A stretch of 64,000 nucleotides of DNA from a virus: IMG/VR virus record IMGVR_UViG_3300043436_004687, positions 71,099 through 135,098 of that record; one strand, written 5' to 3'. Positions within the stretch are counted from its first letter, which is position 1. Each line of letters begins with the position of its first letter. Under the pieces are notes generated by a model. That model did no database searches and was not told the origin of the DNA. It saw nothing but the letters and a program-made list of their open reading frames with translations. The position numbers were made by a program, and so were the translations under genes. Below are positions 1 through 64,000 of the stretch, in pieces.

Positions 1-209
1 TTTATTAAAAATAATAAAAGATTTTTCAACAACTTTCATTTTTTCATAACCAATTTGCCTACCAAATCTAGCATTTTTATCATAAATTGGTTTCCTCCTA
101 TTGTCCGTTGTATATCTTTTAGTTTTAACCTTAAACTTTTTCTTATGATCTTCTCTCGTAGATTCAAAAGTAACGTCAGAATTAAATGTAATATTATTTA
201 AAAACATAT
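1..209 (-). CDS. hypothetical protein, 5' part of a gene whose C-terminus extends beyond the window (start ATG at 207-209)
   Basis: Hand translation of the minus strand gives MFLNNITFNSDVTFESTREDHKKKF... with no stop before the window edge. It was not in the ORF track because it is incomplete. Confidence 0.35.
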
Positions 210-390
210 CTTATTATTTTTCAATTAATACAGCAAAGATAAAACAAAATATTCAATTAAAAAAATTATTTATCATTTTTTAATTCCCTTAAAACATCTT
301 TCAAAATTAAAATTCTAATTTTAAAAGAATCAATTTCATATTTTTCTAATTCAAGAATTTTATCTTCAATTATTTTTATTGCTTTTTCCA

Positions 391-897
391 TTATTTAATA
401 TAATTATTTTTTATTGAATCTACAATATATTGACTATGCTCTAAATGAAAATGGGTTGCATAACCAATAGAAACATGAAAACCATAATAAGGATCACCCA
501 AACCAATTTCCTTTCTTAAATCCATTAAAAAAGCGTTTTCAAGTAATTTAAAATACCAATGTTTACCATCACTCCTACAATCTAAATTTAATTCGACTTC
601 AACCTCAACATTTTCGTATTTTTCTTTTATTTCTTCCCAGTTATTACGTTTAATTTCGTCATTTTCACCCATTAAATCATCTATTCTATCATTGATGAAT
701 GTGATGTGAGTATTTCTAAGTGGTTTGTTTAAAACAATGTTATATCTTTTTTTGATAAACCAACTATAATAAGAACAAAAATCATCATTATCAAATAAAA
801 CCATAGCAATAACTTTCCAAGAAGATTGTAAAATATGTTTATTAGTCTTATCTTCTGGGTTAAAATGAATTTTACCTTTTAATTTTAATGTACTCAT
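391..897 (-). CDS. putative 2H phosphoesterase superfamily protein (LigT/CPDase-like)
   Basis: Two H-x-[ST]-x motifs (THITF and FHVSIGY) about 77 aa apart. The promoter motif gcaaatata lies just upstream at 905-913. Confidence 0.4.
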   Translation of the reverse strand: MSTLKLKGKIHFNPEDKTNKHILQSSWKVIAMVLFDNDDFCSYYSWFIKKRYNIVLNKPLRNTHITFINDRIDDLMGENDEIKRNNWEEIKEKYENVEVEVELNLDCRSDGKHWYFKLLENAFLMDLRKEIGLGDPYYGFHVSIGYATHFHLEHSQYIVDSIKNNYIK

Positions 898-930
898 AAT
901 TAATGCAAATATAATATTTTTTATTTAATA

Positions 931-961
931 AACAAAAAAAATCCAATATTAAATACTGGAT
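931..961 (-). terminator. rho-independent terminator (hairpin atccaatatt/aatactggat flanked by A/T runs)
   Basis: Imperfect 10-bp inverted repeat preceded on plus by an A9 run, which is a U-run on the minus strand. It lies just downstream of the gene at 969..2558. Confidence 0.5.
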
Positions 962-968
962 TTCTATT

Positions 969-2558
969 TTAAATAAATGTGGTGAATTTACCCTTGATTA
1001 TATTAACATGTGAAGCCTTACCATTTTTGTAGATAACAACATTTGAATGTAACCAACCAGAAGCACCTTTATTGTACCCCACTCTAAGATGGGTTAAAGT
1101 ACCAACACATAATGCACCATCTAATCTATTGGGTACGTGTGAATGACCAGTAATATTTTTAACTGGTAGATTCTTTAATTGTGTAGGGCTAGATCTAGAA
1201 CCGTGCACCCCGATATGACCATGTATTGAAATTTCAAAATCTTTTATTTTACAGCCCTCATCAATACCCAAAGCTTTAACGTTAGTTAACTCGGTTTCAA
1301 AAATATAGGGCACTATACCTTTGGGGGCTTTTCCATCCGCCAATAAACTAGCAAATTTTAAATATAAGAATTTATTATTACTTTTTCTCCAATCATCATT
1401 ACAAAGCCACCTATCAATAAATTCACAATGGTTTGATCTTACGGCAATAAATCTGTAAGTGGGGTAAGATTTAAACCAATTTAAAACAGTGTCTATCTCT
1501 TTCTTCAAAGACCAAGAACCATCCTCTTCTCTTTTTAATAATTGAAAAGGATCTTTCTTCTCATGGTGACTAATTGAATGTGAATTAATTGGGTCGTGCA
1601 CCACTATTTTTTTTGTATTTACTATTTCAGCTAATTTAAAAGAAGCATCAACAGCATTTTCATCATGCTCTGTTATATGCAGATCACCAAAGACAATAGC
1701 TTCAGCGGTTTTATTTGGGCGAGTGACTTTACCATCCTCAACAAGATACATTAAATCATAAAAATTACCTCTTTTATCTGCTGTAATTTGACGTATGTGA
1801 AATATTTCTTCGTCTAATTCAACTATAACACACCCTATTTGATGATGAAAAGCTGATTTTGCCCCAATTGCTGTGTCGGTGTAATTTTCAACAGATACAG
1901 AACCAGTCGTAACTAATAATTTATTAGGGTAACCCTCCACAACTGGCAGAGATTTTAATTGTACTCTTGGGTGGCCTATAATACAACTTTCCAGCCCAGT
2001 AATGCCATTTAACCCAGTGGTTGGTATTGAAGCAGTTGGTTGAATTTTTACGTCAGAGAGAACTACTAAATGTTCATGTAAGTTATGTCTATTTGCATCT
2101 AAATACGGTAACACTGATTTATCCCAACTATTTTTTAAGTTTTTTTCTTTATTTTTAATGGAATTACTAGAAGATAAAGATGTTGGGTTTTTATATCGGC
2201 CAGCAATAATAAGAATGTCTGCATCTATTTCTTTAGCATAAACCTCCATATTTTTAAGAAATTTACTATGGACAGCAGTTTCGCTTTGACACCAAGATAT
2301 TAAAAACCTTTTCTTAGATGTATCGTGTTGTTTGTTTTGAGCTTCTTTGAATACATCAGTATCTTCGACTTTAGCAACATTGTTAGTAACCCCTAAAGTT
2401 TGCATTTTTTTCCTCATACCCCTCCCAAAGGTATCATCATCAAATTCTAATTTAAAATGTTTACACATTTTTCTAGTTGCTTTGGTAACTTTTTCACCAT
2501 CTTCAACTAATTTTTTAACGTATTCTACCCACTCTGGTAAATATTTCTTTTTACTCAT
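969..2558 (-). CDS. calcineurin-like metallophosphoesterase
   Basis: Motifs FGDLHITEHD (GDxH), RSNHCEF (GNHE-like), HGHIGVHG and TGHSHV (GHxH). Confidence 0.55.
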   Translation of the reverse strand: MSKKKYLPEWVEYVKKLVEDGEKVTKATRKMCKHFKLEFDDDTFGRGMRKKMQTLGVTNNVAKVEDTDVFKEAQNKQHDTSKKRFLISWCQSETAVHSKFLKNMEVYAKEIDADILIIAGRYKNPTSLSSSNSIKNKEKNLKNSWDKSVLPYLDANRHNLHEHLVVLSDVKIQPTASIPTTGLNGITGLESCIIGHPRVQLKSLPVVEGYPNKLLVTTGSVSVENYTDTAIGAKSAFHHQIGCVIVELDEEIFHIRQITADKRGNFYDLMYLVEDGKVTRPNKTAEAIVFGDLHITEHDENAVDASFKLAEIVNTKKIVVHDPINSHSISHHEKKDPFQLLKREEDGSWSLKKEIDTVLNWFKSYPTYRFIAVRSNHCEFIDRWLCNDDWRKSNNKFLYLKFASLLADGKAPKGIVPYIFETELTNVKALGIDEGCKIKDFEISIHGHIGVHGSRSSPTQLKNLPVKNITGHSHVPNRLDGALCVGTLTHLRVGYNKGASGWLHSNVVIYKNGKASHVNIIKGKFTTFI

Positions 2559-2562
2559 TTAT

Positions 2563-2898
2563 TTATTTTATTAATTCCATATAAGTTGGGGCTGGACAAA
2601 TCCCCAGTGTGAATTCATCAAAATGGTCATATTCATTCCCAACTTCAATAGCACCATTATCTAAAGCAGATTGTAAATCAACAAATTCTTCTAAGACCTT
2701 TTCCAAATAAAATTCCTCATCGGATAAAACATAATCTTCATTATCATCATACATTTCCCTATTAATACAATACCACTCTCTAGTTTCACCCTTAACAAAT
2801 TTTTCGTTAGATTTATTTAATTCCAACGATTCTAAAAGAGGTAAATGATTTAATTTTTCATTTAAACACTTTTCAGCAAATTTTTCTCTTAATCCCAT
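2563..2898 (-). CDS. hypothetical protein
   Basis: 111-aa ORF in the minus-strand gene array, tightly packed with its neighbours. Confidence 0.45.
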   Translation of the reverse strand: MGLREKFAEKCLNEKLNHLPLLESLELNKSNEKFVKGETREWYCINREMYDDNEDYVLSDEEFYLEKVLEEFVDLQSALDNGAIEVGNEYDHFDEFTLGICPAPTYMELIK

Positions 2899-3179
2899 AT
2901 ATTTAATTTATTTATTTCTATTGTATCATTTATTTCATATTTTTCACCAATTTTATTGGCTAAATCACTAGAATTGCCAAATTTATGAATATTGTTGTCC
3001 CCATCCATAACAATAATAGAATACCTAAATGTCATTTTTGTTTTATCCTTTAAAAGCAAAGGTTTTTTTAGATTTTTTATCTTTATTATTGTTTGATCAG
3101 TATATAGATTATTCATTTGAATAAAAAATAATACTGAAATTACAATATAGATAACCATTATTAATTTTAAACCTTTCAT
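2889..3179 (-). CDS. hypothetical membrane protein
   Basis: 96-aa ORF with an N-terminal hydrophobic segment (LIMVIYIVISVLFFI). Confidence 0.4.
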   Translation of the reverse strand: MKGLKLIMVIYIVISVLFFIQMNNLYTDQTIIKIKNLKKPLLLKDKTKMTFRYSIIVMDGDNNIHKFGNSSDLANKIGEKYEINDTIEINKLNIWD

Positions 3180-3325
3180 ATTTCTTTTTTTAATTTAACT
3201 TGTTTAAATTTTCATTGAATTTAAACTGTGGTATAATGTGATCAACTTGCCAATCATCGTCTAAAGGGGTTCCAGTATAAGCACATAACCCATTATATTT
3301 ATTATACACTTGAAAACGTAATTTT

Positions 3326-3679
3326 TTATTCATTAATTAAAAAATCATATAATTTTTCTGAAGTAGATAAATCTATATTTGACCCATCTTTATTAGTAAC
3401 ACATCCATTTTTATATTTAGAACCAAAATCTAATTCATAAATAAAATAATCTATCCAACTATCTTTATGATTATCATTAAATGCTATTTTTAATAAGTAT
3501 AATAAAGAGGAGTGTAAGAAACTGTTATTGTAATACCCACCAAAAGTATCTGGAAGTATTATTTTAAAAGCTTCATTGCATTTATCATCATGATTTGATT
3601 GATTTTGGATATTCAATAAAATTTCAATGAATATTTCTTTGGTGATAATTAATTCACCCTTATTTTTATTATTTGACAT
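3326..3679 (-). CDS. hypothetical protein
   Basis: 117-aa ORF. Confidence 0.45.
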   Translation of the reverse strand: MSNNKNKGELIITKEIFIEILLNIQNQSNHDDKCNEAFKIILPDTFGGYYNNSFLHSSLLYLLKIAFNDNHKDSWIDYFIYELDFGSKYKNGCVTNKDGSNIDLSTSEKLYDFLINE

Positions 3680-3684
3680 ATAAA

Positions 3685-4455
3685 TTAAGCTAATCTTTTA
3701 TCTTTTAATAATCCCCTTAAAAACACATTTTTCTCACCACCAATTTTTGTAACCCATTTACCATATAGTTTTTTATTTTCAATTTCTAATTCAATTTCAT
3801 CTTCCCAAGTTGGTGTATATCCATTATAATGTTTTTCATTAGAAAATTCTTCTATTGTGATTGGGGTGAAATCTGCATATAAATCACGATTCCAAACCCT
3901 TTCGTCAACTAAGAAAACTACTGAAGTTAGCATATTATTTAAATCTGGCTCTCTAAAAGTAGCACATTTTACCCCATTATCATATAATTGTTGAGTAATA
4001 GTGTTAAGACTACCTTCATAAAATGCATCCCTAAAACCTTGTCTAATCAAAGAACCATCATTTGAAGTTCCACCATTAAGTATAATAAATGTTTTCCACT
4101 CATTAGCAAAATATTGATATTCTGGGGTGTTCATATATTTCATCCCATATTCAACAACCGCATGACCAAATTGGATTCCTTTCTGAATTTCGCTAATATT
4201 ATAGGGTACAAAACCATACATCCTCAATTCTAAGAATTTCTCTGGTTTTATTGGTTCGATATCTTTTATCACATCATTTAAAGATAAAAATAAATCAAAC
4301 TCTAATTGACTAATTGGTTTTAAAAAATATTCATCTTCATTATTAATTTCTTTTAATCTAATGTTATTTTCTAAACACCAATTATATAAACTTTGTTTTT
4401 TACTCATTACTAAAATTTTAATTATAAGGCAAATATAAATGAAAAAACCACTCAT
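3685..4455 (-). CDS. hypothetical protein; the true start is probably the internal Met at about 4407
   Basis: 256-aa ORF. The promoter motif ggcaaatata at 4429-4438 lies inside the annotated 5' end and upstream of the second Met (MSKKQSLYNW). Confidence 0.45.
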   Translation of the reverse strand: MSGFFIYICLIIKILVMSKKQSLYNWCLENNIRLKEINNEDEYFLKPISQLEFDLFLSLNDVIKDIEPIKPEKFLELRMYGFVPYNISEIQKGIQFGHAVVEYGMKYMNTPEYQYFANEWKTFIILNGGTSNDGSLIRQGFRDAFYEGSLNTITQQLYDNGVKCATFREPDLNNMLTSVVFLVDERVWNRDLYADFTPITIEEFSNEKHYNGYTPTWEDEIELEIENKKLYGKWVTKIGGEKNVFLRGLLKDKRLA

Positions 4456-4477
4456 TACAAGTAGTTTTTAAATTATT

Positions 4478-4816
4478 TTATAAATTTTTACAATATTCAC
4501 TATTCAAAAATTGAATGAAAGAGCAGTCTAAGGCATCTCTAAGTCTAAGATACTCCTTATACCTTAACTTAGCTTTTCTTTTTGAATTACTAATTAATTT
4601 TTCCTTAAAATATTCTTTTGATAGATGGGTTATACAAACAGCACCAGAAACATTATCCAAATGAACCATTAATTGATTTGAAATTAAATGTGGTGGGTAA
4701 ACAACAATTGATTTAATTGGTTCAGAATTTTCATTCGTTTCACAATCATAAAATGAATAATAATATACTTCATCACGAACTTTTATTTCATTCTCATTTA
4801 ATCCTATTAATCCCAT
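4478..4816 (-). CDS. hypothetical protein
   Basis: 112-aa ORF. Confidence 0.4.
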   Translation of the reverse strand: MGLIGLNENEIKVRDEVYYYSFYDCETNENSEPIKSIVVYPPHLISNQLMVHLDNVSGAVCITHLSKEYFKEKLISNSKRKAKLRYKEYLRLRDALDCSFIQFLNSEYCKNL

Positions 4817-5001
4817 TTTAAATTGTATTTTTCTAAAACATTATCACAATCATCACCTAATTCATTTTGAATATTAGCTCTTATATCAGCAATAAGTTTA
4901 CCACTTTCTTTAGTGGCACCCTTTAATTCATAAGAACCGCTATCATCAGCTATTGCTAACAATAATTTTAAATAACCTTTAGTTGTTTTTGGTAACTCCA
5001 T
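4807..5001 (-). CDS. hypothetical protein
   Basis: 64-aa ORF overlapping its neighbours by a few nt (operon-like packing). Confidence 0.3.
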   Translation of the reverse strand: MELPKTTKGYLKLLLAIADDSGSYELKGATKESGKLIADIRANIQNELGDDCDNVLEKYNLKWD

Positions 5002-5002
5002 T

Positions 5003-5368
5003 TTATTTTTTTAAAAATTTAACAAAACCAAAAGATAGTTTAATACAATCTTTTCTATTATAGATATCCAACCCATGTTCTTGAATATCTGGTCTGAATA
5101 ATATAAACCTTTTTCTAATATATTTTTTAGTGTTATTGTCTATAACATAAAAGGTACTATCACCAAATATTTGTATATTTAACCTCCAATGTTTCCCATT
5201 TTCTACTTTATCAAAATGCTTAGGTAATGATATAGAAATCCAATTTGATTTAGGGTATTTTAATACATAACAATCAAACCCAAAATTAAATAGTTTAAAT
5301 TTATATATTGGTAATTTATAATATTCCAATTCTTTTATTCTACCTGGTAACCATTTAAATAATTTCAT
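5003..5368 (-). CDS. hypothetical protein
   Basis: 121-aa ORF. Confidence 0.4.
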   Translation of the reverse strand: MKLFKWLPGRIKELEYYKLPIYKFKLFNFGFDCYVLKYPKSNWISISLPKHFDKVENGKHWRLNIQIFGDSTFYVIDNNTKKYIRKRFILFRPDIQEHGLDIYNRKDCIKLSFGFVKFLKK

Positions 5369-5655
5369 ATTAAAAATCTAACTCTTTTTTCAATAATTAA
5401 TAATTCTAATTCATTTTTTAATATTTCAAAATAATGTTTGGTAGTTTTATGATAATCAAAAGCATCTTGATTGTGAAATGCTTCATTTACTATAAACCAT
5501 GTATTATCTTTAGAATCTTGTTTGACATCATAAATTAAACAATCTGGTTCTTTTAAACTAAATTTAGCTAATTCATTAAATAATTCTTTAGCTTCATCTA
5601 CCTTATGATCAGAAACTTTAAATTCCGCTAATATTTGTATTTTATTATTTTTCAT
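5365..5655 (-). CDS. putative ABM-domain (dimeric alpha+beta barrel) monooxygenase-like protein
   Basis: At 96 aa it has ABM-like size and sequence features (EPDCLIYDV...WFIVNEAFHNQDAFDYHKTTKHY). Confidence 0.35.
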   Translation of the reverse strand: MKNNKIQILAEFKVSDHKVDEAKELFNELAKFSLKEPDCLIYDVKQDSKDNTWFIVNEAFHNQDAFDYHKTTKHYFEILKNELELLIIEKRVRFLI

Positions 5656-5939
5656 TTTTTTACATGAATTACTATTGAAGTGAATGTTTTTGAATTTAAT
5701 TCAATTTTTTCGGAAAATATTTGTTGTTTACATTTAGAACAATTTCTACAACCCGTTCCTAATAAAATTGATCCTTTACAAACCTTATTAGGGTGTATAA
5801 TAGCACTGTGCGAATTTTTCTCAATAAAATATTTATCAGAAAAAGTTTTAAACATTTCTAATAATCTAATTTCATTAGCACCAGAGTCGCATATATGACT
5901 AATTTCCAGTTTTAATTTTTCTTCTAAATCTTTATTCAT
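5652..5939 (-). CDS. hypothetical Cys-rich protein
   Basis: 95-aa ORF with a GTGCRNCSKCKQQ cluster. Confidence 0.35.
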   Translation of the reverse strand: MNKDLEEKLKLEISHICDSGANEIRLLEMFKTFSDKYFIEKNSHSAIIHPNKVCKGSILLGTGCRNCSKCKQQIFSEKIELNSKTFTSIVIHVKK

Positions 5940-6069
5940 AATTAATTATTTTTCTTTAACCCCAAACAACAAGGTGGTTTTAATATTTTATTCAACCCCT
6001 TAATCATTTTCTTTCTAGATGGTTTTATTTCAAAATATAAATCTAATTTTAATTGAACTTCATTCATAA

Positions 6070-7464
6070 TTATTTTAAACCCATTGCTGCATTATATATT
6101 TCAACACATTCTTCAAAAGAATTAGCCTCTGTTTTATCAGTTCTAAATTCTTTAAATGCTGGAAAAAATACTGAATTACCACCATTGGAATTAGATGAAA
6201 GACCATTACATTTTATTTCAACTATTGTGTTTAATAAAGAATCTTGGTTTTCAGTTACATAAACCATCATATTTTCTTTCAAACCTTGAGCCTTAGCCGA
6301 TAATTTGCCGCAAGAACTCTCACAATATATTGTAGATATTACATGCTCATTTTTAGTACCCCTTTTGCCATAATTAAATGCTTTCGCTACTAAATCTAAA
6401 CTAATTTCAATTTTTAATTTAATTTGGTAATTATGTTTACCATTCTTCCAAACACCATCAAGACTTTTTAAAACAGTACCCTCCTCACCCCTTTCCAAGG
6501 CTTCAGAAAAATGTTGCATAGCTTCTTCGTAGGTTTTAACAAATCTATGTTCAACTATTGATATTGAAATTGAATTTGAAAGAATTGATTTTAATCTATT
6601 TAACCTATCTATTCTAATAGTGGGGGAGTACCCTAAGTAATATTCTTCGACATCAATTATATCCCAAACTTTTAACTCAACTAAAGATAGGGCTTCCTCA
6701 ATAGTCATACCCTTTTCTTTAATGAATTTGTTTATTTTTTTATTTGTCTCTTCTTGCGTTCTATCGGCTTTTTTATTTTCAATATCTATAATAGATGCAA
6801 TTATACCATTGCTTTCTAATCTAGATATCCCCTTCATAACTATTTCACAATTTAAAACACAATCATCTAACTTAGATAATTCTTCAACTAAATCACAATT
6901 ACCAATAAAAGAATTCTCACCAGATCTACCTTCCATTTCAACCTCATGATTAAAAATAATGATATTTAAATATTTACCATCCGCTTTTAATTCACTAATA
7001 CAAGTAGCGTTATTTTCAAATAAAGCATTAGCTTTTTTTACATCAAATGGGATACAACCCATATAATTAGTTTTTTCAACCAATGATGGAAATACTTTAT
7101 TAATTAATGTGGTCCCCAAATTTATTTTACAATTCTTTTCAATTATTCGCTCTATAATGTAAGCATCATCAACATCAAGACTATTTAAAATAGATGTTAA
7201 CCACTCTATAGCTTGATGACCAGTAAAAGTTCTATCAATCAATTTATCTAAATTGCTTAAAGCATCCTCTAATGAAATATGTTCAAAATTAGAATCAAAT
7301 TCATATTCTGGTATTTGCTTTATATAAAACTTAACCCTTTTGGAGTTAGCAAGATATAATACTCTTTCAAGCAACTTATTATCTTTATATTCATTAAGAA
7401 TTTCTATTTTCTTATTGGTTGATGATTCATTTGCAATCTCATCAAAGATTTGTTTTATTTTCAT
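6070..7464 (-). CDS. ATP-dependent ligase (nucleotidyltransferase superfamily; DNA ligase-like, an RNA ligase role is not excluded)
   Basis: Motif I ELKADGKY (ExKxDGx), motif III-like DCVLNCEIV, motif IV EGTVLKSLDG, motif V YQIKLKIE. Confidence 0.6.
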   Translation of the reverse strand: MKIKQIFDEIANESSTNKKIEILNEYKDNKLLERVLYLANSKRVKFYIKQIPEYEFDSNFEHISLEDALSNLDKLIDRTFTGHQAIEWLTSILNSLDVDDAYIIERIIEKNCKINLGTTLINKVFPSLVEKTNYMGCIPFDVKKANALFENNATCISELKADGKYLNIIIFNHEVEMEGRSGENSFIGNCDLVEELSKLDDCVLNCEIVMKGISRLESNGIIASIIDIENKKADRTQEETNKKINKFIKEKGMTIEEALSLVELKVWDIIDVEEYYLGYSPTIRIDRLNRLKSILSNSISISIVEHRFVKTYEEAMQHFSEALERGEEGTVLKSLDGVWKNGKHNYQIKLKIEISLDLVAKAFNYGKRGTKNEHVISTIYCESSCGKLSAKAQGLKENMMVYVTENQDSLLNTIVEIKCNGLSSNSNGGNSVFFPAFKEFRTDKTEANSFEECVEIYNAAMGLK

Positions 7465-8295
7465 TTATATTAAATTTAAAATTGAATTTCTATCTTTGCC
7501 AAACATGGGAGTTTCAACAACCTCCCATTTACTTCTTATTGGTTTATTACATTCATCGCAAATATTAGTACAAATTTCAGTTTGGAAATTTAAACAATTT
7601 TCACCTAAACCACCATAGGTATTCTTAACAATAAATGAACCTCTTTTCTTACTCCAATGTAAATCATTCCAATTGTGTCCTTTTTTAAAACACATTTCTT
7701 GCATATCAGAAGTATTTTTCTTATGTAATTCAGTATGGGAATATAAAGATTGTGCAAGCATTGCAACAGAATTCTTTTCAGCATCTCTTTGTCGCCAAAT
7801 GAGCATATTTACAACCTCTTCTTTTTCAGGAATTTGAAATACTCGGCTATCAAAGAAAGCTAATTTAGAATCAGTCATTATTTCTTCATAACTAATTGCA
7901 CCACCATATTCAACATCTTCAACTTGCCTACTCAATCTCAATTGATTAAACTTAGCCGTAGCTAAAGAAGCTGAAATACTTGTCATCTTCTGTACATTAT
8001 AATCAAACCAAGCTGATGTTTCTAATTTATCATAATCAGTTAAAACAAGTGTTATTTCATCACTTTGGGAAAATCCAAATTTACAACCTTGAATATTCTC
8101 ACACAAGAACTTAGTAGTTTCTTGCATATCTTCAATAAGTCCTTCATCAAATGGTCTATTCAACCCCTTAGTATAAGTGTGAAATGCTTTCCCATCCAAT
8201 CTAATGATAGTTGGCATTCTTCTGGTTAGAAATTGCTTATTTCTATTTTCATAATTTTCTTTAATTCTTTTTGAAAGAGCTGTATTATCTGGCAT
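7465..8295 (-). CDS. Thg1-like protein (tRNA-His guanylyltransferase / 3'-5' nucleotide polymerase family)
   Basis: IIRLDGKAFHTYTK, FGFSQSDEITLVL, AFFDSRVFQIP and LIWRQRDAEKNSV match conserved Thg1/TLP blocks. Confidence 0.7.
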   Translation of the reverse strand: MPDNTALSKRIKENYENRNKQFLTRRMPTIIRLDGKAFHTYTKGLNRPFDEGLIEDMQETTKFLCENIQGCKFGFSQSDEITLVLTDYDKLETSAWFDYNVQKMTSISASLATAKFNQLRLSRQVEDVEYGGAISYEEIMTDSKLAFFDSRVFQIPEKEEVVNMLIWRQRDAEKNSVAMLAQSLYSHTELHKKNTSDMQEMCFKKGHNWNDLHWSKKRGSFIVKNTYGGLGENCLNFQTEICTNICDECNKPIRSKWEVVETPMFGKDRNSILNLI

Positions 8296-8301
8296 AATAT
8301 T

Positions 8302-8631
8302 TTATTTTTTATAATTAATATATCTTAAAAATTCATCAGTGGGTTTAACTTTATGTTCCAAAACATAATGCTTTGCAAAGTCTCCTGGCCAAATCCATTC
8401 TTCAGTTTCAAATTCTTTATTACCCAGATTTTCACCAGTAATTCTAGAACAAGAAAACCCTCTATAGGCTGTAATTTTAGCTGTTTTTTCTTTATCAATA
8501 ATTAAATCATAAATAACCTTAGCTTCATTATCATTTAATACATTTGCTACGGGCATTGGGAATTCACTAATTTTAGAATAATTAGAAAATGGTTTTTCAA
8601 ACCAATAACCCTCAATGTTTTTATCTGACAT
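8302..8631 (-). CDS. hypothetical protein
   Basis: 109-aa ORF. Confidence 0.4.
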   Translation of the reverse strand: MSDKNIEGYWFEKPFSNYSKISEFPMPVANVLNDNEAKVIYDLIIDKEKTAKITAYRGFSCSRITGENLGNKEFETEEWIWPGDFAKHYVLEHKVKPTDEFLRYINYKK

Positions 8632-8642
8632 AATTTTATATT

Positions 8643-9398
8643 TTAATAATTAAACAAATCTTCTTTATATGCAAATTCAGTCCATTCCTCGCCTAATTTA
8701 GAAACCCTAAAACCTAAACCCCTATTAGGTGATTCTGCAATAGATTCAACTGTTACAACACCATTCCTTTTAGGGTTATTAACAGTTTTCCAATAATAAG
8801 TTTCACCAATTACTATTTCTTCTGGTCTTCCAATACATACATATCCAGTCATTCGATATAATTCATCAAACATATCCTTGAATCTAATATCAAATAATTG
8901 TTTTCTAAATTCATGCATTTCTTTAGCATAACCAGAAGCCATACCACTACCTTTTGATGTTGAATATTTTACGTTAGCTAATCTATCACAAATTTTATCA
9001 AATGTTGCCAAACCAATGGTTTCATAACAATCTCTAATACCTTGATAGTATTTATCGTTTGCACGTTCTTTTCTAGTTTTACCTTTTTCATTTGTCAACG
9101 CATAAGTAATTTCTGCCACCACTTCACCACAAGCATCTTTAACGTTGTTGTATGTTTGCATTGTATCCTCAATAGTATCATGAGTATATGCTCCAGCAAT
9201 AGCATACCCAACATATTCTTGTGGCAATAAATAAGCGTATTTAACAGCGTATTCTTTAACCATTTCAATATGTGTATAAACATATGGTTTACCATCGTAT
9301 TTATGGTTTACAGCTTCGTGACATTTAATTGCATAATCTCTAGATTTATCAATCAATTCTAAAGACTCAATAAGTGTAAGTGGTTTAATATTTTCCAT
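8643..9398 (-). CDS. HD-domain phosphohydrolase
   Basis: H...H...THDTIEDT HD motif arrangement (KCHEAVNH, YTHIEMV, AYTHDTIED). Confidence 0.5.
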   Translation of the reverse strand: MENIKPLTLIESLELIDKSRDYAIKCHEAVNHKYDGKPYVYTHIEMVKEYAVKYAYLLPQEYVGYAIAGAYTHDTIEDTMQTYNNVKDACGEVVAEITYALTNEKGKTRKERANDKYYQGIRDCYETIGLATFDKICDRLANVKYSTSKGSGMASGYAKEMHEFRKQLFDIRFKDMFDELYRMTGYVCIGRPEEIVIGETYYWKTVNNPKRNGVVTVESIAESPNRGLGFRVSKLGEEWTEFAYKEDLFNY

Positions 9399-9450
9399 GA
9401 TTTATTATTTTAAAATACAAAATTACAAAAATAATTTAAATAAAACAAAT

Positions 9451-9771
9451 TTATTTTTGATTAATTAATATTTCCATTAAATCTACTCTAACTTTTAACC
9501 AAAGAAATAATTCAACACGCTTTTCATTTAAATCTTCGGTTCTAAACCCAACATCATAATATTTTTCTTTTGTAAAATAATCTTCTTTAACACCACAAAA
9601 GAAAATGGATTTATTGTTAAAGTGTTTCATAATTTCAGAAAAAGTTAATTGAATACTTTGTCTTGCTATGCTAATAGAACAATCTAATTTATCTGTATGA
9701 AATTCATGACAATTAACATAAGCATATTCTAAATATTCTAATTTCTCTTTTAGAGTTAATTTATTTACCAT
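9451..9771 (-). CDS. hypothetical protein
   Basis: 106-aa ORF. Confidence 0.4.
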   Translation of the reverse strand: MVNKLTLKEKLEYLEYAYVNCHEFHTDKLDCSISIARQSIQLTFSEIMKHFNNKSIFFCGVKEDYFTKEKYYDVGFRTEDLNEKRVELFLWLKVRVDLMEILINQK

Positions 9772-9782
9772 ATTAAAATTTA

Positions 9783-10034
9783 TTATTTAAAATGAATTGT
9801 TATTTCAGTATCACCAGATATATATCTGCCATATCTTGTTGATTTATTTTGACTATAAACCGTAACATGACCTGAACTGTGCCAAATCATTTCCCAATAT
9901 AATTGTTTCCCATTACCAATAGTGAAACCCTCATGTATATTTGAATCTAAATCCCCATTTGTCAATGTCAAATCACCAATAAAACATATTTTACCAGTAA
10001 TTTTTTTATTATGCGGTATTAAAATATTTTCCAT
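9783..10034 (-). CDS. hypothetical protein
   Basis: 83-aa ORF. Confidence 0.35.
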   Translation of the reverse strand: MENILIPHNKKITGKICFIGDLTLTNGDLDSNIHEGFTIGNGKQLYWEMIWHSSGHVTVYSQNKSTRYGRYISGDTEITIHFK

Positions 10035-10036
10035 AA

Positions 10037-10198
10037 TTATTTATATTTATTAGTCATATCATTACCACATTTATGACAAACATATTTGTCAAACTCTTCT
10101 GTTTCAGATTCTTTCCAAGTCCAATTACATTTATCACAAATAATTTTGACATCTTTTTTTACAACCTCAAAAATTTTACGTAAAGATATTTTAACCAT
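10037..10198 (-). CDS. small zinc-ribbon protein (53 aa), not in the supplied ORF track
   Basis: Hand translation gives MVKISLRKIFEVVKKDVKIICDKCNWTWKESETEEFDKYVCHKCGNDMTNKYK. It has CxxC...CxxC and is preceded by the promoter motif agcaaatata at 10221-10229. Confidence 0.4.
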   Translation of the reverse strand: MVKISLRKIFEVVKKDVKIICDKCNWTWKESETEEFDKYVCHKCGNDMTNKYK

Positions 10199-10250
10199 AT
10201 TTTATTATTTAATATTTTTAGCAAATATACAATAAAATTTTCATATAAAA

Positions 10251-10283
10251 CAAAAATCCAGATAAAATTATCTGGATTTTTGT
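10251..10283. terminator. bidirectional rho-independent terminator (atccagataa/ttatctggat)
   Basis: Perfect 10-bp inverted repeat flanked by an A-run and a T-run. It overlaps the stop of the gene at 10268..10579. Confidence 0.55.
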
Positions 10284-10579
10284 ATTTTGGGTAAAAGAGT
10301 TAAATAATGTGTACTACCTTTATTGGACACTGTTGTGAAATATTCATTAGATACTAGGGCCACATCTAATTTATTACAAGTTTTTATTTCTACTTCTATA
10401 TCTCTTTCCCTATATTCAATTATCTTCTTTATTAAAGAAAATTTTGACATAATAAATGAAGTTTCATTATCTAAACCTTCCAATTCAATTATCTCACCCT
10501 CACTATTTTTTTCTATTGCATTTATGGTTATTATTCTTTTATTTGTTATTTTTAACCAAAGTTTTAATAAACAATTCAT
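10268..10579 (-). CDS. hypothetical protein
   Basis: 103-aa ORF whose stop codon lies inside the terminator hairpin. Confidence 0.35.
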   Translation of the reverse strand: MNCLLKLWLKITNKRIITINAIEKNSEGEIIELEGLDNETSFIMSKFSLIKKIIEYRERDIEVEIKTCNKLDVALVSNEYFTTVSNKGSTHYLTLLPKIQKSR

Positions 10580-10620
10580 CGAGTTATTTTAAGAATAAAT
10601 ATAACTAAAATATTTTAAAA

Positions 10621-11055
10621 TTATGATTTACATTTACAATTCACACAAGTGCCACATTCACTTTCAGTTAACTTAACAAATATATTTAAATTTATTAAAG
10701 ATTGGTAAACTTCTTTATTCCATTTACCAAAACTACCCTTAATTAATTCATCAAATGTTGTGAATTTAACTACATGTGGTTCTTTTTCAAAATCAAAATT
10801 AATTTCACCAGAATAATCAGCTAAATAAGTGTAACCCATTCTACCACCCTTAGATTTTGCATAAACCAATCTCAAATTATCTATTTTTAAACCAGTTTCT
10901 TCAAATGTTTCTCTAATGGCACCTTCCTCTGGTGAATTATCAAAATCTTCTAAAGACCCACCTGGTAAACCAAAATCATTATGGTCATTTTTTCTTGAAA
11001 CACCTAAAACATAACCCCCTGGGTTAATTAAAACTACTTGTACCGTACCTATCAT
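10621..11055 (-). CDS. NUDIX hydrolase
   Basis: Nudix box GPGGYVLG...EEGAIRETFEETGL (GX5EX7REUXEEXGU). Confidence 0.7.
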   Translation of the reverse strand: MIGTVQVVLINPGGYVLGVSRKNDHNDFGLPGGSLEDFDNSPEEGAIRETFEETGLKIDNLRLVYAKSKGGRMGYTYLADYSGEINFDFEKEPHVVKFTTFDELIKGSFGKWNKEVYQSLINLNIFVKLTESECGTCVNCKCKS

Positions 11056-11104
11056 TTTATCTCATTTATTAATTTACGTTATTTATTACCATATTCATTT
11101 TTTT

Positions 11105-11935
11105 CTAATTTGAATCTAATATAATATGTTTCCAAATTTTACCAAGTTTTATTTTATTTATTGTAGCTGGGTCCACATTGTATTTCTTAGCTAATGAAAC
11201 ACCAGATTCATTATTTTTTAAACGTTTTTTAATCTCAATAACTTTAAAATCGGTTAATTTAGCTAAATGACATTGTTCACCATGATATGAATCCCTACAT
11301 TTTTGTTTAACAATATCGCTAGTCTTTTTACCATAATTATGATTTTTATCACCAATTTGAGCTAAACTAATTTTTAATTTTCTTTCTTCGGTGGCTGGTT
11401 TAGTTTTATAACCAGATTTACCTTTATTCCAAGCTGGATAATTTTTTGCTTTACCTTTACTTGCTTTAGACATTTTTTCTTTAGTTTCAATGGACTTTAA
11501 AACACCTTTAAACCTTTGACTGGTTTTTATTCTACATAATTCAGAAGGAACTTGACCTTTATGAGAATCGCTTAATCTTTGCTTAGTTAAATCTGAGACA
11601 ACATAATTATCCCCACCTGTTGTTAAATTATAACCATCAATAAATGTTTTATGTTCATTTATTAATTCTTTCTCTTTCTCGTTTAAAATTTTAACTATTT
11701 GATGTTTATCTGTTTCATTTTCTATTAAATAAATCACTTCAAATTTAAAAAATTCCTTACCATTTTTTTTATAACTTGCTTGTAAATATTTATTTGTATG
11801 TATTCCTTTATTTAAAGCATATTTATGTTTGGCGATCCTCTCCTTAACATTTATTGATTGACCTATATAACCAGCCATTGTTTTAATATTTGTTATTTTA
11901 TAAATCCCAGCTTTATTCCCTTCTAACTTATTCAT
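11105..11935 (-). CDS. GIY-YIG homing endonuclease with NUMOD-like DNA-binding repeats
   Basis: GIYKITN...YIGQS...R...H catalytic module at the N-terminus. Repeated SDSHKG / SKASKGK / IGDKNHNYGKK motifs lie at the C-terminus. Confidence 0.7.
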   Translation of the reverse strand: MNKLEGNKAGIYKITNIKTMAGYIGQSINVKERIAKHKYALNKGIHTNKYLQASYKKNGKEFFKFEVIYLIENETDKHQIVKILNEKEKELINEHKTFIDGYNLTTGGDNYVVSDLTKQRLSDSHKGQVPSELCRIKTSQRFKGVLKSIETKEKMSKASKGKAKNYPAWNKGKSGYKTKPATEERKLKISLAQIGDKNHNYGKKTSDIVKQKCRDSYHGEQCHLAKLTDFKVIEIKKRLKNNESGVSLAKKYNVDPATINKIKLGKIWKHIILDSN

Positions 11936-11998
11936 AATTTTAATTTATATATAAATATGGAAATTTAATTTAAAAAACGGTACTTTATCAATATTTTA

Positions 11999-12748
11999 TT
12001 ATAATTTATTAATAAGTACAATATTAGTTGCTATATTAGTTCCAGAATTTTTAAAAACACCTTTTTCTATTGGTAATATAGTTGCATTGACTTTGTTCAA
12101 CCAAATTCTAAAATCAACACATTTCTTCTCCATTGAGAACTCCCAATGCGTTGACATTAGAGAAACTAAACGCCCACCCTCACTTAGAACTTCGTACATT
12201 TTAAGTACATGAGAAATATCAGAATTCTTACTGAATGGTGGATTCCCTATTATTTTATTCCAACCAGTTGAATTATTTTTCCCAACGTCAACTAAAAAAT
12301 CTTTTCCAAACATAGATATTGCCGTTGGAATTTTATTTAAGAAGGTCCTATTAACATCCATTAACTCAAAATAATCTACCTCTAATTCTGGGAATTTTCT
12401 ATTTATTGCTTTGATAATGGCACCTTGACCAGCTGATGGTTCCAAAACCCAATCATTTTCTTTTAAATCAGCCAACTCAACCAGATAATCAGCAAGATCA
12501 TCTGGAGTTGCAAAGAACTGAAATTCTTTCTTTAAATTTCTAGATTCACCATTTGCTATTTGTTCTAATAATTCAGTAGGATCTTCATTGAAGACAAACC
12601 CCATAACTTTATTACCTTTCCATTTACCACCGATCAATTCTAATGCCTTGGCAACTTCCTGATAAAGTTTTCTATCTAATTTTACATCTGGTAATTTAAC
12701 CACTAACCCCTCGACAACACATTGCTGTAATATTTCTTCTTTATTCAT
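11999..12748 (-). CDS. DNA N6-adenine (or N4-cytosine) methyltransferase, gamma-type
   Basis: Motif I LEPSAGQGAII and motif IV IGNPPFS. Confidence 0.65.
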   Translation of the reverse strand: MNKEEILQQCVVEGLVVKLPDVKLDRKLYQEVAKALELIGGKWKGNKVMGFVFNEDPTELLEQIANGESRNLKKEFQFFATPDDLADYLVELADLKENDWVLEPSAGQGAIIKAINRKFPELEVDYFELMDVNRTFLNKIPTAISMFGKDFLVDVGKNNSTGWNKIIGNPPFSKNSDISHVLKMYEVLSEGGRLVSLMSTHWEFSMEKKCVDFRIWLNKVNATILPIEKGVFKNSGTNIATNIVLINKL

Positions 12749-12771
12749 TTATTAAATTTTTTTATTTTTCA

Positions 12772-13086
12772 TTATATTATTTTAATTAAATCACCTTCAA
12801 TTAATGAATTATCTTGAAGATTATCGATATGAATCATATTATCTTTTTTAAACACAACTACTTTACCACTTTCTTTATTGGTCGGATTGAACATATCACC
12901 CTTCAATTCTATTACCACACCTGAATTATCATCCAATAATAATGATATGGTTCTTGCAAATATTAATGAACTGTTAAGCCAATCTTTTGATTCATCTTTA
13001 TGAGTTTTATCATTTGGTTTGGTATAATTAACATTAGAACGATTTTCTAATTCATTTTTTAATTTCTTTTCAATCATTTTTCTCAT
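12772..13086 (-). CDS. hypothetical protein
   Basis: 104-aa ORF. Confidence 0.4.
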   Translation of the reverse strand: MRKMIEKKLKNELENRSNVNYTKPNDKTHKDESKDWLNSSLIFARTISLLLDDNSGVVIELKGDMFNPTNKESGKVVVFKKDNMIHIDNLQDNSLIEGDLIKII

Positions 13087-13516
13087 TTATTAAATATTTT
13101 TTAATTTCTTCCCAATTATCAAATTTATTACCAACCCCAAAATGTAACAATTCACCCTCAAATTCAGTTTGCCCATCATTAAGACAATCGTCAATTAGGT
13201 AATCACCCTTAACAAGGCTCTTATCACTACATATTATCAACTTTTGACAGAAATCTAAACCAAAGTACTTCTCAACCCAAATTCGCTTCTCTGTGTAACA
13301 TAATGGATTAATATATGAAGCTCTGGTTAAAATCCAAACATCATAATAATTCATCAACTCTTTAACACTTTCTATGGCATTCTCAATAGGTTCAAGATTA
13401 GCAAAAAAACCCCAATTTGATTGGGGAAATTTATTTGTTTCTTCATTATAATATTTTCTATAAGAACCAATGAAATCGGCTAATGTACCATCAATATCTA
13501 TAAAAAGTCTTTTCAT
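13070..13516 (-). CDS. HAD-superfamily 5'(3')-deoxyribonucleotidase-like (NT5C family)
   Basis: FIDIDGTLADF (DxDGT) N-terminal motif and C-terminal GDYLIDDC block. Confidence 0.55.
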   Translation of the reverse strand: MKRLFIDIDGTLADFIGSYRKYYNEETNKFPQSNWGFFANLEPIENAIESVKELMNYYDVWILTRASYINPLCYTEKRIWVEKYFGLDFCQKLIICSDKSLVKGDYLIDDCLNDGQTEFEGELLHFGVGNKFDNWEEIKKYLINEKND

Positions 13517-14104
13517 TTAATTAAACCATTTTAACTCAGTACTGCCTTTATAACCATTTTCCCATATATACCAACAATATGCTACAGCTGAACTATCGGT
13601 AAAATTACCATCTTTTGAACATAATAACCTAGAACTAGATACATATACGGTTTTAGGTGGGTATTTTAAAAATAATTTCTTTCTACCTTTACCCTCTAAA
13701 AACTGCAATTTTAAAAACATAACAACTTTACTACCAATTGGTACCGAATTTATTGATTTTTCAACCCATTCAGCGGCCATATTATAAGGTGGGTTAGTAA
13801 TAATAGAACCATTAAATTTTAAATCCGTTTTTAAAAAATCTATAATTTCCATATTATCATGTCTCTTTATTAAATCAGAGCATTTTACATTATAACCAGC
13901 ATCAATTAAAACATTGGCGATATGATTTTCACCGCATGCATTTTCCCAAATATTATTTTCAAAAGTTTCTAATTCCAGTAGCAGTTAAACTGCTACTGGG
14001 TTTGTTCGATAAAAATCATTATCTTCTCTATCATTATCTGTATGAGAACTAGCTCCAAGTGTTTTAAATACACTATTTTTATCTCCAACCCAATCTTTAC
14101 CCAT
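13517..14104 (-). pseudogene. disrupted N6-adenine DNA methyltransferase with an in-frame TAA inside an inserted GC-rich palindrome
   Basis: Hand translation from ATG 14102-14104 gives MGKDWVGDKNSVFKTLGASSHTDNDREDNDFYRTNPVAV*, with motif X DFYRTNP. The same frame continues LLLELETFENNIWENACGENHIANVL... into the listed ORF 13517..13852, which carries NPPYNM motif IV. Confidence 0.55.
13975..13999. repeat. GC-rich perfect palindrome ccagtagcag-ttaaa-ctgctactgg
   Basis: 10-bp perfect arms, unusually GC-rich for this genome. The stop codon that breaks the MTase reading frame lies in the loop. Confidence 0.7.
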
Positions 14105-14111
14105 ATTTTAC

Positions 14112-15014
14112 TTAATTAGTTATTTCGGTTGCAACACCATTTAATTTTATTTCTTTATCTAATTTAACCCAATTAGTTATTTTATTACTATCAAATGGTT
14201 TCCCACCCTCTTTTCTATTTACTGCTAATGTTATATGTGGTATTTTATTTTCAACTGGGAACCCATTTACCATTACAGCAATAGCTAAATCTGAAGTGCC
14301 AAAATGTGTTGCATTTAATTCAACATTACCACCCAACCTTTCTTTTAAATCTTCTGGAAACCCCTTACCAAAAGCAACAGTTAAATGATGCGCAATAACT
14401 TCCCAACCTTCAGGTATATTATCACCTAATTTAATTAAAAGATTGCTTCTAGATGGGTTATCTAAAACTATCGCAGAATACAATATCTTTTTTTGTTTTT
14501 CGCCAGCGGTTTCCACAATTCTTTTAACTGTTAATTCACCACTATTTTTATAAGTTTTAAACATTTTTATAATAGTATCTAAATCAACACCATGAGTATT
14601 TCTATCAGCTAATTCATGTAGAGTTTTACCACCAGTCCCAATGTCAATAATTTTTATATTATCTTCATTAAATCCCATATTTAAAGCAGCTTCTATATAT
14701 GGTCTAGCATCACCAATTTTTATATTGGTGATGTCGATTATTATTGGGCTTACACCTTGTTTCATTGAAGTGATAGCATTATTTAAATTGATTGAATGCA
14801 TTTTCCCATGATTGGACCAATCATTAGTTTCTTTCATCAATCTAAAATGTTTAGCATAATCACCACGTTCTGAAATAACGTCATCTGTTGAGTGAATAAT
14901 CCCCTCACCAACTAATTGTTTAGCTTGTGTTGATTTAGATGAACCTGGGAGACCACGCATTATGATAAGTTTTTGATCAGGTTTTGTAATTTCTATATTA
15001 AGTATGTTTTTCAT
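14112..15014 (-). CDS. polynucleotide 5'-kinase (T4 Pnk-like P-loop) fused to a 2H cyclic phosphodiesterase domain (RNA end-healing enzyme)
   Basis: N-terminal Walker A GLPGSSKST, as in T4 Pnk GxPGSGKST. The C-terminal half has two HxTx motifs (IAHHLTVAF and IPHITLAV). Confidence 0.6.
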   Translation of the reverse strand: MKNILNIEITKPDQKLIIMRGLPGSSKSTQAKQLVGEGIIHSTDDVISERGDYAKHFRLMKETNDWSNHGKMHSINLNNAITSMKQGVSPIIIDITNIKIGDARPYIEAALNMGFNEDNIKIIDIGTGGKTLHELADRNTHGVDLDTIIKMFKTYKNSGELTVKRIVETAGEKQKKILYSAIVLDNPSRSNLLIKLGDNIPEGWEVIAHHLTVAFGKGFPEDLKERLGGNVELNATHFGTSDLAIAVMVNGFPVENKIPHITLAVNRKEGGKPFDSNKITNWVKLDKEIKLNGVATEITN

Positions 15015-15016
15015 AT

Positions 15017-15027
15017 TGCAAATATAA
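15017..15027 (-). promoter_or_regulatory. TATATTTGCAA promoter element (Bacteroidetes -7 TAnnTTTG type), immediately upstream of the start at 15014
   Basis: The same motif recurs upstream of more than 12 minus-strand genes at about 905, 4430, 10221, 18636, 20837, 29432, 32264, 36133, 45459, 48781, 51798 and 54400. Confidence 0.5.
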
Positions 15028-15032
15028 TATTT

Positions 15033-15251
15033 TTATTTTAAACTTTTAAATATTTTAGTTAAATAATTAATTTCTTTTTCAACTAAATCCATCACTTCAT
15101 TTGGACTTTCGGCACTAATTAATTTTTTACTAAACCCAATATTAGCATCATAAATAGTTTGTAAACTACAATGAAAACCACAATTTTTATCATATTGTAT
15201 TACGGCTATTGGTATATGAATAGTTTTTCCTAATTTTTCATAACCATCCAA
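15033..15251 (-). CDS. hypothetical protein
   Basis: 72-aa ORF. Confidence 0.3.
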   Translation of the reverse strand: MDGYEKLGKTIHIPIAVIQYDKNCGFHCSLQTIYDANIGFSKKLISAESPNEVMDLVEKEINYLTKIFKSLK

Positions 15252-15348
15252 TAATTTAGTTTTAACTTCAATCTTACCTGTTCTTAAAATGACAATTAAA
15301 TGTCATTAAATATTAATAACATCAGTTATTAACGAATCTAACGTAAAG

Positions 15349-16506
15349 TTAGATTGCTCGAACCGAGCAATTTTTTAATTTAGTTAAATTTACCCCAATT
15401 GGTTTAAATTCATCAAAATATATTTTTCTTATATTAATAGCACCATTTATATCTCTATCAATATTTAATTCACAATAAGTACAGTTATATTCCCTATCAG
15501 TTACCTTCAATTCATATTTAACTCTACCACAACAACTACATGTTTTACTTGTGTATTCTTCATCAACTATTTTTACTTCTTTACCATATTTTGTAGCCTT
15601 ATAATTTAATAAATTAACAAATGTTGTTATACTAGATTTAGTATAACTTTTTGATATATTATTTTGCTTTTTACTACCATCTTTCTTAATTAAATTACTT
15701 ACTTCTAATTTACCTATAACTAATATATCTTCATTTAAATTTTTAATATATTTTATTGACTCTTTATGTAAATAATCATTACAACTATTTTTTAATTTAG
15801 TGTAGGCTTTATTTAATTGTTTTTTAGTTTTATTTCTGTTTTTAGAACCCTTCTTTTTCTTACTTAAACTAATATTTAGTTTATTTATTCTATTATTATA
15901 ACTATTAATTAAATTAACACTAAATCGTTTTATTTTAACACCGTTGCTGTCAGTTAAAAGTGTTTTTAAACCTAAATCACAACCTATAACATTAGTATTT
16001 TTATTTTCTTTTACTCCAATTTCATAATCACAAATAAATGTTAAATAATAACTATTATTTTCTCTAATTAATTTAACCGTTTTATATTTAGTAGGAAATA
16101 GTTCTGTTCCTTTAAACCCTTTTTTTAATTTAGGCAAATAAACTAAATTATTTTTAACTCTAACATCAGTCTCAACAAATTCTATACTATTAAAATTATC
16201 TTTGCCTTTAAATTTAGGAAACCCCTCACCTCTAAAGAAATTATTAAATGATTTATCTACTCTAAATATTATTTCAGATAATGATTTGTTAGGCACATCT
16301 TTCCAAGATGTATCATAATTTTTAATATCAACTAATTCTTTCTTTTGTTCAAATTTATTTAAATATTTACCAGTTGCTTGATAATACCATATTTTTTCTT
16401 GTAAAGCTACATTATAAAGATAATTACATTTTCTTAACCAAAAATCAAATTTTTCTTTATCTGTTTTAGTTATAATTAATTTAATTTTCTTTACTAGATT
16501 CATCAA
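15349..16506 (-). CDS. tnpB: TnpB (OrfB) RNA-guided nuclease family protein with an intact zinc finger
   Basis: RuvC-I GCDLGLK, RuvC-II DEEYTSKTC, zinc finger CSCCG...CTYC, RuvC-III DRDINGAINI. Confidence 0.8.
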   Translation of the reverse strand: MMNLVKKIKLIITKTDKEKFDFWLRKCNYLYNVALQEKIWYYQATGKYLNKFEQKKELVDIKNYDTSWKDVPNKSLSEIIFRVDKSFNNFFRGEGFPKFKGKDNFNSIEFVETDVRVKNNLVYLPKLKKGFKGTELFPTKYKTVKLIRENNSYYLTFICDYEIGVKENKNTNVIGCDLGLKTLLTDSNGVKIKRFSVNLINSYNNRINKLNISLSKKKKGSKNRNKTKKQLNKAYTKLKNSCNDYLHKESIKYIKNLNEDILVIGKLEVSNLIKKDGSKKQNNISKSYTKSSITTFVNLLNYKATKYGKEVKIVDEEYTSKTCSCCGRVKYELKVTDREYNCTYCELNIDRDINGAINIRKIYFDEFKPIGVNLTKLKNCSVRAI

Positions 16507-17101
16507 TTATATTTTTTAATTTTTCTTTATTTTTATAGCTTCTTAAACCATAAAGTCTTGACGAAAATACGTGTATAATTGACATAAGGTCATTTATCAT
16601 TTCTTCTTGTGGTGATAATTTTTCTTCATCGATTATAATTAATTCTACATTATTTTCTTTACATAAATTTTCAATTAATTCAAATCCAAATCTAACTAAT
16701 CTATCTTTATGAGCAATTATTAATTTATTTATTTTTTGTGTTGTAATTTCATTTATTAATTTTAAAAAGTATTTTCGTTTATAATTTAGTCCAGAACCAA
16801 TATCTGAATATAGTTCTGATATATTGATTTGGTTTATTGTACAATAGTTTTCAACAAATTCTATTTGTGTTTTCAAATCATTTTTTTGTGAATGTGATGA
16901 AACTCTACAATAGCATATTGTTTTTAATTCAATTAGTTCGTTTAATGGTTTATTAATATAATTTAGATATTGTTTATGCGAATATATTTTTCTCCCTTTA
17001 GGTGTAGTTATATCAGGTTTAAGAATATTTAAATTATCCCATCTTTGTATTGTTCTAATGTGAACATTTAATAGTTTAGCAAATTTACCACTTGAATACA
17101 T
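16481..17101 (-). CDS. tnpA: IS607-type TnpA serine recombinase with an N-terminal MerR-like HTH
   Basis: HTH FAKLLNVHIRTIQRWD followed by the catalytic YCRVSSHSQKNDL. It overlaps tnpB by 26 nt. Confidence 0.75.
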   Translation of the reverse strand: MYSSGKFAKLLNVHIRTIQRWDNLNILKPDITTPKGRKIYSHKQYLNYINKPLNELIELKTICYCRVSSHSQKNDLKTQIEFVENYCTINQINISELYSDIGSGLNYKRKYFLKLINEITTQKINKLIIAHKDRLVRFGFELIENLCKENNVELIIIDEEKLSPQEEMINDLMSIIHVFSSRLYGLRSYKNKEKLKNIIDESSKEN

Positions 17102-17316
17102 ATATTGTTACTTGTTTATTATAAATATAAGGTAAAATAATAAAAGTTAAATAAAATGTAATTAATTTGTTATTTATTTTTACTTTTAGTTATGTTTTAA
17201 CTAATAGTTAACTACCTCTTAATTGCCATCTACCAAATTTATCTGGTTTTATATTAATATTATCAATTGAATTGACTTCATTACATTTTTCTATGTAATG
17301 ATAATACCATTTTATT

Positions 17317-17550
17317 TTATTCATCTTTTTTAAATGTGTTAGTAAATAAAAATGAATTTACCACCAAAAGAAATATTGTCCCTAACATCACCACAATTAA
17401 TTTCAATAATATTATAAATGGTAATAAAATTGAAGATAGAAACGTAAATTTATAATTAACTATTGTTTCATAAAAACCCCATTTAAGGGCTATAAAAACC
17501 CCAATAACATATATAAAATATAGTAAATATTCTGCTATAATTTTTCTCAT
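17317..17550 (-). CDS. hypothetical membrane protein
   Basis: 77 aa with two hydrophobic helices. Confidence 0.35.
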   Translation of the reverse strand: MRKIIAEYLLYFIYVIGVFIALKWGFYETIVNYKFTFLSSILLPFIILLKLIVVMLGTIFLLVVNSFLFTNTFKKDE

Positions 17551-18299
17551 TTAATTTTATTTTCTCTTATTATTTCTTTCATTCTTCTAGCACAAGCCAA
17601 TACATAATCCTTAGAATTAAATCCATAGCTACCTATCGCCCACATGTCATTAACTTCAACTAAATATGTTTTACCATCATTTGAAACACCAACATCTAAA
17701 GTATATGCAGACGGACAATCATTATAACTTGCTATCATCCTAGCAATTCTATTAACATCTGGAAAAACAGTAAAATCACCCAAATAATATTGAATACCTT
17801 TTAATTCACCACTCAACACGAAACATCTAAATTCAGAAACAAATTCCATCACTTCTGATTTAAAAACTTTAGTATCTGCTTTACATTTATCAAAAGTTTC
17901 AAGATAACCTAAGTGAGTTTTACTTTCAATTACACCACCAGTAAACAATTTAACTTGACCCGATGGTTTAACAAAATAAGGAAAATTATTATCTAATTCA
18001 CCAAAAGTAGTTTCAACTATATCTCTACCCAAATATTTTTTAAGAGATTTGGGGTATGATAATGATTTTGGTATTGATATATTATTGATTCTAAAATACG
18101 CTTCTGTTGCTTGAACAGAACCTATTATTAAATCTTCATCAACGTTAAATGATTTATTAAGTAGTGTATTTTCCATATCACTACCATCAAATGGGATTAC
18201 TTTATACCCACGTTCTATTAAAGCTTGTTTGGAAATGTAAACAAAATCATCCAACCACTCATCACCAGCTTTTTCTAAATATGCGTTAGGTTTTGCCAT
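17547..18299 (-). CDS. putative ATP-grasp fold enzyme
   Basis: FVKPSG, EFRCFVLSGEL and YLVEVNDMWAIGSY blocks resemble ATP-grasp motifs. Confidence 0.35.
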   Translation of the reverse strand: MAKPNAYLEKAGDEWLDDFVYISKQALIERGYKVIPFDGSDMENTLLNKSFNVDEDLIIGSVQATEAYFRINNISIPKSLSYPKSLKKYLGRDIVETTFGELDNNFPYFVKPSGQVKLFTGGVIESKTHLGYLETFDKCKADTKVFKSEVMEFVSEFRCFVLSGELKGIQYYLGDFTVFPDVNRIARMIASYNDCPSAYTLDVGVSNDGKTYLVEVNDMWAIGSYGFNSKDYVLACARRMKEIIRENKIK

Positions 18300-18646
18300 T
18301 ACATATCGAGAATAAAATTGCTATTTATTTCAAAGTTCTTATCTGTTAAAATCATTGCTTTAGATTCCACACCACCAATGACACTAGGTTCAAGATTAAA
18401 TAAAAATGGGAATATTTTACCTAAGAAATATTCTGGTTCATGTTTTTCTCCTAAGTTAGTAACCACATTAATCTCAGGAAATTCATTTTTAAATGATACA
18501 TTTAATAACAACAATTTATCTTTTTTAGGTATTCTAGAAGCTGAAGTTATTAAACCTAGTCTAATATCTAATTTTTTTTCTATTTCCAAGAATTCGGAAA
18601 ATGAAATTAATTCTTTTGTTTGCATATATTCTATATTTTTATGCAA
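18299..18646 (-). CDS. hypothetical protein
   Basis: 115-aa ORF. The promoter motif at 18636-18646 suggests the true start may be an internal Met. Confidence 0.35.
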   Translation of the reverse strand: MHKNIEYMQTKELISFSEFLEIEKKLDIRLGLITSASRIPKKDKLLLLNVSFKNEFPEINVVTNLGEKHEPEYFLGKIFPFLFNLEPSVIGGVESKAMILTDKNFEINSNFILDM

Positions 18647-18676
18647 ATATAAGATAAGTTTTTTAATTAAACAAAT

Positions 18677-19507
18677 TTATTTGAATTTTTCTAAATTAGA
18701 ATGATAATATTGTGAAGCTCTCCTAATTAAATTCTTTTGGACTTTATCGGTCATACTTTCCCAACCAAGAAAATTACCTTTGAAGTCATTTATATAGTCA
18801 TTTAAAGAAACGAATTTATTATCTTTCCTAGTATCAGTAAAATTATGAATGCTTGTTTTAGCCATTGCTTGGGTAAACCTAGTATTTATTTCGTGTTGTA
18901 ATTTTAAATATTTTTTATAATATTCTTGTTTGTCAAGATGTTTCACTTCATCACCATTTAACAAGCCACTTAACCCCGTTGGTGTAGTTTGTTTTATATA
19001 ATTTTTAGTACTCTTGGATGAATTAAATTTACCATCACTCCTATAAAAATCATAAGCATGTTGTAATTCATGAATTAAAGTAGAAAATAAATTATCTGAA
19101 TAAATTCCAAAATAAATGTCTTTAATATACTCATTTTTATCTTTATTTTTAATAAAATCCTCATTATTTTCAATAAAATGTTCCCAAAATAAATTTTCAT
19201 CCTCACGTAAATTTATTTCCCCAGACAATTTATTTTGATAACCCCCGAAATTACCTTTGACCTTTAAATTCTTATCAAATCTTAAAAATAAAGTAAAATC
19301 AGAAACAAATTTATTCAAATTTAAATATTCGAATTTTAAACCCTTAAAAACATTGAAAGAAACATTTGTAGGTTGACTTTGTAAATAATAGCATTTGTCA
19401 ATGAATTGTGAAATGTAATTTTTTAAACAATTATTTGCTAATTTTTCTAACTCTTGTTGAGTTGCATAATCTTCTTTTAATAGAATGTTTTTAACTTTAA
19501 TTTTCAT
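18677..19507 (-). CDS. putative zinc metallopeptidase-like protein (HExxH)
   Basis: LIHELQHAYDFY HExxH motif. Confidence 0.35.
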   Translation of the reverse strand: MKIKVKNILLKEDYATQQELEKLANNCLKNYISQFIDKCYYLQSQPTNVSFNVFKGLKFEYLNLNKFVSDFTLFLRFDKNLKVKGNFGGYQNKLSGEINLREDENLFWEHFIENNEDFIKNKDKNEYIKDIYFGIYSDNLFSTLIHELQHAYDFYRSDGKFNSSKSTKNYIKQTTPTGLSGLLNGDEVKHLDKQEYYKKYLKLQHEINTRFTQAMAKTSIHNFTDTRKDNKFVSLNDYINDFKGNFLGWESMTDKVQKNLIRRASQYYHSNLEKFK

Positions 19508-19518
19508 AATAATAAATA

Positions 19519-19552
19519 TCTTAAAATAAGAAAACCTACTACCAATTGATAA
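19519..19552 (-). terminator. candidate terminator or processing hairpin downstream of the tRNA cluster (aaccta...taggtt)
   Basis: 6-bp stem followed on the minus strand by TCTTATTTT. Confidence 0.3.
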
Positions 19553-19639
19553 TAGGTTTAACTGTCTAGGTAACTGTACACATTCCTAGCAAGACTACCA
19601 ATTTGAAAATAAATTCAGGGAATGGCAACATAATGATGA

Positions 19640-19721
19640 AGAGAGAGGTGGTCGTGACCCACATTCAGTTTCCCGAACCAACAACTTAGCAGGTTGTGCC
19701 TACCCTGGTAGATTCACTCTC
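19640..19721 (-). tRNA. tRNA-Ser (anticodon GCT), class II with long variable arm and an atypical T-loop
   Basis: Manual fold of the minus-strand sequence. Acceptor GAGAGTG/CTCTCTC has one mismatch. Anticodon stem ACAAC/GTTGT with loop CTGCTAA. The variable arm TTCGGGAAACTGAA is shared with the Ser-TGA gene. The T-loop GTCACGA is non-canonical. Confidence 0.45.
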
Positions 19722-19731
19722 CATTTATTTG

Positions 19732-19802
19732 CTCTTCCATCCAGACTCGAACTGGAAATAACTGATTAACAGTCAGACGTGATACCATTTCACTATGAAA
19801 GA
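19732..19802 (-). tRNA. tRNA-Asn (anticodon GTT)
   Basis: Manual fold. Acceptor TCTTTCA/TGGAAGA, D-stem GTGA/TCAC, anticodon loop CTGTTAA, T-arm TCCAG-TTCGAGT-CTGGA. Length 71 nt. Confidence 0.6.
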
Positions 19803-20010
19803 ATTTATTTTTTTGTTAATTTCAGAATCTTTTGTTTAGTATTTTTCTACATATCATCTTCTAAGTATTTTTCTAAATTACCTTCATTTAATTTAGAAAT
19901 AATAGTATTAATAATTTCATCTCTTTTATTTTTTAAACTAGGGTTATTAAATATAAAAATTAAATCTACAAAATCACCAATTAATAAGGTTTGATTTTCA
20001 GTTAATACCA

Positions 20011-20418
20011 TTATTTGTCTTTAAGATTTTCTCTAACTAAACGTTTAATTATGTCTTTATTTTCCTCTAAACCATTTTTAGCTTTCTTCTCCATTTTTTC
20101 TAATCTATCATAATAATCAACAAATTCTGAAACATGATCAGTGGCTATTTCTCTAGCTTTTTCAATATCATCAGTGTGTTCTAATTCGACACCAATACCT
20201 TTATCTATTTGTTTATTTATTACTGAAATATCAACACCATATTTCTTAGCTAAATCACTAATCGTTAAATTATCAGCATTACCACCAACCAATTTATTTT
20301 CTTCATTTATATTAGCATGCAAGGCTGCCATATATTTATTAACATCACCCTTTGTACAACCAATTTTATCATTGGTCCCTTTATGAAAAATACATTTACC
20401 CCTAATTTCGTATTGCAT
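20011..20418 (-). CDS. hypothetical protein
   Basis: 135-aa ORF embedded between two groups of tRNAs. Confidence 0.4.
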   Translation of the reverse strand: MQYEIRGKCIFHKGTNDKIGCTKGDVNKYMAALHANINEENKLVGGNADNLTISDLAKKYGVDISVINKQIDKGIGVELEHTDDIEKAREIATDHVSEFVDYYDRLEKMEKKAKNGLEENKDIIKRLVRENLKDK

Positions 20419-20437
20419 AATTTTTAATTTATTTTTG

Positions 20438-20510
20438 TGTCCCTATCAGGATTCAAACCTGAAAAATTTGGTTAGAAGCCAAATATGATATTCATTTTCA
20501 TCATAAGGAC
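20438..20510 (-). tRNA. tRNA-Arg (anticodon TCT)
   Basis: Manual cloverleaf. Acceptor GTCCTTA/TAGGGAC, anticodon stem TTTGG/CCAAA with loop CTTCTAA, T-arm TCAGG-TTTGAAT-CCTGA. Length 73 nt. Confidence 0.7.
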
Positions 20511-20516
20511 TTTTGA

Positions 20517-20599
20517 AGAGAGTGAAGGAATCGAACCCTATTCAGTTTCCCGAATGCACGGATTTCAAGTCCGCTTGACCACCGTTGGTCACCACTCTC
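20517..20599 (-). tRNA. tRNA-Ser (anticodon TGA), class II
   Basis: Acceptor GAGAGTG/CACTCTC, D-stem GACC/GGTC, anticodon loop CTTGAAA, long variable arm ATTCGGGAAACTGAAT, T-loop TTCGATT. Length 83 nt. Confidence 0.65.
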
Positions 20600-20607
20600 C
20601 AAATTTA

Positions 20608-20820
20608 TTACTTCATAATAGAACAATAAATTGCACCTATTATTACCGAGTAAAGAATAAATAAAAATATTAAATTTATAAAATTATAAAAATAATCATA
20701 ATAATTTAAATTCCTAAATTTTAAATATTCTTTTATTGTTACACCAAAAAACCTTGCTTGAGCCCAAATAGTTAAAAAAACCATTATTAAGGTAACAATA
20801 ATTAAAAAACCTAATTTCAT
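20608..20820 (-). CDS. hypothetical small membrane protein
   Basis: 70 aa with two TM helices. Promoter motif at 20837-20847. Confidence 0.4.
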   Translation of the reverse strand: MKLGFLIIVTLIMVFLTIWAQARFFGVTIKEYLKFRNLNYYDYFYNFINLIFLFILYSVIIGAIYCSIMK

Positions 20821-20891
20821 ATTAATTTATTTTTTTTGCAAATATAAATTTAATTTACTTATCTAACAATAAAATTAATTTTATATTTTAG

Positions 20892-20963
20892 CACAGATAG
20901 TAAGCCAACGCACTTACAACTCAAGTTTTGGAGACTCGTATGATACTCTTTCACCATATCTGT
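20892..20963 (-). tRNA. tRNA-Trp (anticodon CCA), T-loop atypical
   Basis: Acceptor ACAGATA/TATCTGT, anticodon stem CGAGT/ACTTG with loop CTCCAAA, T-stem GTAAG/CTTAC. The T-loop TGCGTTGG is non-canonical. Confidence 0.45.
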
Positions 20964-20970
20964 ATTTTGG

Positions 20971-21045
20971 GGTGGTATATCGGGATTGAACCGATGACCC
21001 TCGGTACCACAAACCGATGCTCTAACCAACTGAGCTAATACCACC
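20971..21045 (-). tRNA. tRNA-His (anticodon GTG) with genomically encoded G-1
   Basis: G-1 plus GTGGTAT/ATACCAC acceptor stem with discriminator C. D-loop AGTTGGTTA. Anticodon loop TTGTGGT. T-arm ATCGG-TTCAATC-CCGAT. Confidence 0.75.
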
Positions 21046-21054
21046 ATATATTAT

Positions 21055-21240
21055 TTAATCTTCAGTTTCTACTTCGTTTATTTCAACAAATATTACCGTA
21101 AATCCGCCCTCCTTTTTAAATTTTAATTCACCATAATAACCAGAAGCATCTGCAATTTTTCTGTATTTATCAACAATAAAATCAAAATCATTTATTAGAG
21201 TTAATTTCTTTTCAACGCCTAATTTTCTACAATGTATCAT
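21055..21240 (-). CDS. hypothetical protein
   Basis: 61-aa ORF. Confidence 0.25.
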   Translation of the reverse strand: MIHCRKLGVEKKLTLINDFDFIVDKYRKIADASGYYGELKFKKEGGFTVIFVEINEVETED

Positions 21241-21311
21241 ACCACCATTAATAATTATCTTTTTGTCTATTTCTAGAACTGTTTAAAATCACATAATAAA
21301 ATATAATTATT

Positions 21312-22508
21312 TTAACCAAGTGTTACCACTTGACTTGGATAAACAGCAATACCCTCTATTCCATTAGCAAACGCATTTGGAACTGCTTTTCTTAATATGT
21401 TATAACTACCATTTACATCAGAGTTAATAAATTTATTTTCACCTCTAACTTTATACATACCTCGTTTATATCTATATCCACTAAACCCATTTGAATATTT
21501 ATCACCGTAAACTGGTATATAATCTAAATTTAAAAAACTAGCCTTGCTTGTATAACTTTCTTCTTGAAATAATACTTTAATACCGCTTAATAACCCTTTA
21601 TATTGTAACATACTAACTAATTTATCAAATGGTATTGAAACAAAATTTTGGTTGTTTCTCTTTCCCATATTAATTTCTTGTTTCCAAAAATTATTATGTC
21701 CAACAATAATTGTGTTTAATTCATTTTCAAGACACCAATCAATTAAATATTTACTACTTTGATGCAAATAAGTCTCAATTTTATTATTCCTAATTAAACC
21801 TAATTTAATTATTTTAGTGGTAGCTTTTCTTGATTTTAATTCAGCTAATTTTTTATTGAAAAATTGATTTATACTTTTTAATGGTCTACCATTAATAATG
21901 ATTGGTTTAACACCATTCTTATTTGAAGTTATAGTCATTAAATTATTTACCCCTAAATCAATAGAACAATAATTATCATTATTTTCTTTTAGTAATATGT
22001 TTTCTCTTTCATATACAATATTTATTTTAAATTTATTATAATATGGTTTAACTTGTACCTCAATTATTTTTTTATCTATATTTTTAACTTTAATTTGAAT
22101 ATTTAAAGTTGATAAACCAATCAAACCGTTTTTAATATGTTTAGTTAAAACACTATTATCAATAAAAATAGCTGTAAATCTACCATCTTTTTTTAAATAT
22201 TTAGGTAATTTTGGTTTACCTGTGAAACTATTTTTATTTGCTTTATATACTTTAGTTGCTTCAAAAAATCCTTTCCAATTTGCATCAAGTGTTCTAATAA
22301 CACATCTACTAACTCTAGTTGGTAATGCCTTATATTCTGGCAAATCTTTACAAATATTAAACAAATATAGTTTTCTTAACCAATTACCATTAGATATAAA
22401 CTCATTTCTTATAATATAGTTTACAGAATTATATAAGTTTTTAGTTTTGAATGTTAATTCATCTAATTCTTTTGTTTTATTTACAATATGTGATTCAACT
22501 AATTTCAT
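21312..22508 (-). CDS. TnpB-like protein (RuvC D/E/D residues present) lacking the zinc finger; solo copy
   Basis: RuvC-I CSIDLGVNN, RuvC-II QEESYTSKAS, RuvC-III NSDVNGSYNI. There are no Cys residues between RuvC-II and RuvC-III. Paralog of the gene at 25002..26183. Confidence 0.65.
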   Translation of the reverse strand: MKLVESHIVNKTKELDELTFKTKNLYNSVNYIIRNEFISNGNWLRKLYLFNICKDLPEYKALPTRVSRCVIRTLDANWKGFFEATKVYKANKNSFTGKPKLPKYLKKDGRFTAIFIDNSVLTKHIKNGLIGLSTLNIQIKVKNIDKKIIEVQVKPYYNKFKINIVYERENILLKENNDNYCSIDLGVNNLMTITSNKNGVKPIIINGRPLKSINQFFNKKLAELKSRKATTKIIKLGLIRNNKIETYLHQSSKYLIDWCLENELNTIIVGHNNFWKQEINMGKRNNQNFVSIPFDKLVSMLQYKGLLSGIKVLFQEESYTSKASFLNLDYIPVYGDKYSNGFSGYRYKRGMYKVRGENKFINSDVNGSYNILRKAVPNAFANGIEGIAVYPSQVVTLG

Positions 22509-22569
22509 TGTGTATTAATATATACTCCTTTATTATAAATATAAAACATTTTTTAAAAAAATTCAATAA

Positions 22570-22953
22570 TTACGAAGTTTTATCTTCATACAAAACAACC
22601 TTAATTTTTAAACATTTTTGTTTAGCATAACTAACTAAATCCCCAATTACCTTAGATTTACCATCCCAAAAACAAATCAAAGCATCTGCATAATCAACTA
22701 TTTCTTTATTTCTAATTGAAACTGCTGTTAAGTTATATTTATACCAATCTGGCGGGAAATCTTTTATTCTATAATTATTTTCTTTAGCCCAAATTTCACC
22801 AAATTTATCAGGACCTTGAAAACATTTACATGAAATAACTTCAATTTCAGTTTTATTTTTAAGCATAAAATCACAAGTATCCTTTAATAATTTATAATCA
22901 TTAAATCGTCTACCCCCAGTAATAATTACCTTAAACATATATTTTATTATCAT
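22570..22953 (-). CDS. SLOG-family protein (DUF2493-like, GGRR motif)
   Basis: N-terminal VIITGGRRFNDY resembles the phage-associated DUF2493/SLOG family. Confidence 0.4.
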   Translation of the reverse strand: MIIKYMFKVIITGGRRFNDYKLLKDTCDFMLKNKTEIEVISCKCFQGPDKFGEIWAKENNYRIKDFPPDWYKYNLTAVSIRNKEIVDYADALICFWDGKSKVIGDLVSYAKQKCLKIKVVLYEDKTS

Positions 22954-23290
22954 TTGTTACCAAAGTATCAAACTTATTAAAATCAACATCAACCTCATTC
23001 ATTTCCCAATAAGGATTGTTTCGTGGGTTGTATTTTATTTCAATTAAATCTTCAACATTAATTGGTTTGGATAGGATTTCCAATTTTTCACATTCAACCC
23101 AAGCACAAACTCTTTTATTAGCACCATCGAATATTTCTTCAGAAGTTTTTTTATTATTTTTCAATAAACAATTAGTTAATCTAAATGTAACCTCATTCGG
23201 ATTATAATAAAATATTAGTTTACTAGGATATGTTACCTTCCATTTTTTAAAATTTTTACCCCTGGATAAATTAAATCTAACTTTAAACAT
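22931..23290 (-). CDS. hypothetical protein
   Basis: 119-aa ORF. Confidence 0.4.
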   Translation of the reverse strand: MFKVRFNLSRGKNFKKWKVTYPSKLIFYYNPNEVTFRLTNCLLKNNKKTSEEIFDGANKRVCAWVECEKLEILSKPINVEDLIEIKYNPRNNPYWEMNEVDVDFNKFDTLVTNDNKIYV

Positions 23291-23732
23291 TTTGAATTAT
23301 TTCCCTTATTTTCATTATTAATCTACCAAGATGGTTTTCACCTAAATTTGGGTTAGTATTCAAATCAACACCCCAAAATAAATCGTTGTGATAATTACCC
23401 TCTTGTATATTTTGGTTACCAGTTTCAATTAACTTACTCCTAAAAGGTTCTTTATTGAATTTTAATGAGAGACATTCCTCCATAACTTTCAGTTTTATAT
23501 TATCCCAATTATCTACAAATGGTTCCATATTTATTCGTTCTTGAGATAACTTTTTAATATTATATGGGGTTATTGTTTTACTAGTACAAAGTTCTTTCCA
23601 ATCAATAGAATTAAATTTTTCACTCATATAAACATGTTCAACTGATTGGAAAGTTCTACCCTTGTAAGTTATTTCAACCAGAGCCATATTAGATAACCAC
23701 CTAAATTCTGGGTTTTTGAATGAATGGATCAT
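23283..23732 (-). CDS. NADAR-domain protein (YbiA/DUF1768-like ADP-ribose N-glycosidase family)
   Basis: FRWLSNMA...YKGRTFQSVEHVYMSEKF matches the NADAR core (FLSNF...EH.fQ..Kf). Confidence 0.55.
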   Translation of the reverse strand: MIHSFKNPEFRWLSNMALVEITYKGRTFQSVEHVYMSEKFNSIDWKELCTSKTITPYNIKKLSQERINMEPFVDNWDNIKLKVMEECLSLKFNKEPFRSKLIETGNQNIQEGNYHNDLFWGVDLNTNPNLGENHLGRLIMKIREIIQNV

Positions 23733-24886
23733 TAAATTAATTTTTTAAATTCTTCAATTTCTAATTTATTTACCATTTTACCAACTTCTGGACCAGATAC
23801 ATTATATTTGTTAATCACATCCTGACCACTAATACTTAATTTATACTTAATAAAAGCATTTAAGAGATTATTATCTATTTCATGAACTAAATGTCCAAAC
23901 CTTCTTAATTGTTCATCAGATAATCTTATGTTTGATTGTAATTTCTTAGCTAATGGTGCGTTTTCAATTGTTAAACCCAATAAAGAAACTAAAAATGAAA
24001 TTGATTTTACTTCCTCACTTGAATAGGTAAGAGTATTTAACTGTTTTTTTAATAAATCAACAGAATTATTTCTCAATAAAAAAGCTAATAGAATAACATA
24101 ATCCTTTTCTTCAATAAAATCACTATCAACATTCAACCCCCTAAATATTTCTTTAAAGAGATCATATCTTTTATATAAATCCAATAAAAATTTGATTGAT
24201 TGTGCTGATTGAATTGATTTTAATAATTCATCTCTAATTCTTTCATTTGAAACTCCGTTTAAACTAGAATTTTTTAATAATTGTTTATCAACATCCTCAT
24301 CAATTTTTGAGTTATATCTAGCACTAAACCTACAAAATCTTAAAATCCTTAGTGGGTCTTCTTCAAATCTATCTTCTGCTTTACCAACAGTTCTAACAAT
24401 ATTATGTTTAATATCACTAATACCACCAACCAAATCAATTATTTCACCCTTATCAATGTCATAATAAAGAGCGTTGCAAGTAAGATCTCTTCTTTCAGCA
24501 TCGGTGTTTATTGAAACACCTAATTTAACTTCTGGGTGTCTTCCACTAGAATCTGAACGCATAGTTGCTATTTCATATTCATCATTATCGGTGAAAACAT
24601 TGATAACACCGAACGACTTCCCAGTGGCTAATGTTTTATAACCAGATTGTTGTAACATATTTTCAACACTATCTGGTAAAGCATCGGTAACCAAATCATA
24701 ATCTTTTATTTTTTTCCCCAATAAAGAATCTCTAACGGCCCCACCAACAATAAAAATAGAATAATTATTATCTTTAAATAATTTATTCATTTTTTTTATA
24801 TCTTCTGGTACATTTATAGGGAATTTTAATCTAATTTCCCCATTTAAAGCCTCATTAAGCCTTTGCTTTATAAAATTTTTAATCAT
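23732..24886 (-). CDS. tRNA nucleotidyltransferase (CCA-adding enzyme) / poly(A) polymerase family, class II
   Basis: Head domain FIVGGAVRDSLLGKKIKDYDLVT, RRDLTCNALYYD, and neck LRILRFCRFSARYN. Confidence 0.7.
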   Translation of the reverse strand: MIKNFIKQRLNEALNGEIRLKFPINVPEDIKKMNKLFKDNNYSIFIVGGAVRDSLLGKKIKDYDLVTDALPDSVENMLQQSGYKTLATGKSFGVINVFTDNDEYEIATMRSDSSGRHPEVKLGVSINTDAERRDLTCNALYYDIDKGEIIDLVGGISDIKHNIVRTVGKAEDRFEEDPLRILRFCRFSARYNSKIDEDVDKQLLKNSSLNGVSNERIRDELLKSIQSAQSIKFLLDLYKRYDLFKEIFRGLNVDSDFIEEKDYVILLAFLLRNNSVDLLKKQLNTLTYSSEEVKSISFLVSLLGLTIENAPLAKKLQSNIRLSDEQLRRFGHLVHEIDNNLLNAFIKYKLSISGQDVINKYNVSGPEVGKMVNKLEIEEFKKLI

Positions 24887-25001
24887 GTACTATATTTTTT
24901 ATTAATTTTATTTATTTTAGCTCCCCTTGAAGAATACTTTTGTAGCCAATTACCGTTCATTAAAACTTATGAAAATCTAGGATTCTCACTTATCCCAATT
25001 T

Positions 25002-26183
25002 CTATAGATTAACTCTATATGGGTGAACGGCAACACCCTCTATTCCGTCAGCAAAAGCATTCGGAACTGCTTTTTTAAGTATATTATAACTTCCATTTAC
25101 GTCAGCATTAATAAGTGTATTACTCGCAGATTGAAATAACCCTCGCTTGATTCGTTTACCTACGTAAACCTCATGTTTAGTTATTTTTTCATTATCTAAA
25201 AATGAACACTTACTGGTATAACTCTCTTCATGTGTTATAAAATTAATTCCGTGTTTCTCACATTTATATGTAAGCATTTGAATTATTTTATAATAAGGGA
25301 TCTGAACAAAGTTCTGGTTGTTGACTCTACCAATATTAATACCTTGTTTCCAATTCTCATTATAGCCAACAACAAGTGTATTTAATTCATTCTGTAAACA
25401 GAATTTAACAAGATAATCAGTTGATTTATGTAAGTAATCATTTACTTTACAATCTCTTTTAAAAGTTAACTTCTGAATACGTTTAGATGTCTTTACATTT
25501 TTAGGTAATGCGCTTTGGTAATTAGATTTTTGTTTATTGTAAAATTGATTTATGGATTTTAATGGTCTACCGTTAACTACTACAGGTTTAGTTCCTGCCT
25601 TGTTTGATGTTATAGTCATTAAATTGTTAAGTCCTAAATCAACTGAACTATAATGTTTATTATCTTTCTTTAAAGGTTGTTCTTTATGGTCATATATTAT
25701 ATTGATTTTAAATTTATTTGTTCTTGTGGGGATTACTTGCACTTCGATTAATTTACCAGTTGTTTGTAATGGTATTCTTAATTTAAGTGAAGATAATCCA
25801 ATTTTACCATTTTTAGGTTTAAGTATTGCTGTTTCATAAAACAAGGCAGTAAACTTTCCATTTTTAGGTAAATACTTGGGTAAATTAGGTTTAGCTTTAA
25901 ACAGTTGCTTATTAGCTCTCCATTTTTTAATACAAGAGAAGAATGATTGCCAGTTAGCATCTAAAGTTCTAAGAACACCACGAGCAATACGTACTGGTAG
26001 ACACTTATATTCTTCAATATCTTTACAGATGGTAAACATATCGAATTTAGAAATGTATTTACCAGTAGAAATAAATTCGTTACGGATAATGTAATTAGCT
26101 TTATTATAAAGGTTTTTACATTTAAACGTAATTTGGTTTAGTTCGATAGACTGATTAATGATATGTGATTCAACTAGCAGCAT
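25002..26183 (-). CDS. TnpB-like protein (RuvC D/E/D residues present) lacking the zinc finger; GC-richer paralog of the gene at 21312..22508
   Basis: RuvC-I SSVDLGLNN, RuvC-II HEESYTSKCS, RuvC-III NADVNGSYNI. Only one Cys where the CxxC...CxxC finger should be. Confidence 0.65.
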   Translation of the reverse strand: MLLVESHIINQSIELNQITFKCKNLYNKANYIIRNEFISTGKYISKFDMFTICKDIEEYKCLPVRIARGVLRTLDANWQSFFSCIKKWRANKQLFKAKPNLPKYLPKNGKFTALFYETAILKPKNGKIGLSSLKLRIPLQTTGKLIEVQVIPTRTNKFKINIIYDHKEQPLKKDNKHYSSVDLGLNNLMTITSNKAGTKPVVVNGRPLKSINQFYNKQKSNYQSALPKNVKTSKRIQKLTFKRDCKVNDYLHKSTDYLVKFCLQNELNTLVVGYNENWKQGINIGRVNNQNFVQIPYYKIIQMLTYKCEKHGINFITHEESYTSKCSFLDNEKITKHEVYVGKRIKRGLFQSASNTLINADVNGSYNILKKAVPNAFADGIEGVAVHPYRVNL

Positions 26184-26320
26184 TTAATAAGTGTAATAAT
26201 TTTCTTTACTCTACATATAAATATATAGAAAAATGTAAAAGTTTGATTTAGATAAAGAATAAATTATTAAATAATGTTAATAACTAATTTTTCGTATGAA
26301 AACATATATTTTCTTAGAAT

Positions 26321-26584
26321 TTATTGAACAGTTAAATTACCCCATTTTTCTTTTTGTATGTCGTAATAAGTCATATCTTTAATTTTAGATGGGATATATT
26401 CACCTGGTTTAGAGGATATGTGATATTTATTTTTGCACAAATCACATTGATAAATGGAAAGTTCATCTCTCCATGGATTTTTATCACTTCTTGATAAGAT
26501 TGAGAATAATGCTTTTTTAGCTTCCCATTTTGTATTATAAGATTTTTTATTACAATTCATATTAAACATATTTTTAAAATACAA
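26321..26584 (-). CDS. hypothetical Cys-containing protein
   Basis: 87-aa ORF with YQCDLCKNKYH. Confidence 0.35.
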   Translation of the reverse strand: MYFKNMFNMNCNKKSYNTKWEAKKALFSILSRSDKNPWRDELSIYQCDLCKNKYHISSKPGEYIPSKIKDMTYYDIQKEKWGNLTVQ

Positions 26585-26658
26585 ATATACTAAAAAAAAT
26601 TATATTATAACAATAAAATTTATATTTATTATTATAACAAAGACCTAAAAAAAATATT

Positions 26659-26748
26659 ATGTGTAGTTGCAAACCAAAACCTCAAACACAAACTGTGATT
26701 TCAATTCAAAAACCAGCTCAACCAGCTCCGACAAATCAACCAAAATAA
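26659..26748 (+). CDS. possible small plus-strand peptide (29 aa, MCSCKPKPQTQTVISIQKPAQPAPTNQPK)
   Basis: Hand translation. It is followed immediately by a strong plus-strand terminator at 26747-26777. Confidence 0.2.
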   Translation: MCSCKPKPQTQTVISIQKPAQPAPTNQPK

Positions 26749-26777
26749 CGATACTTTAAAGTATCGTTATTTTTTTA
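26747..26777. terminator. rho-independent terminator (aacgatacttt/aaagtatcgtt + T7)
   Basis: Perfect 11-bp palindrome followed by ATTTTTTTAT on the plus strand. Confidence 0.55.
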
Positions 26778-27070
26778 TCTTGAACATATTTTTTATTGTT
26801 ATAAAATATTGTAGTTACTCTAAACAAATATTCACCACTTTTTAATAAAAGTTTACCCTTTAACATACAATTATTGACTTTTTCTGTAAGAATATTTTTT
26901 TTTGTTTTAACTTCAATAAGTTCAATTACCTTAAACGAATTTTCTTTATTAAAATTAAAGCTTAACATATCACCATCAATGCTAATATTAACATTCTGAT
27001 TAGTTATTGTTTGACTAATTACCTTATTAGAAACAAGAAAAATAAAAAAAATTATAAATAGATTTTTCAT
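26756..27070 (-). CDS. hypothetical secreted protein or lipoprotein-like
   Basis: N-terminal signal-like MKNLFIIFFIFLVSNKVISQ. Confidence 0.4.
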   Translation of the reverse strand: MKNLFIIFFIFLVSNKVISQTITNQNVNISIDGDMLSFNFNKENSFKVIELIEVKTKKNILTEKVNNCMLKGKLLLKSGEYLFRVTTIFYNNKKYVQDKKITIL

Positions 27071-27137
27071 ATATTAAAAATTTAATAATCAAAATTACAA
27101 AAAAAATATTAAAATACCAAATATTTTTTATTTTTTT

Positions 27138-28394
27138 TTAATTACAATTACCTTTTAAATTAAAACCAGTTTTACCAACTGGTGAATAAACACTAACTTT
27201 AGTTTCTGAATCATTAACGTCGTATTTTAAAATACCCTTTTTCATGGTATAAAATACAAATTCTCTTTGACCAGAATCCCATAGTTGTTTTAACTTAATA
27301 ACACCATTTTTAATTTCATTTCTACTATCCTTTAAATAATCATAATTTGAGTCATTTAATAAGGTATTTAATAATTCATCAAAACTATTAAATTTTTTTA
27401 AATCCTTTAAACCCTCCATTGCTGGTATTTTAGGGTTGGGAATATTGATTTGCGTTAATTCAGCTACATATAATGGGACTAATTTCCATTCTTTATAATT
27501 GTGTTGTTTATCCACAAAATAACCAGTATCCGCAATTATGTTTCCATTAGAAGTTATTACCATCCTATCTGGAATTGAACCTGGGGAGATGTTCATTTCT
27601 CCACCATCATTTAATTGTTGTTCAAAACTAAGATAACCATTTTTTTCGGAACTTTGGGAACCATCGTTTTTAGAAAAAGAAATCTCACAAGGTTTAACCT
27701 CATTCTTACCCTCTAAAAATACATCTAATCTAACATATTGATCTTTAGTGTATTTTTCATCATCCTTATTATAACCATCCCAAGGAACATCACCAATGTT
27801 GGTTACCTTATCGATTTTTATATTTAAATTATTTTGCTTTAGATATGAATTTACTAAATTAGACATTTTGTTAACCCTCATATTAGCTAACTCACCACTT
27901 TTTAAATTATTTTGATTTGGTACTTGAGATTCTGATGCTGTTATTTTTATAGAGTACTTAACATTACTATTTGAATTTAAAAACCCCTTTAGGCTATTTA
28001 ATTTGCTTAAAACACTACCCTCATCAATTTCGTAAGCACCACTTTTAAAACTATTTGTTAAATTTATTGAATATTCAGCTTTTTTATTTTCTTTTCTGAT
28101 GTTTGAATTTATGTTGGTCAATTGACTTATTAAATTTTTATTTTCTTTTGTTGTATTTTGATAAGCTTGTGAAAAAGATGGGTTTGCCATAAGTGTTGAT
28201 ATGACTGCGGCAGTTATAAATTTTCTTTGGTTTGATTTTAAAACTGATATCAATCTGTTGATTAATTCAGATGAATTTACTTCATCTATAGTTTCACCTA
28301 ATATAAAATCAATTACTTTTTGATCGGTTTTATTTAAATGTTGTTTATTTTCAAATTCTAATAATGCAACCCTAACCTTATCTTTAACAAACAT
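27138..28394 (-). CDS. hypothetical protein
   Basis: 418-aa ORF with an internal hydrophobic segment ITAAVISTLMANPSFSQA. Confidence 0.45.
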   Translation of the reverse strand: MFVKDKVRVALLEFENKQHLNKTDQKVIDFILGETIDEVNSSELINRLISVLKSNQRKFITAAVISTLMANPSFSQAYQNTTKENKNLISQLTNINSNIRKENKKAEYSINLTNSFKSGAYEIDEGSVLSKLNSLKGFLNSNSNVKYSIKITASESQVPNQNNLKSGELANMRVNKMSNLVNSYLKQNNLNIKIDKVTNIGDVPWDGYNKDDEKYTKDQYVRLDVFLEGKNEVKPCEISFSKNDGSQSSEKNGYLSFEQQLNDGGEMNISPGSIPDRMVITSNGNIIADTGYFVDKQHNYKEWKLVPLYVAELTQINIPNPKIPAMEGLKDLKKFNSFDELLNTLLNDSNYDYLKDSRNEIKNGVIKLKQLWDSGQREFVFYTMKKGILKYDVNDSETKVSVYSPVGKTGFNLKGNCN

Positions 28395-28417
28395 AAATTC
28401 TTTTAATATAAATAGAA

Positions 28418-28446
28418 AAAAACCTTAATTAATTAAGGTTTTAAAG
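28418..28446 (-). terminator. rho-independent terminator (aaccttaatt/aattaaggtt)
   Basis: Perfect 10-bp palindrome preceded on plus by A6 (a U-run on minus) and overlapping the stop of 28433..28786. Confidence 0.5.
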
Positions 28447-28786
28447 TGTTTTTGATTAATTTTATTTCAATTAATTCTTTTATAAAATCACCATGGCAAA
28501 ATAATGGAGCACAATAACAGACCAAATTTACATTACCATTTTTAGCTTTTAAATATATTCTATTTAATTCATCACAAATTTGAGTATTTTTATTATTTAT
28601 TTCATTTAATAGATATTCTTTATATTTTTCAATTGCTTCTTCACGAGAATTGCATTGAAATAAAGCTTTAGTATTAATAATGTCTTTAGAACCTGTATAT
28701 GGATTACCGAGTATTGAACCTCGACCAACATAAACATCTTCTTTGGAAGATATGAAATGTTTAGATTTATTTACTACTTTAATCAT
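28433..28786 (-). CDS. DUF4326-like phage protein
   Basis: VYVGRGSILGNPY...LVCYCAPLFCHGD pattern typical of DUF4326. Confidence 0.45.
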   Translation of the reverse strand: MIKVVNKSKHFISSKEDVYVGRGSILGNPYTGSKDIINTKALFQCNSREEAIEKYKEYLLNEINNKNTQICDELNRIYLKAKNGNVNLVCYCAPLFCHGDFIKELIEIKLIKNTLKP

Positions 28787-28975
28787 TTATCTTAAAAACC
28801 ATCTTCGATATGTTCTTCGGTAATATAACCAACCCATGGGTGGTAAGGCTTTCTATCAATAAAATGGTCATTACCATATAATTCAATATCTTCTAATTCT
28901 TCTTCTGTCATATTTATATAATAAGTATTTTAAAATAAAAAACCATTATAATATTATAATGGTTTTTATAGTTTA

Positions 28976-29401
28976 TTATGCCTTATCTTCACCCTCTTTC
29001 TTAGCAAATAACGTCCTAACGGATTCTTGAAAAACCTCATATTTATCATAACCATGTTTAGATAAAACACCAGAGAAAGTTTTTACGTCAGCTGTATTAG
29101 TCACTGGTAATTCTTTATCATGAGAATAAGAAACCCCAGCTAAAACACTCTCAATTGCAATTACTTTTTGTTCAGCGGTTAATTGTTCAAAAATACCTTG
29201 ATTTACGGTTAATATCACATCTTCACCAGTTAAATGATAAGTAATGTCATTAGTCTTATGAACTTTAATCACATCTTTTTTCTGTCTTTCATCACCTAAG
29301 ACTTTAATATTCATCAAATTATCCAAATTTGTGGATAAGATAACCGAATCAAATTCGTTTTGTACATCATCATGCACTTCATCATACTTTCTTCTTGCCA
29401 T
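28976..29401 (-). CDS. hypothetical protein
   Basis: 141-aa ORF. Promoter motif at 29432-29442. Confidence 0.45.
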   Translation of the reverse strand: MARRKYDEVHDDVQNEFDSVILSTNLDNLMNIKVLGDERQKKDVIKVHKTNDITYHLTGEDVILTVNQGIFEQLTAEQKVIAIESVLAGVSYSHDKELPVTNTADVKTFSGVLSKHGYDKYEVFQESVRTLFAKKEGEDKA

Positions 29402-29452
29402 TTTTAATTAATTTAATTGTTAAAATTTATATTGCAAATATATAACTTATTT

Positions 29453-30478
29453 TTATTCTTGCAAATTATTTTCTCTAATTTTTTCTAATAATTTTAATTC
29501 AGTTTCACTAATATCATCAAATTCTAATAATTCCAATATTATATACATATCACCCCTAGAATTGGAGTTGTAAACTTTCATACCCTTACCTTTGACCCTA
29601 AGATTTGAGTTTATCTTACTATTTTTGGGTATTGTAATCTTAATTTTAAGACCTTCTATAGTATTAATTTCTTTTTCACACCCTAAAATTAAATCATAAT
29701 ATTTTAATTTTAATTTACAAATTAAATTATCACCTTGTCTCTCAAATTCCTTATGCCTTACTTCATTAATAATAACCTCTAAATCACCGTGATTACCTGA
29801 TTTTATCTTATGGCCCTTACCATTCAATATTAACCTATTACCACCATAAACACCAATTGGTATGTTTATTTCTTCCTCTATAGTTTCATCTACTTTACCC
29901 GATTTACAATTACCACATTTAGTTTTATATGTTTTACCAGTTTGATTACAACTTTGACAAGGCTTTTGTTGGATGAATTGTTGGTTACCCATTTGGAATA
30001 CTTCGCTTTTAATACCCTGACCATTACAAGACTTACAAGTTTCTTTTTCACCACCACTACCGTTACAAGTATTACAATCATTAGTGATTTTATAAGTAAC
30101 TTTTTTATTCACTCCATTAAAAATATCTTCTAATGAAAGGTTGAATTGAATTCTAGCATTTTGTCCCTTTTCTACTGGTTGTCTTTGAGAATATCTATTT
30201 CCTCTATTAAACATTTGATTAAATATATCATTCATATCAAATCCATCAAATCCGTTTGAATTTTCTTGGTGGCCGAATTTATCATAATGAGCTCTTTTTT
30301 TAGGGTCCGATAAATATTCGTTAGCTTCAGCTATTTCTTTAAATTTTTCTTCAGCTTCTTTATTGTCTGGATTTAAATCTGGATGAAATTTTTTAGATAA
30401 ATTTCTATAAGCTTTTTTTATTTCTCTTTCATTAGCGGTTTTTTCTAAACCAAGAATTTCATAATAATCTCTTTTCAT
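29453..30478 (-). CDS. dnaJ: DnaJ (Hsp40) co-chaperone, type I
   Basis: J-domain DYYEILGL...[11 protein letters not shown]-rich linker, four CxxCxGxG zinc-finger repeats, and a C-terminal domain. Confidence 0.8.
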
Positions 30479-30513
30479 TTTATTAACTATTGTATAACAT
30501 TAATTTTTTAACT

Positions 30514-30873
30514 TTAATTATTTATATAATGTAAATAATCCTCAATTTGTTTTTTATAATAAACCGCTTCTTGACGTGCTTCTCTTAATATTTCCCAACC
30601 ATGACCATCATAATTTTTTTCATGCATTAAAATATCACTTGTTTTAATTAATTTATCCAAAACACTATCTAAAGAATAGGGTCTATTTAAACCTAAAAAT
30701 GAAGTAATAAATTCATTATTAAATTCTTTTTCAAGGTGTTCAGGGTGTTCAGATTTTGAAAACACATCATCAGCTTCTTTTAATAATTGAAGGGTCTTAT
30801 CGAACCCAATTACTTCCGAAACCTTACCTAAAAACAATTGTCTTATTAATTTTTTACTATTTTCTTTTGACAT
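30514..30873 (-). CDS. hypothetical protein
   Basis: 119-aa ORF. Confidence 0.4.
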   Translation of the reverse strand: MSKENSKKLIRQLFLGKVSEVIGFDKTLQLLKEADDVFSKSEHPEHLEKEFNNEFITSFLGLNRPYSLDSVLDKLIKTSDILMHEKNYDGHGWEILREARQEAVYYKKQIEDYLHYINN

Positions 30874-31139
30874 TAATTTTTATTTAACTTATTTTCCAAT
30901 TCACTAATCTTATCTTTTAATTTTCGAATAACCTGACTCACAGCATAATCATTTACCCACTTTGGGTCTGGAATGAATGATAACACAACAGATTCATTTC
31001 TATTTAAATCATATAGAATACCATCTGCTGGTTGTTTTATAAATTCATCTAATGATGTTATTCTTAATCCTTCAAAAGTGGCAACAATAACATTACCTTT
31101 CTTATACTCTTCTAGTATTTTATCTTTTAAATTTTCCAT
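30873..31139 (-). CDS. hypothetical protein
   Basis: 88-aa ORF. Confidence 0.35.
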   Translation of the reverse strand: MENLKDKILEEYKKGNVIVATFEGLRITSLDEFIKQPADGILYDLNRNESVVLSFIPDPKWVNDYAVSQVIRKLKDKISELENKLNKN

Positions 31140-31443
31140 TTTTTATTAAGTTAAAATTTAACAATTCATTCGTTTTTATAATTGCTGATTGCATCACTTC
31201 TAATCTAGAATTAAAACTAAAATTAGATTTATAATTTTTAATATGAAACATAAACCTCTCACACTTTTTACGGTGGCCGAATTTACTTTTTATATTAATA
31301 AACCACCCAATAGAATCAAAATATTCTACTATATAAGCATATTGAATAATTTTTGACATACCATAAAACAATGATTTATTATCAAAAATATTAGTTTCAA
31401 TTAACCAATTTTCAAAATCACTTTTTACTTTATCTGTTAACAT
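31120..31443 (-). CDS. hypothetical protein
   Basis: 107-aa ORF. Confidence 0.35.
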   Translation of the reverse strand: MLTDKVKSDFENWLIETNIFDNKSLFYGMSKIIQYAYIVEYFDSIGWFINIKSKFGHRKKCERFMFHIKNYKSNFSFNSRLEVMQSAIIKTNELLNFNLIKNGKFKR

Positions 31444-31455
31444 ATTTTTAAAAAT

Positions 31456-31677
31456 TTAAGAACTAACAACATCCGTATAATTTTTAATTGATTGGTCAAC
31501 TAAAATATTATCTCTAATTGATAATTGAATGGGTCTTAAATTCATTGGAACACGAAGATAATTGTATCCATTATTTAAGTTATCCATATCATCTAAGTTT
31601 TTAAAAGAAATATAAGCAAAAGTCCCATTTTCCGTTATTTCAATGTGAAACACTTCAATATTTGTTAAATTTTTCAT
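31456..31677 (-). CDS. hypothetical protein
   Basis: 73-aa ORF. Confidence 0.3.
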   Translation of the reverse strand: MKNLTNIEVFHIEITENGTFAYISFKNLDDMDNLNNGYNYLRVPMNLRPIQLSIRDNILVDQSIKNYTDVVSS

Positions 31678-31700
31678 ATTTTAATTATTTATTTATTTAT

Positions 31701-32243
31701 TTATTTTTTATCATTCATAATTAACCCTTCGGATATCCAACTTTGATCTTGTATTAAACGATATGTTCTAACCACAGCAAAATTAGTAATCTTAAAATAT
31801 TCAAATTTTATCCCATAGTCATCTGCTTTTAATTTAGATAATACAGCAGTTTCAAGTTTCTCTGGTGTAATACCACCTAAATCGTTATTCCATATAAAAT
31901 TAGCAACTTCACTCATTGCAATATTTTGAAGTGTTTTTTCTGGGTGATATAAAGTTTGATATAATTTTTCAATATTAGATATTGAATAACCAAATGAACT
32001 ATTTAAAGTTATTGTTTTCAAATCTTTGGAGGTTAAGGTTTGCATTGGCATTTCCGTAACTCTTAATCTATTTTCTTGAATGAAAATACTATCTAAATAT
32101 GGTAATCTAAAATAGATACCACCCTCCAATCTTTTTATTTGTTTACCATTACGAACCCTAACACCACTTTGCCAAGGTTGTACTATAACCCATATCTTAA
32201 CAGCATTAAATATATATTCAAAAAAATCTTTTACTTGATTCAT
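31701..32243 (-). CDS. hypothetical protein
   Basis: 180-aa ORF. Promoter motif at 32264-32274. Confidence 0.45.
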   Translation of the reverse strand: MNQVKDFFEYIFNAVKIWVIVQPWQSGVRVRNGKQIKRLEGGIYFRLPYLDSIFIQENRLRVTEMPMQTLTSKDLKTITLNSSFGYSISNIEKLYQTLYHPEKTLQNIAMSEVANFIWNNDLGGITPEKLETAVLSKLKADDYGIKFEYFKITNFAVVRTYRLIQDQSWISEGLIMNDKK

Positions 32244-32334
32244 ATCGGTTGTTCTAACTTTAATGCAAATATATAATACAATTTTTACTTTACCAAACTA
32301 TTTATTATTTATTTTTATATTTTAAATTAATAAT

Positions 32335-32997
32335 ATGGAATATAGAGTTATATTAACACAAAATGGTGAATTTAAACAAAATTTCCTAATCACCAAAAAT
32401 AAAAGAACTGCTTTTGATAAATTCAAGGAAATAAAACGAAAGTCAGAAAAAGTTTTATTTGAAGTACAGCATGTGAACACAAAAAAAATATTTCCAGTTA
32501 AACATATGCTTTATATTGTTAAAGAGTATGAATCAACTGATATTAAAAGAGCAATCCCAGATGGGAACGGTTCTTATATTGAAGAACCATTGTTATTTGA
32601 TAAATGGTTCGTTATGGCCTCTGAAAAATATAAAAAAGAAGAAAAATTTGCCATTTACGGTATGGACACTAGAGCCGAAAGGCAACCTATTAGTGGGGTA
32701 ATGAAAATTTTAATGAAAGGTCTTACAGACACAAAACAAAATAAACAAGTTATTGTGGTGCATAATAAATTAGTTATTTACAATGACCAAAATTTTGATA
32801 TGATATTCTGTAAATGTATTAAGGATTGTAAAAGACTACATGACACACTTTATAAGACCGCTGTTGCAATTAAACTTAAAAACCTTATGTTTATGGGTAT
32901 TGCCTCAAATGCCTCGTTATATCACATAAATAAAACAATTATTCAATGGACTGGTTGGGATTATAATAAAGTTAGAAGACAGACAACTAGACCGTAA
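32335..32997 (+). CDS. hypothetical protein (one of very few plus-strand genes)
   Basis: 220-aa ORF in a divergent intergenic region, with a downstream plus-strand terminator. Confidence 0.45.
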   Translation: MEYRVILTQNGEFKQNFLITKNKRTAFDKFKEIKRKSEKVLFEVQHVNTKKIFPVKHMLYIVKEYESTDIKRAIPDGNGSYIEEPLLFDKWFVMASEKYKKEEKFAIYGMDTRAERQPISGVMKILMKGLTDTKQNKQVIVVHNKLVIYNDQNFDMIFCKCIKDCKRLHDTLYKTAVAIKLKNLMFMGIASNASLYHINKTIIQWTGWDYNKVRRQTTRP

Positions 32998-33059
32998 ATT
33001 ATTTTCTATTTCTTTATTGTTACATCTTTAAATTCACAATAATCACATTATGACATTCT

Positions 33060-33090
33060 CCCAATCTTTAAAGAAAATTGGGTTTTTTGT
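33060..33090 (+). terminator. rho-independent terminator for the plus-strand gene (cccaat...attggg + T6)
   Basis: 6-bp stem plus TTTTTTG. It overlaps the stop codon of the minus-strand TnpB-like gene. Confidence 0.45.
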
Positions 33091-34294
33091 TTAAAGATTT
33101 ATTCATAATATTAAAATTATGAATCACATTAGATAAATCTAATGGCTCTGCCATAAGAGCAATATGGTTATTAAAGTATCTGTTTAAAATATTAATAGCA
33201 GCATTTAAATCTCTATCTATTTCTATATCATTACTTAATTTAACTGTTCTATCACTTAAATTAATTTTATTTTTAAATTGTTTACCAGTTAATGAATTAG
33301 TTTGTGTTGTATATTGTTCATTTTGCTTTAGAATATCTGTTTTATACTTAAAACTTTTTTGTTTCAATAATTCAATAAACATATTAAGATTACTCATCCC
33401 AAATGATTTACTTATCTTTTTATATTTATTCTCATAATTATTCATTAATTTTTTAACGGATAAATCACCAATAACTATAGTTTTATAGTTCATGTTCAAT
33501 AATTGTTTACTCTGAACATGTAGAGTTTGTTTGACTTGCTTATTTTTCTTATTATATAATTTATTAATAGTTATTTTTAATTTTTTATATTTTCTACTAC
33601 TATTATTTTTATTACTTAATTTACTCTGAACTTTAGCAATTTGTTTTAAATAATATTTAGATATCTGTTTAGATTTATTTGTAATAATAATTTGATTACC
33701 TTTATTATCTACACCAGTACCTAATCGTTTTAATCCTAAATCAATTGCTAATATTTTATTTTCTTGTGTAATAGTATCCACATATATCAATTCTTCTTCA
33801 ATAACAATATCACACAACCATTTATTATTAACAAATTTAACCCTAATTTCTTTAATATCTAATTTAGTTAAATCCAAATGTGATTTATAATTGAGTTTAA
33901 TTTTATTAATTGTGATTAATTCATTAGAATTAACAACCCAACCAGATTGATTAAATATGATAGTATGAAATTTATTAATATCCTTTATTTTATATGGCGA
34001 TTTAGCTGTTTTATCTTTTTTAATTAATTCGAAAAAACCCCTATATGAAGAATAAACTTCTTTAGATATCCGCTGACATGCTTTAGAATTTAATTTACAT
34101 AAATTACTATTTTTTCTTAATACTGTTATTTCTTTATCTAAGTCATAATTATGTCTAATTGATTTATTTAATTCATAAGACTCTTGTTCAAGATCAATTA
34201 GTTTATTCCATAATTCATTTCTTAATGATGATACCTCATGAAGTTGTTCAACTTGTAATTTATTAGGAAACAATCTAATTATGTAAGTTTTCAT
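33068..34294 (-). CDS. TnpB-like protein (RuvC D/E/D residues present) lacking the zinc finger; third solo copy
   Basis: RuvC-I LAIDLGLKR, RuvC-II NEQYTTQT, RuvC-III DRDLNAAINI. No Cys residues between RuvC-II and RuvC-III. Confidence 0.65.
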   Translation of the reverse strand: MKTYIIRLFPNKLQVEQLHEVSSLRNELWNKLIDLEQESYELNKSIRHNYDLDKEITVLRKNSNLCKLNSKACQRISKEVYSSYRGFFELIKKDKTAKSPYKIKDINKFHTIIFNQSGWVVNSNELITINKIKLNYKSHLDLTKLDIKEIRVKFVNNKWLCDIVIEEELIYVDTITQENKILAIDLGLKRLGTGVDNKGNQIIITNKSKQISKYYLKQIAKVQSKLSNKNNSSRKYKKLKITINKLYNKKNKQVKQTLHVQSKQLLNMNYKTIVIGDLSVKKLMNNYENKYKKISKSFGMSNLNMFIELLKQKSFKYKTDILKQNEQYTTQTNSLTGKQFKNKINLSDRTVKLSNDIEIDRDLNAAINILNRYFNNHIALMAEPLDLSNVIHNFNIMNKSLNKKPNFL

Positions 34295-34395
34295 TATTTA
34301 CTTAAAGTATTTATATATAAATATACAGTAATTATACAAAAGTTTAAAATAATAAATGGTTCGTAAACCATTCCAATCTATTTTAACTTCTTCCA

Positions 34396-34617
34396 TCATT
34401 TCTTTTTTATTAATTGAATAATTATCCCATCGCTTTCTAACTCAAATACGTTTGCTGGTTTAAATTCATCGTTAGAATTTCTCAAATTAAAAACATGTTC
34501 CTCTAATTCCCTATGATTATGACGATCTAACTCATAAACTAATTTTAACCCTGGTTTATAAATATTTTCATTATTTATTACCTCACTAAGCGTTCCTAAT
34601 AGTTGATTATAATTCAT
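34396..34617 (-). CDS. hypothetical protein
   Basis: 73-aa ORF. Confidence 0.3.
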   Translation of the reverse strand: MNYNQLLGTLSEVINNENIYKPGLKLVYELDRHNHRELEEHVFNLRNSNDEFKPANVFELESDGIIIQLIKKK

Positions 34618-34620
34618 AGA

Positions 34621-34836
34621 TTAAAATCTTTTTAAAAAATTTATAATTTTTTCCCTAAAGCTTATTTTTTTTTGTGGTAATATTACCACTTCATTAGAAA
34701 TCGCTTTTATTTCTTCACCTAAACCATTTTTTAATTCATCAATGAATTTCTTTTTAACTAATTTAGATTTTATTTCATTAGACTTTATTTCGTCTTTGAA
34801 AGAATCTATTTCTTCCTCTATAATAGTTTTTTTCAT
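34621..34836 (-). CDS. hypothetical protein
   Basis: 71-aa ORF. Confidence 0.3.
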   Translation of the reverse strand: MKKTIIEEEIDSFKDEIKSNEIKSKLVKKKFIDELKNGLGEEIKAISNEVVILPQKKISFREKIINFLKRF

Positions 34837-34837
34837 A

Positions 34838-35140
34838 TTAATTAAAATAAGCGCCCCTAAAAGCTTCTTCTAAACCAGAAAATTCTAAAAAATCATCGGT
34901 TAATAACCTTTTATTATATCTTCTGGATTGTAATTCTTCTATTTTTTGGTCATAATCTATTTTTAACTTTTTATCAATTGTTTTTAAAACACAATTAGAA
35001 AACTTTATATTAGGTAAATCTTTTAACCATAATACATAATTTAAATCAATAAAAATAAGATTTACAACATTTAATTTACTATTTTTATATTTACCAAATG
35101 GTATTTTATCAAATCTACCTAATTTATATTCAAGAACCAT
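34838..35140 (-). CDS. hypothetical protein
   Basis: 100-aa ORF. Confidence 0.35.
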   Translation of the reverse strand: MVLEYKLGRFDKIPFGKYKNSKLNVVNLIFIDLNYVLWLKDLPNIKFSNCVLKTIDKKLKIDYDQKIEELQSRRYNKRLLTDDFLEFSGLEEAFRGAYFN

Positions 35141-35147
35141 AATTTAA

Positions 35148-35432
35148 TCAAATTTTATAATTAATAATTTCTAATTTAATGTTATTAGGTAATTCTATAA
35201 TATGATTATCAACATCATAAAATCTAACAAAATACTCACCTATTTTACCATTTTTATAATAATTCAAAGATTTTATAAGTGGTTTTAATATTTTAGGAAT
35301 TTTAAGTAAAATTAAAGATTCGTTATCTTTAATTAAATAATTAATCATGGTTACTAAAGTTTGATTCCAATCATTTTGAGAATCTTTGTCTAATTTACCC
35401 ATAGCTGAATAATTCCAAATATTTTTACCCAT
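35148..35432 (-). CDS. hypothetical protein
   Basis: 94-aa ORF. Confidence 0.35.
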   Translation of the reverse strand: MGKNIWNYSAMGKLDKDSQNDWNQTLVTMINYLIKDNESLILLKIPKILKPLIKSLNYYKNGKIGEYFVRFYDVDNHIIELPNNIKLEIINYKI

Positions 35433-35438
35433 AATTTA

Positions 35439-35804
35439 TTAATAAAATCTACTTGTTAGTGGTACATAAACATTAAATTCTATTTCACCATTAATTAATT
35501 TTTGAAGAATCCTATGATACCCATCGATAATAACATCTTTAGCAAAACTACTATCACCAATTAACCCGTAAGATGTTACTGGTATTTTTTTAAGTGTTTT
35601 ATCATCACCATTGAATTCTGAATTTATAAATTCTTTTAAATCTAAATCATTTTTTAAAAGGTCATTTATATTTATGGTACGTAATACGTAATCATTTTTA
35701 ATTATTTGATTTTTATGTTGATTTTTAATTGGATCTTCATCATCTGAATGATTTTCAGATTTTAAATTATAAAAATAATTCCAAACTAAATTACCAGGTA
35801 TCAC
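35439..35804 (-). CDS. hypothetical protein
   Basis: 121-aa ORF. Confidence 0.35.
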   Translation of the reverse strand: MIPGNLVWNYFYNLKSENHSDDEDPIKNQHKNQIIKNDYVLRTININDLLKNDLDLKEFINSEFNGDDKTLKKIPVTSYGLIGDSSFAKDVIIDGYHRILQKLINGEIEFNVYVPLTSRFY

Positions 35805-35854
35805 CTCATTATTTTTATGTTCCTTTAAAATTTTTTTTTACTGCTAAAGTTATT

Positions 35855-36115
35855 TTATTTTTGTTCATAATTTATTTTATTTTTATCTAAAAACCATTTA
35901 GGTGCGTTAATAAAATAACGATGCGCTAAAACTTCTTTACCGAAATGATTATAATAATATTCTTCCACTATTTCTTCACAAATAGATTTAGGGAACCATA
36001 CTAATCTACTTGCACTACTCATTTCTCCTTTATCATTGTATCGCAAATCAACTAAAGCACCAATACTTTTATCCGATTCTCTTGTACCAGAAACCTGGAC
36101 CTTAATTTTATCCAT
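35855..36115 (-). CDS. hypothetical protein
   Basis: 86-aa ORF. Promoter motif at 36133-36142. Confidence 0.4.
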   Translation of the reverse strand: MDKIKVQVSGTRESDKSIGALVDLRYNDKGEMSSASRLVWFPKSICEEIVEEYYYNHFGKEVLAHRYFINAPKWFLDKNKINYEQK

Positions 36116-36170
36116 TAAAACGTTTAATTTTATGCAAATATAATTATATTGTAATTATAAAACAAATGTT

Positions 36171-36497
36171 ATGCAAAATATTTTATTCTTATTCCTAATT
36201 TATGGTATCACAAATATAATTATATTTGGTTCGATTTTCACATCATTTAGAGACTTCTGGTTAAAATATAATCCTAATTTTTTTGGTAAACTTTTCACTT
36301 GCCCCCTATGTTTAAGTACATGGGTGGGTGGGATTATATCCTTAACTTTCAATTATTTTGGTTATAAAACACCATTTTCTAACTATGGTTTAGAAATACT
36401 ACCATTAATTATTTTTTGTGATGCTTGCCTTAGTAGTGGGGTTGTTTGGGTTATACATAATTTTGAAGAAATGTTAGAACGTGTAGGAAATAATTAG
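36171..36497 (+). CDS. hypothetical membrane protein (plus strand)
   Basis: 108 aa with three hydrophobic helices and a CPLC motif. Confidence 0.4.
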   Translation: MQNILFLFLIYGITNIIIFGSIFTSFRDFWLKYNPNFFGKLFTCPLCLSTWVGGIISLTFNYFGYKTPFSNYGLEILPLIIFCDACLSSGVVWVIHNFEEMLERVGNN

Positions 36498-37177
36498 ATA
36501 TTTTCCATACAATTTATACAAAAGGTATCTGGACTATGATTACAAACCCCAGAATTAGGAATGTAAAAATCCTCAACCTCAATAATTAACTTACCATTTT
36601 TGTCTTTCTTAGGTAAATCAAGTTCTGACATACTTTTATTGAAGGCTTCAACATCATCATTAACAATTGGATGGTGACCTATTTCTATTGTGGGTTCAAA
36701 CACTTCTAAATCATTTACTAATTCTTGATTTATTACCCCAAAATCTTCATTTTGAATGGATTTTATTTCTAATGAAACATCAACTACATTTTCATTATTA
36801 TCTGCCTTTAAATCTAATATTTCATCTTCAAAGACAAATCTTAAATTATTTAATTCATTAAGGCTATTTGTTCTAAATAATTTCTTTAATTCTTCAACTC
36901 TAACTTTAAAATATTCTTTTTTTTGTTCTTTCTCAATATTAATATCAATTGTTTCTTTAATAAACTCTAATAAATCATCAATAGTTATGTTTATATCTTC
37001 AGAAAAAAACATATAATAATTTAAAGATTGGGTATCTCTTGTGGTTTCTATAAATTCTGATTTAGGTACCACCCAACCATCTTTTAAAATTACATCAACA
37101 ACTGATAAGTTATCAACAAATCTAATACCACTAACATATGGTTTTAATTGATTTATTTTTTCTTGTATGCTAATCAT
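36494..37177 (-). CDS. hypothetical protein
   Basis: 227-aa acidic protein. Confidence 0.45.
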   Translation of the reverse strand: MISIQEKINQLKPYVSGIRFVDNLSVVDVILKDGWVVPKSEFIETTRDTQSLNYYMFFSEDINITIDDLLEFIKETIDINIEKEQKKEYFKVRVEELKKLFRTNSLNELNNLRFVFEDEILDLKADNNENVVDVSLEIKSIQNEDFGVINQELVNDLEVFEPTIEIGHHPIVNDDVEAFNKSMSELDLPKKDKNGKLIIEVEDFYIPNSGVCNHSPDTFCINCMENI

Positions 37178-37386
37178 AATGAGAAACCAGTTATAATTAG
37201 TGTTATAAAGTAAGAAATTGACAACCCTAATAATAATAAAGAAGATTTACTAATAATATATTTTTTCGTATTATCCTCAGTTGAAGTAACGAACATTTGA
37301 ACACAAAAAAAAGAATGTCTTATTATATTTAAAATTGATAATATAAATACTATCATAATGAATTTATTAATTATTTCTACCAGCAT
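37174..37386 (-). CDS. hypothetical membrane protein
   Basis: 70 aa with two TM helices. Confidence 0.35.
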   Translation of the reverse strand: MLVEIINKFIMIVFILSILNIIRHSFFCVQMFVTSTEDNTKKYIISKSSLLLLGLSISYFITLIITGFSL

Positions 37387-37387
37387 A

Positions 37388-37615
37388 TTAATCTTTTTTA
37401 TCTTCTAAATTATCATTCACTTTTGGTGTTGTGATATTCCCCCATTTTATAAACATAGTTTCAAATAAAACTATTTTTTTTAAACATTCCAAAACCATTT
37501 TAGTCTTATCTTCAATATCCATATTGGAATTTATTGTGTTTTCTAATCTTTCTTCGAAAACCATTTTTTTATTTGCTAATTCGGTGATTATTATTTGATT
37601 TATTCTATTATCCAT
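37388..37615 (-). CDS. hypothetical protein
   Basis: 75-aa ORF. Confidence 0.3.
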   Translation of the reverse strand: MDNRINQIIITELANKKMVFEERLENTINSNMDIEDKTKMVLECLKKIVLFETMFIKWGNITTPKVNDNLEDKKD

Positions 37616-37650
37616 ATTTTATTTTAATTATAATTTTAGAAAAATAAACA

Positions 37651-38136
37651 TTATTTAATTTTATTAAGATAACTTAATTCAAAATCATTATAAATATTTA
37701 TAAATGTTTTTATATCATTTAAGGATTTGTTATTATTGTAATCAAACAAATAAATAAAAATAGATTCGATTGTTGGGGGTATGTTTGAATTTTCCTTATC
37801 CGAAACACTATAAAAAGTTTTAAATAAAAAATCTTTAAAATAATCATACAACACTGGATTATCTAAAAAAAATATACCATAAATTTCAAACTCTTCACAA
37901 ACCTTAATCCAACACCAGTTAAAATGTTTTTTTTGATCTGCCTTACTCGTAAATTCATCACCCATATAAGTGTTTTGGACCAACTTATTTAATTTTAATG
38001 TGAATTTTAAATATAGGTCGACTCTTTCAAAAACTATGTTGTTTTCAACATAAATTTTTTCAACACTATTATTTGATGATGGTTCCATAACCAATTTTAA
38101 AAAATTTTTACTATTATTTAAATTTTCAATACTCAA
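37651..38136 (-). CDS. hypothetical protein
   Basis: 161-aa ORF. Confidence 0.4.
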   Translation of the reverse strand: MSIENLNNSKNFLKLVMEPSSNNSVEKIYVENNIVFERVDLYLKFTLKLNKLVQNTYMGDEFTSKADQKKHFNWCWIKVCEEFEIYGIFFLDNPVLYDYFKDFLFKTFYSVSDKENSNIPPTIESIFIYLFDYNNNKSLNDIKTFINIYNDFELSYLNKIK

Positions 38137-38192
38137 TTCTATTAGATTATATATTTTAATTTAGACATTTTTAAGTAAAAATAAAGATAAAT

Positions 38193-38222
38193 AAAAAATC
38201 CCTTATTAATAAGGGATTTTTA
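38193..38222. terminator. bidirectional rho-independent terminator (atcccttatt/aataagggat)
   Basis: Perfect 10-bp palindrome flanked by A6 and T4. Confidence 0.55.
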
Positions 38223-38236
38223 AATTAGTTTATATT

Positions 38237-38869
38237 TTAACCTCTATAATTTGTTGAAATGAATTCTTCCAATTTTTGTTGATTTTCTCTATCTAAATTA
38301 ACGAAAAATTTAAAGAATGCCGCACCTGCACCAACATCTTTATAATATCCTAAGAACTTATTTTGTAAATGTTGCCCAATATTGTTATCCCCCCAAATTT
38401 TAGTTACAAAATCATGTGGATAATTATAACCAAAATAAATTATTTTAGCCATATCTGATTTACCACTAGAACCATCTTCACTCACGTTTTTATCAAAGTG
38501 TATTTCGTCTGGTGGTGATTTTAATTGACCACCATCTTCATTTACCAAAGATTTAACTTTATTTAAACTCTCAAAGAATAAATTATCCTCATTTATTCTT
38601 TCATCACCCTTTAATTTACCTAAAGTATCTTTTGAATTATAAGCGAACAAATGTTTAATCTTATTCATTGATTCGTTCATATCCTTTTTGTTGGTAGATT
38701 CAAGCATTATTGCTCTACCCTCATTTACAGTTCCTTCCCATCTAATTTTATAACTTTCATTACCATCAGACATGATAAACGTATTTTTATCTAATTTATG
38801 ATTTTCAGGAATCAAATTCAACGCATTAGCTAAACCATTGAATTGTTTGTTAAAATTTAATTGTTTCAT
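38237..38869 (-). CDS. hypothetical protein; paralogous to a domain in the gene at 38885..40249
   Basis: The NFNKQFNGLANALNLIPE...YKIRWEGTVNEGRAIML...MNKIKHL block is shared with the adjacent gene. Confidence 0.45.
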   Translation of the reverse strand: MKQLNFNKQFNGLANALNLIPENHKLDKNTFIMSDGNESYKIRWEGTVNEGRAIMLESTNKKDMNESMNKIKHLFAYNSKDTLGKLKGDERINEDNLFFESLNKVKSLVNEDGGQLKSPPDEIHFDKNVSEDGSSGKSDMAKIIYFGYNYPHDFVTKIWGDNNIGQHLQNKFLGYYKDVGAGAAFFKFFVNLDRENQQKLEEFISTNYRG

Positions 38870-38884
38870 ATTTTTATTTATTGA

Positions 38885-40249
38885 TTAGTAACCTTGAACA
38901 CTTTTAGGTCTGTTTTTATTATTTGCTATAGTTAATCCTCTAGCTGCTTCATGGTCTGTTGAATTTTTAGTTTTAGACCAATCTTTTATTTCTTTTTGTT
39001 TAGCAGCATATTCAGCATCTAAATCTTCGTTTACATTATTTTCAATTATATTAGTAATCATTTGAGTTAATTCAACAGCTAATTTAGGGTTTTGTAATTC
39101 AGTTGAATTTATAAATTCTTGAGGAGATTTATCATATCTTAACATAGTACCTCGATAATAACTATAACTACCTTTATTATTTTCAACTTCATCAACTACC
39201 TTATAAATGCCTAATGATTTATTAGATGGGTAATAATAAAACATAAAATCACCTTTTTTAACTTGTGGAAAATGATGTTCATATTGATAGGTATTATCTT
39301 TAATTTTAACTTTCCCAAAATCATCTTTACCTTTAATTTTAAAGACAAAATTAGTATTACCAAATTTCATTTCCTGACCTTCCTTAATTATGGCCTTAGC
39401 TTTATCCCAAACCTTCGTAAAATTAGTTTCCTCAGCCAATCTTTCAGCGCTATTTAACCTACCAGAAGTATCACTTGATTTAAACCCCATAAGATGTTTA
39501 ATCTTATCCATTGATTCATTTACAAGTTTTTTGTTTTCAGCTTTAAGAACAATAGCTTGACCTTCATTTACAGTCCCTTCCCATCTAATTCTATAAGTTT
39601 CATTAATGTCAGCCATTTCAAAGACCTTTTTATCAACTTTATATGTTTCTGGAATAAGATTGATGGCATTTTCTAAACCATTGAATTCTTTTTTATAATT
39701 CAGTCTTTTAATACCCTCAAGAGCAACTTTTCTTTTATTAGCAATCTTTTTAGTATCTTTAGGTAAAACTTCAACATCATCACCAAATTGAACTATTGGG
39801 GTGATTGAATCATTTCTCTTTTTTGTAGATTTTTTTATTGTTTTAACCAAATTTTTAGCAAAATCTTTAGTTGATCCACCAAAAGTTGGTTCTGAATTAT
39901 CTTTATTACCCATTTTACTATCCCCAACTATAGCCATTTCAGCTCTTTCTTTGAATTTTTCATCTGGTTCATTATCATATCTTGTCATTTCAAGACCATT
40001 TCTAATTTCAACCTCATCGTGAATTTCTTTATCTGATTCACTATAATTATATTTTACTGGTTCAATAGCATTCTTATCTTCTTTTTTAGAAGATTTATCA
40101 TACTCACCCATTTTTTTATCAACTTCTTTGTAATAATCTTTATTGATATTATCCTCTTCTTTTTGAGTTTTCTCAGTAGAGACTAAACCTTTTGGTTTTT
40201 CTTCTGAAATTAAATTTGTTAATTTCAATTTAATTAAATCTTTATTCAT
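38885..40249 (-). CDS. hypothetical protein with a C-terminal extension; contains a duplicated domain
   Basis: The NYKKEFNGLENAINLIPE...YRIRWEGTVNEGQAIVL...MDKIKHL block is paralogous to the gene at 38237..38869. Confidence 0.45.
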   Translation of the reverse strand: MNKDLIKLKLTNLISEEKPKGLVSTEKTQKEEDNINKDYYKEVDKKMGEYDKSSKKEDKNAIEPVKYNYSESDKEIHDEVEIRNGLEMTRYDNEPDEKFKERAEMAIVGDSKMGNKDNSEPTFGGSTKDFAKNLVKTIKKSTKKRNDSITPIVQFGDDVEVLPKDTKKIANKRKVALEGIKRLNYKKEFNGLENAINLIPETYKVDKKVFEMADINETYRIRWEGTVNEGQAIVLKAENKKLVNESMDKIKHLMGFKSSDTSGRLNSAERLAEETNFTKVWDKAKAIIKEGQEMKFGNTNFVFKIKGKDDFGKVKIKDNTYQYEHHFPQVKKGDFMFYYYPSNKSLGIYKVVDEVENNKGSYSYYRGTMLRYDKSPQEFINSTELQNPKLAVELTQMITNIIENNVNEDLDAEYAAKQKEIKDWSKTKNSTDHEAARGLTIANNKNRPKSVQGY

Positions 40250-41286
40250 TATAGTTTATTTGAATTTCTTTCTATTATAGTTTTAACCTCTTCAATAGTT
40301 TTACCAGTCTTATTAGCAACTTCTAAATATAAATTTTCTTTAAGTTTAACGACATTATCAACAGCACCTTGACTACATTTACCTTCTTGAGCCTCTTTGT
40401 TGTTGTTTAATTTTGTACAATCATCGAATTCAACACCAATAAGATTATCTTCCAAGCCTTCCTTCACAACAGATTCAGTAGAAGTAGAACCAAATGCCAT
40501 TTCTTTTAACTTTGTAACTCTAGCTGAAGCATCGTATTTTTTATTTATGGCTCTAGCAATATTATTAGCTTCAACATATGCTTGTTTTTCATCACTTGCA
40601 TGCACATACATATCCATTTCTACAACAAATCTACTTAAAGATAATTTATCTAACTCGGTAATATTATTTTTAAGGATTTTACCCTTTTCAAATGCTGGTT
40701 TTTTACTAAACCTAGCATTGTTCTTATCTTTAGCTAAAAATGCTGGTTGTTCATAAGAACCACCCACAGAAGCTGTCGTTGTTTCTTCGGCTAAATCATT
40801 TTCCACCACATCTGGAGTTGGTTCATCTTTTGTTATGACTTTACCACCATTTTTCATATCATAACGTTTTTCAACCAATATATTGTAAAGTCTTTTTAAA
40901 CCACCATTTCTTAATTTAAGGAAAAACTCTTTTTTAGGGGCTAATTTTATTACAGCATCTGCACCTAAACCAGTAGCAGTAATTAAACCCATACTAGAAA
41001 ATAATGTTATAATATCACCCCAAGTAACACCCAACTTAACCCAAAATGGATCTAAACCTTTTTGAGATGGGTTAGTCATTATATGTTTTACTAATTCTTT
41101 AAAATGAGTTAAAAATTCAGCAGTTGATATTAAAGTATCCACATCCTCACTAATACCCTCATTGATTGGTTTAAAAAGTCTATTATATTGCTCCTCCGAA
41201 ATTTTAATAACTTTGTTAGGTTTTATTGCATCGTGTTTTCTCAACATTTCAACCTGAGTTTCAGTTAATTTTATTCTTTTACTCAT
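40249..41286 (-). CDS. hypothetical protein
   Basis: 345-aa ORF. Confidence 0.45.
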   Translation of the reverse strand: MSKRIKLTETQVEMLRKHDAIKPNKVIKISEEQYNRLFKPINEGISEDVDTLISTAEFLTHFKELVKHIMTNPSQKGLDPFWVKLGVTWGDIITLFSSMGLITATGLGADAVIKLAPKKEFFLKLRNGGLKRLYNILVEKRYDMKNGGKVITKDEPTPDVVENDLAEETTTASVGGSYEQPAFLAKDKNNARFSKKPAFEKGKILKNNITELDKLSLSRFVVEMDMYVHASDEKQAYVEANNIARAINKKYDASARVTKLKEMAFGSTSTESVVKEGLEDNLIGVEFDDCTKLNNNKEAQEGKCSQGAVDNVVKLKENLYLEVANKTGKTIEEVKTIIERNSNKL

Positions 41287-41323
41287 TTAAATTATTTTAT
41301 ATCTATAAATATAAAAATATAAC

Positions 41324-41350
41324 AAAAAATCCGCTATTTAGCGGATTTTA
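41324..41350 (-). terminator. rho-independent terminator (atccgcta/tagcggat)
   Basis: 8-bp stem with a TT loop, flanked by A6 and T3, downstream of the gene at 41370..42167. Confidence 0.5.
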
Positions 41351-41369
41351 AATATTACATCATATTTTA

Positions 41370-42167
41370 TTAAAAATTGAATAGAGAATAGTTAAAACCT
41401 ACTCCAAATTGTGGGGCTAATAATACGGTACTATTATTTATATTTAAACCATAACCACCATAAAAACCAAAACCAAACCTTTTTTGTTTACTTGATTTAC
41501 TAAATTTTTTTAATATTGGATTTTTATCTGGACTTATAACCATAGAATTTAAATCATTTACTTCAAATCCAGGATGGTCTGACCTAACGAACATTTCAAC
41601 CTCACCATTTTTATTTTCCCTTAAACCTTGTATTATATTAAACCCTAAATCAAATTTGGTTATTTCTGTTGATAGTGGAATTATTTCATATGTTAAATTA
41701 GAAAAATTTATTTTAAATTTACTAACGCCCTCAACTTTTCTATAATTTTTATTATTAAAAATAGTGTCATACTTCCAAGCCAAACCCCTATCACCATTAG
41801 GGTAAGTAATTAACTCACTAGGTATCTTTATAGTATCATTAGGTTTAGATTTTATTGATGCTATTAAAGATGATAATTCACTAACTTTCCCCTTCTCTTT
41901 TTTAAATTCATCATATAGTTCTTTATTTAACTTTTCCAATGTGTTTTTATCAGCAATTAAAATATTTTTAGAAAACTCCAAATCACCAACCTTATTTTTA
42001 CTTACCCTAACACTATCATTCAAAGCGCTTTGATTTTGCTTATAAATTTCTAAATCAACATTCTTATTTGAATTCAACTTATATAAAACCCCAACAATAA
42101 TTAATAATAGGATAATCACACCTATTAATATATTTCTAAATTTATTTTCATTCATATTTTTATACAT
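41370..42167 (-). CDS. hypothetical membrane-anchored protein
   Basis: N-terminal TM helix ILIGVIILLLIIVGVLY followed by a coiled-coil-like region. Confidence 0.45.
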   Translation of the reverse strand: MYKNMNENKFRNILIGVIILLLIIVGVLYKLNSNKNVDLEIYKQNQSALNDSVRVSKNKVGDLEFSKNILIADKNTLEKLNKELYDEFKKEKGKVSELSSLIASIKSKPNDTIKIPSELITYPNGDRGLAWKYDTIFNNKNYRKVEGVSKFKINFSNLTYEIIPLSTEITKFDLGFNIIQGLRENKNGEVEMFVRSDHPGFEVNDLNSMVISPDKNPILKKFSKSSKQKRFGFGFYGGYGLNINNSTVLLAPQFGVGFNYSLFNF

Positions 42168-42594
42168 TTGAATTTGAGTTAGATTTATATTCAGTAGCTA
42201 ATTTGTTTGACCACTCACTAGCCCAATTATCATAATAACCTTTTAGTTTTTGGATTCTATTTACAACATCATCCGAAACTTGCATATTATTTGAAGTGAT
42301 ATAAAGACCATCGGTTTCTTCTAAAGAAAATTGCCACTCCATATTGTCCATATCTTGAAATTTACCCCCAAACACAACATTACCAGCTTGTGGATAAATA
42401 TTAAAAGAAGTAAATTCGACTCTTGAGGTGATCACATCTCTAAATTTAGATTGTTCCTGGTTTAACTCTTCACCAGATAGTTGAATACTATCTTGCTCAT
42501 TGTTTGAATTTTCTTTTAACAACTTTTTGCCATTACTTTGAACTTCTCTAATTGTCTTTAGCATGTTCTTAGTTATTTCATATTGATTTTCCAT
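42160..42594 (-). CDS. hypothetical protein
   Basis: 144-aa ORF. Confidence 0.4.
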   Translation of the reverse strand: MENQYEITKNMLKTIREVQSNGKKLLKENSNNEQDSIQLSGEELNQEQSKFRDVITSRVEFTSFNIYPQAGNVVFGGKFQDMDNMEWQFSLEETDGLYITSNNMQVSDDVVNRIQKLKGYYDNWASEWSNKLATEYKSNSNSNV

Positions 42595-42595
42595 A

Positions 42596-43087
42596 TTAAT
42601 TTTCTATTTTTTGTTTAAATGATTCTATATCAAAGGCTGGTGAAACATCATAATAAAATTTACTATAATTACTTCTAAAAGCTATCCCCTCAAACTCATT
42701 AATATTTACAATATATGTATTATTTGAGACAACATATGGTGGGATTTTATTTTCAACACAAATCTTTTTACATAATTTAATTAAATTATTTATTTGTTTT
42801 TTTGTATATGGTTCCCAAAATTCCCTACCCCTCCATTTTTTTTTAATTACCTTACCCTTATAAATAGTTCCAATATAATTAATGTATTCATTTTTATGGT
42901 TAGAAAGAAAACCTTGATTTTCTAAAGCTATTGAAATTGATAAAGAATCATAATCACCAATCTTTATAAACTTATTGTTTTTAAAATTTTCAATCACATC
43001 ACCATTTTTTAAAATAACAAATGATGAATTAAATTCATCATTTATATTTAATAGATTACCTATTACTATTTGTTTTTTACCCCCCAT
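42596..43087 (-). CDS. hypothetical protein; weak resemblance to Amidase_2 (PGRP) endolysin domain
   Basis: SLSISIALENQGF and YTKKQINNLIKLCKKICVENKI resemble the amidase_2 central blocks. N-terminal catalytic residues are not evident. Confidence 0.25.
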   Translation of the reverse strand: MGGKKQIVIGNLLNINDEFNSSFVILKNGDVIENFKNNKFIKIGDYDSLSISIALENQGFLSNHKNEYINYIGTIYKGKVIKKKWRGREFWEPYTKKQINNLIKLCKKICVENKIPPYVVSNNTYIVNINEFEGIAFRSNYSKFYYDVSPAFDIESFKQKIEN

Positions 43088-44094
43088 TATATTTTAGTAA
43101 TACTATTATTATCTCTTTTAGGTACTCTAGTGTAACCATTTTTAGCACTTGGTATTTCAACTGAAAAACCTCTTTCACGTTCCTTTACCTTTTCAATATC
43201 AACTCTTTCTTTTTCGATGGTATTTTGTTGTGTTTGAATAACATTGGTTTTATCATTTTGAATCGTTTGTTCTTCAATTACTTCTTTCTCATCAGTTTTA
43301 GGGTATTCCTTTATTTCAGAATCTAAACTTTCATTAAATTCTTTTTTCTTTTTTTCTTTTTCAAAAACCCATGTGGTTGCAATAATAAGGGCAATTGCTA
43401 ATGGATCAAAAACAAATATTAAAAGCAATATAAAATAATTCACAACAACATCCATTGGTTTACCCGTTAATTTAGATAAATATTTTAATGGACCCACCTC
43501 ACCAGCTACTTTGGAATTTATGGTTGATTCTGATTTAATTGAATTATATTTACCGATGGAATCTATCAATTTACTATTTTCAACATTTAAAAAATCAATA
43601 TTAGAGTTAACTTCTTTAATTTCATTTCTGTTACCCCTATTTGATTTACCAGTTGAAATATCTTGGTTATTTAATTGATCAACTCTTTTATTTCTCGTCT
43701 CAATTAAAAGCTTATTAGAATTTAATTTATTTTGAAATTGATTAATCTTACTATCTAAAATATTTATTTTACTATCATATAATTCTAAATTTGAAGCTGT
43801 TTTTTGATAAGCCGAAGATAAAAACCCATAAATACCAGCAGATGTTATAGAAACTAAAATAATAACACCAACAGTCAGATAAATCCTTAATGTTTTAGAT
43901 ATGTCACCCCAATATTTATGTAGAAAACTAGCGGTTATTACTTTACTCAATTCTAAAGCAGATGCCATAATTATTACTGAAATATTCGCACCAGCAAATA
44001 ACATAGATAAACCTATAACCGAAAAAAAACCAGAGCAAATCGCTAATATAATTGATGAAAACCCCAATAAATGACCAAAATGAATTTTAAACAT
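43087..44094 (-). CDS. hypothetical membrane protein with multiple TM helices and a coiled-coil
   Basis: N-terminal hydrophobic helices, central Asn/Lys-rich coiled-coil, and a further TM segment. Confidence 0.45.
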   Translation of the reverse strand: MFKIHFGHLLGFSSIILAICSGFFSVIGLSMLFAGANISVIIMASALELSKVITASFLHKYWGDISKTLRIYLTVGVIILVSITSAGIYGFLSSAYQKTASNLELYDSKINILDSKINQFQNKLNSNKLLIETRNKRVDQLNNQDISTGKSNRGNRNEIKEVNSNIDFLNVENSKLIDSIGKYNSIKSESTINSKVAGEVGPLKYLSKLTGKPMDVVVNYFILLLIFVFDPLAIALIIATTWVFEKEKKKKEFNESLDSEIKEYPKTDEKEVIEEQTIQNDKTNVIQTQQNTIEKERVDIEKVKERERGFSVEIPSAKNGYTRVPKRDNNSITKI

Positions 44095-44096
44095 TA

Positions 44097-44927
44097 TTAA
44101 TTATTTTTAAGAAAATTATATAATTCACTAGAATTTAATCGTAATTTTTTTATAGTTGAAGCATTAATTTGTCTAACCCTCTCCTTTGAGAGATTAAACT
44201 TTTCACCAATATCTTCTAAATCCATTGTTTCTGGGTAAGAATTTAAACCATAGTACATTTCAATCATATCTCTCTCCCTAGGTTGTAATAAACTTAATGT
44301 TTTTTCCAACACTTTAGCTAATTTTGTATTATCTATTTTAGATAAATCTTCTTCAATACTACTATCTAATAAATATTCTAAAGCCTCATCATTATCTTCA
44401 CCAATAAAATTATTTATTGAAGTACAAATTGGTAGAACTAATTCTTCATATTCTTCACCGTCAATCATTTCACCATTTATTGGATATCTTTTATTGATGG
44501 ATTCAAATCTTTCAATTCTTTTTTTATTAAGCGTTTCTTTTATTATAACATTTACTGGTAATCTAATGGTCCTAGCGTTAAAATTAAGACTTTCTATTAT
44601 AGATTGTCTAATCCAATAAACTGCATATGATATAAATTTAAATCCTTTAGTGTAATCAAATTTTTTAGCAGCTTTGATTAAACCATAATTACCTTCACTA
44701 ATTAAATCACTAAATAACAAACCTTGACCTTGATAATCCTTAGCTATTGAAACTACAAATTTTAAATTAGCTGACACTAAGGCATCGACTGCTTTAGGAT
44801 CACCATTTTGTATTCTTTTTGCTAATTCAACCTCTTCTTCTGGGGTTAAAGATTTAGTTTTTTTAATTTCTTTGAAATAATTATTTATGGTATCTTCTGA
44901 ACTAATGGTTGCATAATTACTTTTCAT
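44097..44927 (-). CDS. RNA polymerase sigma-70 family factor
   Basis: Region 2 DLISEGNYGLIKAAKKFDYTKGFKFISYAVYWIRQSIIESL and region 4 HTH LSKERVRQINASTIKKLR. Confidence 0.75.
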   Translation of the reverse strand: MKSNYATISSEDTINNYFKEIKKTKSLTPEEEVELAKRIQNGDPKAVDALVSANLKFVVSIAKDYQGQGLLFSDLISEGNYGLIKAAKKFDYTKGFKFISYAVYWIRQSIIESLNFNARTIRLPVNVIIKETLNKKRIERFESINKRYPINGEMIDGEEYEELVLPICTSINNFIGEDNDEALEYLLDSSIEEDLSKIDNTKLAKVLEKTLSLLQPRERDMIEMYYGLNSYPETMDLEDIGEKFNLSKERVRQINASTIKKLRLNSSELYNFLKNN

Positions 44928-45440
44928 TTATTTGTTAATATTTCCTACTTTGTTATTGTTAAAGAGCGCATTTAATATGTTTTTTTCCTCTTCATTTATA
45001 TTTTCTAACCCCTTATCTAATATTTCATCAATAAGTTTTATTTTTTCTTCTTGTGAATAAACTATGGGTTCTTGTTTAAGTATTTTAATGTCAACATCAA
45101 TATACTTAACCTTAGTTTTAGGTTGCACTAAAATTTCAACCTTATTTTTATTTTGTTTGACACAAAACTTATCGAATAAATGCCCTTTAATCCTATCTGG
45201 TAAATTATAAATTAAATTTTTTTCTTCATTTATAAACAAAAAGAAAACTAAACCATCGTGTTCACTTAATAAATTTTCAATTTCACCTAATTCAAAAGCG
45301 GATGTAAATGTTATAAAAAAATTATTTTTTATGTAAGCATAACTTGGAGCTTCATTGGAAATTGATTTTATTTCTTCTTTGAGAATTTTGCTTAATTTTT
45401 CGTCAATAAAAGCAATCAAACAATATTTTTTTATTTGCAT
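44928..45440 (-). CDS. hypothetical protein
   Basis: 170-aa ORF. Promoter motif at 45459-45469. Confidence 0.4.
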   Translation of the reverse strand: MQIKKYCLIAFIDEKLSKILKEEIKSISNEAPSYAYIKNNFFITFTSAFELGEIENLLSEHDGLVFFLFINEEKNLIYNLPDRIKGHLFDKFCVKQNKNKVEILVQPKTKVKYIDVDIKILKQEPIVYSQEEKIKLIDEILDKGLENINEEEKNILNALFNNNKVGNINK

Positions 45441-45491
45441 AGTTAATATTTAATTAAGGCAAATATAGTAATAAGATCAATACTTTACAAC

Positions 45492-47735
45492 CTATTTGAG
45501 CATTAATTTTGAGATGTGATTTATCTTATTGATTGTTATTAAGTTATCAGCCCAATTTTTAACCTCTTCTTTGTGGGTTATAAAGAAAACAATATCAAAC
45601 ATGGCCTTTATTTTCTCAAACATAGGTTTAATCAATGGTATATTTTCTTCAGCAACCGTACCACTAATAACCTCATCAAATGTTATAAAATTAGGCATTG
45701 GTAGATGTGATAATTTACCCAAAACGCATCTTAATGCAATACTAGAAACGGTCTTCTCAAAACCACTACCAGATTTTAAAGGTTGTTCAATACCATCTTT
45801 ACTGATTAAATACTCCACTTCATTTTTTGAATTAATGATAAGCTCCAATTCAAAATCACAAACATCATCCATAAGTCTAACTAATTCTGAATTTATAATA
45901 GGTAAAACAGACCTTAAAACAAGTTTACTAATACCTTTTTTCCCCATCATTTCAATATAAACTTTAAAAATCTTCTCTAATTCTTCTTCAACTTTAATTT
46001 TTTTAAGTATTAATTCATTATTTAAAATAGATTTATCTTTATCCTCTAATAACAATTCCGTTGTAGTAATGAATCGATTAGAATCATCCCTTTCTTTTTC
46101 TTTGACTAGAATATCGGTTTTTACTAAAGAAACTTCGACATCGACATTACTATTAAATGTGATTGAATTCTTATTTTGTTCATATTTTTTTAAATCACTA
46201 TTTTTAGATTTTATTTTTTCCCTAAGTCCATTTAATTCAACTTCTAACCTTTCTTTTTTCAATTCAAAGTTATTCTTTTTATCAACTTTAACTTTGGTTT
46301 CATTTAAAACATCGATCTTACCTTTTAAATCTATAATAATTTTATTAATTTTCGACAATTCTTTGTGTTTATCATCTAATAAACCATTATTTTTTTTAAT
46401 ATCTTCTGAGTGATCTACATTATCTAAAGGTTTTGAACATGTTGGGCAGAACTCACCATTGACAAGTTGATCAACCAACTCATTTAATTTTAATATTTCA
46501 GAATCTAAAATTATTTTCTTAGAATTTTGCTCATTTAATGTTTTATTTAAATTTTGATATTCATTTTCATTATACTCTACATTACCTATAAGTTGTATTT
46601 CTTTAACTAAATCATCTATCTGTTGTTTAACAGATTTCCCAGTTATTGTTATTTTATCAACATCATCTTTTAAAGTTAGTGGATTTAACTGAGTAATAAC
46701 AACATCAATAGTGTGTTTAGAAGATAATAATTCATCTTTTTTATTATTTAAATTTACTAACTCATTATTAATTAATAATAAATTATTTTTTTCATTTTTT
46801 AATAATTCTTTATTTGTATTGATGTCTTCTTTAGCTGTTGAAATTTCTTCCAGTAAAGTTGTTTCATTATATATGTTAGTTTGTTTAGTTTTAGAAAAGG
46901 AATTATACATTTCTCTAACAGCCTTTTCTTTTAAGTCTAAAATTTCTAAACCAATAAACCTGGTTAATAACTTACCACTTTCAGTTGGTGAACTATCAAT
47001 TAAATCTTCTAGATTTTTAGCGGTTGCTAATATAGTTATGTCAAAATCTTTTTCATTACCAACTATCTTTTCTATTTCTAATGAGGTTTTTTTAGCATCC
47101 TCATCATTCATTAAGATTTCTTCACCATCTGGAAGAATTTCAAAATAGTTAACATTATTTTTTATATTAAAGCCACCCTCCCTTTTAGAACTTCTAGTCA
47201 TCTTTCTTTCGATAATAATTTCTTTATTATCGAATCCTACCATACCTCTAACACTCAATTCATTTTTATCCGAAAATAAGTTAAATATTTGCTCGTTTTT
47301 ATCTGTTTTTGTTGTTTTACCAAAAAATAAAAATTTAACAGAATCAACTGAAAATGTTGTATTATGTGAAACTATACCATTTGAATAATATTGGTGGACA
47401 TCATCTACTTGAATATCGAATAAATCATTTTTTTCAGGTAGAATTTTAATATTTTCTACTTCACTTAATCCATCTATGGTTTCTATTAAATCACCAATTT
47501 TAATTTCATTTAAATTAATGAAATCACCATTATTATTTTTTAATTTATGTAAATCAGCACCTTCAACATACATACCATTTTTTAAATCACATCTATAAAC
47601 CTCGGCATTTTTTTCAGTTATACCACACCAACTAATATTATGGTAACCATAAGGATTTTTAACTTTAAACCCCAAATCACCATACTTTTCATATATTTTA
47701 TTTAAATCACCAATTTTAATTTCTTTATTCATCAT
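45492..47735 (-). CDS. SbcC/Rad50-like ATPase (T4 gp46-like), C-terminal part, carrying an N-terminal IntC (intein C-half, about 125 aa)
   Basis: The first 125 aa end in DIQVDDVHQYYSNGIVSHN|T (intein blocks F/G and +1 Thr). They are followed by the remainder of Walker A (TTFSVDSVKFLFFGK), long coiled-coils, signature SGSGFEK, Walker B ITFDEV and H-loop FFITH. Confidence 0.7.
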   Translation of the reverse strand: MMNKEIKIGDLNKIYEKYGDLGFKVKNPYGYHNISWCGITEKNAEVYRCDLKNGMYVEGADLHKLKNNNGDFINLNEIKIGDLIETIDGLSEVENIKILPEKNDLFDIQVDDVHQYYSNGIVSHNTTFSVDSVKFLFFGKTTKTDKNEQIFNLFSDKNELSVRGMVGFDNKEIIIERKMTRSSKREGGFNIKNNVNYFEILPDGEEILMNDEDAKKTSLEIEKIVGNEKDFDITILATAKNLEDLIDSSPTESGKLLTRFIGLEILDLKEKAVREMYNSFSKTKQTNIYNETTLLEEISTAKEDINTNKELLKNEKNNLLLINNELVNLNNKKDELLSSKHTIDVVITQLNPLTLKDDVDKITITGKSVKQQIDDLVKEIQLIGNVEYNENEYQNLNKTLNEQNSKKIILDSEILKLNELVDQLVNGEFCPTCSKPLDNVDHSEDIKKNNGLLDDKHKELSKINKIIIDLKGKIDVLNETKVKVDKKNNFELKKERLEVELNGLREKIKSKNSDLKKYEQNKNSITFNSNVDVEVSLVKTDILVKEKERDDSNRFITTTELLLEDKDKSILNNELILKKIKVEEELEKIFKVYIEMMGKKGISKLVLRSVLPIINSELVRLMDDVCDFELELIINSKNEVEYLISKDGIEQPLKSGSGFEKTVSSIALRCVLGKLSHLPMPNFITFDEVISGTVAEENIPLIKPMFEKIKAMFDIVFFITHKEEVKNWADNLITINKINHISKLMLK
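47361..47735 (-). other. IntC half of an atypically split intein
   Basis: Blocks B-like (GADLHKL), F (DIQVDD.HQYY.NG) and G (IVSHN). It ends immediately before the extein Thr. Confidence 0.6.
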
Positions 47736-48741
47736 TATTTTTTAAAAAATTAATACATTTATTTAATTCTACTTCTGGATTACTTCTATATTCCGAATCC
47801 CATATTATTAAAACCTCAAAACCTTCTTTTTTAGCTAAGTTTATTTTTTTTTCATCTCTATCCCAAATCTCTTTAGCGGTTAATTTTTTATTAAATGGGT
47901 TTGGGAAACTGTCTGCATTATAAAGTTTAGGATTCCCATGAAATAAATCGCCATTATATTCAATAATTTTTTTATTTTTTAAATCAGTAAAATCATATCT
48001 AAAAAAACTTCTTTTATCTTTTATCATTAACTCACCACCCATTTCACTAAATTTAATATAATTTAAATCGCTCAAATTATAAATTTTAATTAATTCTCTA
48101 AACATTTTTTGAGATATTTCAGAACAACCTACTTTTAATTTGCCATTTCTAAATAAACTTTCTTGCCATTTAATTTGTCTTTCATTCCAAACTTTTAAAC
48201 CCTCTTCTTCCCCATACTTTTCTATGCATTTTGATAAATTAAATGTAGTTTGTCTTTCAGATTGTTTTATTTTAGCTTCTTCTTTATTAAACCCTTTTTT
48301 TAACCAAAATTCGATATTAGCACTACCCATTTTACCACAAGTACTTCTTAACTTTTCCCTACTATTCCATTTTAACAATCCTTCTTTTTCACCAAATCTA
48401 GCAATACAGCCTTTTAAAGAGCACATTTTTTGGCCGTCTGTTTGATCTTTAGCTTCCTTATCAGAATAACCTCTACTAGTCCAATATTCAATATTCGTTG
48501 GTTGTAACGTCTTAACATGTTTTATTGCCTCTTCTTCATTTAAACCTCTTTGTATCCAATATTTTATAGAATAAGCCGACCCTTTTGCAATTGAAACCCC
48601 ACTATTTTTTAATCTATTAGTAATTACCTCTGGATCAACATTAAACTTATCTGCAATAAATCTTGTTGATTTTAACTCAATTAAATATAAATTAACCATT
48701 TCATTTAATTGTTCTTCTGTAAATTTAATTTTATTCGCCAT
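47725..48741 (-). CDS. free-standing homing endonuclease-like protein located between the two halves of the split sbcC gene
   Basis: Three YW..RG..EEA DNA-binding repeats plus a C-terminal nuclease-like block EYNGDLFHGNPK...EGFEVLIIWDSE. It has its own promoter motif at 48781-48790. Confidence 0.55.
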   Translation of the reverse strand: MANKIKFTEEQLNEMVNLYLIELKSTRFIADKFNVDPEVITNRLKNSGVSIAKGSAYSIKYWIQRGLNEEEAIKHVKTLQPTNIEYWTSRGYSDKEAKDQTDGQKMCSLKGCIARFGEKEGLLKWNSREKLRSTCGKMGSANIEFWLKKGFNKEEAKIKQSERQTTFNLSKCIEKYGEEEGLKVWNERQIKWQESLFRNGKLKVGCSEISQKMFRELIKIYNLSDLNYIKFSEMGGELMIKDKRSFFRYDFTDLKNKKIIEYNGDLFHGNPKLYNADSFPNPFNKKLTAKEIWDRDEKKINLAKKEGFEVLIIWDSEYRSNPEVELNKCINFLKNNDE

Positions 48742-48799
48742 TATATCTATTTTAAAATAAATATAACCGACTAATTAAAAAGGCAAATAGATTTAAATT

Positions 48800-49375
48800 T
48801 TATTTTAGTTCATCAGGTAAAAAACCTATTTTTTTTATTATTTCACTGGGGTCAAATTCAATATCTATAATAGTATCATATTTCACACATTTACCACCAA
48901 AATTTGCTGGTGATGATGTGATTATATTAAGCCCACTTAACTTATCAAATGAAATAAAATTACCTTCTCCAAAACAAAGAAAATTATTTATACTCAACCA
49001 TTTTAATGAATAAGATCTTTGTTTCACATCTTCACCATGAAAACTAACATCCGTATTAATTTTATCATCTAACTTTAAAAGTCTATCAAAATCAACATCT
49101 TTTTTTTCATTATCAAACCAACTTTTCATTAATTGTCTTTGATAATTCACATCCATTATATTTTCAACCCCAGCTCCAGTTATCTCAATTAGCTCACCAT
49201 TTTTATCTGTTTTAACTGGTGTATAAATAACCGTAATATTTTCTTTATTTATATTATATTTTTTAGAAAAATCATTTCTAATTTTTAATTTAGCTTCTCT
49301 AGAATAATTTTCTGTTTTATCAGACCATTGTACTTTTACCTTTGCATTAGGTGGAACCATTAATTTATCTTTCAT
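48800..49375 (-). CDS. SbcC/Rad50-like ATPase N-terminal part ending in IntN (about 28 aa)
   Basis: LKWLSINNFLCF...LNIITSSPANFGGK is the SbcC N-terminus and interrupted Walker A. It is followed by CVKYDTIIDIEFDP (intein block A, Cys1) and a stop. Confidence 0.65.
   Translation of the reverse strand: MKDKLMVPPNAKVKVQWSDKTENYSREAKLKIRNDFSKKYNINKENITVIYTPVKTDKNGELIEITGAGVENIMDVNYQRQLMKSWFDNEKKDVDFDRLLKLDDKINTDVSFHGEDVKQRSYSLKWLSINNFLCFGEGNFISFDKLSGLNIITSSPANFGGKCVKYDTIIDIEFDPSEIIKKIGFLPDELK
48803..48886 (-). other. IntN half (about 28 aa) of an atypically split intein
   Basis: CVKYDTIIDIEFDPSEIIKKIGFLPDELK fits the Cys1...D-T-x-I block A consensus at the extein P-loop junction. Confidence 0.55.
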
Positions 49376-49387
49376 TAATTTAATATT

Positions 49388-49582
49388 TTATTTATTTATC
49401 TTTTTTTCCCAAATTTTATAACCTTCATTATAACAAAAATTATGAAATTCATCACTTTGATTTACTATCCAACTCCCATTATCTAATTTAATTGAACCAC
49501 CATTTTTATTTATGTACCAACTAATAAAATCATTATTTGATGAAAATAAACGCATGCAAAAGTATTTTAAATATTTACTCAT
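49388..49582 (-). CDS. hypothetical protein
   Basis: 64-aa ORF. Confidence 0.3.
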   Translation of the reverse strand: MSKYLKYFCMRLFSSNNDFISWYINKNGGSIKLDNGSWIVNQSDEFHNFCYNEGYKIWEKKINK

Positions 49583-49760
49583 CTTTTTCTATTTTAAAAC
49601 CACAAGATTCACACTTACCATATTTTTCGGAACATTCTAAGCATATTTTATCACAAGGGATATGTGCAGTAGATACTTCTGTATCACACAATTCACATTT
49701 ACCATAAGAAAATGCATGTAATACTATTTTATTTTTACAAGAGCTGCAATAGTTACTCAT
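49575..49760 (-). CDS. small zinc-ribbon protein
   Basis: 61 aa with CSSC...CELC...CDKICLEC...CESCG. Confidence 0.35.
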   Translation of the reverse strand: MSNYCSSCKNKIVLHAFSYGKCELCDTEVSTAHIPCDKICLECSEKYGKCESCGFKIEKDE

Positions 49761-50192
49761 TATTTAATTTCATATTTAATAACATCAAATATTGGTTCGA
49801 ATTTTGATGTTTCCTTATTTAACTTTAAAGCCATATATGTACCCGCTGGACCATCATTTATATATCCAGGTATGTAATAATTAATATAATACATAGAATT
49901 ATTACTATCTTCAATAAAACAATATTTATAATAAAGTTTAGCTATGACATTCTTAATAACTTTCATATTATTTATTGGTTAGGATTTCTTTATTATTTTC
50001 AATATCCTCAACAGATTTAACCTTAAAATTATAAAAACCAAAGTTTGTTTCTATATTATGTTCAGTAAATTCTCTACTTTCAACATCCCAACTTAAAAAC
50101 CCATGATTACCAACAGATTCCCCAAAATTGTTTTGTAAAAGACTACCGCTAAAACAAATAGGTGTTAATTTTTTTATTTTAATTTTTTTCAT
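49760..50192 (-). CDS. SbcD/Mre11-like nuclease C-terminal portion, in two frames (49968..50192 and 49760..49966), possibly frameshifted
   Basis: LTPICFSGSLLQNNFGE matches the SbcD PIRYSGSPLPLSF motif that follows the GHxH phosphoesterase motif. The next ORF abuts it with a 2-nt offset. Confidence 0.45.
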
Positions 50193-50196
50193 ATTT

Positions 50197-51081
50197 TTAT
50201 ACTGTTAAATTATTAAACCAATTAATAACTTCTTTATTTTTATTATCATAACCCATAAAATTAATTTTATATCTAATATTTAAACTATTGAAATAAAGTA
50301 AAGAAGCCTCACATTTTAATTTAAAATTATTAATATTAATTATATAACCTTTTACTTCTTCCATTATTTTAGTACCATCTTTATTAATAATTAAAAAATC
50401 TGGTAAATATCTTTTTACTTTATTATCTTCAATATATTTAATTACATGACCATGTTTTTTTGTCCAAAAAATAACCTCATCATCTAAATCTAATTCATTC
50501 ATCCTTTTCTCTTCAAAAGATGAATGATAATATTCTTTAACATTTGTTTTTTTATTATCATAATACCCTCTTTTAAAATTATTTGAACCAATAACCCCAT
50601 TTTCAGATATTCGTTTAATATTAGCTATTGAAATTTTATTTCTAAATTCATCATTTTGAAAATCAAAACTACCATCTTCAGTTCTATGCCTATCTAAGAA
50701 TGCTAAATGTTTCACTAATCTTTCAGGAGTTTCCCAACTTTCTGTTATTTTTTTACTTATTAACAACCTCATATCAGCATTATGGAAACCCCATTTATTT
50801 TCTCTACCAAAATTACCATTATTTTCACCTAACTGATAATATTTTTGCCAATTTATTTGACAACTTATTGAACAAAATTTACGTTTAGCTGTGATTGTGG
50901 TTTCAAATATATTAGTACAACCAGTGTATTCACATTGTTTATTAATTCTTTCTAATTTTTTATTAGATTGCCCACAAATTCTGGAACAATATTTTTGTTT
51001 TGTTTTATAAGTTTTAAATTCTAATTTACAAGATTCACAAGTTTTTATCATATTTATATCTTTATTTATAAATATCACCAA
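50197..51081 (-). CDS. free-standing homing endonuclease-like protein (Cys-rich N-terminus + PD-(D/E)xK-like C-terminus) inserted within the sbcD gene
   Basis: Multiple CxxC pairs in the N-terminus. The C-terminal YLPDFLIINKDGTKIMEEVKG resembles a PD-x(n)-E-x-K motif. Confidence 0.45.
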   Translation of the reverse strand: MVIFINKDINMIKTCESCKLEFKTYKTKQKYCSRICGQSNKKLERINKQCEYTGCTNIFETTITAKRKFCSISCQINWQKYYQLGENNGNFGRENKWGFHNADMRLLISKKITESWETPERLVKHLAFLDRHRTEDGSFDFQNDEFRNKISIANIKRISENGVIGSNNFKRGYYDNKKTNVKEYYHSSFEEKRMNELDLDDEVIFWTKKHGHVIKYIEDNKVKRYLPDFLIINKDGTKIMEEVKGYIININNFKLKCEASLLYFNSLNIRYKINFMGYDNKNKEVINWFNNLTV

Positions 51082-51097
51082 AAAAAACTAAATCACA

Positions 51098-51784
51098 TTA
51101 ATTATCAATTAACCACCCATCTTTTATATATTGTTTTAACTCATTTTCATCAATTTCTTTAGTTTGTTTATAATAAAAATTTTGCCTTTTATGAATATCA
51201 CCAAGCATTACGATATCACAACCCTCAAAATGTTCTAATGAAGTTGCGTGCTCAAATTCATAACCAATATCTGTTTTTGCACCTAATATTGGCCCATGAA
51301 AAAGTCCTATTGTAGTATATTCACCCTTATTATTAATTTTAAAAGCTTCAATATCTGGTCTTTCATTATCCTGAAAAATGGAATAATTTGCCCAGATAAT
51401 ATTATCATCCAAATAACATTCACTATCTTTAAAATAAGAAATGTTTGGGTTGTTTAATAATTTAACCATGGGAGTGATAGAATCCATTCTATCTTTATTA
51501 TTTAGATTTAAATCATGGTTACCAGCCACTATTATAAGTGGCGCAATATCAGAGAGTTTTTTTAAAAATTGAGTACATATTGTTAATTGTTCATTGGAGA
51601 TTATTGTCTTGCTATGTACCAGATCACCAACTAAAGCAATTCTAACTTCACTATATTCATACCCCACCATTAATTCTTTTAATTTAAGATATAAATCATC
51701 AAATACTTCTTGAAACTCTTTATGTAAGACATAGGTTCTGATATGGATATCACTAATGTGAAAAATTAATTTTACTTTATTCAT
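51098..51784 (-). CDS. SbcD/Mre11-like metallophosphoesterase nuclease, N-terminal catalytic part
   Basis: Motifs HISDIH (DxH), VGDLVH, AGNHDL (GNHD), GLFHG, GDIHKRQ (GHxH-like). The ORF ends right after the last motif. Confidence 0.65.
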   Translation of the reverse strand: MNKVKLIFHISDIHIRTYVLHKEFQEVFDDLYLKLKELMVGYEYSEVRIALVGDLVHSKTIISNEQLTICTQFLKKLSDIAPLIIVAGNHDLNLNNKDRMDSITPMVKLLNNPNISYFKDSECYLDDNIIWANYSIFQDNERPDIEAFKINNKGEYTTIGLFHGPILGAKTDIGYEFEHATSLEHFEGCDIVMLGDIHKRQNFYYKQTKEIDENELKQYIKDGWLIDN

Positions 51785-51853
51785 TTAATATTATTTATTG
51801 CAAATATAAATTCAAAACTAATAAGTTGCAACTATTTATAGTAAAATAATAGA

Positions 51854-52345
51854 ATGAAAGAATTTATATTAAATAAACTAAGAGAGAATTTATTAAAAGA
51901 GTCTGTAGACACTAAAAAGTTGTTAGATTTAGCCTTAAAAAGTTCGTTTGAAAGTGAAAGTTTAGCTAAAAATTATATCACAAAATCAATAAAAGAATTA
52001 AATAACTTACCTGATATAATTACATTATATAGGGTTATATTTGCTAAAGATAAAAATTCAATAAATCAAAAAGAAATTGGTAGTCATTATGTGATGAATA
52101 GAAGACAATTAGAACAAAGTCATCAATTTATTAGTCATGTGGGTGGTGGGACTCCATTTATGTTAACAGTAAAGGCACCAAAATCATTAATTGATTTGGA
52201 AACTACGTTGGAGAACAAAGTAATGTACCCACATGAAAATGAAATAACTTTAAAGAATAAAGGTGTTGGTGCTAAGATAATTAGGATTGACTCATTTCAA
52301 GCGGAAGAAGATGGATTTGATGGATTTGATCCTTATGATTATTAA
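51854..52345 (+). CDS. hypothetical protein (plus strand)
   Basis: 163-aa ORF convergent with the primase gene. Confidence 0.4.
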   Translation: MKEFILNKLRENLLKESVDTKKLLDLALKSSFESESLAKNYITKSIKELNNLPDIITLYRVIFAKDKNSINQKEIGSHYVMNRRQLEQSHQFISHVGGGTPFMLTVKAPKSLIDLETTLENKVMYPHENEITLKNKGVGAKIIRIDSFQAEEDGFDGFDPYDY

Positions 52346-53292
52346 ATTCTACTTTCTTTAAGTTTATGTGCCGTTTTTAAGACATTATAAACCCCCCTTT
52401 TTGATTGTTTTTGGTGAATTAATGATAAGTCCCAATCTTCACCTAATTTAACGATTCTAACCCTATTATATAAATTTAAAGTATTTAATTGTTTATATAA
52501 TCTAACAGCATCTTTATAAGCATCACCATCAAACACAATTACAACTAAACCAGTTGCTTTATATTGTAAGTCGTAAAATAATTTTTCAGAAACCATTTTA
52601 CCCAAATTTATTATTGGGTTAGGGCAAACTATCCCATCGAATGCACCCTCAACAAGATATATCGTTGCATCCCAATTAATCATTGATTCATTAAAATGAA
52701 TGAGTGTTTTTTTAAATTCTGGGTTTAAATATTTAGGTTTACCCCACTTTAAAAAAGTTCTTGCAATAAAAAAATCTAATTCGTTATTTAAATTATATGA
52801 TGGAATTATAATTCTATTTGCAAATTTACCTATTGTGGTAAAACCAATTTTATATTTTTCTATTATATCTGGGGTAATATTCCTAATTTTTAAATAAGTC
52901 ATAGCTTCTTTATATTTTGGAATATTGGGGTTGCAGTTAATTAATGGAGTATAACCCTCTGGTAAAGAAATTACTTCAGAAATTAGTGGTATATTATCTT
53001 CTGTTTTGTAAATTGGGTTTACTAGGGAATAATCTTTTAAGTTTTGTGATGTCCCAAATCTTTTTATTAACTTAGGTAATGAACCACCCATATTATCAGT
53101 ATCATAACAAGACCAACATCTAAATTTATTTTTAATGTAATTTACTTCTAAATTATGTTTACCATCACCTTTTGTTAGACCCTTATTAAATGCACATGCT
53201 GGGCAATCATATTGCAATTGCCCAGAATCCTCATTATGATAATGAGGTTCACCTAAAAAACTATCTAATATATTTACAATTAAATGTGACAT
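52342..53292 (-). CDS. DNA primase (DnaG/T4 gp61-like: zinc-binding domain + TOPRIM)
   Basis: Zinc finger CPACAF...CWSCYD, followed by TOPRIM motifs YLVEGAFDGIV and VIVFDGDAYKDA. Confidence 0.7.
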   Translation of the reverse strand: MSHLIVNILDSFLGEPHYHNEDSGQLQYDCPACAFNKGLTKGDGKHNLEVNYIKNKFRCWSCYDTDNMGGSLPKLIKRFGTSQNLKDYSLVNPIYKTEDNIPLISEVISLPEGYTPLINCNPNIPKYKEAMTYLKIRNITPDIIEKYKIGFTTIGKFANRIIIPSYNLNNELDFFIARTFLKWGKPKYLNPEFKKTLIHFNESMINWDATIYLVEGAFDGIVCPNPIINLGKMVSEKLFYDLQYKATGLVVIVFDGDAYKDAVRLYKQLNTLNLYNRVRIVKLGEDWDLSLIHQKQSKRGVYNVLKTAHKLKESRI

Positions 53293-53622
53293 TTTATTAT
53301 ATTTTATTCGGAATGTATTACGTATATTCCGATCTTAATGGTGTTAAGTGTTTATTTTATTGGTGTTGATGAGTGTGTTTACATATAGGTGTTATACGTC
53401 AGTTTGCTTAATCAAGCCTTTTGGCATATAACATTTAGTGCAATACAAATCACCGAAGCGTGGATGAACAGCAAACTCGTGGTCGCAAACCGAACGTATA
53501 ACATTGGTTTGTGGCAAGTGCGGTTTCTGAGGTTTAACCAACTTTAGTGCTTCTAATAATCTTCGTATCATAATTTAAGTTTTGTACTTTTAATTCCGCA
53601 CCTGACCACAAGCCAAGTGCCG

Positions 53623-53943
53623 TTAGCAGTCATTGCGCAACAACTTAATGTCTTTAACTAGGTTTACAACTGTTTTCATCCAATCTTCTTTAAGTATTCC
53701 TGCATCATATTTTAACACAAATTCTGCATTCTCTATCATGTTATCTAATTCTGCAATATTATAATGCAACGAACTACTAACAGCATTTTCATACAATTTC
53801 AAGGCTTGGTAGTTTTTAGCAAACTGAATTACTAAATCAATTGCTTTTGAAAGTTCTTTTGGTTCAGCCATTGTAACTTCTTCTGAACCTTTTCGCCATT
53901 TATTATGGTTTTTTAAAATTTTTATTGCTTTTTGAATTTTCAT
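53623..53943 (-). CDS. hypothetical protein
   Basis: 106-aa ORF. Confidence 0.4.
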   Translation of the reverse strand: MKIQKAIKILKNHNKWRKGSEEVTMAEPKELSKAIDLVIQFAKNYQALKLYENAVSSSLHYNIAELDNMIENAEFVLKYDAGILKEDWMKTVVNLVKDIKLLRNDC

Positions 53944-53989
53944 AATTTTTGTGATTTTTAGTGATTAATATTTGCAACTGTCTATAACC

Positions 53990-54181
53990 TCAATCGTTAT
54001 CCCATATATCACCTATACTTTCAAATATCCATCCTAAACAATCCCCAAACCAATCTAATAGCATTAGTTCTATTAGAAAGTTTATAAATCCTGTGTATGG
54101 TGCAAACATCACCCTGATAATTCCGATTAGGATAATTATTCCAAGTATCATTAACCCTATTGTCATTAAAATTTCCATCAC
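53990..54181 (-). CDS. hypothetical small membrane protein (holin-like size)
   Basis: 63 aa with two TM helices and an acidic C-terminus. Confidence 0.35.
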   Translation of the reverse strand: MMEILMTIGLMILGIIILIGIIRVMFAPYTGFINFLIELMLLDWFGDCLGWIFESIGDIWDND

Positions 54182-54225
54182 TAAAATAAGTTTTTAATTT
54201 GGTTTTACATTAATAAGTTTGGATT

Positions 54226-54384
54226 TTAATTCCCTCTAATTTGCACATCTTTTAAGGAATGTAAACATTGTTCTAACCAATCTTCACCATATTTTTCACC
54301 CATCGAGATTTCTATCCATTGTTTACCGCAAATCTTTTTATGGTTAAATAAAAAGTTAAATATTGTTTTTAAAGTATTTTTCAT
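54226..54384 (-). CDS. hypothetical protein (start adjusted to an internal Met downstream of the promoter motif)
   Basis: The motif tgcaaatatat at 54400-54410 lies inside the listed ORF 54226..54441. Confidence 0.3.
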   Translation of the reverse strand: MKNTLKTIFNFLFNHKKICGKQWIEISMGEKYGEDWLEQCLHSLKDVQIRGN

Positions 54385-54427
54385 AATTAAATAATTTATG
54401 CAAATATATAAAAATAATTCTAATAAA

Positions 54428-54462
54428 CAAAAAAAATCCACTAATATTACATTAGTGGATTT
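54428..54462 (-). terminator. rho-independent terminator (atccactaat/attagtggat)
   Basis: Perfect 10-bp inverted repeat with a 5-nt loop. It is preceded on plus by A8 (a U-run on minus) and lies downstream of the gene at 54488..55141. Confidence 0.55.
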
Positions 54463-54487
54463 AAATATAGAGTTAAATTAGATTATA

Positions 54488-55141
54488 TTACTTCCATTTT
54501 CCAATTTTTTTCATTTGACCAAGCACAACACAATAAGCATCTGATTGATCATAATTTTCTTTCTTTAATTTATTATTTTTATCATAAGACCAATTAATTA
54601 AAGGTTCCAAATCAGCAACAAGATTATATACAACTTCTTTTTTATCAACATCCCATTTATATTCACCAAACAAAGTTGGTTTCATTTTACTTCTCTCTTT
54701 ATCAGTATATAATTCATTTTTTTTATTATATTTTCTAATTTGCATAAGTTCTGGAAAGCCAAAAGCCCTAGCATCATATGAGCTAATATATTCTGGAACA
54801 ATACCTAATAATTTATAAACTGAATTTGATACAAGTGTATTAAACCTAATTAAAATTTCAACAGTATAAACATTATTAGACCTCAATAAAGGTTCTTCTA
54901 TAATCACTTTGGATATTTTACCCTTATAATCAAGAGCTAATTTATTTAGATATTCTTTTTCAAACAATTCAGCCTTTAAAAACAATTCTTCAACCTTATT
55001 CTTAGGTTTAGGTTTAATATTAGGTGAAACGTGTTGTAAATGCATTAATTCACCCTTTTCACCCACATCTTTAAATAAAGAGATACCAATTGTCTTACTT
55101 GAGACATCCAAACCTAATATTAACATATTTTCTTCTACCAT
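54488..55141 (-). CDS. RuvC-family Holliday junction resolvase (phage/Ydc2/A22-like)
   Basis: N-terminal LILGLDVSSKTIGISL (RuvC motif with the first catalytic Asp) and C-terminal DQSDAYCVVLG. Confidence 0.5.
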   Translation of the reverse strand: MVEENMLILGLDVSSKTIGISLFKDVGEKGELMHLQHVSPNIKPKPKNKVEELFLKAELFEKEYLNKLALDYKGKISKVIIEEPLLRSNNVYTVEILIRFNTLVSNSVYKLLGIVPEYISSYDARAFGFPELMQIRKYNKKNELYTDKERSKMKPTLFGEYKWDVDKKEVVYNLVADLEPLINWSYDKNNKLKKENYDQSDAYCVVLGQMKKIGKWK

Positions 55142-55180
55142 AAATTTAATATAGTTTATTTAATTTAAATATAAATATTT

Positions 55181-56341
55181 TTAAATTATAATATTAATTG
55201 ATAACACCATAAATTGATTAGAATTTAATAAAACGTGTTTATTAGTTTTACCGAAAGCAATTAAATTATCATTATCATCATATAAACCAATTTCACTAAA
55301 TCTTAAAACATCATTACTATTATATGTTGGATTTGTTGATGAATTAAACTCACCTCTTTCTATCACACAATTAATATTTTTAGAAACTTCATTAATTATA
55401 GAATCGAAAGTAATCTTTATTAAACCATTAGTATAACCACTTACAATTTCTTGATTTGTGATAACAAACATACCTTTGTCTAAATAAGCAACACCCACAC
55501 ACTCATCAACATCACCCCTAGAATTAACAGTGAAATTAAATTGTTCTTTTTTATTAACAGAGAATGGTTTAACTGTGTTAAATCCAGTTGACCAACTCAA
55601 GTCAATATCATCATTTGGGGGTTTTATTTGATCGGAAAATAAAAAAGCTATTTTATCACCTAAAAATAAATATTTAGAATTTAATTCTGAAGTTTTAACA
55701 TCTTGGTACTCTAATGGGTTTAAATTTTTTTGATAAGTTGAAAAAATATCATAAGTTGACCCAGTTGTTGTTATTTCCAATTTTAAAACTCTACCATCAA
55801 TCATTTCACCATAATCCCCCCTATCTAATGAAATAACTAAAACATTATCTTGATTTATATTTTTAATTGCTGTATCCGAAAAACCACCATTACTATTAAT
55901 TGAAACATCAAACATATATTTTTGAGAATCTGTAATAGGTAAACCAAAACTTGAGAATAAATTAACTAACTCATCTACTTGAGTATCTAACCTATTAATT
56001 TTAAATACTCTAGTATTGGCTGAAATTTCTAAAACACCAAGATTTATTTCATTTTGACTTATAAAATTATTCGAACTTAAATTTTTAAATAAATCACCAT
56101 TATTATTAACAATTAATTTACTTCTAATTGAAACATTAGAAGGTATGTCAGTCGATAACCCACCAGATATTTCTGGAACGTTACCAGAACTCAATTCATT
56201 TAAAACTCTATAATTAGCATCAGAATCACCTAAACTAAATTTAGTAATTAAATTTAAATTATTATTTAGTAATTGTGTTCTACCAAACGTTGTAAATTTA
56301 GTTGTTAGGGTTATTGTTGAAGCACTTGGTATAAAACTCAT
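55181..56341 (-). CDS. putative virion structural protein (Asn/Ser/Thr-rich)
   Basis: 386 aa of low-complexity beta-rich composition, within a block of large late-gene-like ORFs. Confidence 0.4.
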   Translation of the reverse strand: MSFIPSASTITLTTKFTTFGRTQLLNNNLNLITKFSLGDSDANYRVLNELSSGNVPEISGGLSTDIPSNVSIRSKLIVNNNGDLFKNLSSNNFISQNEINLGVLEISANTRVFKINRLDTQVDELVNLFSSFGLPITDSQKYMFDVSINSNGGFSDTAIKNINQDNVLVISLDRGDYGEMIDGRVLKLEITTTGSTYDIFSTYQKNLNPLEYQDVKTSELNSKYLFLGDKIAFLFSDQIKPPNDDIDLSWSTGFNTVKPFSVNKKEQFNFTVNSRGDVDECVGVAYLDKGMFVITNQEIVSGYTNGLIKITFDSIINEVSKNINCVIERGEFNSSTNPTYNSNDVLRFSEIGLYDDNDNLIAFGKTNKHVLLNSNQFMVLSINIII

Positions 56342-56353
56342 ATTTTCTATGTA

Positions 56354-58456
56354 TTAAAAATCAATCGACATCTCGATCATTATTGTTTGACCTGGAACTA
56401 ATTTTATTGGTTTACTTATTTTACCAATAATCACCAGGTTATTAGAGTTATCATAAACTCCAACCTCACTAACCTTTATCAAAGGTGGGTTTGTAATTGA
56501 ATCACTATTTCTAGTTGGGTTAGTAGTATTATTGAATAAACCAGAATCAATTCTAATATCAAATAAAGTTTTGAATATTTTAGCACCAATAAATGCCTCA
56601 ACATTACCATAAAAAAATCTTTCATCACCAAATTGTAAGATATTAGTATTTACCTCTGGTGTCATAGATAAGAAAGTTGTAATGTCGTATTGTGTTGCTG
56701 CTGAATTAACTACATTATTAATAACTTGATTATTAAAATATGAGTTTTGATTTTCCAATAAATTAGGATCAATTGATTGACCAGTGATATTAGTTATATT
56801 TGAACTAGTATAATCAGCTACCTTCCAATTATTTGGGTTAGGTCTATCATTATTAGTTACAATTTGATAAATTATTTTAAATTTATATGCATTAAAACCA
56901 GAATTACCTTGTGTTTCCATTTTTCGCATATAAGGTAATAAATCGGTATCACTAATTCTAAACTCAATATCTTTAGGATTTGAATTATTATTAGTAACCT
57001 TAACATAACTTTGACAATGTAAGCTAGAATTTAAACCACTTAAACCACCACCTAAAAGATAAGTAACGTAAATTGTTTCGTCTTTATTTAATAAACCATT
57101 TGAAGTACCACCAGTTGGATTTGCTAAATTAATTGATAATTCGGGTAGCGTCCAATTACGATTAGATTTATATGATGTGGCAGCAACTATTTCAGAATCA
57201 TCAAAAACAACCATTTTTAATTGTGGGAATACCTTTCCAACTACTTTAGGTTCTCTAGTAATTAATAAATTAGGGTCTTCAATTAAATCAACGAATTCAA
57301 TTTCACTATTACCTACTAATTGAGTTTCACCACTAGCGATAAAACTCATACCCATAATATTACCAGTACCAGTACCACCACTAAACTCTCTTCTATGGTA
57401 CATTAAATTAGGTAAATGAACTTTAACAGTTTTATTTTGAGAATTATCTATATGGAAAAATTCGCCATATAAATTAGAAATTGTGTTATTGGTATAATGT
57501 AATAATGAGATTGATTTTTTAAAAGGGTCTAAAATACCAAAATTTACATTAGAATCACAATTACTAACAAAACTACTACCACTTAAACTTAAATTGTTAT
57601 TATATTCCAAATAATAATCCACCTCACCTAAATAATCTTGTGAACCAAATTTACTATAGTTTTGATATGTACTACCAGTCATACCTGCAATACCTTCCAT
57701 AAAAATTGAATTCATGTTCCAAACGGGGACATCTTCCCTAGTGATATCGCAACTAGAATCAAACGATAATGTACCAGTATCCCAATATGCTGTAGTTGTA
57801 CCACTACCAAAACCATTATATACCTCACCGCCAGAATATATCATCACTAAGGTTTCAACTGAGAATGTGAAATTAGGTAAATTCCTATCTAATGTTAAAT
57901 TATAACCATTAATAGATTGAATTTTAAACCATAAAATTGGATTAGGTTCATTGTTTAAATATGTATCAACACCTACTTTTATTAAGACCAAATCCCCCAC
58001 AGTAAAACCAGAATTCAAAACATTTAAAATTTTAGAACCATCTAAATCATCTGACTGAATTGTAGTGCTAAATTTAATATAATTATTTGAAATATTGGTG
58101 GTAAAACCAGAACCCGTATTAGTAAAAAATCCCCTTTCAGTTGCTTCATTATTAACAGTTAATTCAATAGTTTTTAAATTTGAATTATTTATTGGTTGTA
58201 AATAAGTAGAATTTGAACCACCAATAAAGTATTTTAGATTTGGTTGGGAATCTTTAGGTCTTAAAATTTTAGCATCCTTAGATAAATCAACATCGTTTGG
58301 GAAAGAATCTTTTAAGAATTCTCTAGAATAATTAATTTCAGAATCACCAATAGCCCAATTAGAAAAAGTTAATTGACCCTTACTAAGCAATTCTCGACCT
58401 TTTTGAGTCAATTTAGCACTTATAAATGGATTTGTTTTACTTATTATGAAACTCAT
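56354..58456 (-). CDS. putative virion structural / tail fiber-like protein
   Basis: 700 aa, Asn/Ser/Thr/Gly-rich. Confidence 0.4.
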   Translation of the reverse strand: MSFIISKTNPFISAKLTQKGRELLSKGQLTFSNWAIGDSEINYSREFLKDSFPNDVDLSKDAKILRPKDSQPNLKYFIGGSNSTYLQPINNSNLKTIELTVNNEATERGFFTNTGSGFTTNISNNYIKFSTTIQSDDLDGSKILNVLNSGFTVGDLVLIKVGVDTYLNNEPNPILWFKIQSINGYNLTLDRNLPNFTFSVETLVMIYSGGEVYNGFGSGTTTAYWDTGTLSFDSSCDITREDVPVWNMNSIFMEGIAGMTGSTYQNYSKFGSQDYLGEVDYYLEYNNNLSLSGSSFVSNCDSNVNFGILDPFKKSISLLHYTNNTISNLYGEFFHIDNSQNKTVKVHLPNLMYHRREFSGGTGTGNIMGMSFIASGETQLVGNSEIEFVDLIEDPNLLITREPKVVGKVFPQLKMVVFDDSEIVAATSYKSNRNWTLPELSINLANPTGGTSNGLLNKDETIYVTYLLGGGLSGLNSSLHCQSYVKVTNNNSNPKDIEFRISDTDLLPYMRKMETQGNSGFNAYKFKIIYQIVTNNDRPNPNNWKVADYTSSNITNITGQSIDPNLLENQNSYFNNQVINNVVNSAATQYDITTFLSMTPEVNTNILQFGDERFFYGNVEAFIGAKIFKTLFDIRIDSGLFNNTTNPTRNSDSITNPPLIKVSEVGVYDNSNNLVIIGKISKPIKLVPGQTIMIEMSIDF

Positions 58457-58503
58457 AGTTATTTATTTGTATTTTAATTATAAATAGATAATAATAAAGA
58501 TTA

Positions 58504-59910
58504 TTAATAATTATTATCTATATTTGAGGTTATTATGATTGGAATTATTTCACTTATTGCGGTTGAATTAAATTCATCACCTAAAATATTCTTATAAACT
58601 TTATTATTTACTACCCTATAATAAAGTTTGTCGCCCAACCCACCACTAAGAGTTAATTTACCATTATAAACTTTATTAGCGATTTCATAATTAACGATAA
58701 CTTCATCAATTATATTCGAAAAAGTTTTTGTGTTTGATAATTGTAAATTAAAATAACCATTATTTTTATTAGGATGTTTTTCAATGGTCCAATAGATTTC
58801 TAATTCTTTTTTGTTAACATTACCAACAAAAGTTGGATTTCCATTATAAACTATATTTACAACATCACCGAATTCTAAATTAACCTCTAATATAATTCGT
58901 TTATTGTTAGAAGTTGATAAATGATAATCTAACCCATTAGCCAAAACATTACCATTTAAAGACAATAAAAAATCATTACCCTTATTAGGTGTAACATCTA
59001 AATATATTTCATGTTTAGATGTTGTGGTGTTATAATAAAATTTATTCACACCCTGGTTATTAATTGAACCACTTAAAATTGATTTATTAATGGAAAACGA
59101 ATCTATTACTAAACCATTTTTACCACCCTTACCCACATAAAATAAAGTTACCACATCATTTTCTTGAGCTTGATTGAATAAATTAATTTGGTTATTATTA
59201 ACTATAGAAAAATCTAAATCTTGTGCTAAAACATTACCATTCAAGGTAACAATTGGGTTACCTATTAGACCGTTATCTAAAAAAAATGTTGTTTCACCAG
59301 AAGAAATAAAAGAAATTGAATTTAAAGAACCTATAGATTTTTGAGAATTAGGTGTTAAACTAAAATTAGGTGTGCTTGCCGAATAAATAACAGCAAAATA
59401 ATTATCAAATACATTATTATATAAATAAAATTCAGAGTCATTAGAAAATGATGAGGATTTATTAATATAACCCAATCTATTTAATATGTTAGTACAATTA
59501 GGGGTTAACCAATTAGGTTTAATTATAAATTCAGAATCTTCAATTATGTTTAAAGATGTAAACCCACTTAAAATATTAGTTGATTTAAATTCACTATACT
59601 GATAATCCTCAGATATAAAAAAATTAGGGTGATTAAAACTCAAATTATTATAATCAAATTTAAAAATACTATAATTAAAAATAGATTCATCTCTTAAATC
59701 ACTTAAATTTTGATTAAAATTAAAAATTAATGATAAATCAAAATTTGGTGAGTTTATAAAATAAACTGATTCATCACTTTCTGTCATCCCACTAATTAAT
59801 TTAGTTGCCCCACTAATTTCAAAATTAGGAATTTGGAAGGTGCAGATATCTGAGCTAATATTGTAATTAACATTTTCAATTTGATCATATATTATAGCTT
59901 GATTTCTCAT
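58504..59910 (-). CDS. putative virion structural / tail fiber-like protein
   Basis: 468 aa, Asn/Ser-rich with repeated 'LNGNVLA..LD' segments. Confidence 0.4.
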   Translation of the reverse strand: MRNQAIIYDQIENVNYNISSDICTFQIPNFEISGATKLISGMTESDESVYFINSPNFDLSLIFNFNQNLSDLRDESIFNYSIFKFDYNNLSFNHPNFFISEDYQYSEFKSTNILSGFTSLNIIEDSEFIIKPNWLTPNCTNILNRLGYINKSSSFSNDSEFYLYNNVFDNYFAVIYSASTPNFSLTPNSQKSIGSLNSISFISSGETTFFLDNGLIGNPIVTLNGNVLAQDLDFSIVNNNQINLFNQAQENDVVTLFYVGKGGKNGLVIDSFSINKSILSGSINNQGVNKFYYNTTTSKHEIYLDVTPNKGNDFLLSLNGNVLANGLDYHLSTSNNKRIILEVNLEFGDVVNIVYNGNPTFVGNVNKKELEIYWTIEKHPNKNNGYFNLQLSNTKTFSNIIDEVIVNYEIANKVYNGKLTLSGGLGDKLYYRVVNNKVYKNILGDEFNSTAISEIIPIIITSNIDNNY

Positions 59911-60128
59911 TAAAAACTTATATTTAATTTTATGATATTATTACTCAATGATTTCAAGCCAATAGGGTAAATAGTTTGATTTAAAATAATTGATCCAACC
60001 CCAATTTTTTTATTTTCTAAATGTATAAAAAAATTAGACGAATCTATTTTTGAATCAAGACCAAAAAAATGAATATCACTATTTAATGGTTTTTCTATTT
60101 TACTATTAACTTCTTTTAATAACCTCAT
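59910..60128 (-). CDS. hypothetical protein
   Basis: 72-aa ORF between structural genes. Confidence 0.3.
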   Translation of the reverse strand: MRLLKEVNSKIEKPLNSDIHFFGLDSKIDSSNFFIHLENKKIGVGSIILNQTIYPIGLKSLSNNIIKLNISF

Positions 60129-60130
60129 TA

Positions 60131-61975
60131 TTAAATATTATTTAAAATTATTTCATCATTAACAAAATTAGGGTCACCTAAAATCGTAATTTTACCTAAA
60201 AATTCAGACCCATCATCTATTTGATAGATATAAACCGAATTACATTTTTCAGTACTATTATCTATTTTTTTAGTTATTTCTATATTTTCATAACCTATTA
60301 TAGGATAACTAATTATTCGTTCACAACTAAATAAACTATATTTTTTATAAACGAATTTATTATTATCGAAAATTGTATTACCAAATTTATATGTTGAACC
60401 CCATAAAGTGGTTGATGGGATTAATTGTTCAACTAAATCAACCCAATTGTAATTAGTGTTAATTATATAATCAAATATTAAATCATAATTATAACCATTA
60501 CTTTGAATATTACAGTTATTTAAACTAGCTACATAACCATCAAACAATTTTCTTAATACTGGATAAACACTTATAGTTTTTCTTGATTTAACATCAATAA
60601 AATTAGAATTAATTATTTTATTGAAGTTTTCAACATTAATAAAATCTTTATAACCTAAGATGAAATCATCAAGTAAATGACGAGTACAAGAATTAGTATC
60701 AATATAATTCATTACATCAAATTCTATGGCTCTAGCCATATTTAAATTTAAGTTTATTTCTTTTGAATTTAAGGCTAATTTACTATTATTAATTTCATAA
60801 TTCGTTTCACTGTTTACTAAATCAAAAATTCTATTTTCATAAACTTCATTTACAACCCAACTTTTCTTATTATCAATAACCTTTTCTAATTTAAAATTAG
60901 GGCAATTATTTATTTCTAATGAATTAATTTCAACATAATTACATAATTTATCTATCTTTACATTATCTATTAACATAGATATTTCAATACCTATGTTGTC
61001 TAAATTAAACCCTATTTTTATTTCCTCATTTTTAATTAAATTAATTAAAGCTGGGTCAGTTATAGTTAAATTAAAATTATACCAATTTGAATTTAATGAA
61101 TCGGGATTTAAAACTAAATTATAAACATTTAACAATTGATTAGTTAAATTATTGATTAAGGAATTACAGTCACCAATAATTTTAATACCACTATTAGGTA
61201 ACTGCAACTTATCTAATAAATTTAAACCATTAAATAGAGTATTTGTATAAACAACATCCATTTTTTTTGGTGATTCGAAAATATAACCCAATGTAGTTTC
61301 ACTAAGTTCTCTATTTACCAATCTTTCTAAACTCATTGTTATTGAAATACCACTCAATGAATTAATTACATTATTAACACCATTTTGACTTATCAATTGA
61401 TTACAATTAACCTCAATTAGATAATCAAAATTAATATTTAATGTACATTCTTCCGAATTATTAACATCAAAAATACTACCCTCAGAACCATTTGTGTTTA
61501 AATACAATTTTGAGTTTAAATCAGAACAATCATCAACCCAAAAACACTTATTTAAATTTGGATTAAATCTAAACCCTAAATTGGAACAGCAAACACTACT
61601 CAAAGAAATATTAGTTGATCCATTATAAATAACACCATCATCTTTAAATACATAACTATCCATTAAATCACCATTCGTATCATTACAGACTGGTAAATCA
61701 TTAACTGAAAAATCAAAAATAAAAGAATAAATACCAGTATCATTTAATATTAATTGTATAGACAATTCTTTACTATTAATCAAAGTATATTGGTGATTAT
61801 TTAAATTTAAAATGTCAAAATTACTTTCGAAGATTAATTCATTACCCAATAATTTAAAACCAAAATCATATATTTTAGCATTATTCGTAAAATCCCAGGC
61901 ATTGAACCAAGACCCATTTATTAATTTATATAAATTAGTGTTTGAATCGAAAATAATATGTGAAGAAAAATTCAT
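60131..61975 (-). CDS. putative virion structural protein
   Basis: 614 aa, Asn/Ile/Leu-rich, Cys-containing. Confidence 0.4.
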   Translation of the reverse strand: MNFSSHIIFDSNTNLYKLINGSWFNAWDFTNNAKIYDFGFKLLGNELIFESNFDILNLNNHQYTLINSKELSIQLILNDTGIYSFIFDFSVNDLPVCNDTNGDLMDSYVFKDDGVIYNGSTNISLSSVCCSNLGFRFNPNLNKCFWVDDCSDLNSKLYLNTNGSEGSIFDVNNSEECTLNINFDYLIEVNCNQLISQNGVNNVINSLSGISITMSLERLVNRELSETTLGYIFESPKKMDVVYTNTLFNGLNLLDKLQLPNSGIKIIGDCNSLINNLTNQLLNVYNLVLNPDSLNSNWYNFNLTITDPALINLIKNEEIKIGFNLDNIGIEISMLIDNVKIDKLCNYVEINSLEINNCPNFKLEKVIDNKKSWVVNEVYENRIFDLVNSETNYEINNSKLALNSKEINLNLNMARAIEFDVMNYIDTNSCTRHLLDDFILGYKDFINVENFNKIINSNFIDVKSRKTISVYPVLRKLFDGYVASLNNCNIQSNGYNYDLIFDYIINTNYNWVDLVEQLIPSTTLWGSTYKFGNTIFDNNKFVYKKYSLFSCERIISYPIIGYENIEITKKIDNSTEKCNSVYIYQIDDGSEFLGKITILGDPNFVNDEIILNNI

Positions 61976-61980
61976 AAGTT

Positions 61981-63882
61981 TTAATATTTACATAAATAAT
62001 TACCATTAGCTTGTAATTCAGGAGTTGTACCAACTGGACAACACTCTTGGAATGGTATTTCTTTGGTGAATTCACCATTTGTATTAATAAAGATTTGATA
62101 TCCATTAGAAGATATTTCATGTAATAAGAAATCTTTACACAAATCTGAATTATTAACTTTCCACCTACAAACTGATGCACCATTAGTATCTAATTCACTA
62201 GTATAACCCAAAGCAATACAACAATCACTATTAAAATTGTAGGTTGTTGATTCATCATTTAAAGTAAATAAAACTAAACCACTATCCATCAATTCAATTG
62301 ATTTATAATTACAAGTTAAATTAATTGGTTTTGGTGAAAAATTTATTTTTAAAACCCCCTTACAACTTTCAATAATGCAACCACACTCATCATATAATGG
62401 TGTTTTATCGTACTCTACAATACTACTACTTACAATTGGGCAATTGTTAGTGGTTAAAATAGTTTGTTGCACTATAGGTGAATTATCATTCAAATCACAA
62501 AAAGTACCTAATTGATTATTTAAGAATAAATTAGTTTTCTTAAATAAAATATCTTCATTTATTAGGGTAGTTGCTGAAAAAGATGGTATTAAACAATTAA
62601 ATTGATTAATATATTCATTACCATAATCATATGGCCCTAAATGAGGGTTATTACCAGTTAATATATCTAATTTTGAGTTGACCCCACCAGTTTCTCTAAT
62701 CCACAACCCACCTTTCTGAAAATAAAGATCTGGATTGTTAGGGTTTATTCTTGGGAAACCATCGTCATCGACATTTATAGACTCATCTAAAACTAAATTT
62801 AAGTTTTCCAACAACCTATTAAATAAATTAATATCTAATTTATTTTTAGCGACATATATAAATTCATTAAACTCAACTAAACCATTAGGAAAACCAAATA
62901 ATTTTAAGATAAATTCAATTGATTTTCTATTACCTTTAGATTTCCAAATCCAAGGTGTATTAATTATTAATTTTTTATAAAATTCTATATTATTTTCACT
63001 ATTATCAATAAATGGTAAATTATTCCAACCTAATAAATGGGCTAAACTTTTTAATTCTCTATCAACAACATTATCATTACCATCATAAGTAACAGTATAA
63101 ACATTTGAAATACCATCAATAAAACTTTTGATTGAATCTAATTGCCTACCGTAAATATTTAATACTTTATTTATTTTTAAATCTAGCGTATCAAATTCTA
63201 AAATTGAATTTGATACTAACAATCTACTTATAATATTAGATTTAGTATCATCAGAATTTTCAGAAATTGTAATTAATTTATTTACAAAATCAATATAATA
63301 ATCTGAATTAAAATCAATATTGTACCCGTCACTTATAGGCCAAATTATTTCAATTGTAGATTTGATAAGATTCCCCTCTTCAGTTTCAACGAAATAGTCA
63401 AATTCAGATTTAAATTTAGGTGTTGTTTTATTGTTTAATAAATAGCTTTCAAAAACACTTAATTTTTTAAAAAAATTATCAACATTTACACTATTTGGTT
63501 TAATATGATAAACGGTTGTATTAGTTAAACCAGAAAAAGGTTGACCACTTACTTTAAGATTAACATACCCATTAACTTCACCTATAAAATCTATTATCTG
63601 ATATTCAATACCATCAACTGATAAAACATAATTAGAAAAGTTTTTATTTAAATTTCTAAGATCATTTAAAGGGTTTTTATTATTTAATGAACTCCCATTT
63701 AAATAACTAATATCTAAGTTAAAATTATTATTAATAACGTTAACATTTATCGAGAATGTTGATTCACCTTTCAATTCATTAACCACATAATTATGAAAAG
63801 TAATACCATTAAAACGTGGATTGTTTGGGTCTATCGGACTAATGAATAGTGATGCTGGCCAATTAATAATTATGTTTTCCAA
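61981..63882 (-). CDS. putative virion structural protein
   Basis: 633-aa Asn-rich protein with C-terminal Cys-rich segments. Confidence 0.4.
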   Translation of the reverse strand: MENIIINWPASLFISPIDPNNPRFNGITFHNYVVNELKGESTFSINVNVINNNFNLDISYLNGSSLNNKNPLNDLRNLNKNFSNYVLSVDGIEYQIIDFIGEVNGYVNLKVSGQPFSGLTNTTVYHIKPNSVNVDNFFKKLSVFESYLLNNKTTPKFKSEFDYFVETEEGNLIKSTIEIIWPISDGYNIDFNSDYYIDFVNKLITISENSDDTKSNIISRLLVSNSILEFDTLDLKINKVLNIYGRQLDSIKSFIDGISNVYTVTYDGNDNVVDRELKSLAHLLGWNNLPFIDNSENNIEFYKKLIINTPWIWKSKGNRKSIEFILKLFGFPNGLVEFNEFIYVAKNKLDINLFNRLLENLNLVLDESINVDDDGFPRINPNNPDLYFQKGGLWIRETGGVNSKLDILTGNNPHLGPYDYGNEYINQFNCLIPSFSATTLINEDILFKKTNLFLNNQLGTFCDLNDNSPIVQQTILTTNNCPIVSSSIVEYDKTPLYDECGCIIESCKGVLKINFSPKPINLTCNYKSIELMDSGLVLFTLNDESTTYNFNSDCCIALGYTSELDTNGASVCRWKVNNSDLCKDFLLHEISSNGYQIFINTNGEFTKEIPFQECCPVGTTPELQANGNYLCKY

Positions 63883-64000
63883 ACTAACCCTAACAAACTC
63901 TTTTAAAGAACCAAAATAAGCGTAATTTTTTAACTCTTTCTTATTAAAATTAATTTTTACTTCTTCTAATTCTTTTAAAATATTAGAAGCAATTGTTTTA

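Follow-up and report, generated by a model that had tools for sequence, protein, structure and literature searches.

In ISDra2, an IS200/IS605 element whose TnpB is represented by PDB entries 8h1j and 8exa, a segment farther upstream in the omega-RNA forms a pseudoknot with the bases that directly precede the guide (PMC10097598), and this RNA overlaps the ORF 3′ end. Its TNB domain contains a CCCC zinc finger (C331, C334, C351, C354), and its tnpB gene adjoins a Y1 TnpA gene. The zinc finger is conserved in most TnpBs, and its loss in large TnpB branches has already been published; RIIIr-4, a major zinc-finger-less clade well represented in viruses, lacks the C4 finger, has histidine in place of the RuvC-III aspartate and is linked to RHH/MazE-like genes (Altae-Tran et al., 2023; PMC10691335). 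The NADxN TnpBs of the IS607 family lack the finger as well, carry the signature ESYTSK-x-SFLD...RIKRGLF...INADVNGSYNI and often have their own serine recombinase upstream. TldR proteins (TnpB-like nuclease-dead repressors), some of them phage-encoded, are products of solo genes that derive from tnpB and are accompanied by guide RNAs. Reportedly, they have lost the catalytic residues and direct their guides against host promoters. Phage homing endonuclease genes located between conserved phage genes cut genomes that lack them and spread by recombinational repair, neighboring markers co-spreading (review PMC13565253).

Here, we describe three solo tnpB genes, c1, c2 and c3, in a window of 64,000 nucleotides (positions 71,099 to 135,098 of IMG/VR record IMGVR_UViG_3300043436_004687), where they occupy gaps between genes of an AT-rich ~339-kb contig resembling a huge phage. 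They share the RuvC D/E/D center, the RNA overlapping the ORF 3′ end and the guide-pseudoknot-stem layout solved for ISDra2 (PMC10097598), while sequence identity to ISDra2 TnpB is only ~15–19%, all four zinc ligands are replaced by residues other than Cys and no TnpA adjoins them. The lack of the C4 finger is common to c1–c3 and RIIIr-4, whereas c1–c3 retain the RuvC-III aspartate. The NADxN signature and the missing finger connect c1 and c2 to the IS607 family, although neither has a recombinase of its own; a Helicobacter copy is 36% and gp662 of Bacillus phage G 44.6% identical to c2. The free-standing homing endonucleases Seg and Mob of phage T4 are a likely functional analogy; they belong to an unrelated protein family and recognize DNA through the protein itself instead of an RNA guide, and homing is only a proposal for c1–c3.

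Identity of the three genes and loss of the zinc finger

The ORFs given in the initial annotation are present, all on the minus strand, together with a zinc-finger-bearing IS607 element that served for comparison:

21312..22508, minus strand: tnpB copy c1, 398 aa, IS607-lineage "derived" TnpB, NSDVN RuvC-III motif, zinc finger absent
25002..26183, minus strand: tnpB copy c2, 393 aa, IS607-lineage "derived" TnpB, NADVN motif, zinc finger absent
33068..34294, minus strand: tnpB copy c3, 408 aa, "typical" DRDLN-type TnpB of a TnpB-only clade, zinc finger absent
15349..17101, minus strand: IS607 element, protein-coding part (tnpA and tnpB)
16481-17101, minus strand: tnpA of this element, serine recombinase
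15349-16506, minus strand: tnpB of this element, zinc-finger-bearing

All three are genuine TnpB genes, as the initial annotation had suspected: their scores exceed the curated thresholds set for NCBIfam NF040570 (RNA-guided endonuclease TnpB) and for the Pfam families OrfB_IS605 and Cas12f1-like_TNB. AlphaFold2 models of c2 (mean pLDDT 83.5) and c3 (mean pLDDT 87.1) have ISDra2 TnpB (8h1j) as top match in Foldseek searches against the PDB (E 1e-15 and 7e-17, respectively), and this protein is also the best sequence match of c3 (E 6e-10), with which it shares the DRDxN motif. The RuvC residues of c1–c3 line up with those of the zinc-finger-bearing IS607 TnpB; the triad is invariant among homologs of c2 (D182/E320/D361; alignment of 36 sequences) and of c3 (D185/E326/D362; 33 sequences), and neither misalignment nor substitution was found. 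The claim that the genes lack an adjacent TnpA also held, none being found next to c1, c2 or c3.

By sequence, c1 and c2 (53.7% amino-acid identity) group as diverged members of a very large IS607-associated NADxN "derived" TnpB clade, the closest relatives of c1 (74–80% identical) forming a sub-branch apart from that of c2. A serine recombinase ends at the tnpB start in 39 of 160 c2-family loci, and a Helicobacter phage resolvase-plus-TnpB pair shows the same KRGLF...NADING motif. c3, ~21% identical to either, belongs to a smaller TnpB-only "typical" DRDxN clade with IS200/IS605-style ends; neither a serine recombinase nor any recurring neighbor ORF was found at its 37 family loci.

The reported absence of the CxxC...CxxC finger, which reads CSCC...CTYC in the IS607 TnpB, is confirmed by the Cys positions: c1 has no Cys after residue 259 and c3 none after residue 161, its finger region reading TTQTNSLTG...KLSNDIEIDRD. 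c2 keeps only the isolated residues C308 and C326, of which C326 is the single relic Cys of the first CxxC. In alignments with zinc-finger-bearing relatives the Cys are replaced residue for residue at conserved loop length, and no cryptic set of Cys/His ligands emerged in c1–c3. With the four Cys substituted and the loop kept, c1–c3 would most likely fold the small finger domain without zinc; in the c2 model confidence is weak where the finger is replaced (pLDDT 57–59 for residues 321–340 and ~75 for residues 341–360).

The C-terminal 140 residues lack CxxC in 118/120 homologs of c2 and 120/120 of c3, and no CxxC is present in any of 81 c2-related viral-contig ORFs (of 83 related ORFs, those with an identifiable RuvC-II motif). 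Finger-less homologs include complete IS607 elements, the Helicobacter IS607-type TnpB and gp662 of Bacillus phage G, while more distant c3 relatives carry two CxxC motifs in 80 and none in 15 of 124 cases. The four Cys between RuvC-II and RuvC-III have been substituted independently in the c1/c2 clade and in the c3 clade.

RNA scaffolds, candidate guides and element ends

The initial annotation had pointed to the 3′ flanks as a place for omega-RNA-like structures, and a conserved covarying scaffold was indeed found at the 3′ end of all three genes:

21278..21383, minus strand: c1 omega-RNA scaffold, covariation-supported part (60 family members and tabulated pseudoknot pairings)
21383-21378 with 21363-21358, minus strand: c1 scaffold helix
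21354-21350 with 21341-21337, minus strand: c1 scaffold hairpin
loop GCTGTT (21347-21342) with terminal AACAGT (21283-21278), minus strand: c1 pseudoknot
24952..25067, minus strand: c2 omega-RNA scaffold, supported part
25067-25062 with 25047-25042, minus strand: c2 scaffold helix
25038-25034 with 25025-25021, minus strand: c2 scaffold hairpin
loop GCCGTT (25031-25026) with terminal AACGGT (24957-24952), minus strand: c2 pseudoknot
33050..33160, minus strand: c3 omega-RNA scaffold, four covarying helices including the pseudoknot
loop ATGGCA (33154-33149) with terminal TGTCAT (33055-33050), minus strand: c3 pseudoknot

In the c1/c2 family, pairing across 60 sequences amounts to 93.5% in the two helices within the ORF 3′ end. 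These contain 79 double-change cells compared with 17.9 in shuffles, a value that 0/500 shuffles attain, and most of the changes fall on synonymous third-codon positions. In the pseudoknot, loop GCNGYU and the terminal ARCNGU are paired in 69/72 cells; C-G, U-A and A-U pairs are all seen at a single position, among them a swap between c1 and c2. In a family-wide permutation test this long-range pairing was marginal (p 0.003 versus 0.03 in a control window). The c2 scaffold has two additional hairpins around and past the stop codon. In the c3 family, the four helices are 89.9% paired with 82 double-change cells versus 29.4 in shuffles (again 0/500), the pseudoknot helix reaches 99.2% with AU/CG swaps, and the stop codon of c3 lies within the loop of the last hairpin. 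Each gene is predicted to end in a conserved structured RNA of omega-RNA form, the last six bases of the element being the pseudoknot strand. The candidate guides follow directly:

21262..21277, minus strand: putative c1 guide TCTAGAAATAGACAAA, flanking DNA directly after the scaffold end
24936..24951, minus strand: putative c2 guide AATTGGCTACAAAAGT, intergenic DNA upstream of the CCA-enzyme gene
33034..33049, minus strand: putative c3 guide AATGTGATTATTGTGA

These positions are simply adjacent phage DNA, and among relatives a different flank brings a different guide. In the window, the c1 guide has no other match at ≤2 mismatches, and no second targets were found for the c2 and c3 guides. 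The same ends delimit three insertion sequences:

21278..22543, minus strand: c1 insertion sequence (approximate), left end starting TATATTTAT, right end finishing ...TTTTAAACAGT
24952..26240, minus strand: c2 insertion sequence (approximate), by homology to L003, L084, L085 and L246
33050..34362, minus strand: c3 insertion sequence (approximate), right end finishing ...GGGAGAATGTCAT, left end short and without hairpin
34363..34366, minus strand: candidate target-adjacent motif (TAM) TTAC, directly 5′ of the c3 left end

Blastn homology of c1 to loci L247 and L091, both from different contexts, begins at 22543, and the right-end break comes after AAACAGT / GAAGCAGT. The four c2-homologous loci, from unrelated contexts, match from ~26240 to 24952, all end in ...AAGTTTTAATGAACGGT and then diverge. 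c3 shows 93% nucleotide homology over 34356-33048 to L244 and L245, which adjoin baseplate genes; its left end was placed by blastn homology from 34356 and extended to 34362 by eye. The c1 and c2 left ends are short (~35–56 nt) and of a type seen in TnpB-only derivatives found in several contexts. The short c3 left end lacks the hairpin of its 93% relative L244, which suggests that c3 may no longer be transposable. Since TTAC or TTAT immediately precedes the left end in those c3-family members where this end is long, we infer TTAY as the c3 TAM.

Neighboring genes and rival explanations

Between c1 and c2 lies a group of phage genes:

22570..24886, minus strand: genes for SLOG/YAcAr, an L5 gp82-like protein, NADAR and a CCA/poly(A)-polymerase-family enzyme (Pfam matches)
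22570-22953, minus strand: SLOG gene
23283-23732, minus strand: NADAR gene
23732-24886, minus strand: CCA-type nucleotidyltransferase gene

The initial annotation had described two paralogs, "copies 2 and 3", as bracketing these genes and copy 3 as GC-richer and hence acquired later. Two paralogs do exist and do bracket the genes, but they are the first and second ORFs, and one copy is indeed GC-richer, but it is c2 (0.288), with c1 at 0.231 and c3 lowest at 0.207; the wording holds only when the count starts with the IS607 TnpB as copy 1. Later acquisition of c2 finds no support, as its GC (0.288) and GC3 (0.203) are within the normal range of the window genes (means 0.265, sd 0.03, and 0.162, sd 0.034); the other TnpB genes are the unusually AT-rich ones.

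A composite transposon of ~5 kb, bounded by the c2 left end and the c1 right end and mobilizing the SLOG/NADAR/CCA-enzyme operon as one unit, could account for two related copies that bracket the operon in direct orientation and resemble each other in their left-end motifs and in the pseudoknots at their right ends. We consider it the least probable reading, and a highly improbable one, because the flanking copies are diverged (54% amino-acid identity, different sub-branches) and cargo homologs occur elsewhere without TnpB: in 21 other viral contigs no TnpB lies within 5 kb of 5 CCA-enzyme and 16 SLOG loci. The whole unit was found in the present phage only. The genes at 22570..24886 are context and not demonstrated cargo.

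Domestication, also raised initially, would make the three genes fixed RNA-guided weapons or regulators against the host or competing elements. Their solo occurrence in a phage, identical positions in all contigs of this phage, the missing left-end hairpin of c3 and the existence of exapted phage-encoded relatives (TldR) would fit. Counting against the reading as mobile elements, no empty insertion site was found, c1–c3 being in place in all these contigs. This reading is nevertheless unlikely: relatives at 93%, 90% and 80% identity occupy completely different gene neighborhoods with homology stopping sharply at the element ends, which argues for mobile insertion sequences and against domestication. 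Furthermore, in contrast to TldR, the triad does not vary and each putative guide is the flank of its own element; the guides vary with the flank among relatives and lack a second target in the window, and the family contains complete IS607 transposons. Somewhat less probable still is that finger loss marks decaying, inactive pseudogenes with frames still open. Conservation of the finger in most TnpBs (PMC10691335) speaks for such decay, but thousands of full-length homologs have invariant catalytic and neighboring residues (e.g., R344, R347, G348), the overlapping RNA is maintained by covariation, and members are found both within complete IS607 elements and at many independent insertion sites.

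Proposed mode of action and significance

It is highly probable that c1–c3 are three separate, intact, transposase-less TnpB insertion sequences with omega-RNA, from two finger-less clades, that would act as RNA-guided nucleases. Of the possibilities listed in the initial annotation, zinc-finger-less RNA-guided nucleases is the one supported by family, fold, triad and a covarying scaffold abutting the flank, with nuclease activity as a presumption; in the publications consulted we found no report of such activity for zinc-finger-less TnpBs. The omega-RNA would be transcribed from the ORF 3′ end into the right end and processed, its last six bases pairing, as covariation indicates, with the upstream hairpin loop to form the pseudoknot, and by position the next ~16 bases of flanking phage DNA would be the guide. 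Judging from the family, the TnpB-RNA complex would recognize a short motif plus a guide match, i.e., the uninterrupted insertion site, and the RuvC D/E/D center would cut there. Sister or co-infecting genomes without the element would be cut and recombinational repair would copy the element back in, leading to retention or homing, while movement to new sites would require a transposase in trans.

The loss of the zinc finger is clade-wide, accompanied by purifying selection, and not peculiar to the present phage. As c1–c3 belong to two finger-less TnpB lineages that are already known, the finding is real but ordinary.

Family membership and loss of the zinc finger

In the window, four TnpB genes are accompanied by a single transposase gene. 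The three TnpB genes studied here (c1, c2, and c3) are listed below together with the IS607 element, whose TnpB bears a zinc finger and serves for comparison.

TnpB genes, adopted element boundaries with the extent of blastn homology to relatives, and inferred guides, i.e., the 16 bases beyond each element end. The c1 right end (21278) follows the end motif common to the aligned flanks; for c3, the left end was moved out to 34362 by eye.
c1: 21312-22508, minus strand, tnpB without zinc finger; element 22543-21278 (homology 22543 to 21303); inferred guide TCTAGAAATAGACAAA
c2: 25002-26183, minus strand, tnpB without zinc finger; element 26240-24952 (homology about 26240 to 24952); inferred guide AATTGGCTACAAAAGT
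c3: 33068-34294, minus strand, tnpB without zinc finger; element 34362-33050 (homology 34356 to 33048-33050); inferred guide AATGTGATTATTGTGA
IS607 element, coding part: tnpA serine recombinase 16481-17101 and zinc-finger-bearing tnpB 15349-16506

The initial annotation had described c1, c2, and c3 as TnpB-like genes that retain the RuvC D/E/D residues but lack the CxxC...CxxC finger, and both parts of this description hold. With 148.6, 174.8, and 137.3 bits, respectively, the three ORFs pass the curated cut-off of 100 bits of NF040570 (NCBIfam, RNA-guided endonuclease TnpB), and all of them exceed the gathering scores of the Pfam families OrfB_IS605 and Cas12f1-like_TNB. AlphaFold2 models of c2 and c3 (mean pLDDT 83.5 and 87.1) are predicted to have the WED/REC/RuvC bilobed fold, and their top match in a Foldseek search of the PDB is the ISDra2 TnpB ternary complex (8h1j; TM-scores about 0.55-0.67). 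The RuvC-I Asp, RuvC-II Glu, and RuvC-III Asp are found at the canonical positions, are invariant across the homolog alignments, and align with those of the zinc-finger-bearing IS607 TnpB and, for c3, also with those of ISDra2 TnpB. The RuvC-III motifs read NSDVN, NADVN, and DRDLN in c1, c2, and c3, the Asp being kept in all of them. According to the scheme of Altae-Tran et al. (2023; PMC10691335), c1 and c2 are "derived" TnpBs with a NADxN motif, and c3 is, like the IS607 copy, a "typical" DRDxN TnpB.

The CCCC zinc finger in the TNB insert, the zinc-finger domain that is a usual though not universal feature of TnpB, is absent from c1, c2, and c3, none of which has Cys pairs. The last Cys of c1 is at or before residue 259, the residues of c3 after 161 contain no Cys, and the C-terminal third of c2 has two lone Cys, C308 ahead of RuvC-II and C326 within the finger region. 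In an alignment with relatives that bear the finger, its Cys are seen to be replaced position by position with the loop length kept: TSKTCSRCG...RGWFKCRECGYEENADING corresponds to TSK-CSFLD...RGLFQ-SASNTLINADVNG in c2, and TSQICSNCG...KCPHCGLEIDRD to TTQTNSLTG...KLSN-DIEIDRD in c3. Realignment in search of hidden Cys/His ligands yielded no ligand set, as the region has neither Cys nor His in c1 and one Cys plus scattered, non-conserved His in c2. Since some large TnpB branches are known to have lost the finger, its absence does not exclude membership in the family (PMC10691335).

Several known systems related to TnpB were considered as alternatives. No arrayed repeats typical of type V CRISPR-Cas12 are present in window 19000-36000, in which Rfam detects tRNAs only. 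TldR and other nuclease-dead TnpB derivatives have lost the RuvC catalytic residues, whereas these are kept and invariant in the c1, c2, and c3 families. In Fanzor and RuvC-II-rearranged TnpBs the catalytic Glu has moved to just upstream of the finger position (PMC13565253); here, it is part of the canonical E-x-Y-T-S/T motif. In RIIIr-4, a named clade without zinc finger, a His takes the place of the RuvC-III Asp (PMC10691335), and membership of c1, c2, c3, and the IS607 copy in this clade was rejected because they retain the Asp.

Lineages, element ends, and mobility

Loss of the finger is a property of whole lineages. In the C-terminal region, CxxC is missing in 118 of the 120 best c2 homologs and in all 81 c2-related viral-contig ORFs whose RuvC-II motif could be located (39-70% identity), among them gp662 of Bacillus phage G; a resolvase-plus-TnpB pair of a Helicobacter phage has the same ...KRGLF...NADING signature. 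The c1/c2 lineage is very large: at least 7,696 matches below 1e-10 came from the 8,000 scored candidates, and viral contigs contribute no fewer than 459 loci. In 39 of 160 fetched c2-family loci, tnpB begins precisely where a serine recombinase ends, and the c1/c2 lineage is therefore IS607-associated, with finger-less TnpBs in complete transposons. Directly upstream of c1 and c2 a serine-recombinase TnpA is absent; they are TnpB-only derivatives of this lineage. The nearest relatives of c1 (74-80% identity) sit in another sub-branch than those of c2, so that the two represent separate arrivals and no duplication. The third copy, c3, is only about 21% identical to either. CxxC is missing from the C-terminal region in 120/120 of its best homologs, and its tight clade (only 13 representatives below 1e-30 among 1.84 billion proteins) is nested within a looser group of zinc-finger-less relatives. 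As most proteins at about 30% identity to c3 retain both CxxC pairs, the finger was lost here a second time, independently. Neighbour clustering revealed no recurring transposase near c3-family genes, and a regex scan for the Y1 transposase motif had no match, which is weak negative evidence given that the regex is unvalidated. As the initial annotation had stated, no transposase gene adjoins c1, c2, or c3.

All three genes lie in units with discrete boundaries. Nucleotide homology to relatives (blastn) breaks off sharply; four independent c2-type elements have the common end ...AAGTTTTAATGAACGGT and diverge beyond it, c1-type elements end in ...AAACAGT or ...GAAGCAGT, and c3-type elements in ...GGGAG(A/T)ATGTCA(T/G). 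The relatives occupy many different contexts: those of c3 at 93% identity adjoin baseplate genes, a 90% identical relative of c2 adjoins DUF932 and another TnpB, and a c1 relative at 80% identity is found in yet another gene context. Domestication by the phage, one of the explanations offered initially, finds no support, given such close relatives in unrelated neighbourhoods and the sharp ends of homology. We conclude that c1, c2, and c3 each represent, most likely, a non-autonomous TnpB insertion sequence. Empty insertion sites were not found, every contig of the same phage from other samples having the elements in place; exact look-ups with the CCA enzyme or with the 73-aa protein encoded next to c3 retrieved such contigs and no others. 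Searches of viral contigs yielded no relatives for the 220-aa ORF and NADAR, and megablast of window 20000-36000 against GenBank phages gave no match. Several TnpB elements occur together in other contigs too: a c2-like copy and a 423-aa TnpB lie 0.6 kb apart with a left-end motif in common (locus L246, 4001-7045), and IMG/VR contigs 3300035682_002088 and 3300045988_163575 each carry c2-like and c3-like copies.

The SLOG/NADAR/CCA-enzyme genes (22570-24886) had been described as cargo bracketed by the second and third copies, possibly in a composite-transposon-like module. The bracketing paralogs are c1 and c2 (53.7% amino-acid identity), the first and second ORFs. A composite transposon would have near-identical flanking copies, and these are 54% identical; moreover, the c1-to-c2 block is seen in this phage only, and homologs of the cargo occur elsewhere without TnpB, none being found within 5 kb of CCA-enzyme homologs (5 viral contigs) or SLOG homologs (16). 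The GC-richer copy is c2 and not c3, and its values (GC 0.288, GC3 0.203) fall within the spread of the window's genes, which removes the argument for later acquisition. c1, c3, and the IS607 tnpB are AT-richer than average, and the tnpB genes of the relatives compared are mostly AT-richer than their own flanks, too.

At the left ends, c3-family members with long left ends have a hairpin resembling the right-end hairpin, directly preceded by TTAC or TTAT. In c3, TTAC (34366-34363) is followed by a short left end without hairpin. A 93% relative (locus L244; 3860-4000 vs window 34295-34400) has about 60 more left-end bases including a CCCAC...GTGGG hairpin, again with TTAC before it. From these motifs we infer TTAY as the putative target-adjacent motif (TAM) of c3. 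No consistent motif was resolved in the left flanks of c1 and c2. c3 may no longer be a transposase substrate, and may represent a left-end-truncated, immobilised copy with intact gene and omega-RNA, the guide-RNA scaffold of TnpB. At 34359-34376, just past the stop of the 73-aa ORF, lies a perfect hairpin of 7 bp (AATGGTT-TACG-AACCATT) with a T-rich run behind it; the structure looks like a terminator and overlaps both TTAC and the beginning of the c3 left end. IS607 tnpA, c1, c2, and c3 each have the 9-mer TATATTTAT on the minus strand 20-42 nt ahead of their start codon (17121-17129, 22535-22543, 26217-26225, and 34317-34325), which accounts for four of its seven minus-strand occurrences in the 64-kb window. 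It is also present in left ends of relatives from other contigs and is probably a promoter or left-end motif common to otherwise unrelated TnpB elements.

Covarying RNA scaffolds and candidate guides

A covariance search of the 3' flanks, suggested by the initial annotation, uncovered covarying scaffolds in both families. In the c3 family (21 sequences), the final ~110 element bases fold into four helices that are 89.9% paired, with 82 cells changed on both sides compared to 29.4 in shuffles (0/500 shuffles reach the observed value); slid controls collapse. RNAalifold on the MAFFT alignment of the c3 tails recovered just two of these helices because of indels, and the remaining ones were defined manually before counting. 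A pseudoknot helix, 99.2% paired with AU/CG exchanges, joins the first-hairpin loop (AUGRCA) to the six terminal element bases (UGYCAU), and the stop codon lies inside the loop of the last hairpin. In the c1/c2 family (60 sequences), two helices within the 3' end of the ORF are 93.5% paired, with 79 double-change cells versus 17.9 in shuffles (again 0/500), and the pairs that vary in the first helix involve synonymous third-codon positions. A pseudoknot links the eight-base loop of the second helix to the last six element bases (69/72 cells); C-G, U-A, and A-U all occur at one of its positions, and a compensatory change there distinguishes c2 (GCCGUU/AACGGU) from c1 (GCUGUU/AACAGU). In about 90 c2-family tails, an automatic search for the long-range stem mostly picked up chance AT-rich stems, and an own-versus-other permutation test for this stem was marginal relative to its control; we therefore relied on the codon-anchored helices and the ends defined by homology breaks. 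The best-conserved nucleotide stretch between c1 and c2 is the ORF 3' end (82% over 102 nt, 21336-21437 vs 25020-25121), which fits a double constraint from the protein and an overlapping RNA.

Computational prediction hence points to an omega-RNA scaffold that extends from within the 3' part of the ORF into the right end, where a pseudoknot adjoins the guide. The scaffold stops where homology in the flanks breaks off, and the guide-pseudoknot-stem layout is the same as that solved for the ISDra2 omega-RNA (PMC10097598). No second match to any inferred guide with up to two mismatches exists in the window, and an Rfam scan of 14000-36000 returned tRNAs only and no known omega-RNA or intron family.

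Genomic setting and proposed function

The parent JGI metagenome contig, Ga0453969_0000002, has 339,459 bp; the window has a GC content of 25.5% with nearly all genes on the minus strand, and the surroundings of the TnpBs look like an accessory region of a huge phage. Neighbouring genes encode a CCA/poly(A)-polymerase-family enzyme, NADAR, SLOG/YAcAr, DUF4326, a DnaJ homolog, an SPFH protein, a polynucleotide-kinase-like ATPase, and several PHROG families of unknown function. Three tRNA genes were called by ARAGORN and two further tRNA-model matches by Rfam, one near c1 (20892-20963; 42.6 bits, above the gathering score) and one to the tRNA-Sec model (20518-20599, below it). The tRNA cluster adjoining c1 (19637-21044) is thus bigger than the ARAGORN calls, and a 41-nt repeat at 19637-19677 resembles 20514-20554. 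Genes at 14112-15014, 17547-18299, 22570-24886, and 28433-28786 form a putative RNA-repair/ADP-ribose-processing island (polynucleotide-kinase-like ATPase with tRNA-ligase CPD-like tail, R2K ATP-grasp, CCA-type enzyme, NADAR, SLOG, and DUF4326), in which the three TnpB elements and the IS607 element appear to be embedded.

The suggestion that these proteins are zinc-finger-less RNA-guided nucleases is supported by family, predicted fold, catalytic triad, and covarying scaffold; DNA cleavage without zinc is predicted. Each TnpB would bind an RNA processed from the 3' end of its own element, and the complex would cut DNA with an uninterrupted insertion site, which would favour retention of the element or its homing among replicating or co-infecting phage genomes. 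A more specific scenario, to which we give little credence, is that c1 and c2 act in co-infection as RNA-guided homing endonucleases that cut related phage genomes devoid of them, recombinational repair driving co-conversion ("marker exclusion") of the intervening RNA-repair/ADP-ribose operon into competitors, with the zinc-free TNB loop as an adaptation of phage-borne TnpB lineages.

The finding is real, and the three elements are members of already known kinds and no new type of system. One genome combines three finger-less TnpBs, resulting from two independent losses, with a zinc-finger-bearing IS607 TnpB. With mapped ends, candidate omega-RNAs, and candidate guides, they constitute a convenient natural set for studying the role of the zinc finger and for testing whether TnpBs without zinc work as active, compact editors. 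In practical terms, their value is modest. Phages often encode TnpB (PMC12607003), and these elements add further examples to the view that huge phages frequently carry TnpB elements as passengers.

Follow-up and report, generated by a model that had tools for sequence, protein, structure and literature searches.

Split of a giant-phage Mre11/SbcD gene by a homing-endonuclease-like gene and the probable two-piece assembly of its product

Among the closest described systems is an SbcD-like locus from the Lake Gatun GOS data, in which N- and C-terminal ORFs are split by a free-standing endonuclease gene and no intein is present (Dassa et al. 2009, PMC2677866). The upstream ORF of this locus carries about 25 extra C-terminal residues and the downstream ORF 9 extra N-terminal residues, neither of which occurs in unsplit homologues (PMC2677866). 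Hairpins containing TATAAATA were described in the same work upstream of fractured-gene endonucleases. In phage Aeh1, the tails found on the pieces of NrdA are essential, as was proven biochemically by Crona et al. 2011 (PMC3045599), who also proposed that mobile elements may themselves supply a peptide antidote to gene fragmentation. Tail-like extensions have furthermore been noted for T4 gp39 and gp60 (PMC3045599, PMC2677866). An arrangement of the type described below was first noted in 2009, and the present locus is a further example of a known phenomenon.

The window, i.e., the whole stretch of 64,000 nucleotides that was analysed, contains the Mre11/SbcD gene of a giant phage. This gene is split by a selfish endonuclease gene, and its two pieces are probably translated separately and assembled non-covalently. 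A sequence-only reading had already recognised an Mre11/SbcD gene interrupted by a homing-endonuclease-like gene, and the ORFs were recovered at the positions it gave. It had left the choice between an intron and a genuinely two-piece nuclease, and the evidence favours the latter. The features of the locus are collected in Table 1.

Table 1. Features of the split Mre11/SbcD locus and its surroundings in the window.
Feature	Coordinates	Strand	Basis
Mre11/SbcD N-fragment core, codons 1-206	51167..51784	-	Pfam Metallophos, phrog_100, 67-sequence alignment, L103 DNA identity
Complete insert (cassette) of 1,001 bp with tail, stop, spacer, endonuclease gene, and head	50166..51166	-	L103 blastn vs window
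Acidic C-terminal tail of N-fragment (QTKEIDENELKQYIKDGWLIDN + stop)	51098..51166	-	absent from P0055, P0057, and typical homologues
Spacer with conserved element GGTGATATTTATAAATA (51063..51079)	51052..51097	-	spacer comparison across loci
Free-standing homing-endonuclease-like gene, 284 aa from ATG; open from TTG at 51081	50197..51051	-	zinc fingers, PF08722 family, site polymorphism
Basic N-terminal head of C-fragment (MKKIKIKKL)	50166..50192	-	conserved in split lineages
Mre11/SbcD C-fragment core (TPICFSGSLLQNNFGE... to native stop)	49968..50165	-	phrog_100 221-287; L103 DNA identity; shared C-terminus
Three orphan ORFs of 68, 61, and 64 aa, not Mre11, in the variable Mre11-Rad50 spacer	49388..49966	-	no similarity to Mre11-Rad50 proteins or in about 100 related loci
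Rad50/SbcC gene, P-loop broken by an atypically split intein (28-aa N part, 125-aa C part)	45492..49375	-	blastp to intact Rad50 of L006
Vsr-like endonuclease gene between the Rad50 intein halves	47725..48741		

The upstream piece, fragment A (ORF 51098..51784, minus strand), comprises 228 amino acids. It had been described as SbcD-like through GDIH and then terminated by a stop codon, and this description holds, with a Metallophos/SbcD-like match in Pfam (E 7e-10) and coverage of positions 25–223 of the phrog_100 profile. All metal-ligand motifs, namely DIH, GD, GNHD, FHG, and GDIH, are located on fragment A. In an alignment of 67 sequences, the ligands D12/H14, D54, N89/H90, H163, and H198 are invariant, H14 nearly so. 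The downstream piece, fragment B (ORF 49968..50192, minus strand), starts 4 nt past the endonuclease stop codon, as had been stated, and continues the SbcD profile where A ended (phrog_100 positions 221–287), the split falling at contiguous profile positions. Fragment B contributes the last core strands and a small C-terminal domain within 74 amino acids. Together, A and B are collinear with the uninterrupted protein of Microcystis phage Mel-JY01.

With the gene interrupted and its downstream piece so short, the insertion might have inactivated Mre11 and left the pieces as decaying pseudogene fragments. This is very unlikely. The dN/dS values against the nearest unsplit relative are 0.08 for A and 0.05 for B, indicating that both pieces are under purifying selection. 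Every invariant family residue of the 67-sequence alignment is kept across A and B, and the split with intact ORFs persists in lineages that are only 34–61% identical.

For in silico modelling, A and B were artificially joined as a single chain. AF2 reached a pLDDT of only 46.6 from the single sequence, which was unusable, and the model was rerun with the alignment, giving a pLDDT of 90.8; about 6 of the 67 alignment rows hold the tail/head segment. Around the split, the model (pLDDT 82–93) contains strand 201–210, helix 213–221, and strand 225–228, followed by the split itself and strand 233–242. In this prediction, the split lies at the tip of an extended β-hairpin after the GDIH metal-binding motif. 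A Foldseek search of the joined model against the PDB returned T. maritima Mre11, P. furiosus Mre11, and E. coli SbcD as top matches (prob 1.00). Both this fold match and the downstream pieces of a Rad50 partner are present, in line with membership of the Mre11 family.

The boundaries of the insertion were located by blastn of the unsplit locus L103 against the window. Homology is interrupted at 51168 and restarts at 50166, with DNA identities of 82% for the A core (up to 51168) and 86.5% for the B core. In comparison with the closest unsplit relative (78% amino acid identity), a single GGA (Gly) codon is replaced by the 1,001-bp cassette, with TATAAG/GGA/ACACC as the sequence around the insertion point. 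P0055 (78% identity) and P0057 (73%), the nearest relatives, have an uninterrupted gene without the tail/head segment. Homologues number roughly 2,400. A distant blastn search with the region found no match among 50,697 phage records. An assembly artefact was ruled out because several contigs from different samples have the identical arrangement.

The cassette adds a peptide to either side of the break. The tail of fragment A consists of 22 amino acids with a pI of 4.3 and is predicted to form a strand, helix 213–221, and strand 225–228, while the head of fragment B (9 amino acids, pI 10.6) lies within strand 233–242. The tail motif EIDExxLxxYxxxGWEI is kept in 9 split lineages, in which the opposite charge of tail and head also follows the same pattern, and the head motif MxKIKI(K/R)K is likewise kept in split lineages. 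The pN/pS values of both motifs are mostly 0.25–0.5. The tails of the window and L092 agree in 13 of 17 positions, whereas the N-domains of their Mre11 proteins are only about 37–40% identical. A regex scan of all collected loci revealed no further gene ending in the tail motif, so no donor gene of the tail could be named. The cassette peptides probably stabilise the reassembly of the two pieces and thereby make the insertion tolerable.

Group I introns containing endonuclease ORFs are frequent in phage genes, and the insert adjoins a conserved catalytic motif, a typical intron position. An intron containing the endonuclease gene, with the exons rejoined at the RNA level, was one of the options raised by the sequence-only reading. 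Its probability is now minimal. Rfam searches detected no intron family, the cut-off being E ≤ 10 for the window and E ≤ 1 for eight split loci related to it. The non-coding flanks of the endonuclease ORF measure just 46 and 4 nt, and overlapping ORFs occur in relatives. Conservation of tail and head is seen at the peptide level, and both are read in frame in endonuclease-free alleles, where the segment of about 90 nt is too short for an intron. A translational bypass of 1 kb was also considered and dismissed as implausible.

Protein trans-splicing, now or formerly, is just as improbable an explanation. It would make the tail and the head relics of a degenerate split intein, an origin that was raised for the Aeh1 tails by Crona et al. 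(PMC3045599). The adjacent Rad50 gene does contain a genuine split intein, the N part of which is very short, and the Thr directly after the head is a possible +1 nucleophile. However, the tail starts with QTKE and not with Cys, Ser, or Ala, the head ends with KKL and not with HN, and both together amount to 31 amino acids as opposed to about 130 for a HINT fold. Fragments A and B are without a Pfam intein signal, whereas Rad50 piece D gives one, and the eight related split loci showed no intein signal either; the absence of intein motifs from the Mre11 pieces had been correctly noted. In endonuclease-free alleles the segment is kept as ordinary protein sequence, and AF2 places it within the fold. 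The preferred reading remains that of two separate polypeptides.

The same split with a homologous endonuclease was found in L001, L084–L093, and L099–L102. L068 has the same split with a chimeric endonuclease, which contains a Vsr-like nuclease domain. In nine or more lineages, interspersed with unsplit alleles, the same tail/head pair occurs together with the endonuclease, and the split alleles are dispersed over the Mre11 tree, which was calculated by neighbour joining without bootstrap values. The in-frame segment is also kept in the endonuclease-free alleles L003, P0067, P0071, P0076, and P0078, of which L003 is sister to a split allele in the same tree. Such alleles suggest a cycle of invasion and loss that is readable at the protein level. 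They could also be pre-insertion targets instead of loss scars, in which case the segment might be an older native loop.

If so, the segment of about 30 amino acids would be an old loop of some Mre11 lineages that the endonuclease simply targeted, and the tail and head would neither be borne by the element nor have a special role in assembly. Besides the endonuclease-free alleles and the position of L003, the divergences of endonuclease and host fit this explanation: they are correlated (rho 0.58), and their association may therefore be largely vertical. No recognisable junction from a deletion of the endonuclease gene was observed in the DNA of L003. Nevertheless, a native loop is unlikely. 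The segment is present in 9 of 9 split lineages, comprising Rad50-fused and unfused clades that are about 35% identical, and the nearest relatives of each are entirely without it. In addition, endonuclease-free alleles have a more degraded form of the motif (KW or NW in place of GW; a partial deletion in P0154) than split ones.

The inserted gene encodes a putative free-standing homing enzyme whose catalytic residues are intact. The earlier description of ORF 50197..51081 (minus strand) as Cys-rich with a PD-(D/E)xK C-terminus proved accurate, with CxxC/QKYCSxxC zinc-finger repeats at the N-terminus and a TnsA-like PD-(D/E)xK nuclease at the C-terminus. Its position 16 nt downstream of fragment A and its length of 294 amino acids apply if a TTG start codon is used, whereas public data (P0001) call the ATG at 51051, which results in 284 amino acids. 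Among 26 family members, the E...PD...ExK signature is invariant (E173/E180...P217-D218...E232-x-K234). PF08722 (TnsA-like_N) is matched by 18 of these 26 members, with a best E of 1.3e-7; the endonuclease of the window itself scores 21.7 bits, under the gathering threshold of 26.5. A PDB profile search with the family yielded marginal matches only, and a pattern scan of viral contigs with a two-endonuclease alignment gave zero confirmed matches. Homologous host genes either carry the endonuclease gene or lack it at exactly the same site, and its distribution is patchy, while distant members of the family are free-standing and intergenic (e.g., L094).

Upstream of the endonuclease gene lies a spacer of 46 nt that includes the T4-late-promoter-like TATAAATA. 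A 9-bp hairpin is predicted in this spacer, the 3' arm of which extends over the AU of the start codon of the endonuclease. Its fold has an energy of -9.2 kcal/mol and a z of -2.07 in the window, compared with z values of -2.44 in L084 and -4.24 in L092, and it is weak in four others; the AU-only hairpin reaches significance in just 3 of 7 loci. The conserved element GGTGATATTTATAAATA resembles GDIHK coding DNA, and its matches in the window at 3 mismatches (5 versus 2.8 expected) are not above chance. The remaining matches fall within ORFs, so that the element is no general promoter motif. The constraints imposed by the hairpin and TATAAATA account for the conservation of GGTGATATTTATAAATA at least as well as the idea of a GDIHK relic. 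A scan for sigma-70 promoters and terminators found 67 versus 70 expected in this AT-rich DNA.

An extra frameshift at 49967 had been suspected, with the C-terminal part of the nuclease continuing in ORF 49760..49966. The ORF exists, but the suspicion was unfounded, as the position is the native Mre11 stop codon and the ORF is a 68-aa orphan. The closest unsplit homologues terminate like B, ending in ...DIENNKEILTNK (P0055) and ...DIENNNEILTNK (L013) before the stop, and DNA similarity to the nearest relative stops exactly at the stop codon of B. No homologue of the 68-aa ORF was found in about 100 related loci, nor any similarity to Mre11-Rad50 proteins, and relatives have different small ORFs in the Mre11-Rad50 spacer. 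For annotation, the three ORFs are best taken as one functional Mre11 plus a mobile element and not as a truncated phosphoesterase, and the small downstream ORF should stay separate.

The claim that both subunits of SbcCD have been invaded also stands, since Rad50/SbcC is interrupted by a split intein and a second endonuclease. In blastp comparisons with the Rad50 of L006, residues 8–171 correspond to residues 1–163 of piece C, and residues 171–786 to residues 126–742 of piece D. The intein junctions lie between GGK and C and between SHN and T.

It is proposed that a mobile cassette of about 1 kb with a free-standing homing-endonuclease gene sits inside Mre11/SbcD, at the tip of the β-hairpin after GDIH. 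The gene would be expressed as two polypeptides with neither RNA nor protein splicing, and A, with all metal-ligand motifs, would assemble non-covalently with B into a single Mre11 fold. In this assembly, the tail on A and the head on B would lengthen the interrupted hairpin, forming a charge-complementary ribbon with a helix as its cap. Spread of the endonuclease presumably takes place during co-infection, when it cuts Mre11 alleles that lack the cassette, and the repair that follows would copy the cassette including tail and head. Translation of the endonuclease is probably held down by the 5' hairpin containing the late-promoter-like TATAAATA.

A more far-reaching proposal, whose chances are put at slightly below even, is that the tail, the head, the hairpin-regulated promoter region, and the endonuclease gene form a self-contained, horizontally mobile cassette for splitting and reassembly. 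Strong selection would act on its peptide module independently, and this module would function in Mre11 proteins that are only about 35% identical, including Rad50-fused ones; loss of the endonuclease would leave in-frame, slowly decaying scars. If this is true, the cassette would be a naturally occurring and portable alternative to a split intein that acts non-covalently, and with it an endonuclease gene could establish itself inside an essential gene. The short charge-complementary ribbon is also a candidate natural tag for split-protein design.

Current understanding is not overturned by this locus. By the description of Dassa et al., their SbcD-like locus shares with it the split of SbcD without an intein, the extra residues at the break, and an endonuclease gene that overlaps or abuts the downstream piece; hairpins with TATAAATA are likewise described upstream of such endonuclease genes. 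The nuclease differs, being TnsA-like PD-(D/E)xK here and Vsr-like there, with only the N-terminal zinc-finger region in common with the Vsr-type enzyme; L068, with its Vsr-like nuclease domain, looks like the type of Dassa et al. Theirs is a single locus, whereas the present analysis extends to many lineages, in which the tails are conserved, to endonuclease-free alleles still carrying the segment, and to an insert of 1,001 bp with sharply defined ends. The fractured genes with split inteins (Dassa et al. 2009), including the neighbouring Rad50, have the same order of N piece, endonuclease gene, and C piece. The Mre11 pieces, in contrast, are without intein blocks, and no known chemistry of protein splicing could ligate them.

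T4 genes 39/mobA/60 and Aeromonas phage 25 gene 43 (GIY-YIG ORF) are likewise replication and repair genes broken by free-standing endonucleases, whose function is kept from separate polypeptides, although the host genes and endonuclease families are different. T4 gene 60 also requires a 50-nt translational bypass, and nothing like it was seen here.

The Aeh1 nrdA-a/mobE/nrdA-b locus (Friedrich et al. 2007; PMC3045599) is similar in that an essential enzyme gene is broken between adjacent β-strands by a free-standing endonuclease gene. The pieces are separately translated and possess unique, oppositely charged tails that originated together with the insertion. There is an overlap between the endonuclease gene and the downstream piece, and relatives of the endonuclease are intergenic elsewhere (cf. 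L094). The host enzyme is an RNR and the endonuclease an HNH enzyme in Aeh1, as opposed to Mre11 and PD-(D/E)xK here, and the charge is reversed: the upstream tail is basic and the downstream tail acidic in Aeh1, whereas the upstream peptide is acidic and the downstream one basic in Mre11. Aeh1 is a single, biochemically proven case, while the Mre11 arrangement is known from sequence in many lineages with conserved tails. The recurrence of the same tail/head pair with the endonuclease in many divergent phages provides comparative support for the idea of Crona et al.

The source of the window is a large phage, represented by a 339-kb metagenomic contig; the window is AT-rich, with a G+C content of about 25%. 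All ORFs described in the sequence-only reading were found, each on the minus strand. That reading had an Mre11/SbcD gene split by an endonuclease-like ORF, with a short ORF behind it as the continuation of SbcD, and both proposals hold. On the phage SbcD profile phrog_100, the N-fragment covers positions 25-223 and the C-fragment positions 221-287, starting where the N-fragment stops. The gene is thus truly split, and at a precise point.

Features of the split Mre11/SbcD locus and its Rad50/SbcC neighbour, with matching residues of the Mel-JY01 Mre11-Rad50 protein
Feature	Window position	Strand	Description	Mel-JY01 match
N-fragment	51784..51098	minus	228 aa; calcineurin-like phosphoesterase, Pfam E 7e-10	residues 1-201 to 1-207
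Endonuclease-like ORF	51081..50197	minus	start in public data ATG at 51051, giving 284 aa	
C-fragment	50192..49968	minus	74 aa; match to SbcD profile phrog_100	residues 12-73 to 215-275
68-aa ORF	49966..49760	minus	present as first described	
Three orphan small ORFs (68, 61, 64 aa)	49388..49966	minus	between Mre11 and Rad50	
Rad50/SbcC	45492-49375	minus	broken in P-loop (NFGGK/C...SHN/T) by atypically split intein	
Vsr-like endonuclease gene	47725..48741	minus	between Rad50 intein halves	
191-aa ORF				residues 43-175 to 299-430
747-aa ORF				residues 130-744 to 421-1061

The window pieces are collinear with a single uninterrupted 1,066-aa Mre11-Rad50 fusion of Microcystis phage Mel-JY01. In LR756508, an uncultured 484-kb phage, the gene is split in the same way, with a homologous endonuclease. 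A scan of viral contigs yielded 569 relatives. Within the window's subclade, Mre11 has a gene to itself (~270 aa), with GDIHKRQsFnHKGiPIAYPSSLIQQNFGE uninterrupted. The closest database proteins, P0055 (274 aa, 78% identity) and P0057 (275 aa, 73%), are unsplit and have no added residues at the break. DNA identity between the window and L103, the contig of P0055, is 82% as far as 51168 and 86.5% between 50166 and the stop codon. The gap thus defines a 1,001-bp insert in the window (50166..51166), which replaces one Gly codon of L103. In distant relatives (L002 4001-7201; L001 5596-8181; L071, L072, L094), Mre11 and Rad50 are fused in one polypeptide, and in the window's clade the linker of this fusion persists as an N-terminal Rad50 extension of ~120 aa. 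In L067 (6000-9500) both genes are fragmented into many short ORFs, reflecting either a decayed locus or poor assembly.

An extra frameshift had been suspected at 49967, but this position is the native Mre11 stop codon, and the ORF behind it is an orphan gene. The unsplit proteins P0055 and L013 terminate in DIENNKEILTNK and DIENNNEILTNK, the C-fragment terminates in DIENNKEILTNK, and similarity to L103 DNA stops exactly at its stop codon. The 68-aa ORF, like those of 61 and 64 aa, has no match in ~100 related loci or in Mre11-Rad50 proteins, and the frameshift was rejected. Relatives have 1-3 small variable ORFs after the Mre11 gene and then a Rad50 gene of ~790 aa, whose N-terminus matches the window's 191-aa ORF. 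The slot is variable, with other small ORFs in related loci; the 61-aa orphan is a zinc-ribbon protein with four Cys pairs.

The split gene is not a dead pseudogene, as dN/dS against L103 is 0.08 (N-fragment core) and 0.05 (C-fragment core) and all invariant family residues are retained. A group I intron, which would rejoin the exons at the RNA level, is not supported: Rfam covariance models detected no intron family in 44000-53000 (E <= 10) or in eight related split loci (E <= 1). Moreover, the non-coding DNA around the endonuclease gene amounts to just 46 + 4 nt, and in relatives the ORFs frequently overlap. Nor is the insert an intein. The added peptides sum to 31 aa, lack a Cys/Ser start and a His-Asn end, and give no Pfam intein signal, which the neighbouring Rad50 piece does give; the reported absence of intein motifs is thereby borne out. 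Given the lack of intron and intein signals and the low dN/dS, the earlier alternative of a genuinely two-piece nuclease is the best-supported mechanism and is considered likely. The two polypeptides would reassemble non-covalently, assisted by the cassette-borne tails.

Compared with unsplit homologues, the N-fragment has a 22-aa extra tail (QTKEIDENELKQYIKDGWLIDN) and the C-fragment a 9-aa extra head (MKKIKIKKL). This pair accompanies the endonuclease in all split lineages examined (window, L084, L088, L068, L090, L092, L101, L001), with the motifs EIDExxLxxY(I/L)xxGWE(I/V) in the tail and MxKIKI(K/R)K in the head, which L100 fits more loosely. Tails are acidic (pI 4.1-4.4) and heads basic (pI 9.7-11.3), and pN/pS of their codons is mostly 0.25-0.5. 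The tails of the window and L092 are identical at 13/17 positions, while the Mre11 N-domains are ~37-40% and the endonucleases ~37% identical; strong constraint on the peptide is the simplest explanation. AlphaFold2 modelling of both fragments as one artificial chain, from a 67-sequence alignment with the tail-head segment in few rows, gave a mean pLDDT of 90.8 (blocks around the break 82-93), and the top PDB matches in Foldseek were Mre11/SbcD structures. The predicted order at the break is long strand 201-210, helix 213-221, short strand 225-228, split 228/229, and long strand 233-242. From the tight strand-turn-strand of unsplit proteins (SFNYK-G-TPICF), the cassette is predicted to lie at the hairpin tip, lengthening both strands with charge-complementary residues. 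That the tails help reassembly is slightly favoured.

The endonuclease family comprises 54 clusters, with N-terminal CxxC/QKYCSxxC repeats and an invariant E...PD...ExK in the C-terminal domain. Pfam TnsA-like_N is matched by 18/26 members (best E 1.3e-7), the window protein being sub-threshold at 21.7 bits. Eight close or moderately distant members were sampled, and each occupies the same Mre11 site. More distant members are free-standing among other genes, one of them immediately in front of an intact Mre11-Rad50 gene (L094 2450-2500). There, the endonuclease is preceded by a short stop-terminated relic, FHIADIHSF, a diverged copy of the downstream Mre11 motif I (VHIADIHIR). The relic is a hint that DIH-coding DNA is the target of the family, which would have switched between the sites at motif I and motif V. 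At the same Mre11 site, L068 (6686-7606) has a chimeric endonuclease, its N-terminal zinc-finger region homologous to the window's TnsA-like endonuclease (E 2e-10) and its C-terminal nuclease to the Vsr-like one (E 1e-8). The chimera points to modules having been swapped between the two families: the zinc-finger region may set the target, and the nuclease module would be interchangeable.

The 46-nt spacer contains a conserved element, GGTGATATTTATAAATA (51063-51079), with a T4-late-promoter-like TATAAATA. The 3' arm of a predicted hairpin covers the start codon; its z-score is -2.07 in the window and -2.44 and -4.24 in two relatives, and the hairpin is weak in four others. The GDIHK coding DNA GGTGATATTCATAAAAG (51186-51202), ~120 nt upstream, reads almost the same as GGTGATATTTATAAATA, a resemblance not statistically compelling alone. 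The spacer element could be a target relic or an autorepression operator; I-TevI uses operator-based autorepression.

In a neighbour-joining tree of the N-domain (no bootstrap values), split alleles are scattered, each adjoining unsplit alleles, and occur in Rad50-fused and unfused clades. Endonuclease and host divergence correlate (rho 0.58) with clear discordances, such as L084 and L088 (Mre11 76% identical, endonuclease 49%), suggesting a long association with some horizontal movement. Several alleles (L003/P0063, P0067, P0071, P0076, P0078) are endonuclease-free, with tail and head in one frame, 3-9 variable joining residues and more degenerate motifs (GW to KW or NW); in the tree, L003 and the split L088/L089 allele are sisters. 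In P0154 (285 aa, unsplit), the helix half of the tail (LEINEDELENYKK) is all that is left, the hairpin part being lost, which looks like a scar with a partial deletion. The endonuclease-free alleles are interpreted as scars left when the endonuclease was lost, with decay setting in when the segment has no further use. They could instead be pre-insertion targets; a DNA-level deletion junction was looked for in L003 and not found.

Rad50 is broken by a split intein and the Vsr-like endonuclease gene, so both SbcCD subunits are invaded, as first proposed. With 28 aa, the N part of its intein is very short, and the C part, with 125 aa, is long; this resembles the unusual 'Terminase' split of Dassa et al. 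2009 (PMC2677866). At one Lake Gatun locus of the same study, a Vsr-like endonuclease gene fractures an SbcD-like gene without an intein and overlaps the downstream piece. The break there adds 25 C-terminal and 9 N-terminal residues, and TATAAATA hairpins were noted upstream of such endonucleases (PMC2677866). In the mobE-split NrdA of phage Aeh1, comparable oppositely charged tails are essential, and such tails were predicted to occur elsewhere (Crona et al. 2011, PMC3045599). In light of these precedents, the window is a further case of a known arrangement, although its endonuclease has a different nuclease domain from that at Lake Gatun. The comparative data extend the single-locus report of Dassa et al. 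2009 without changing its picture.
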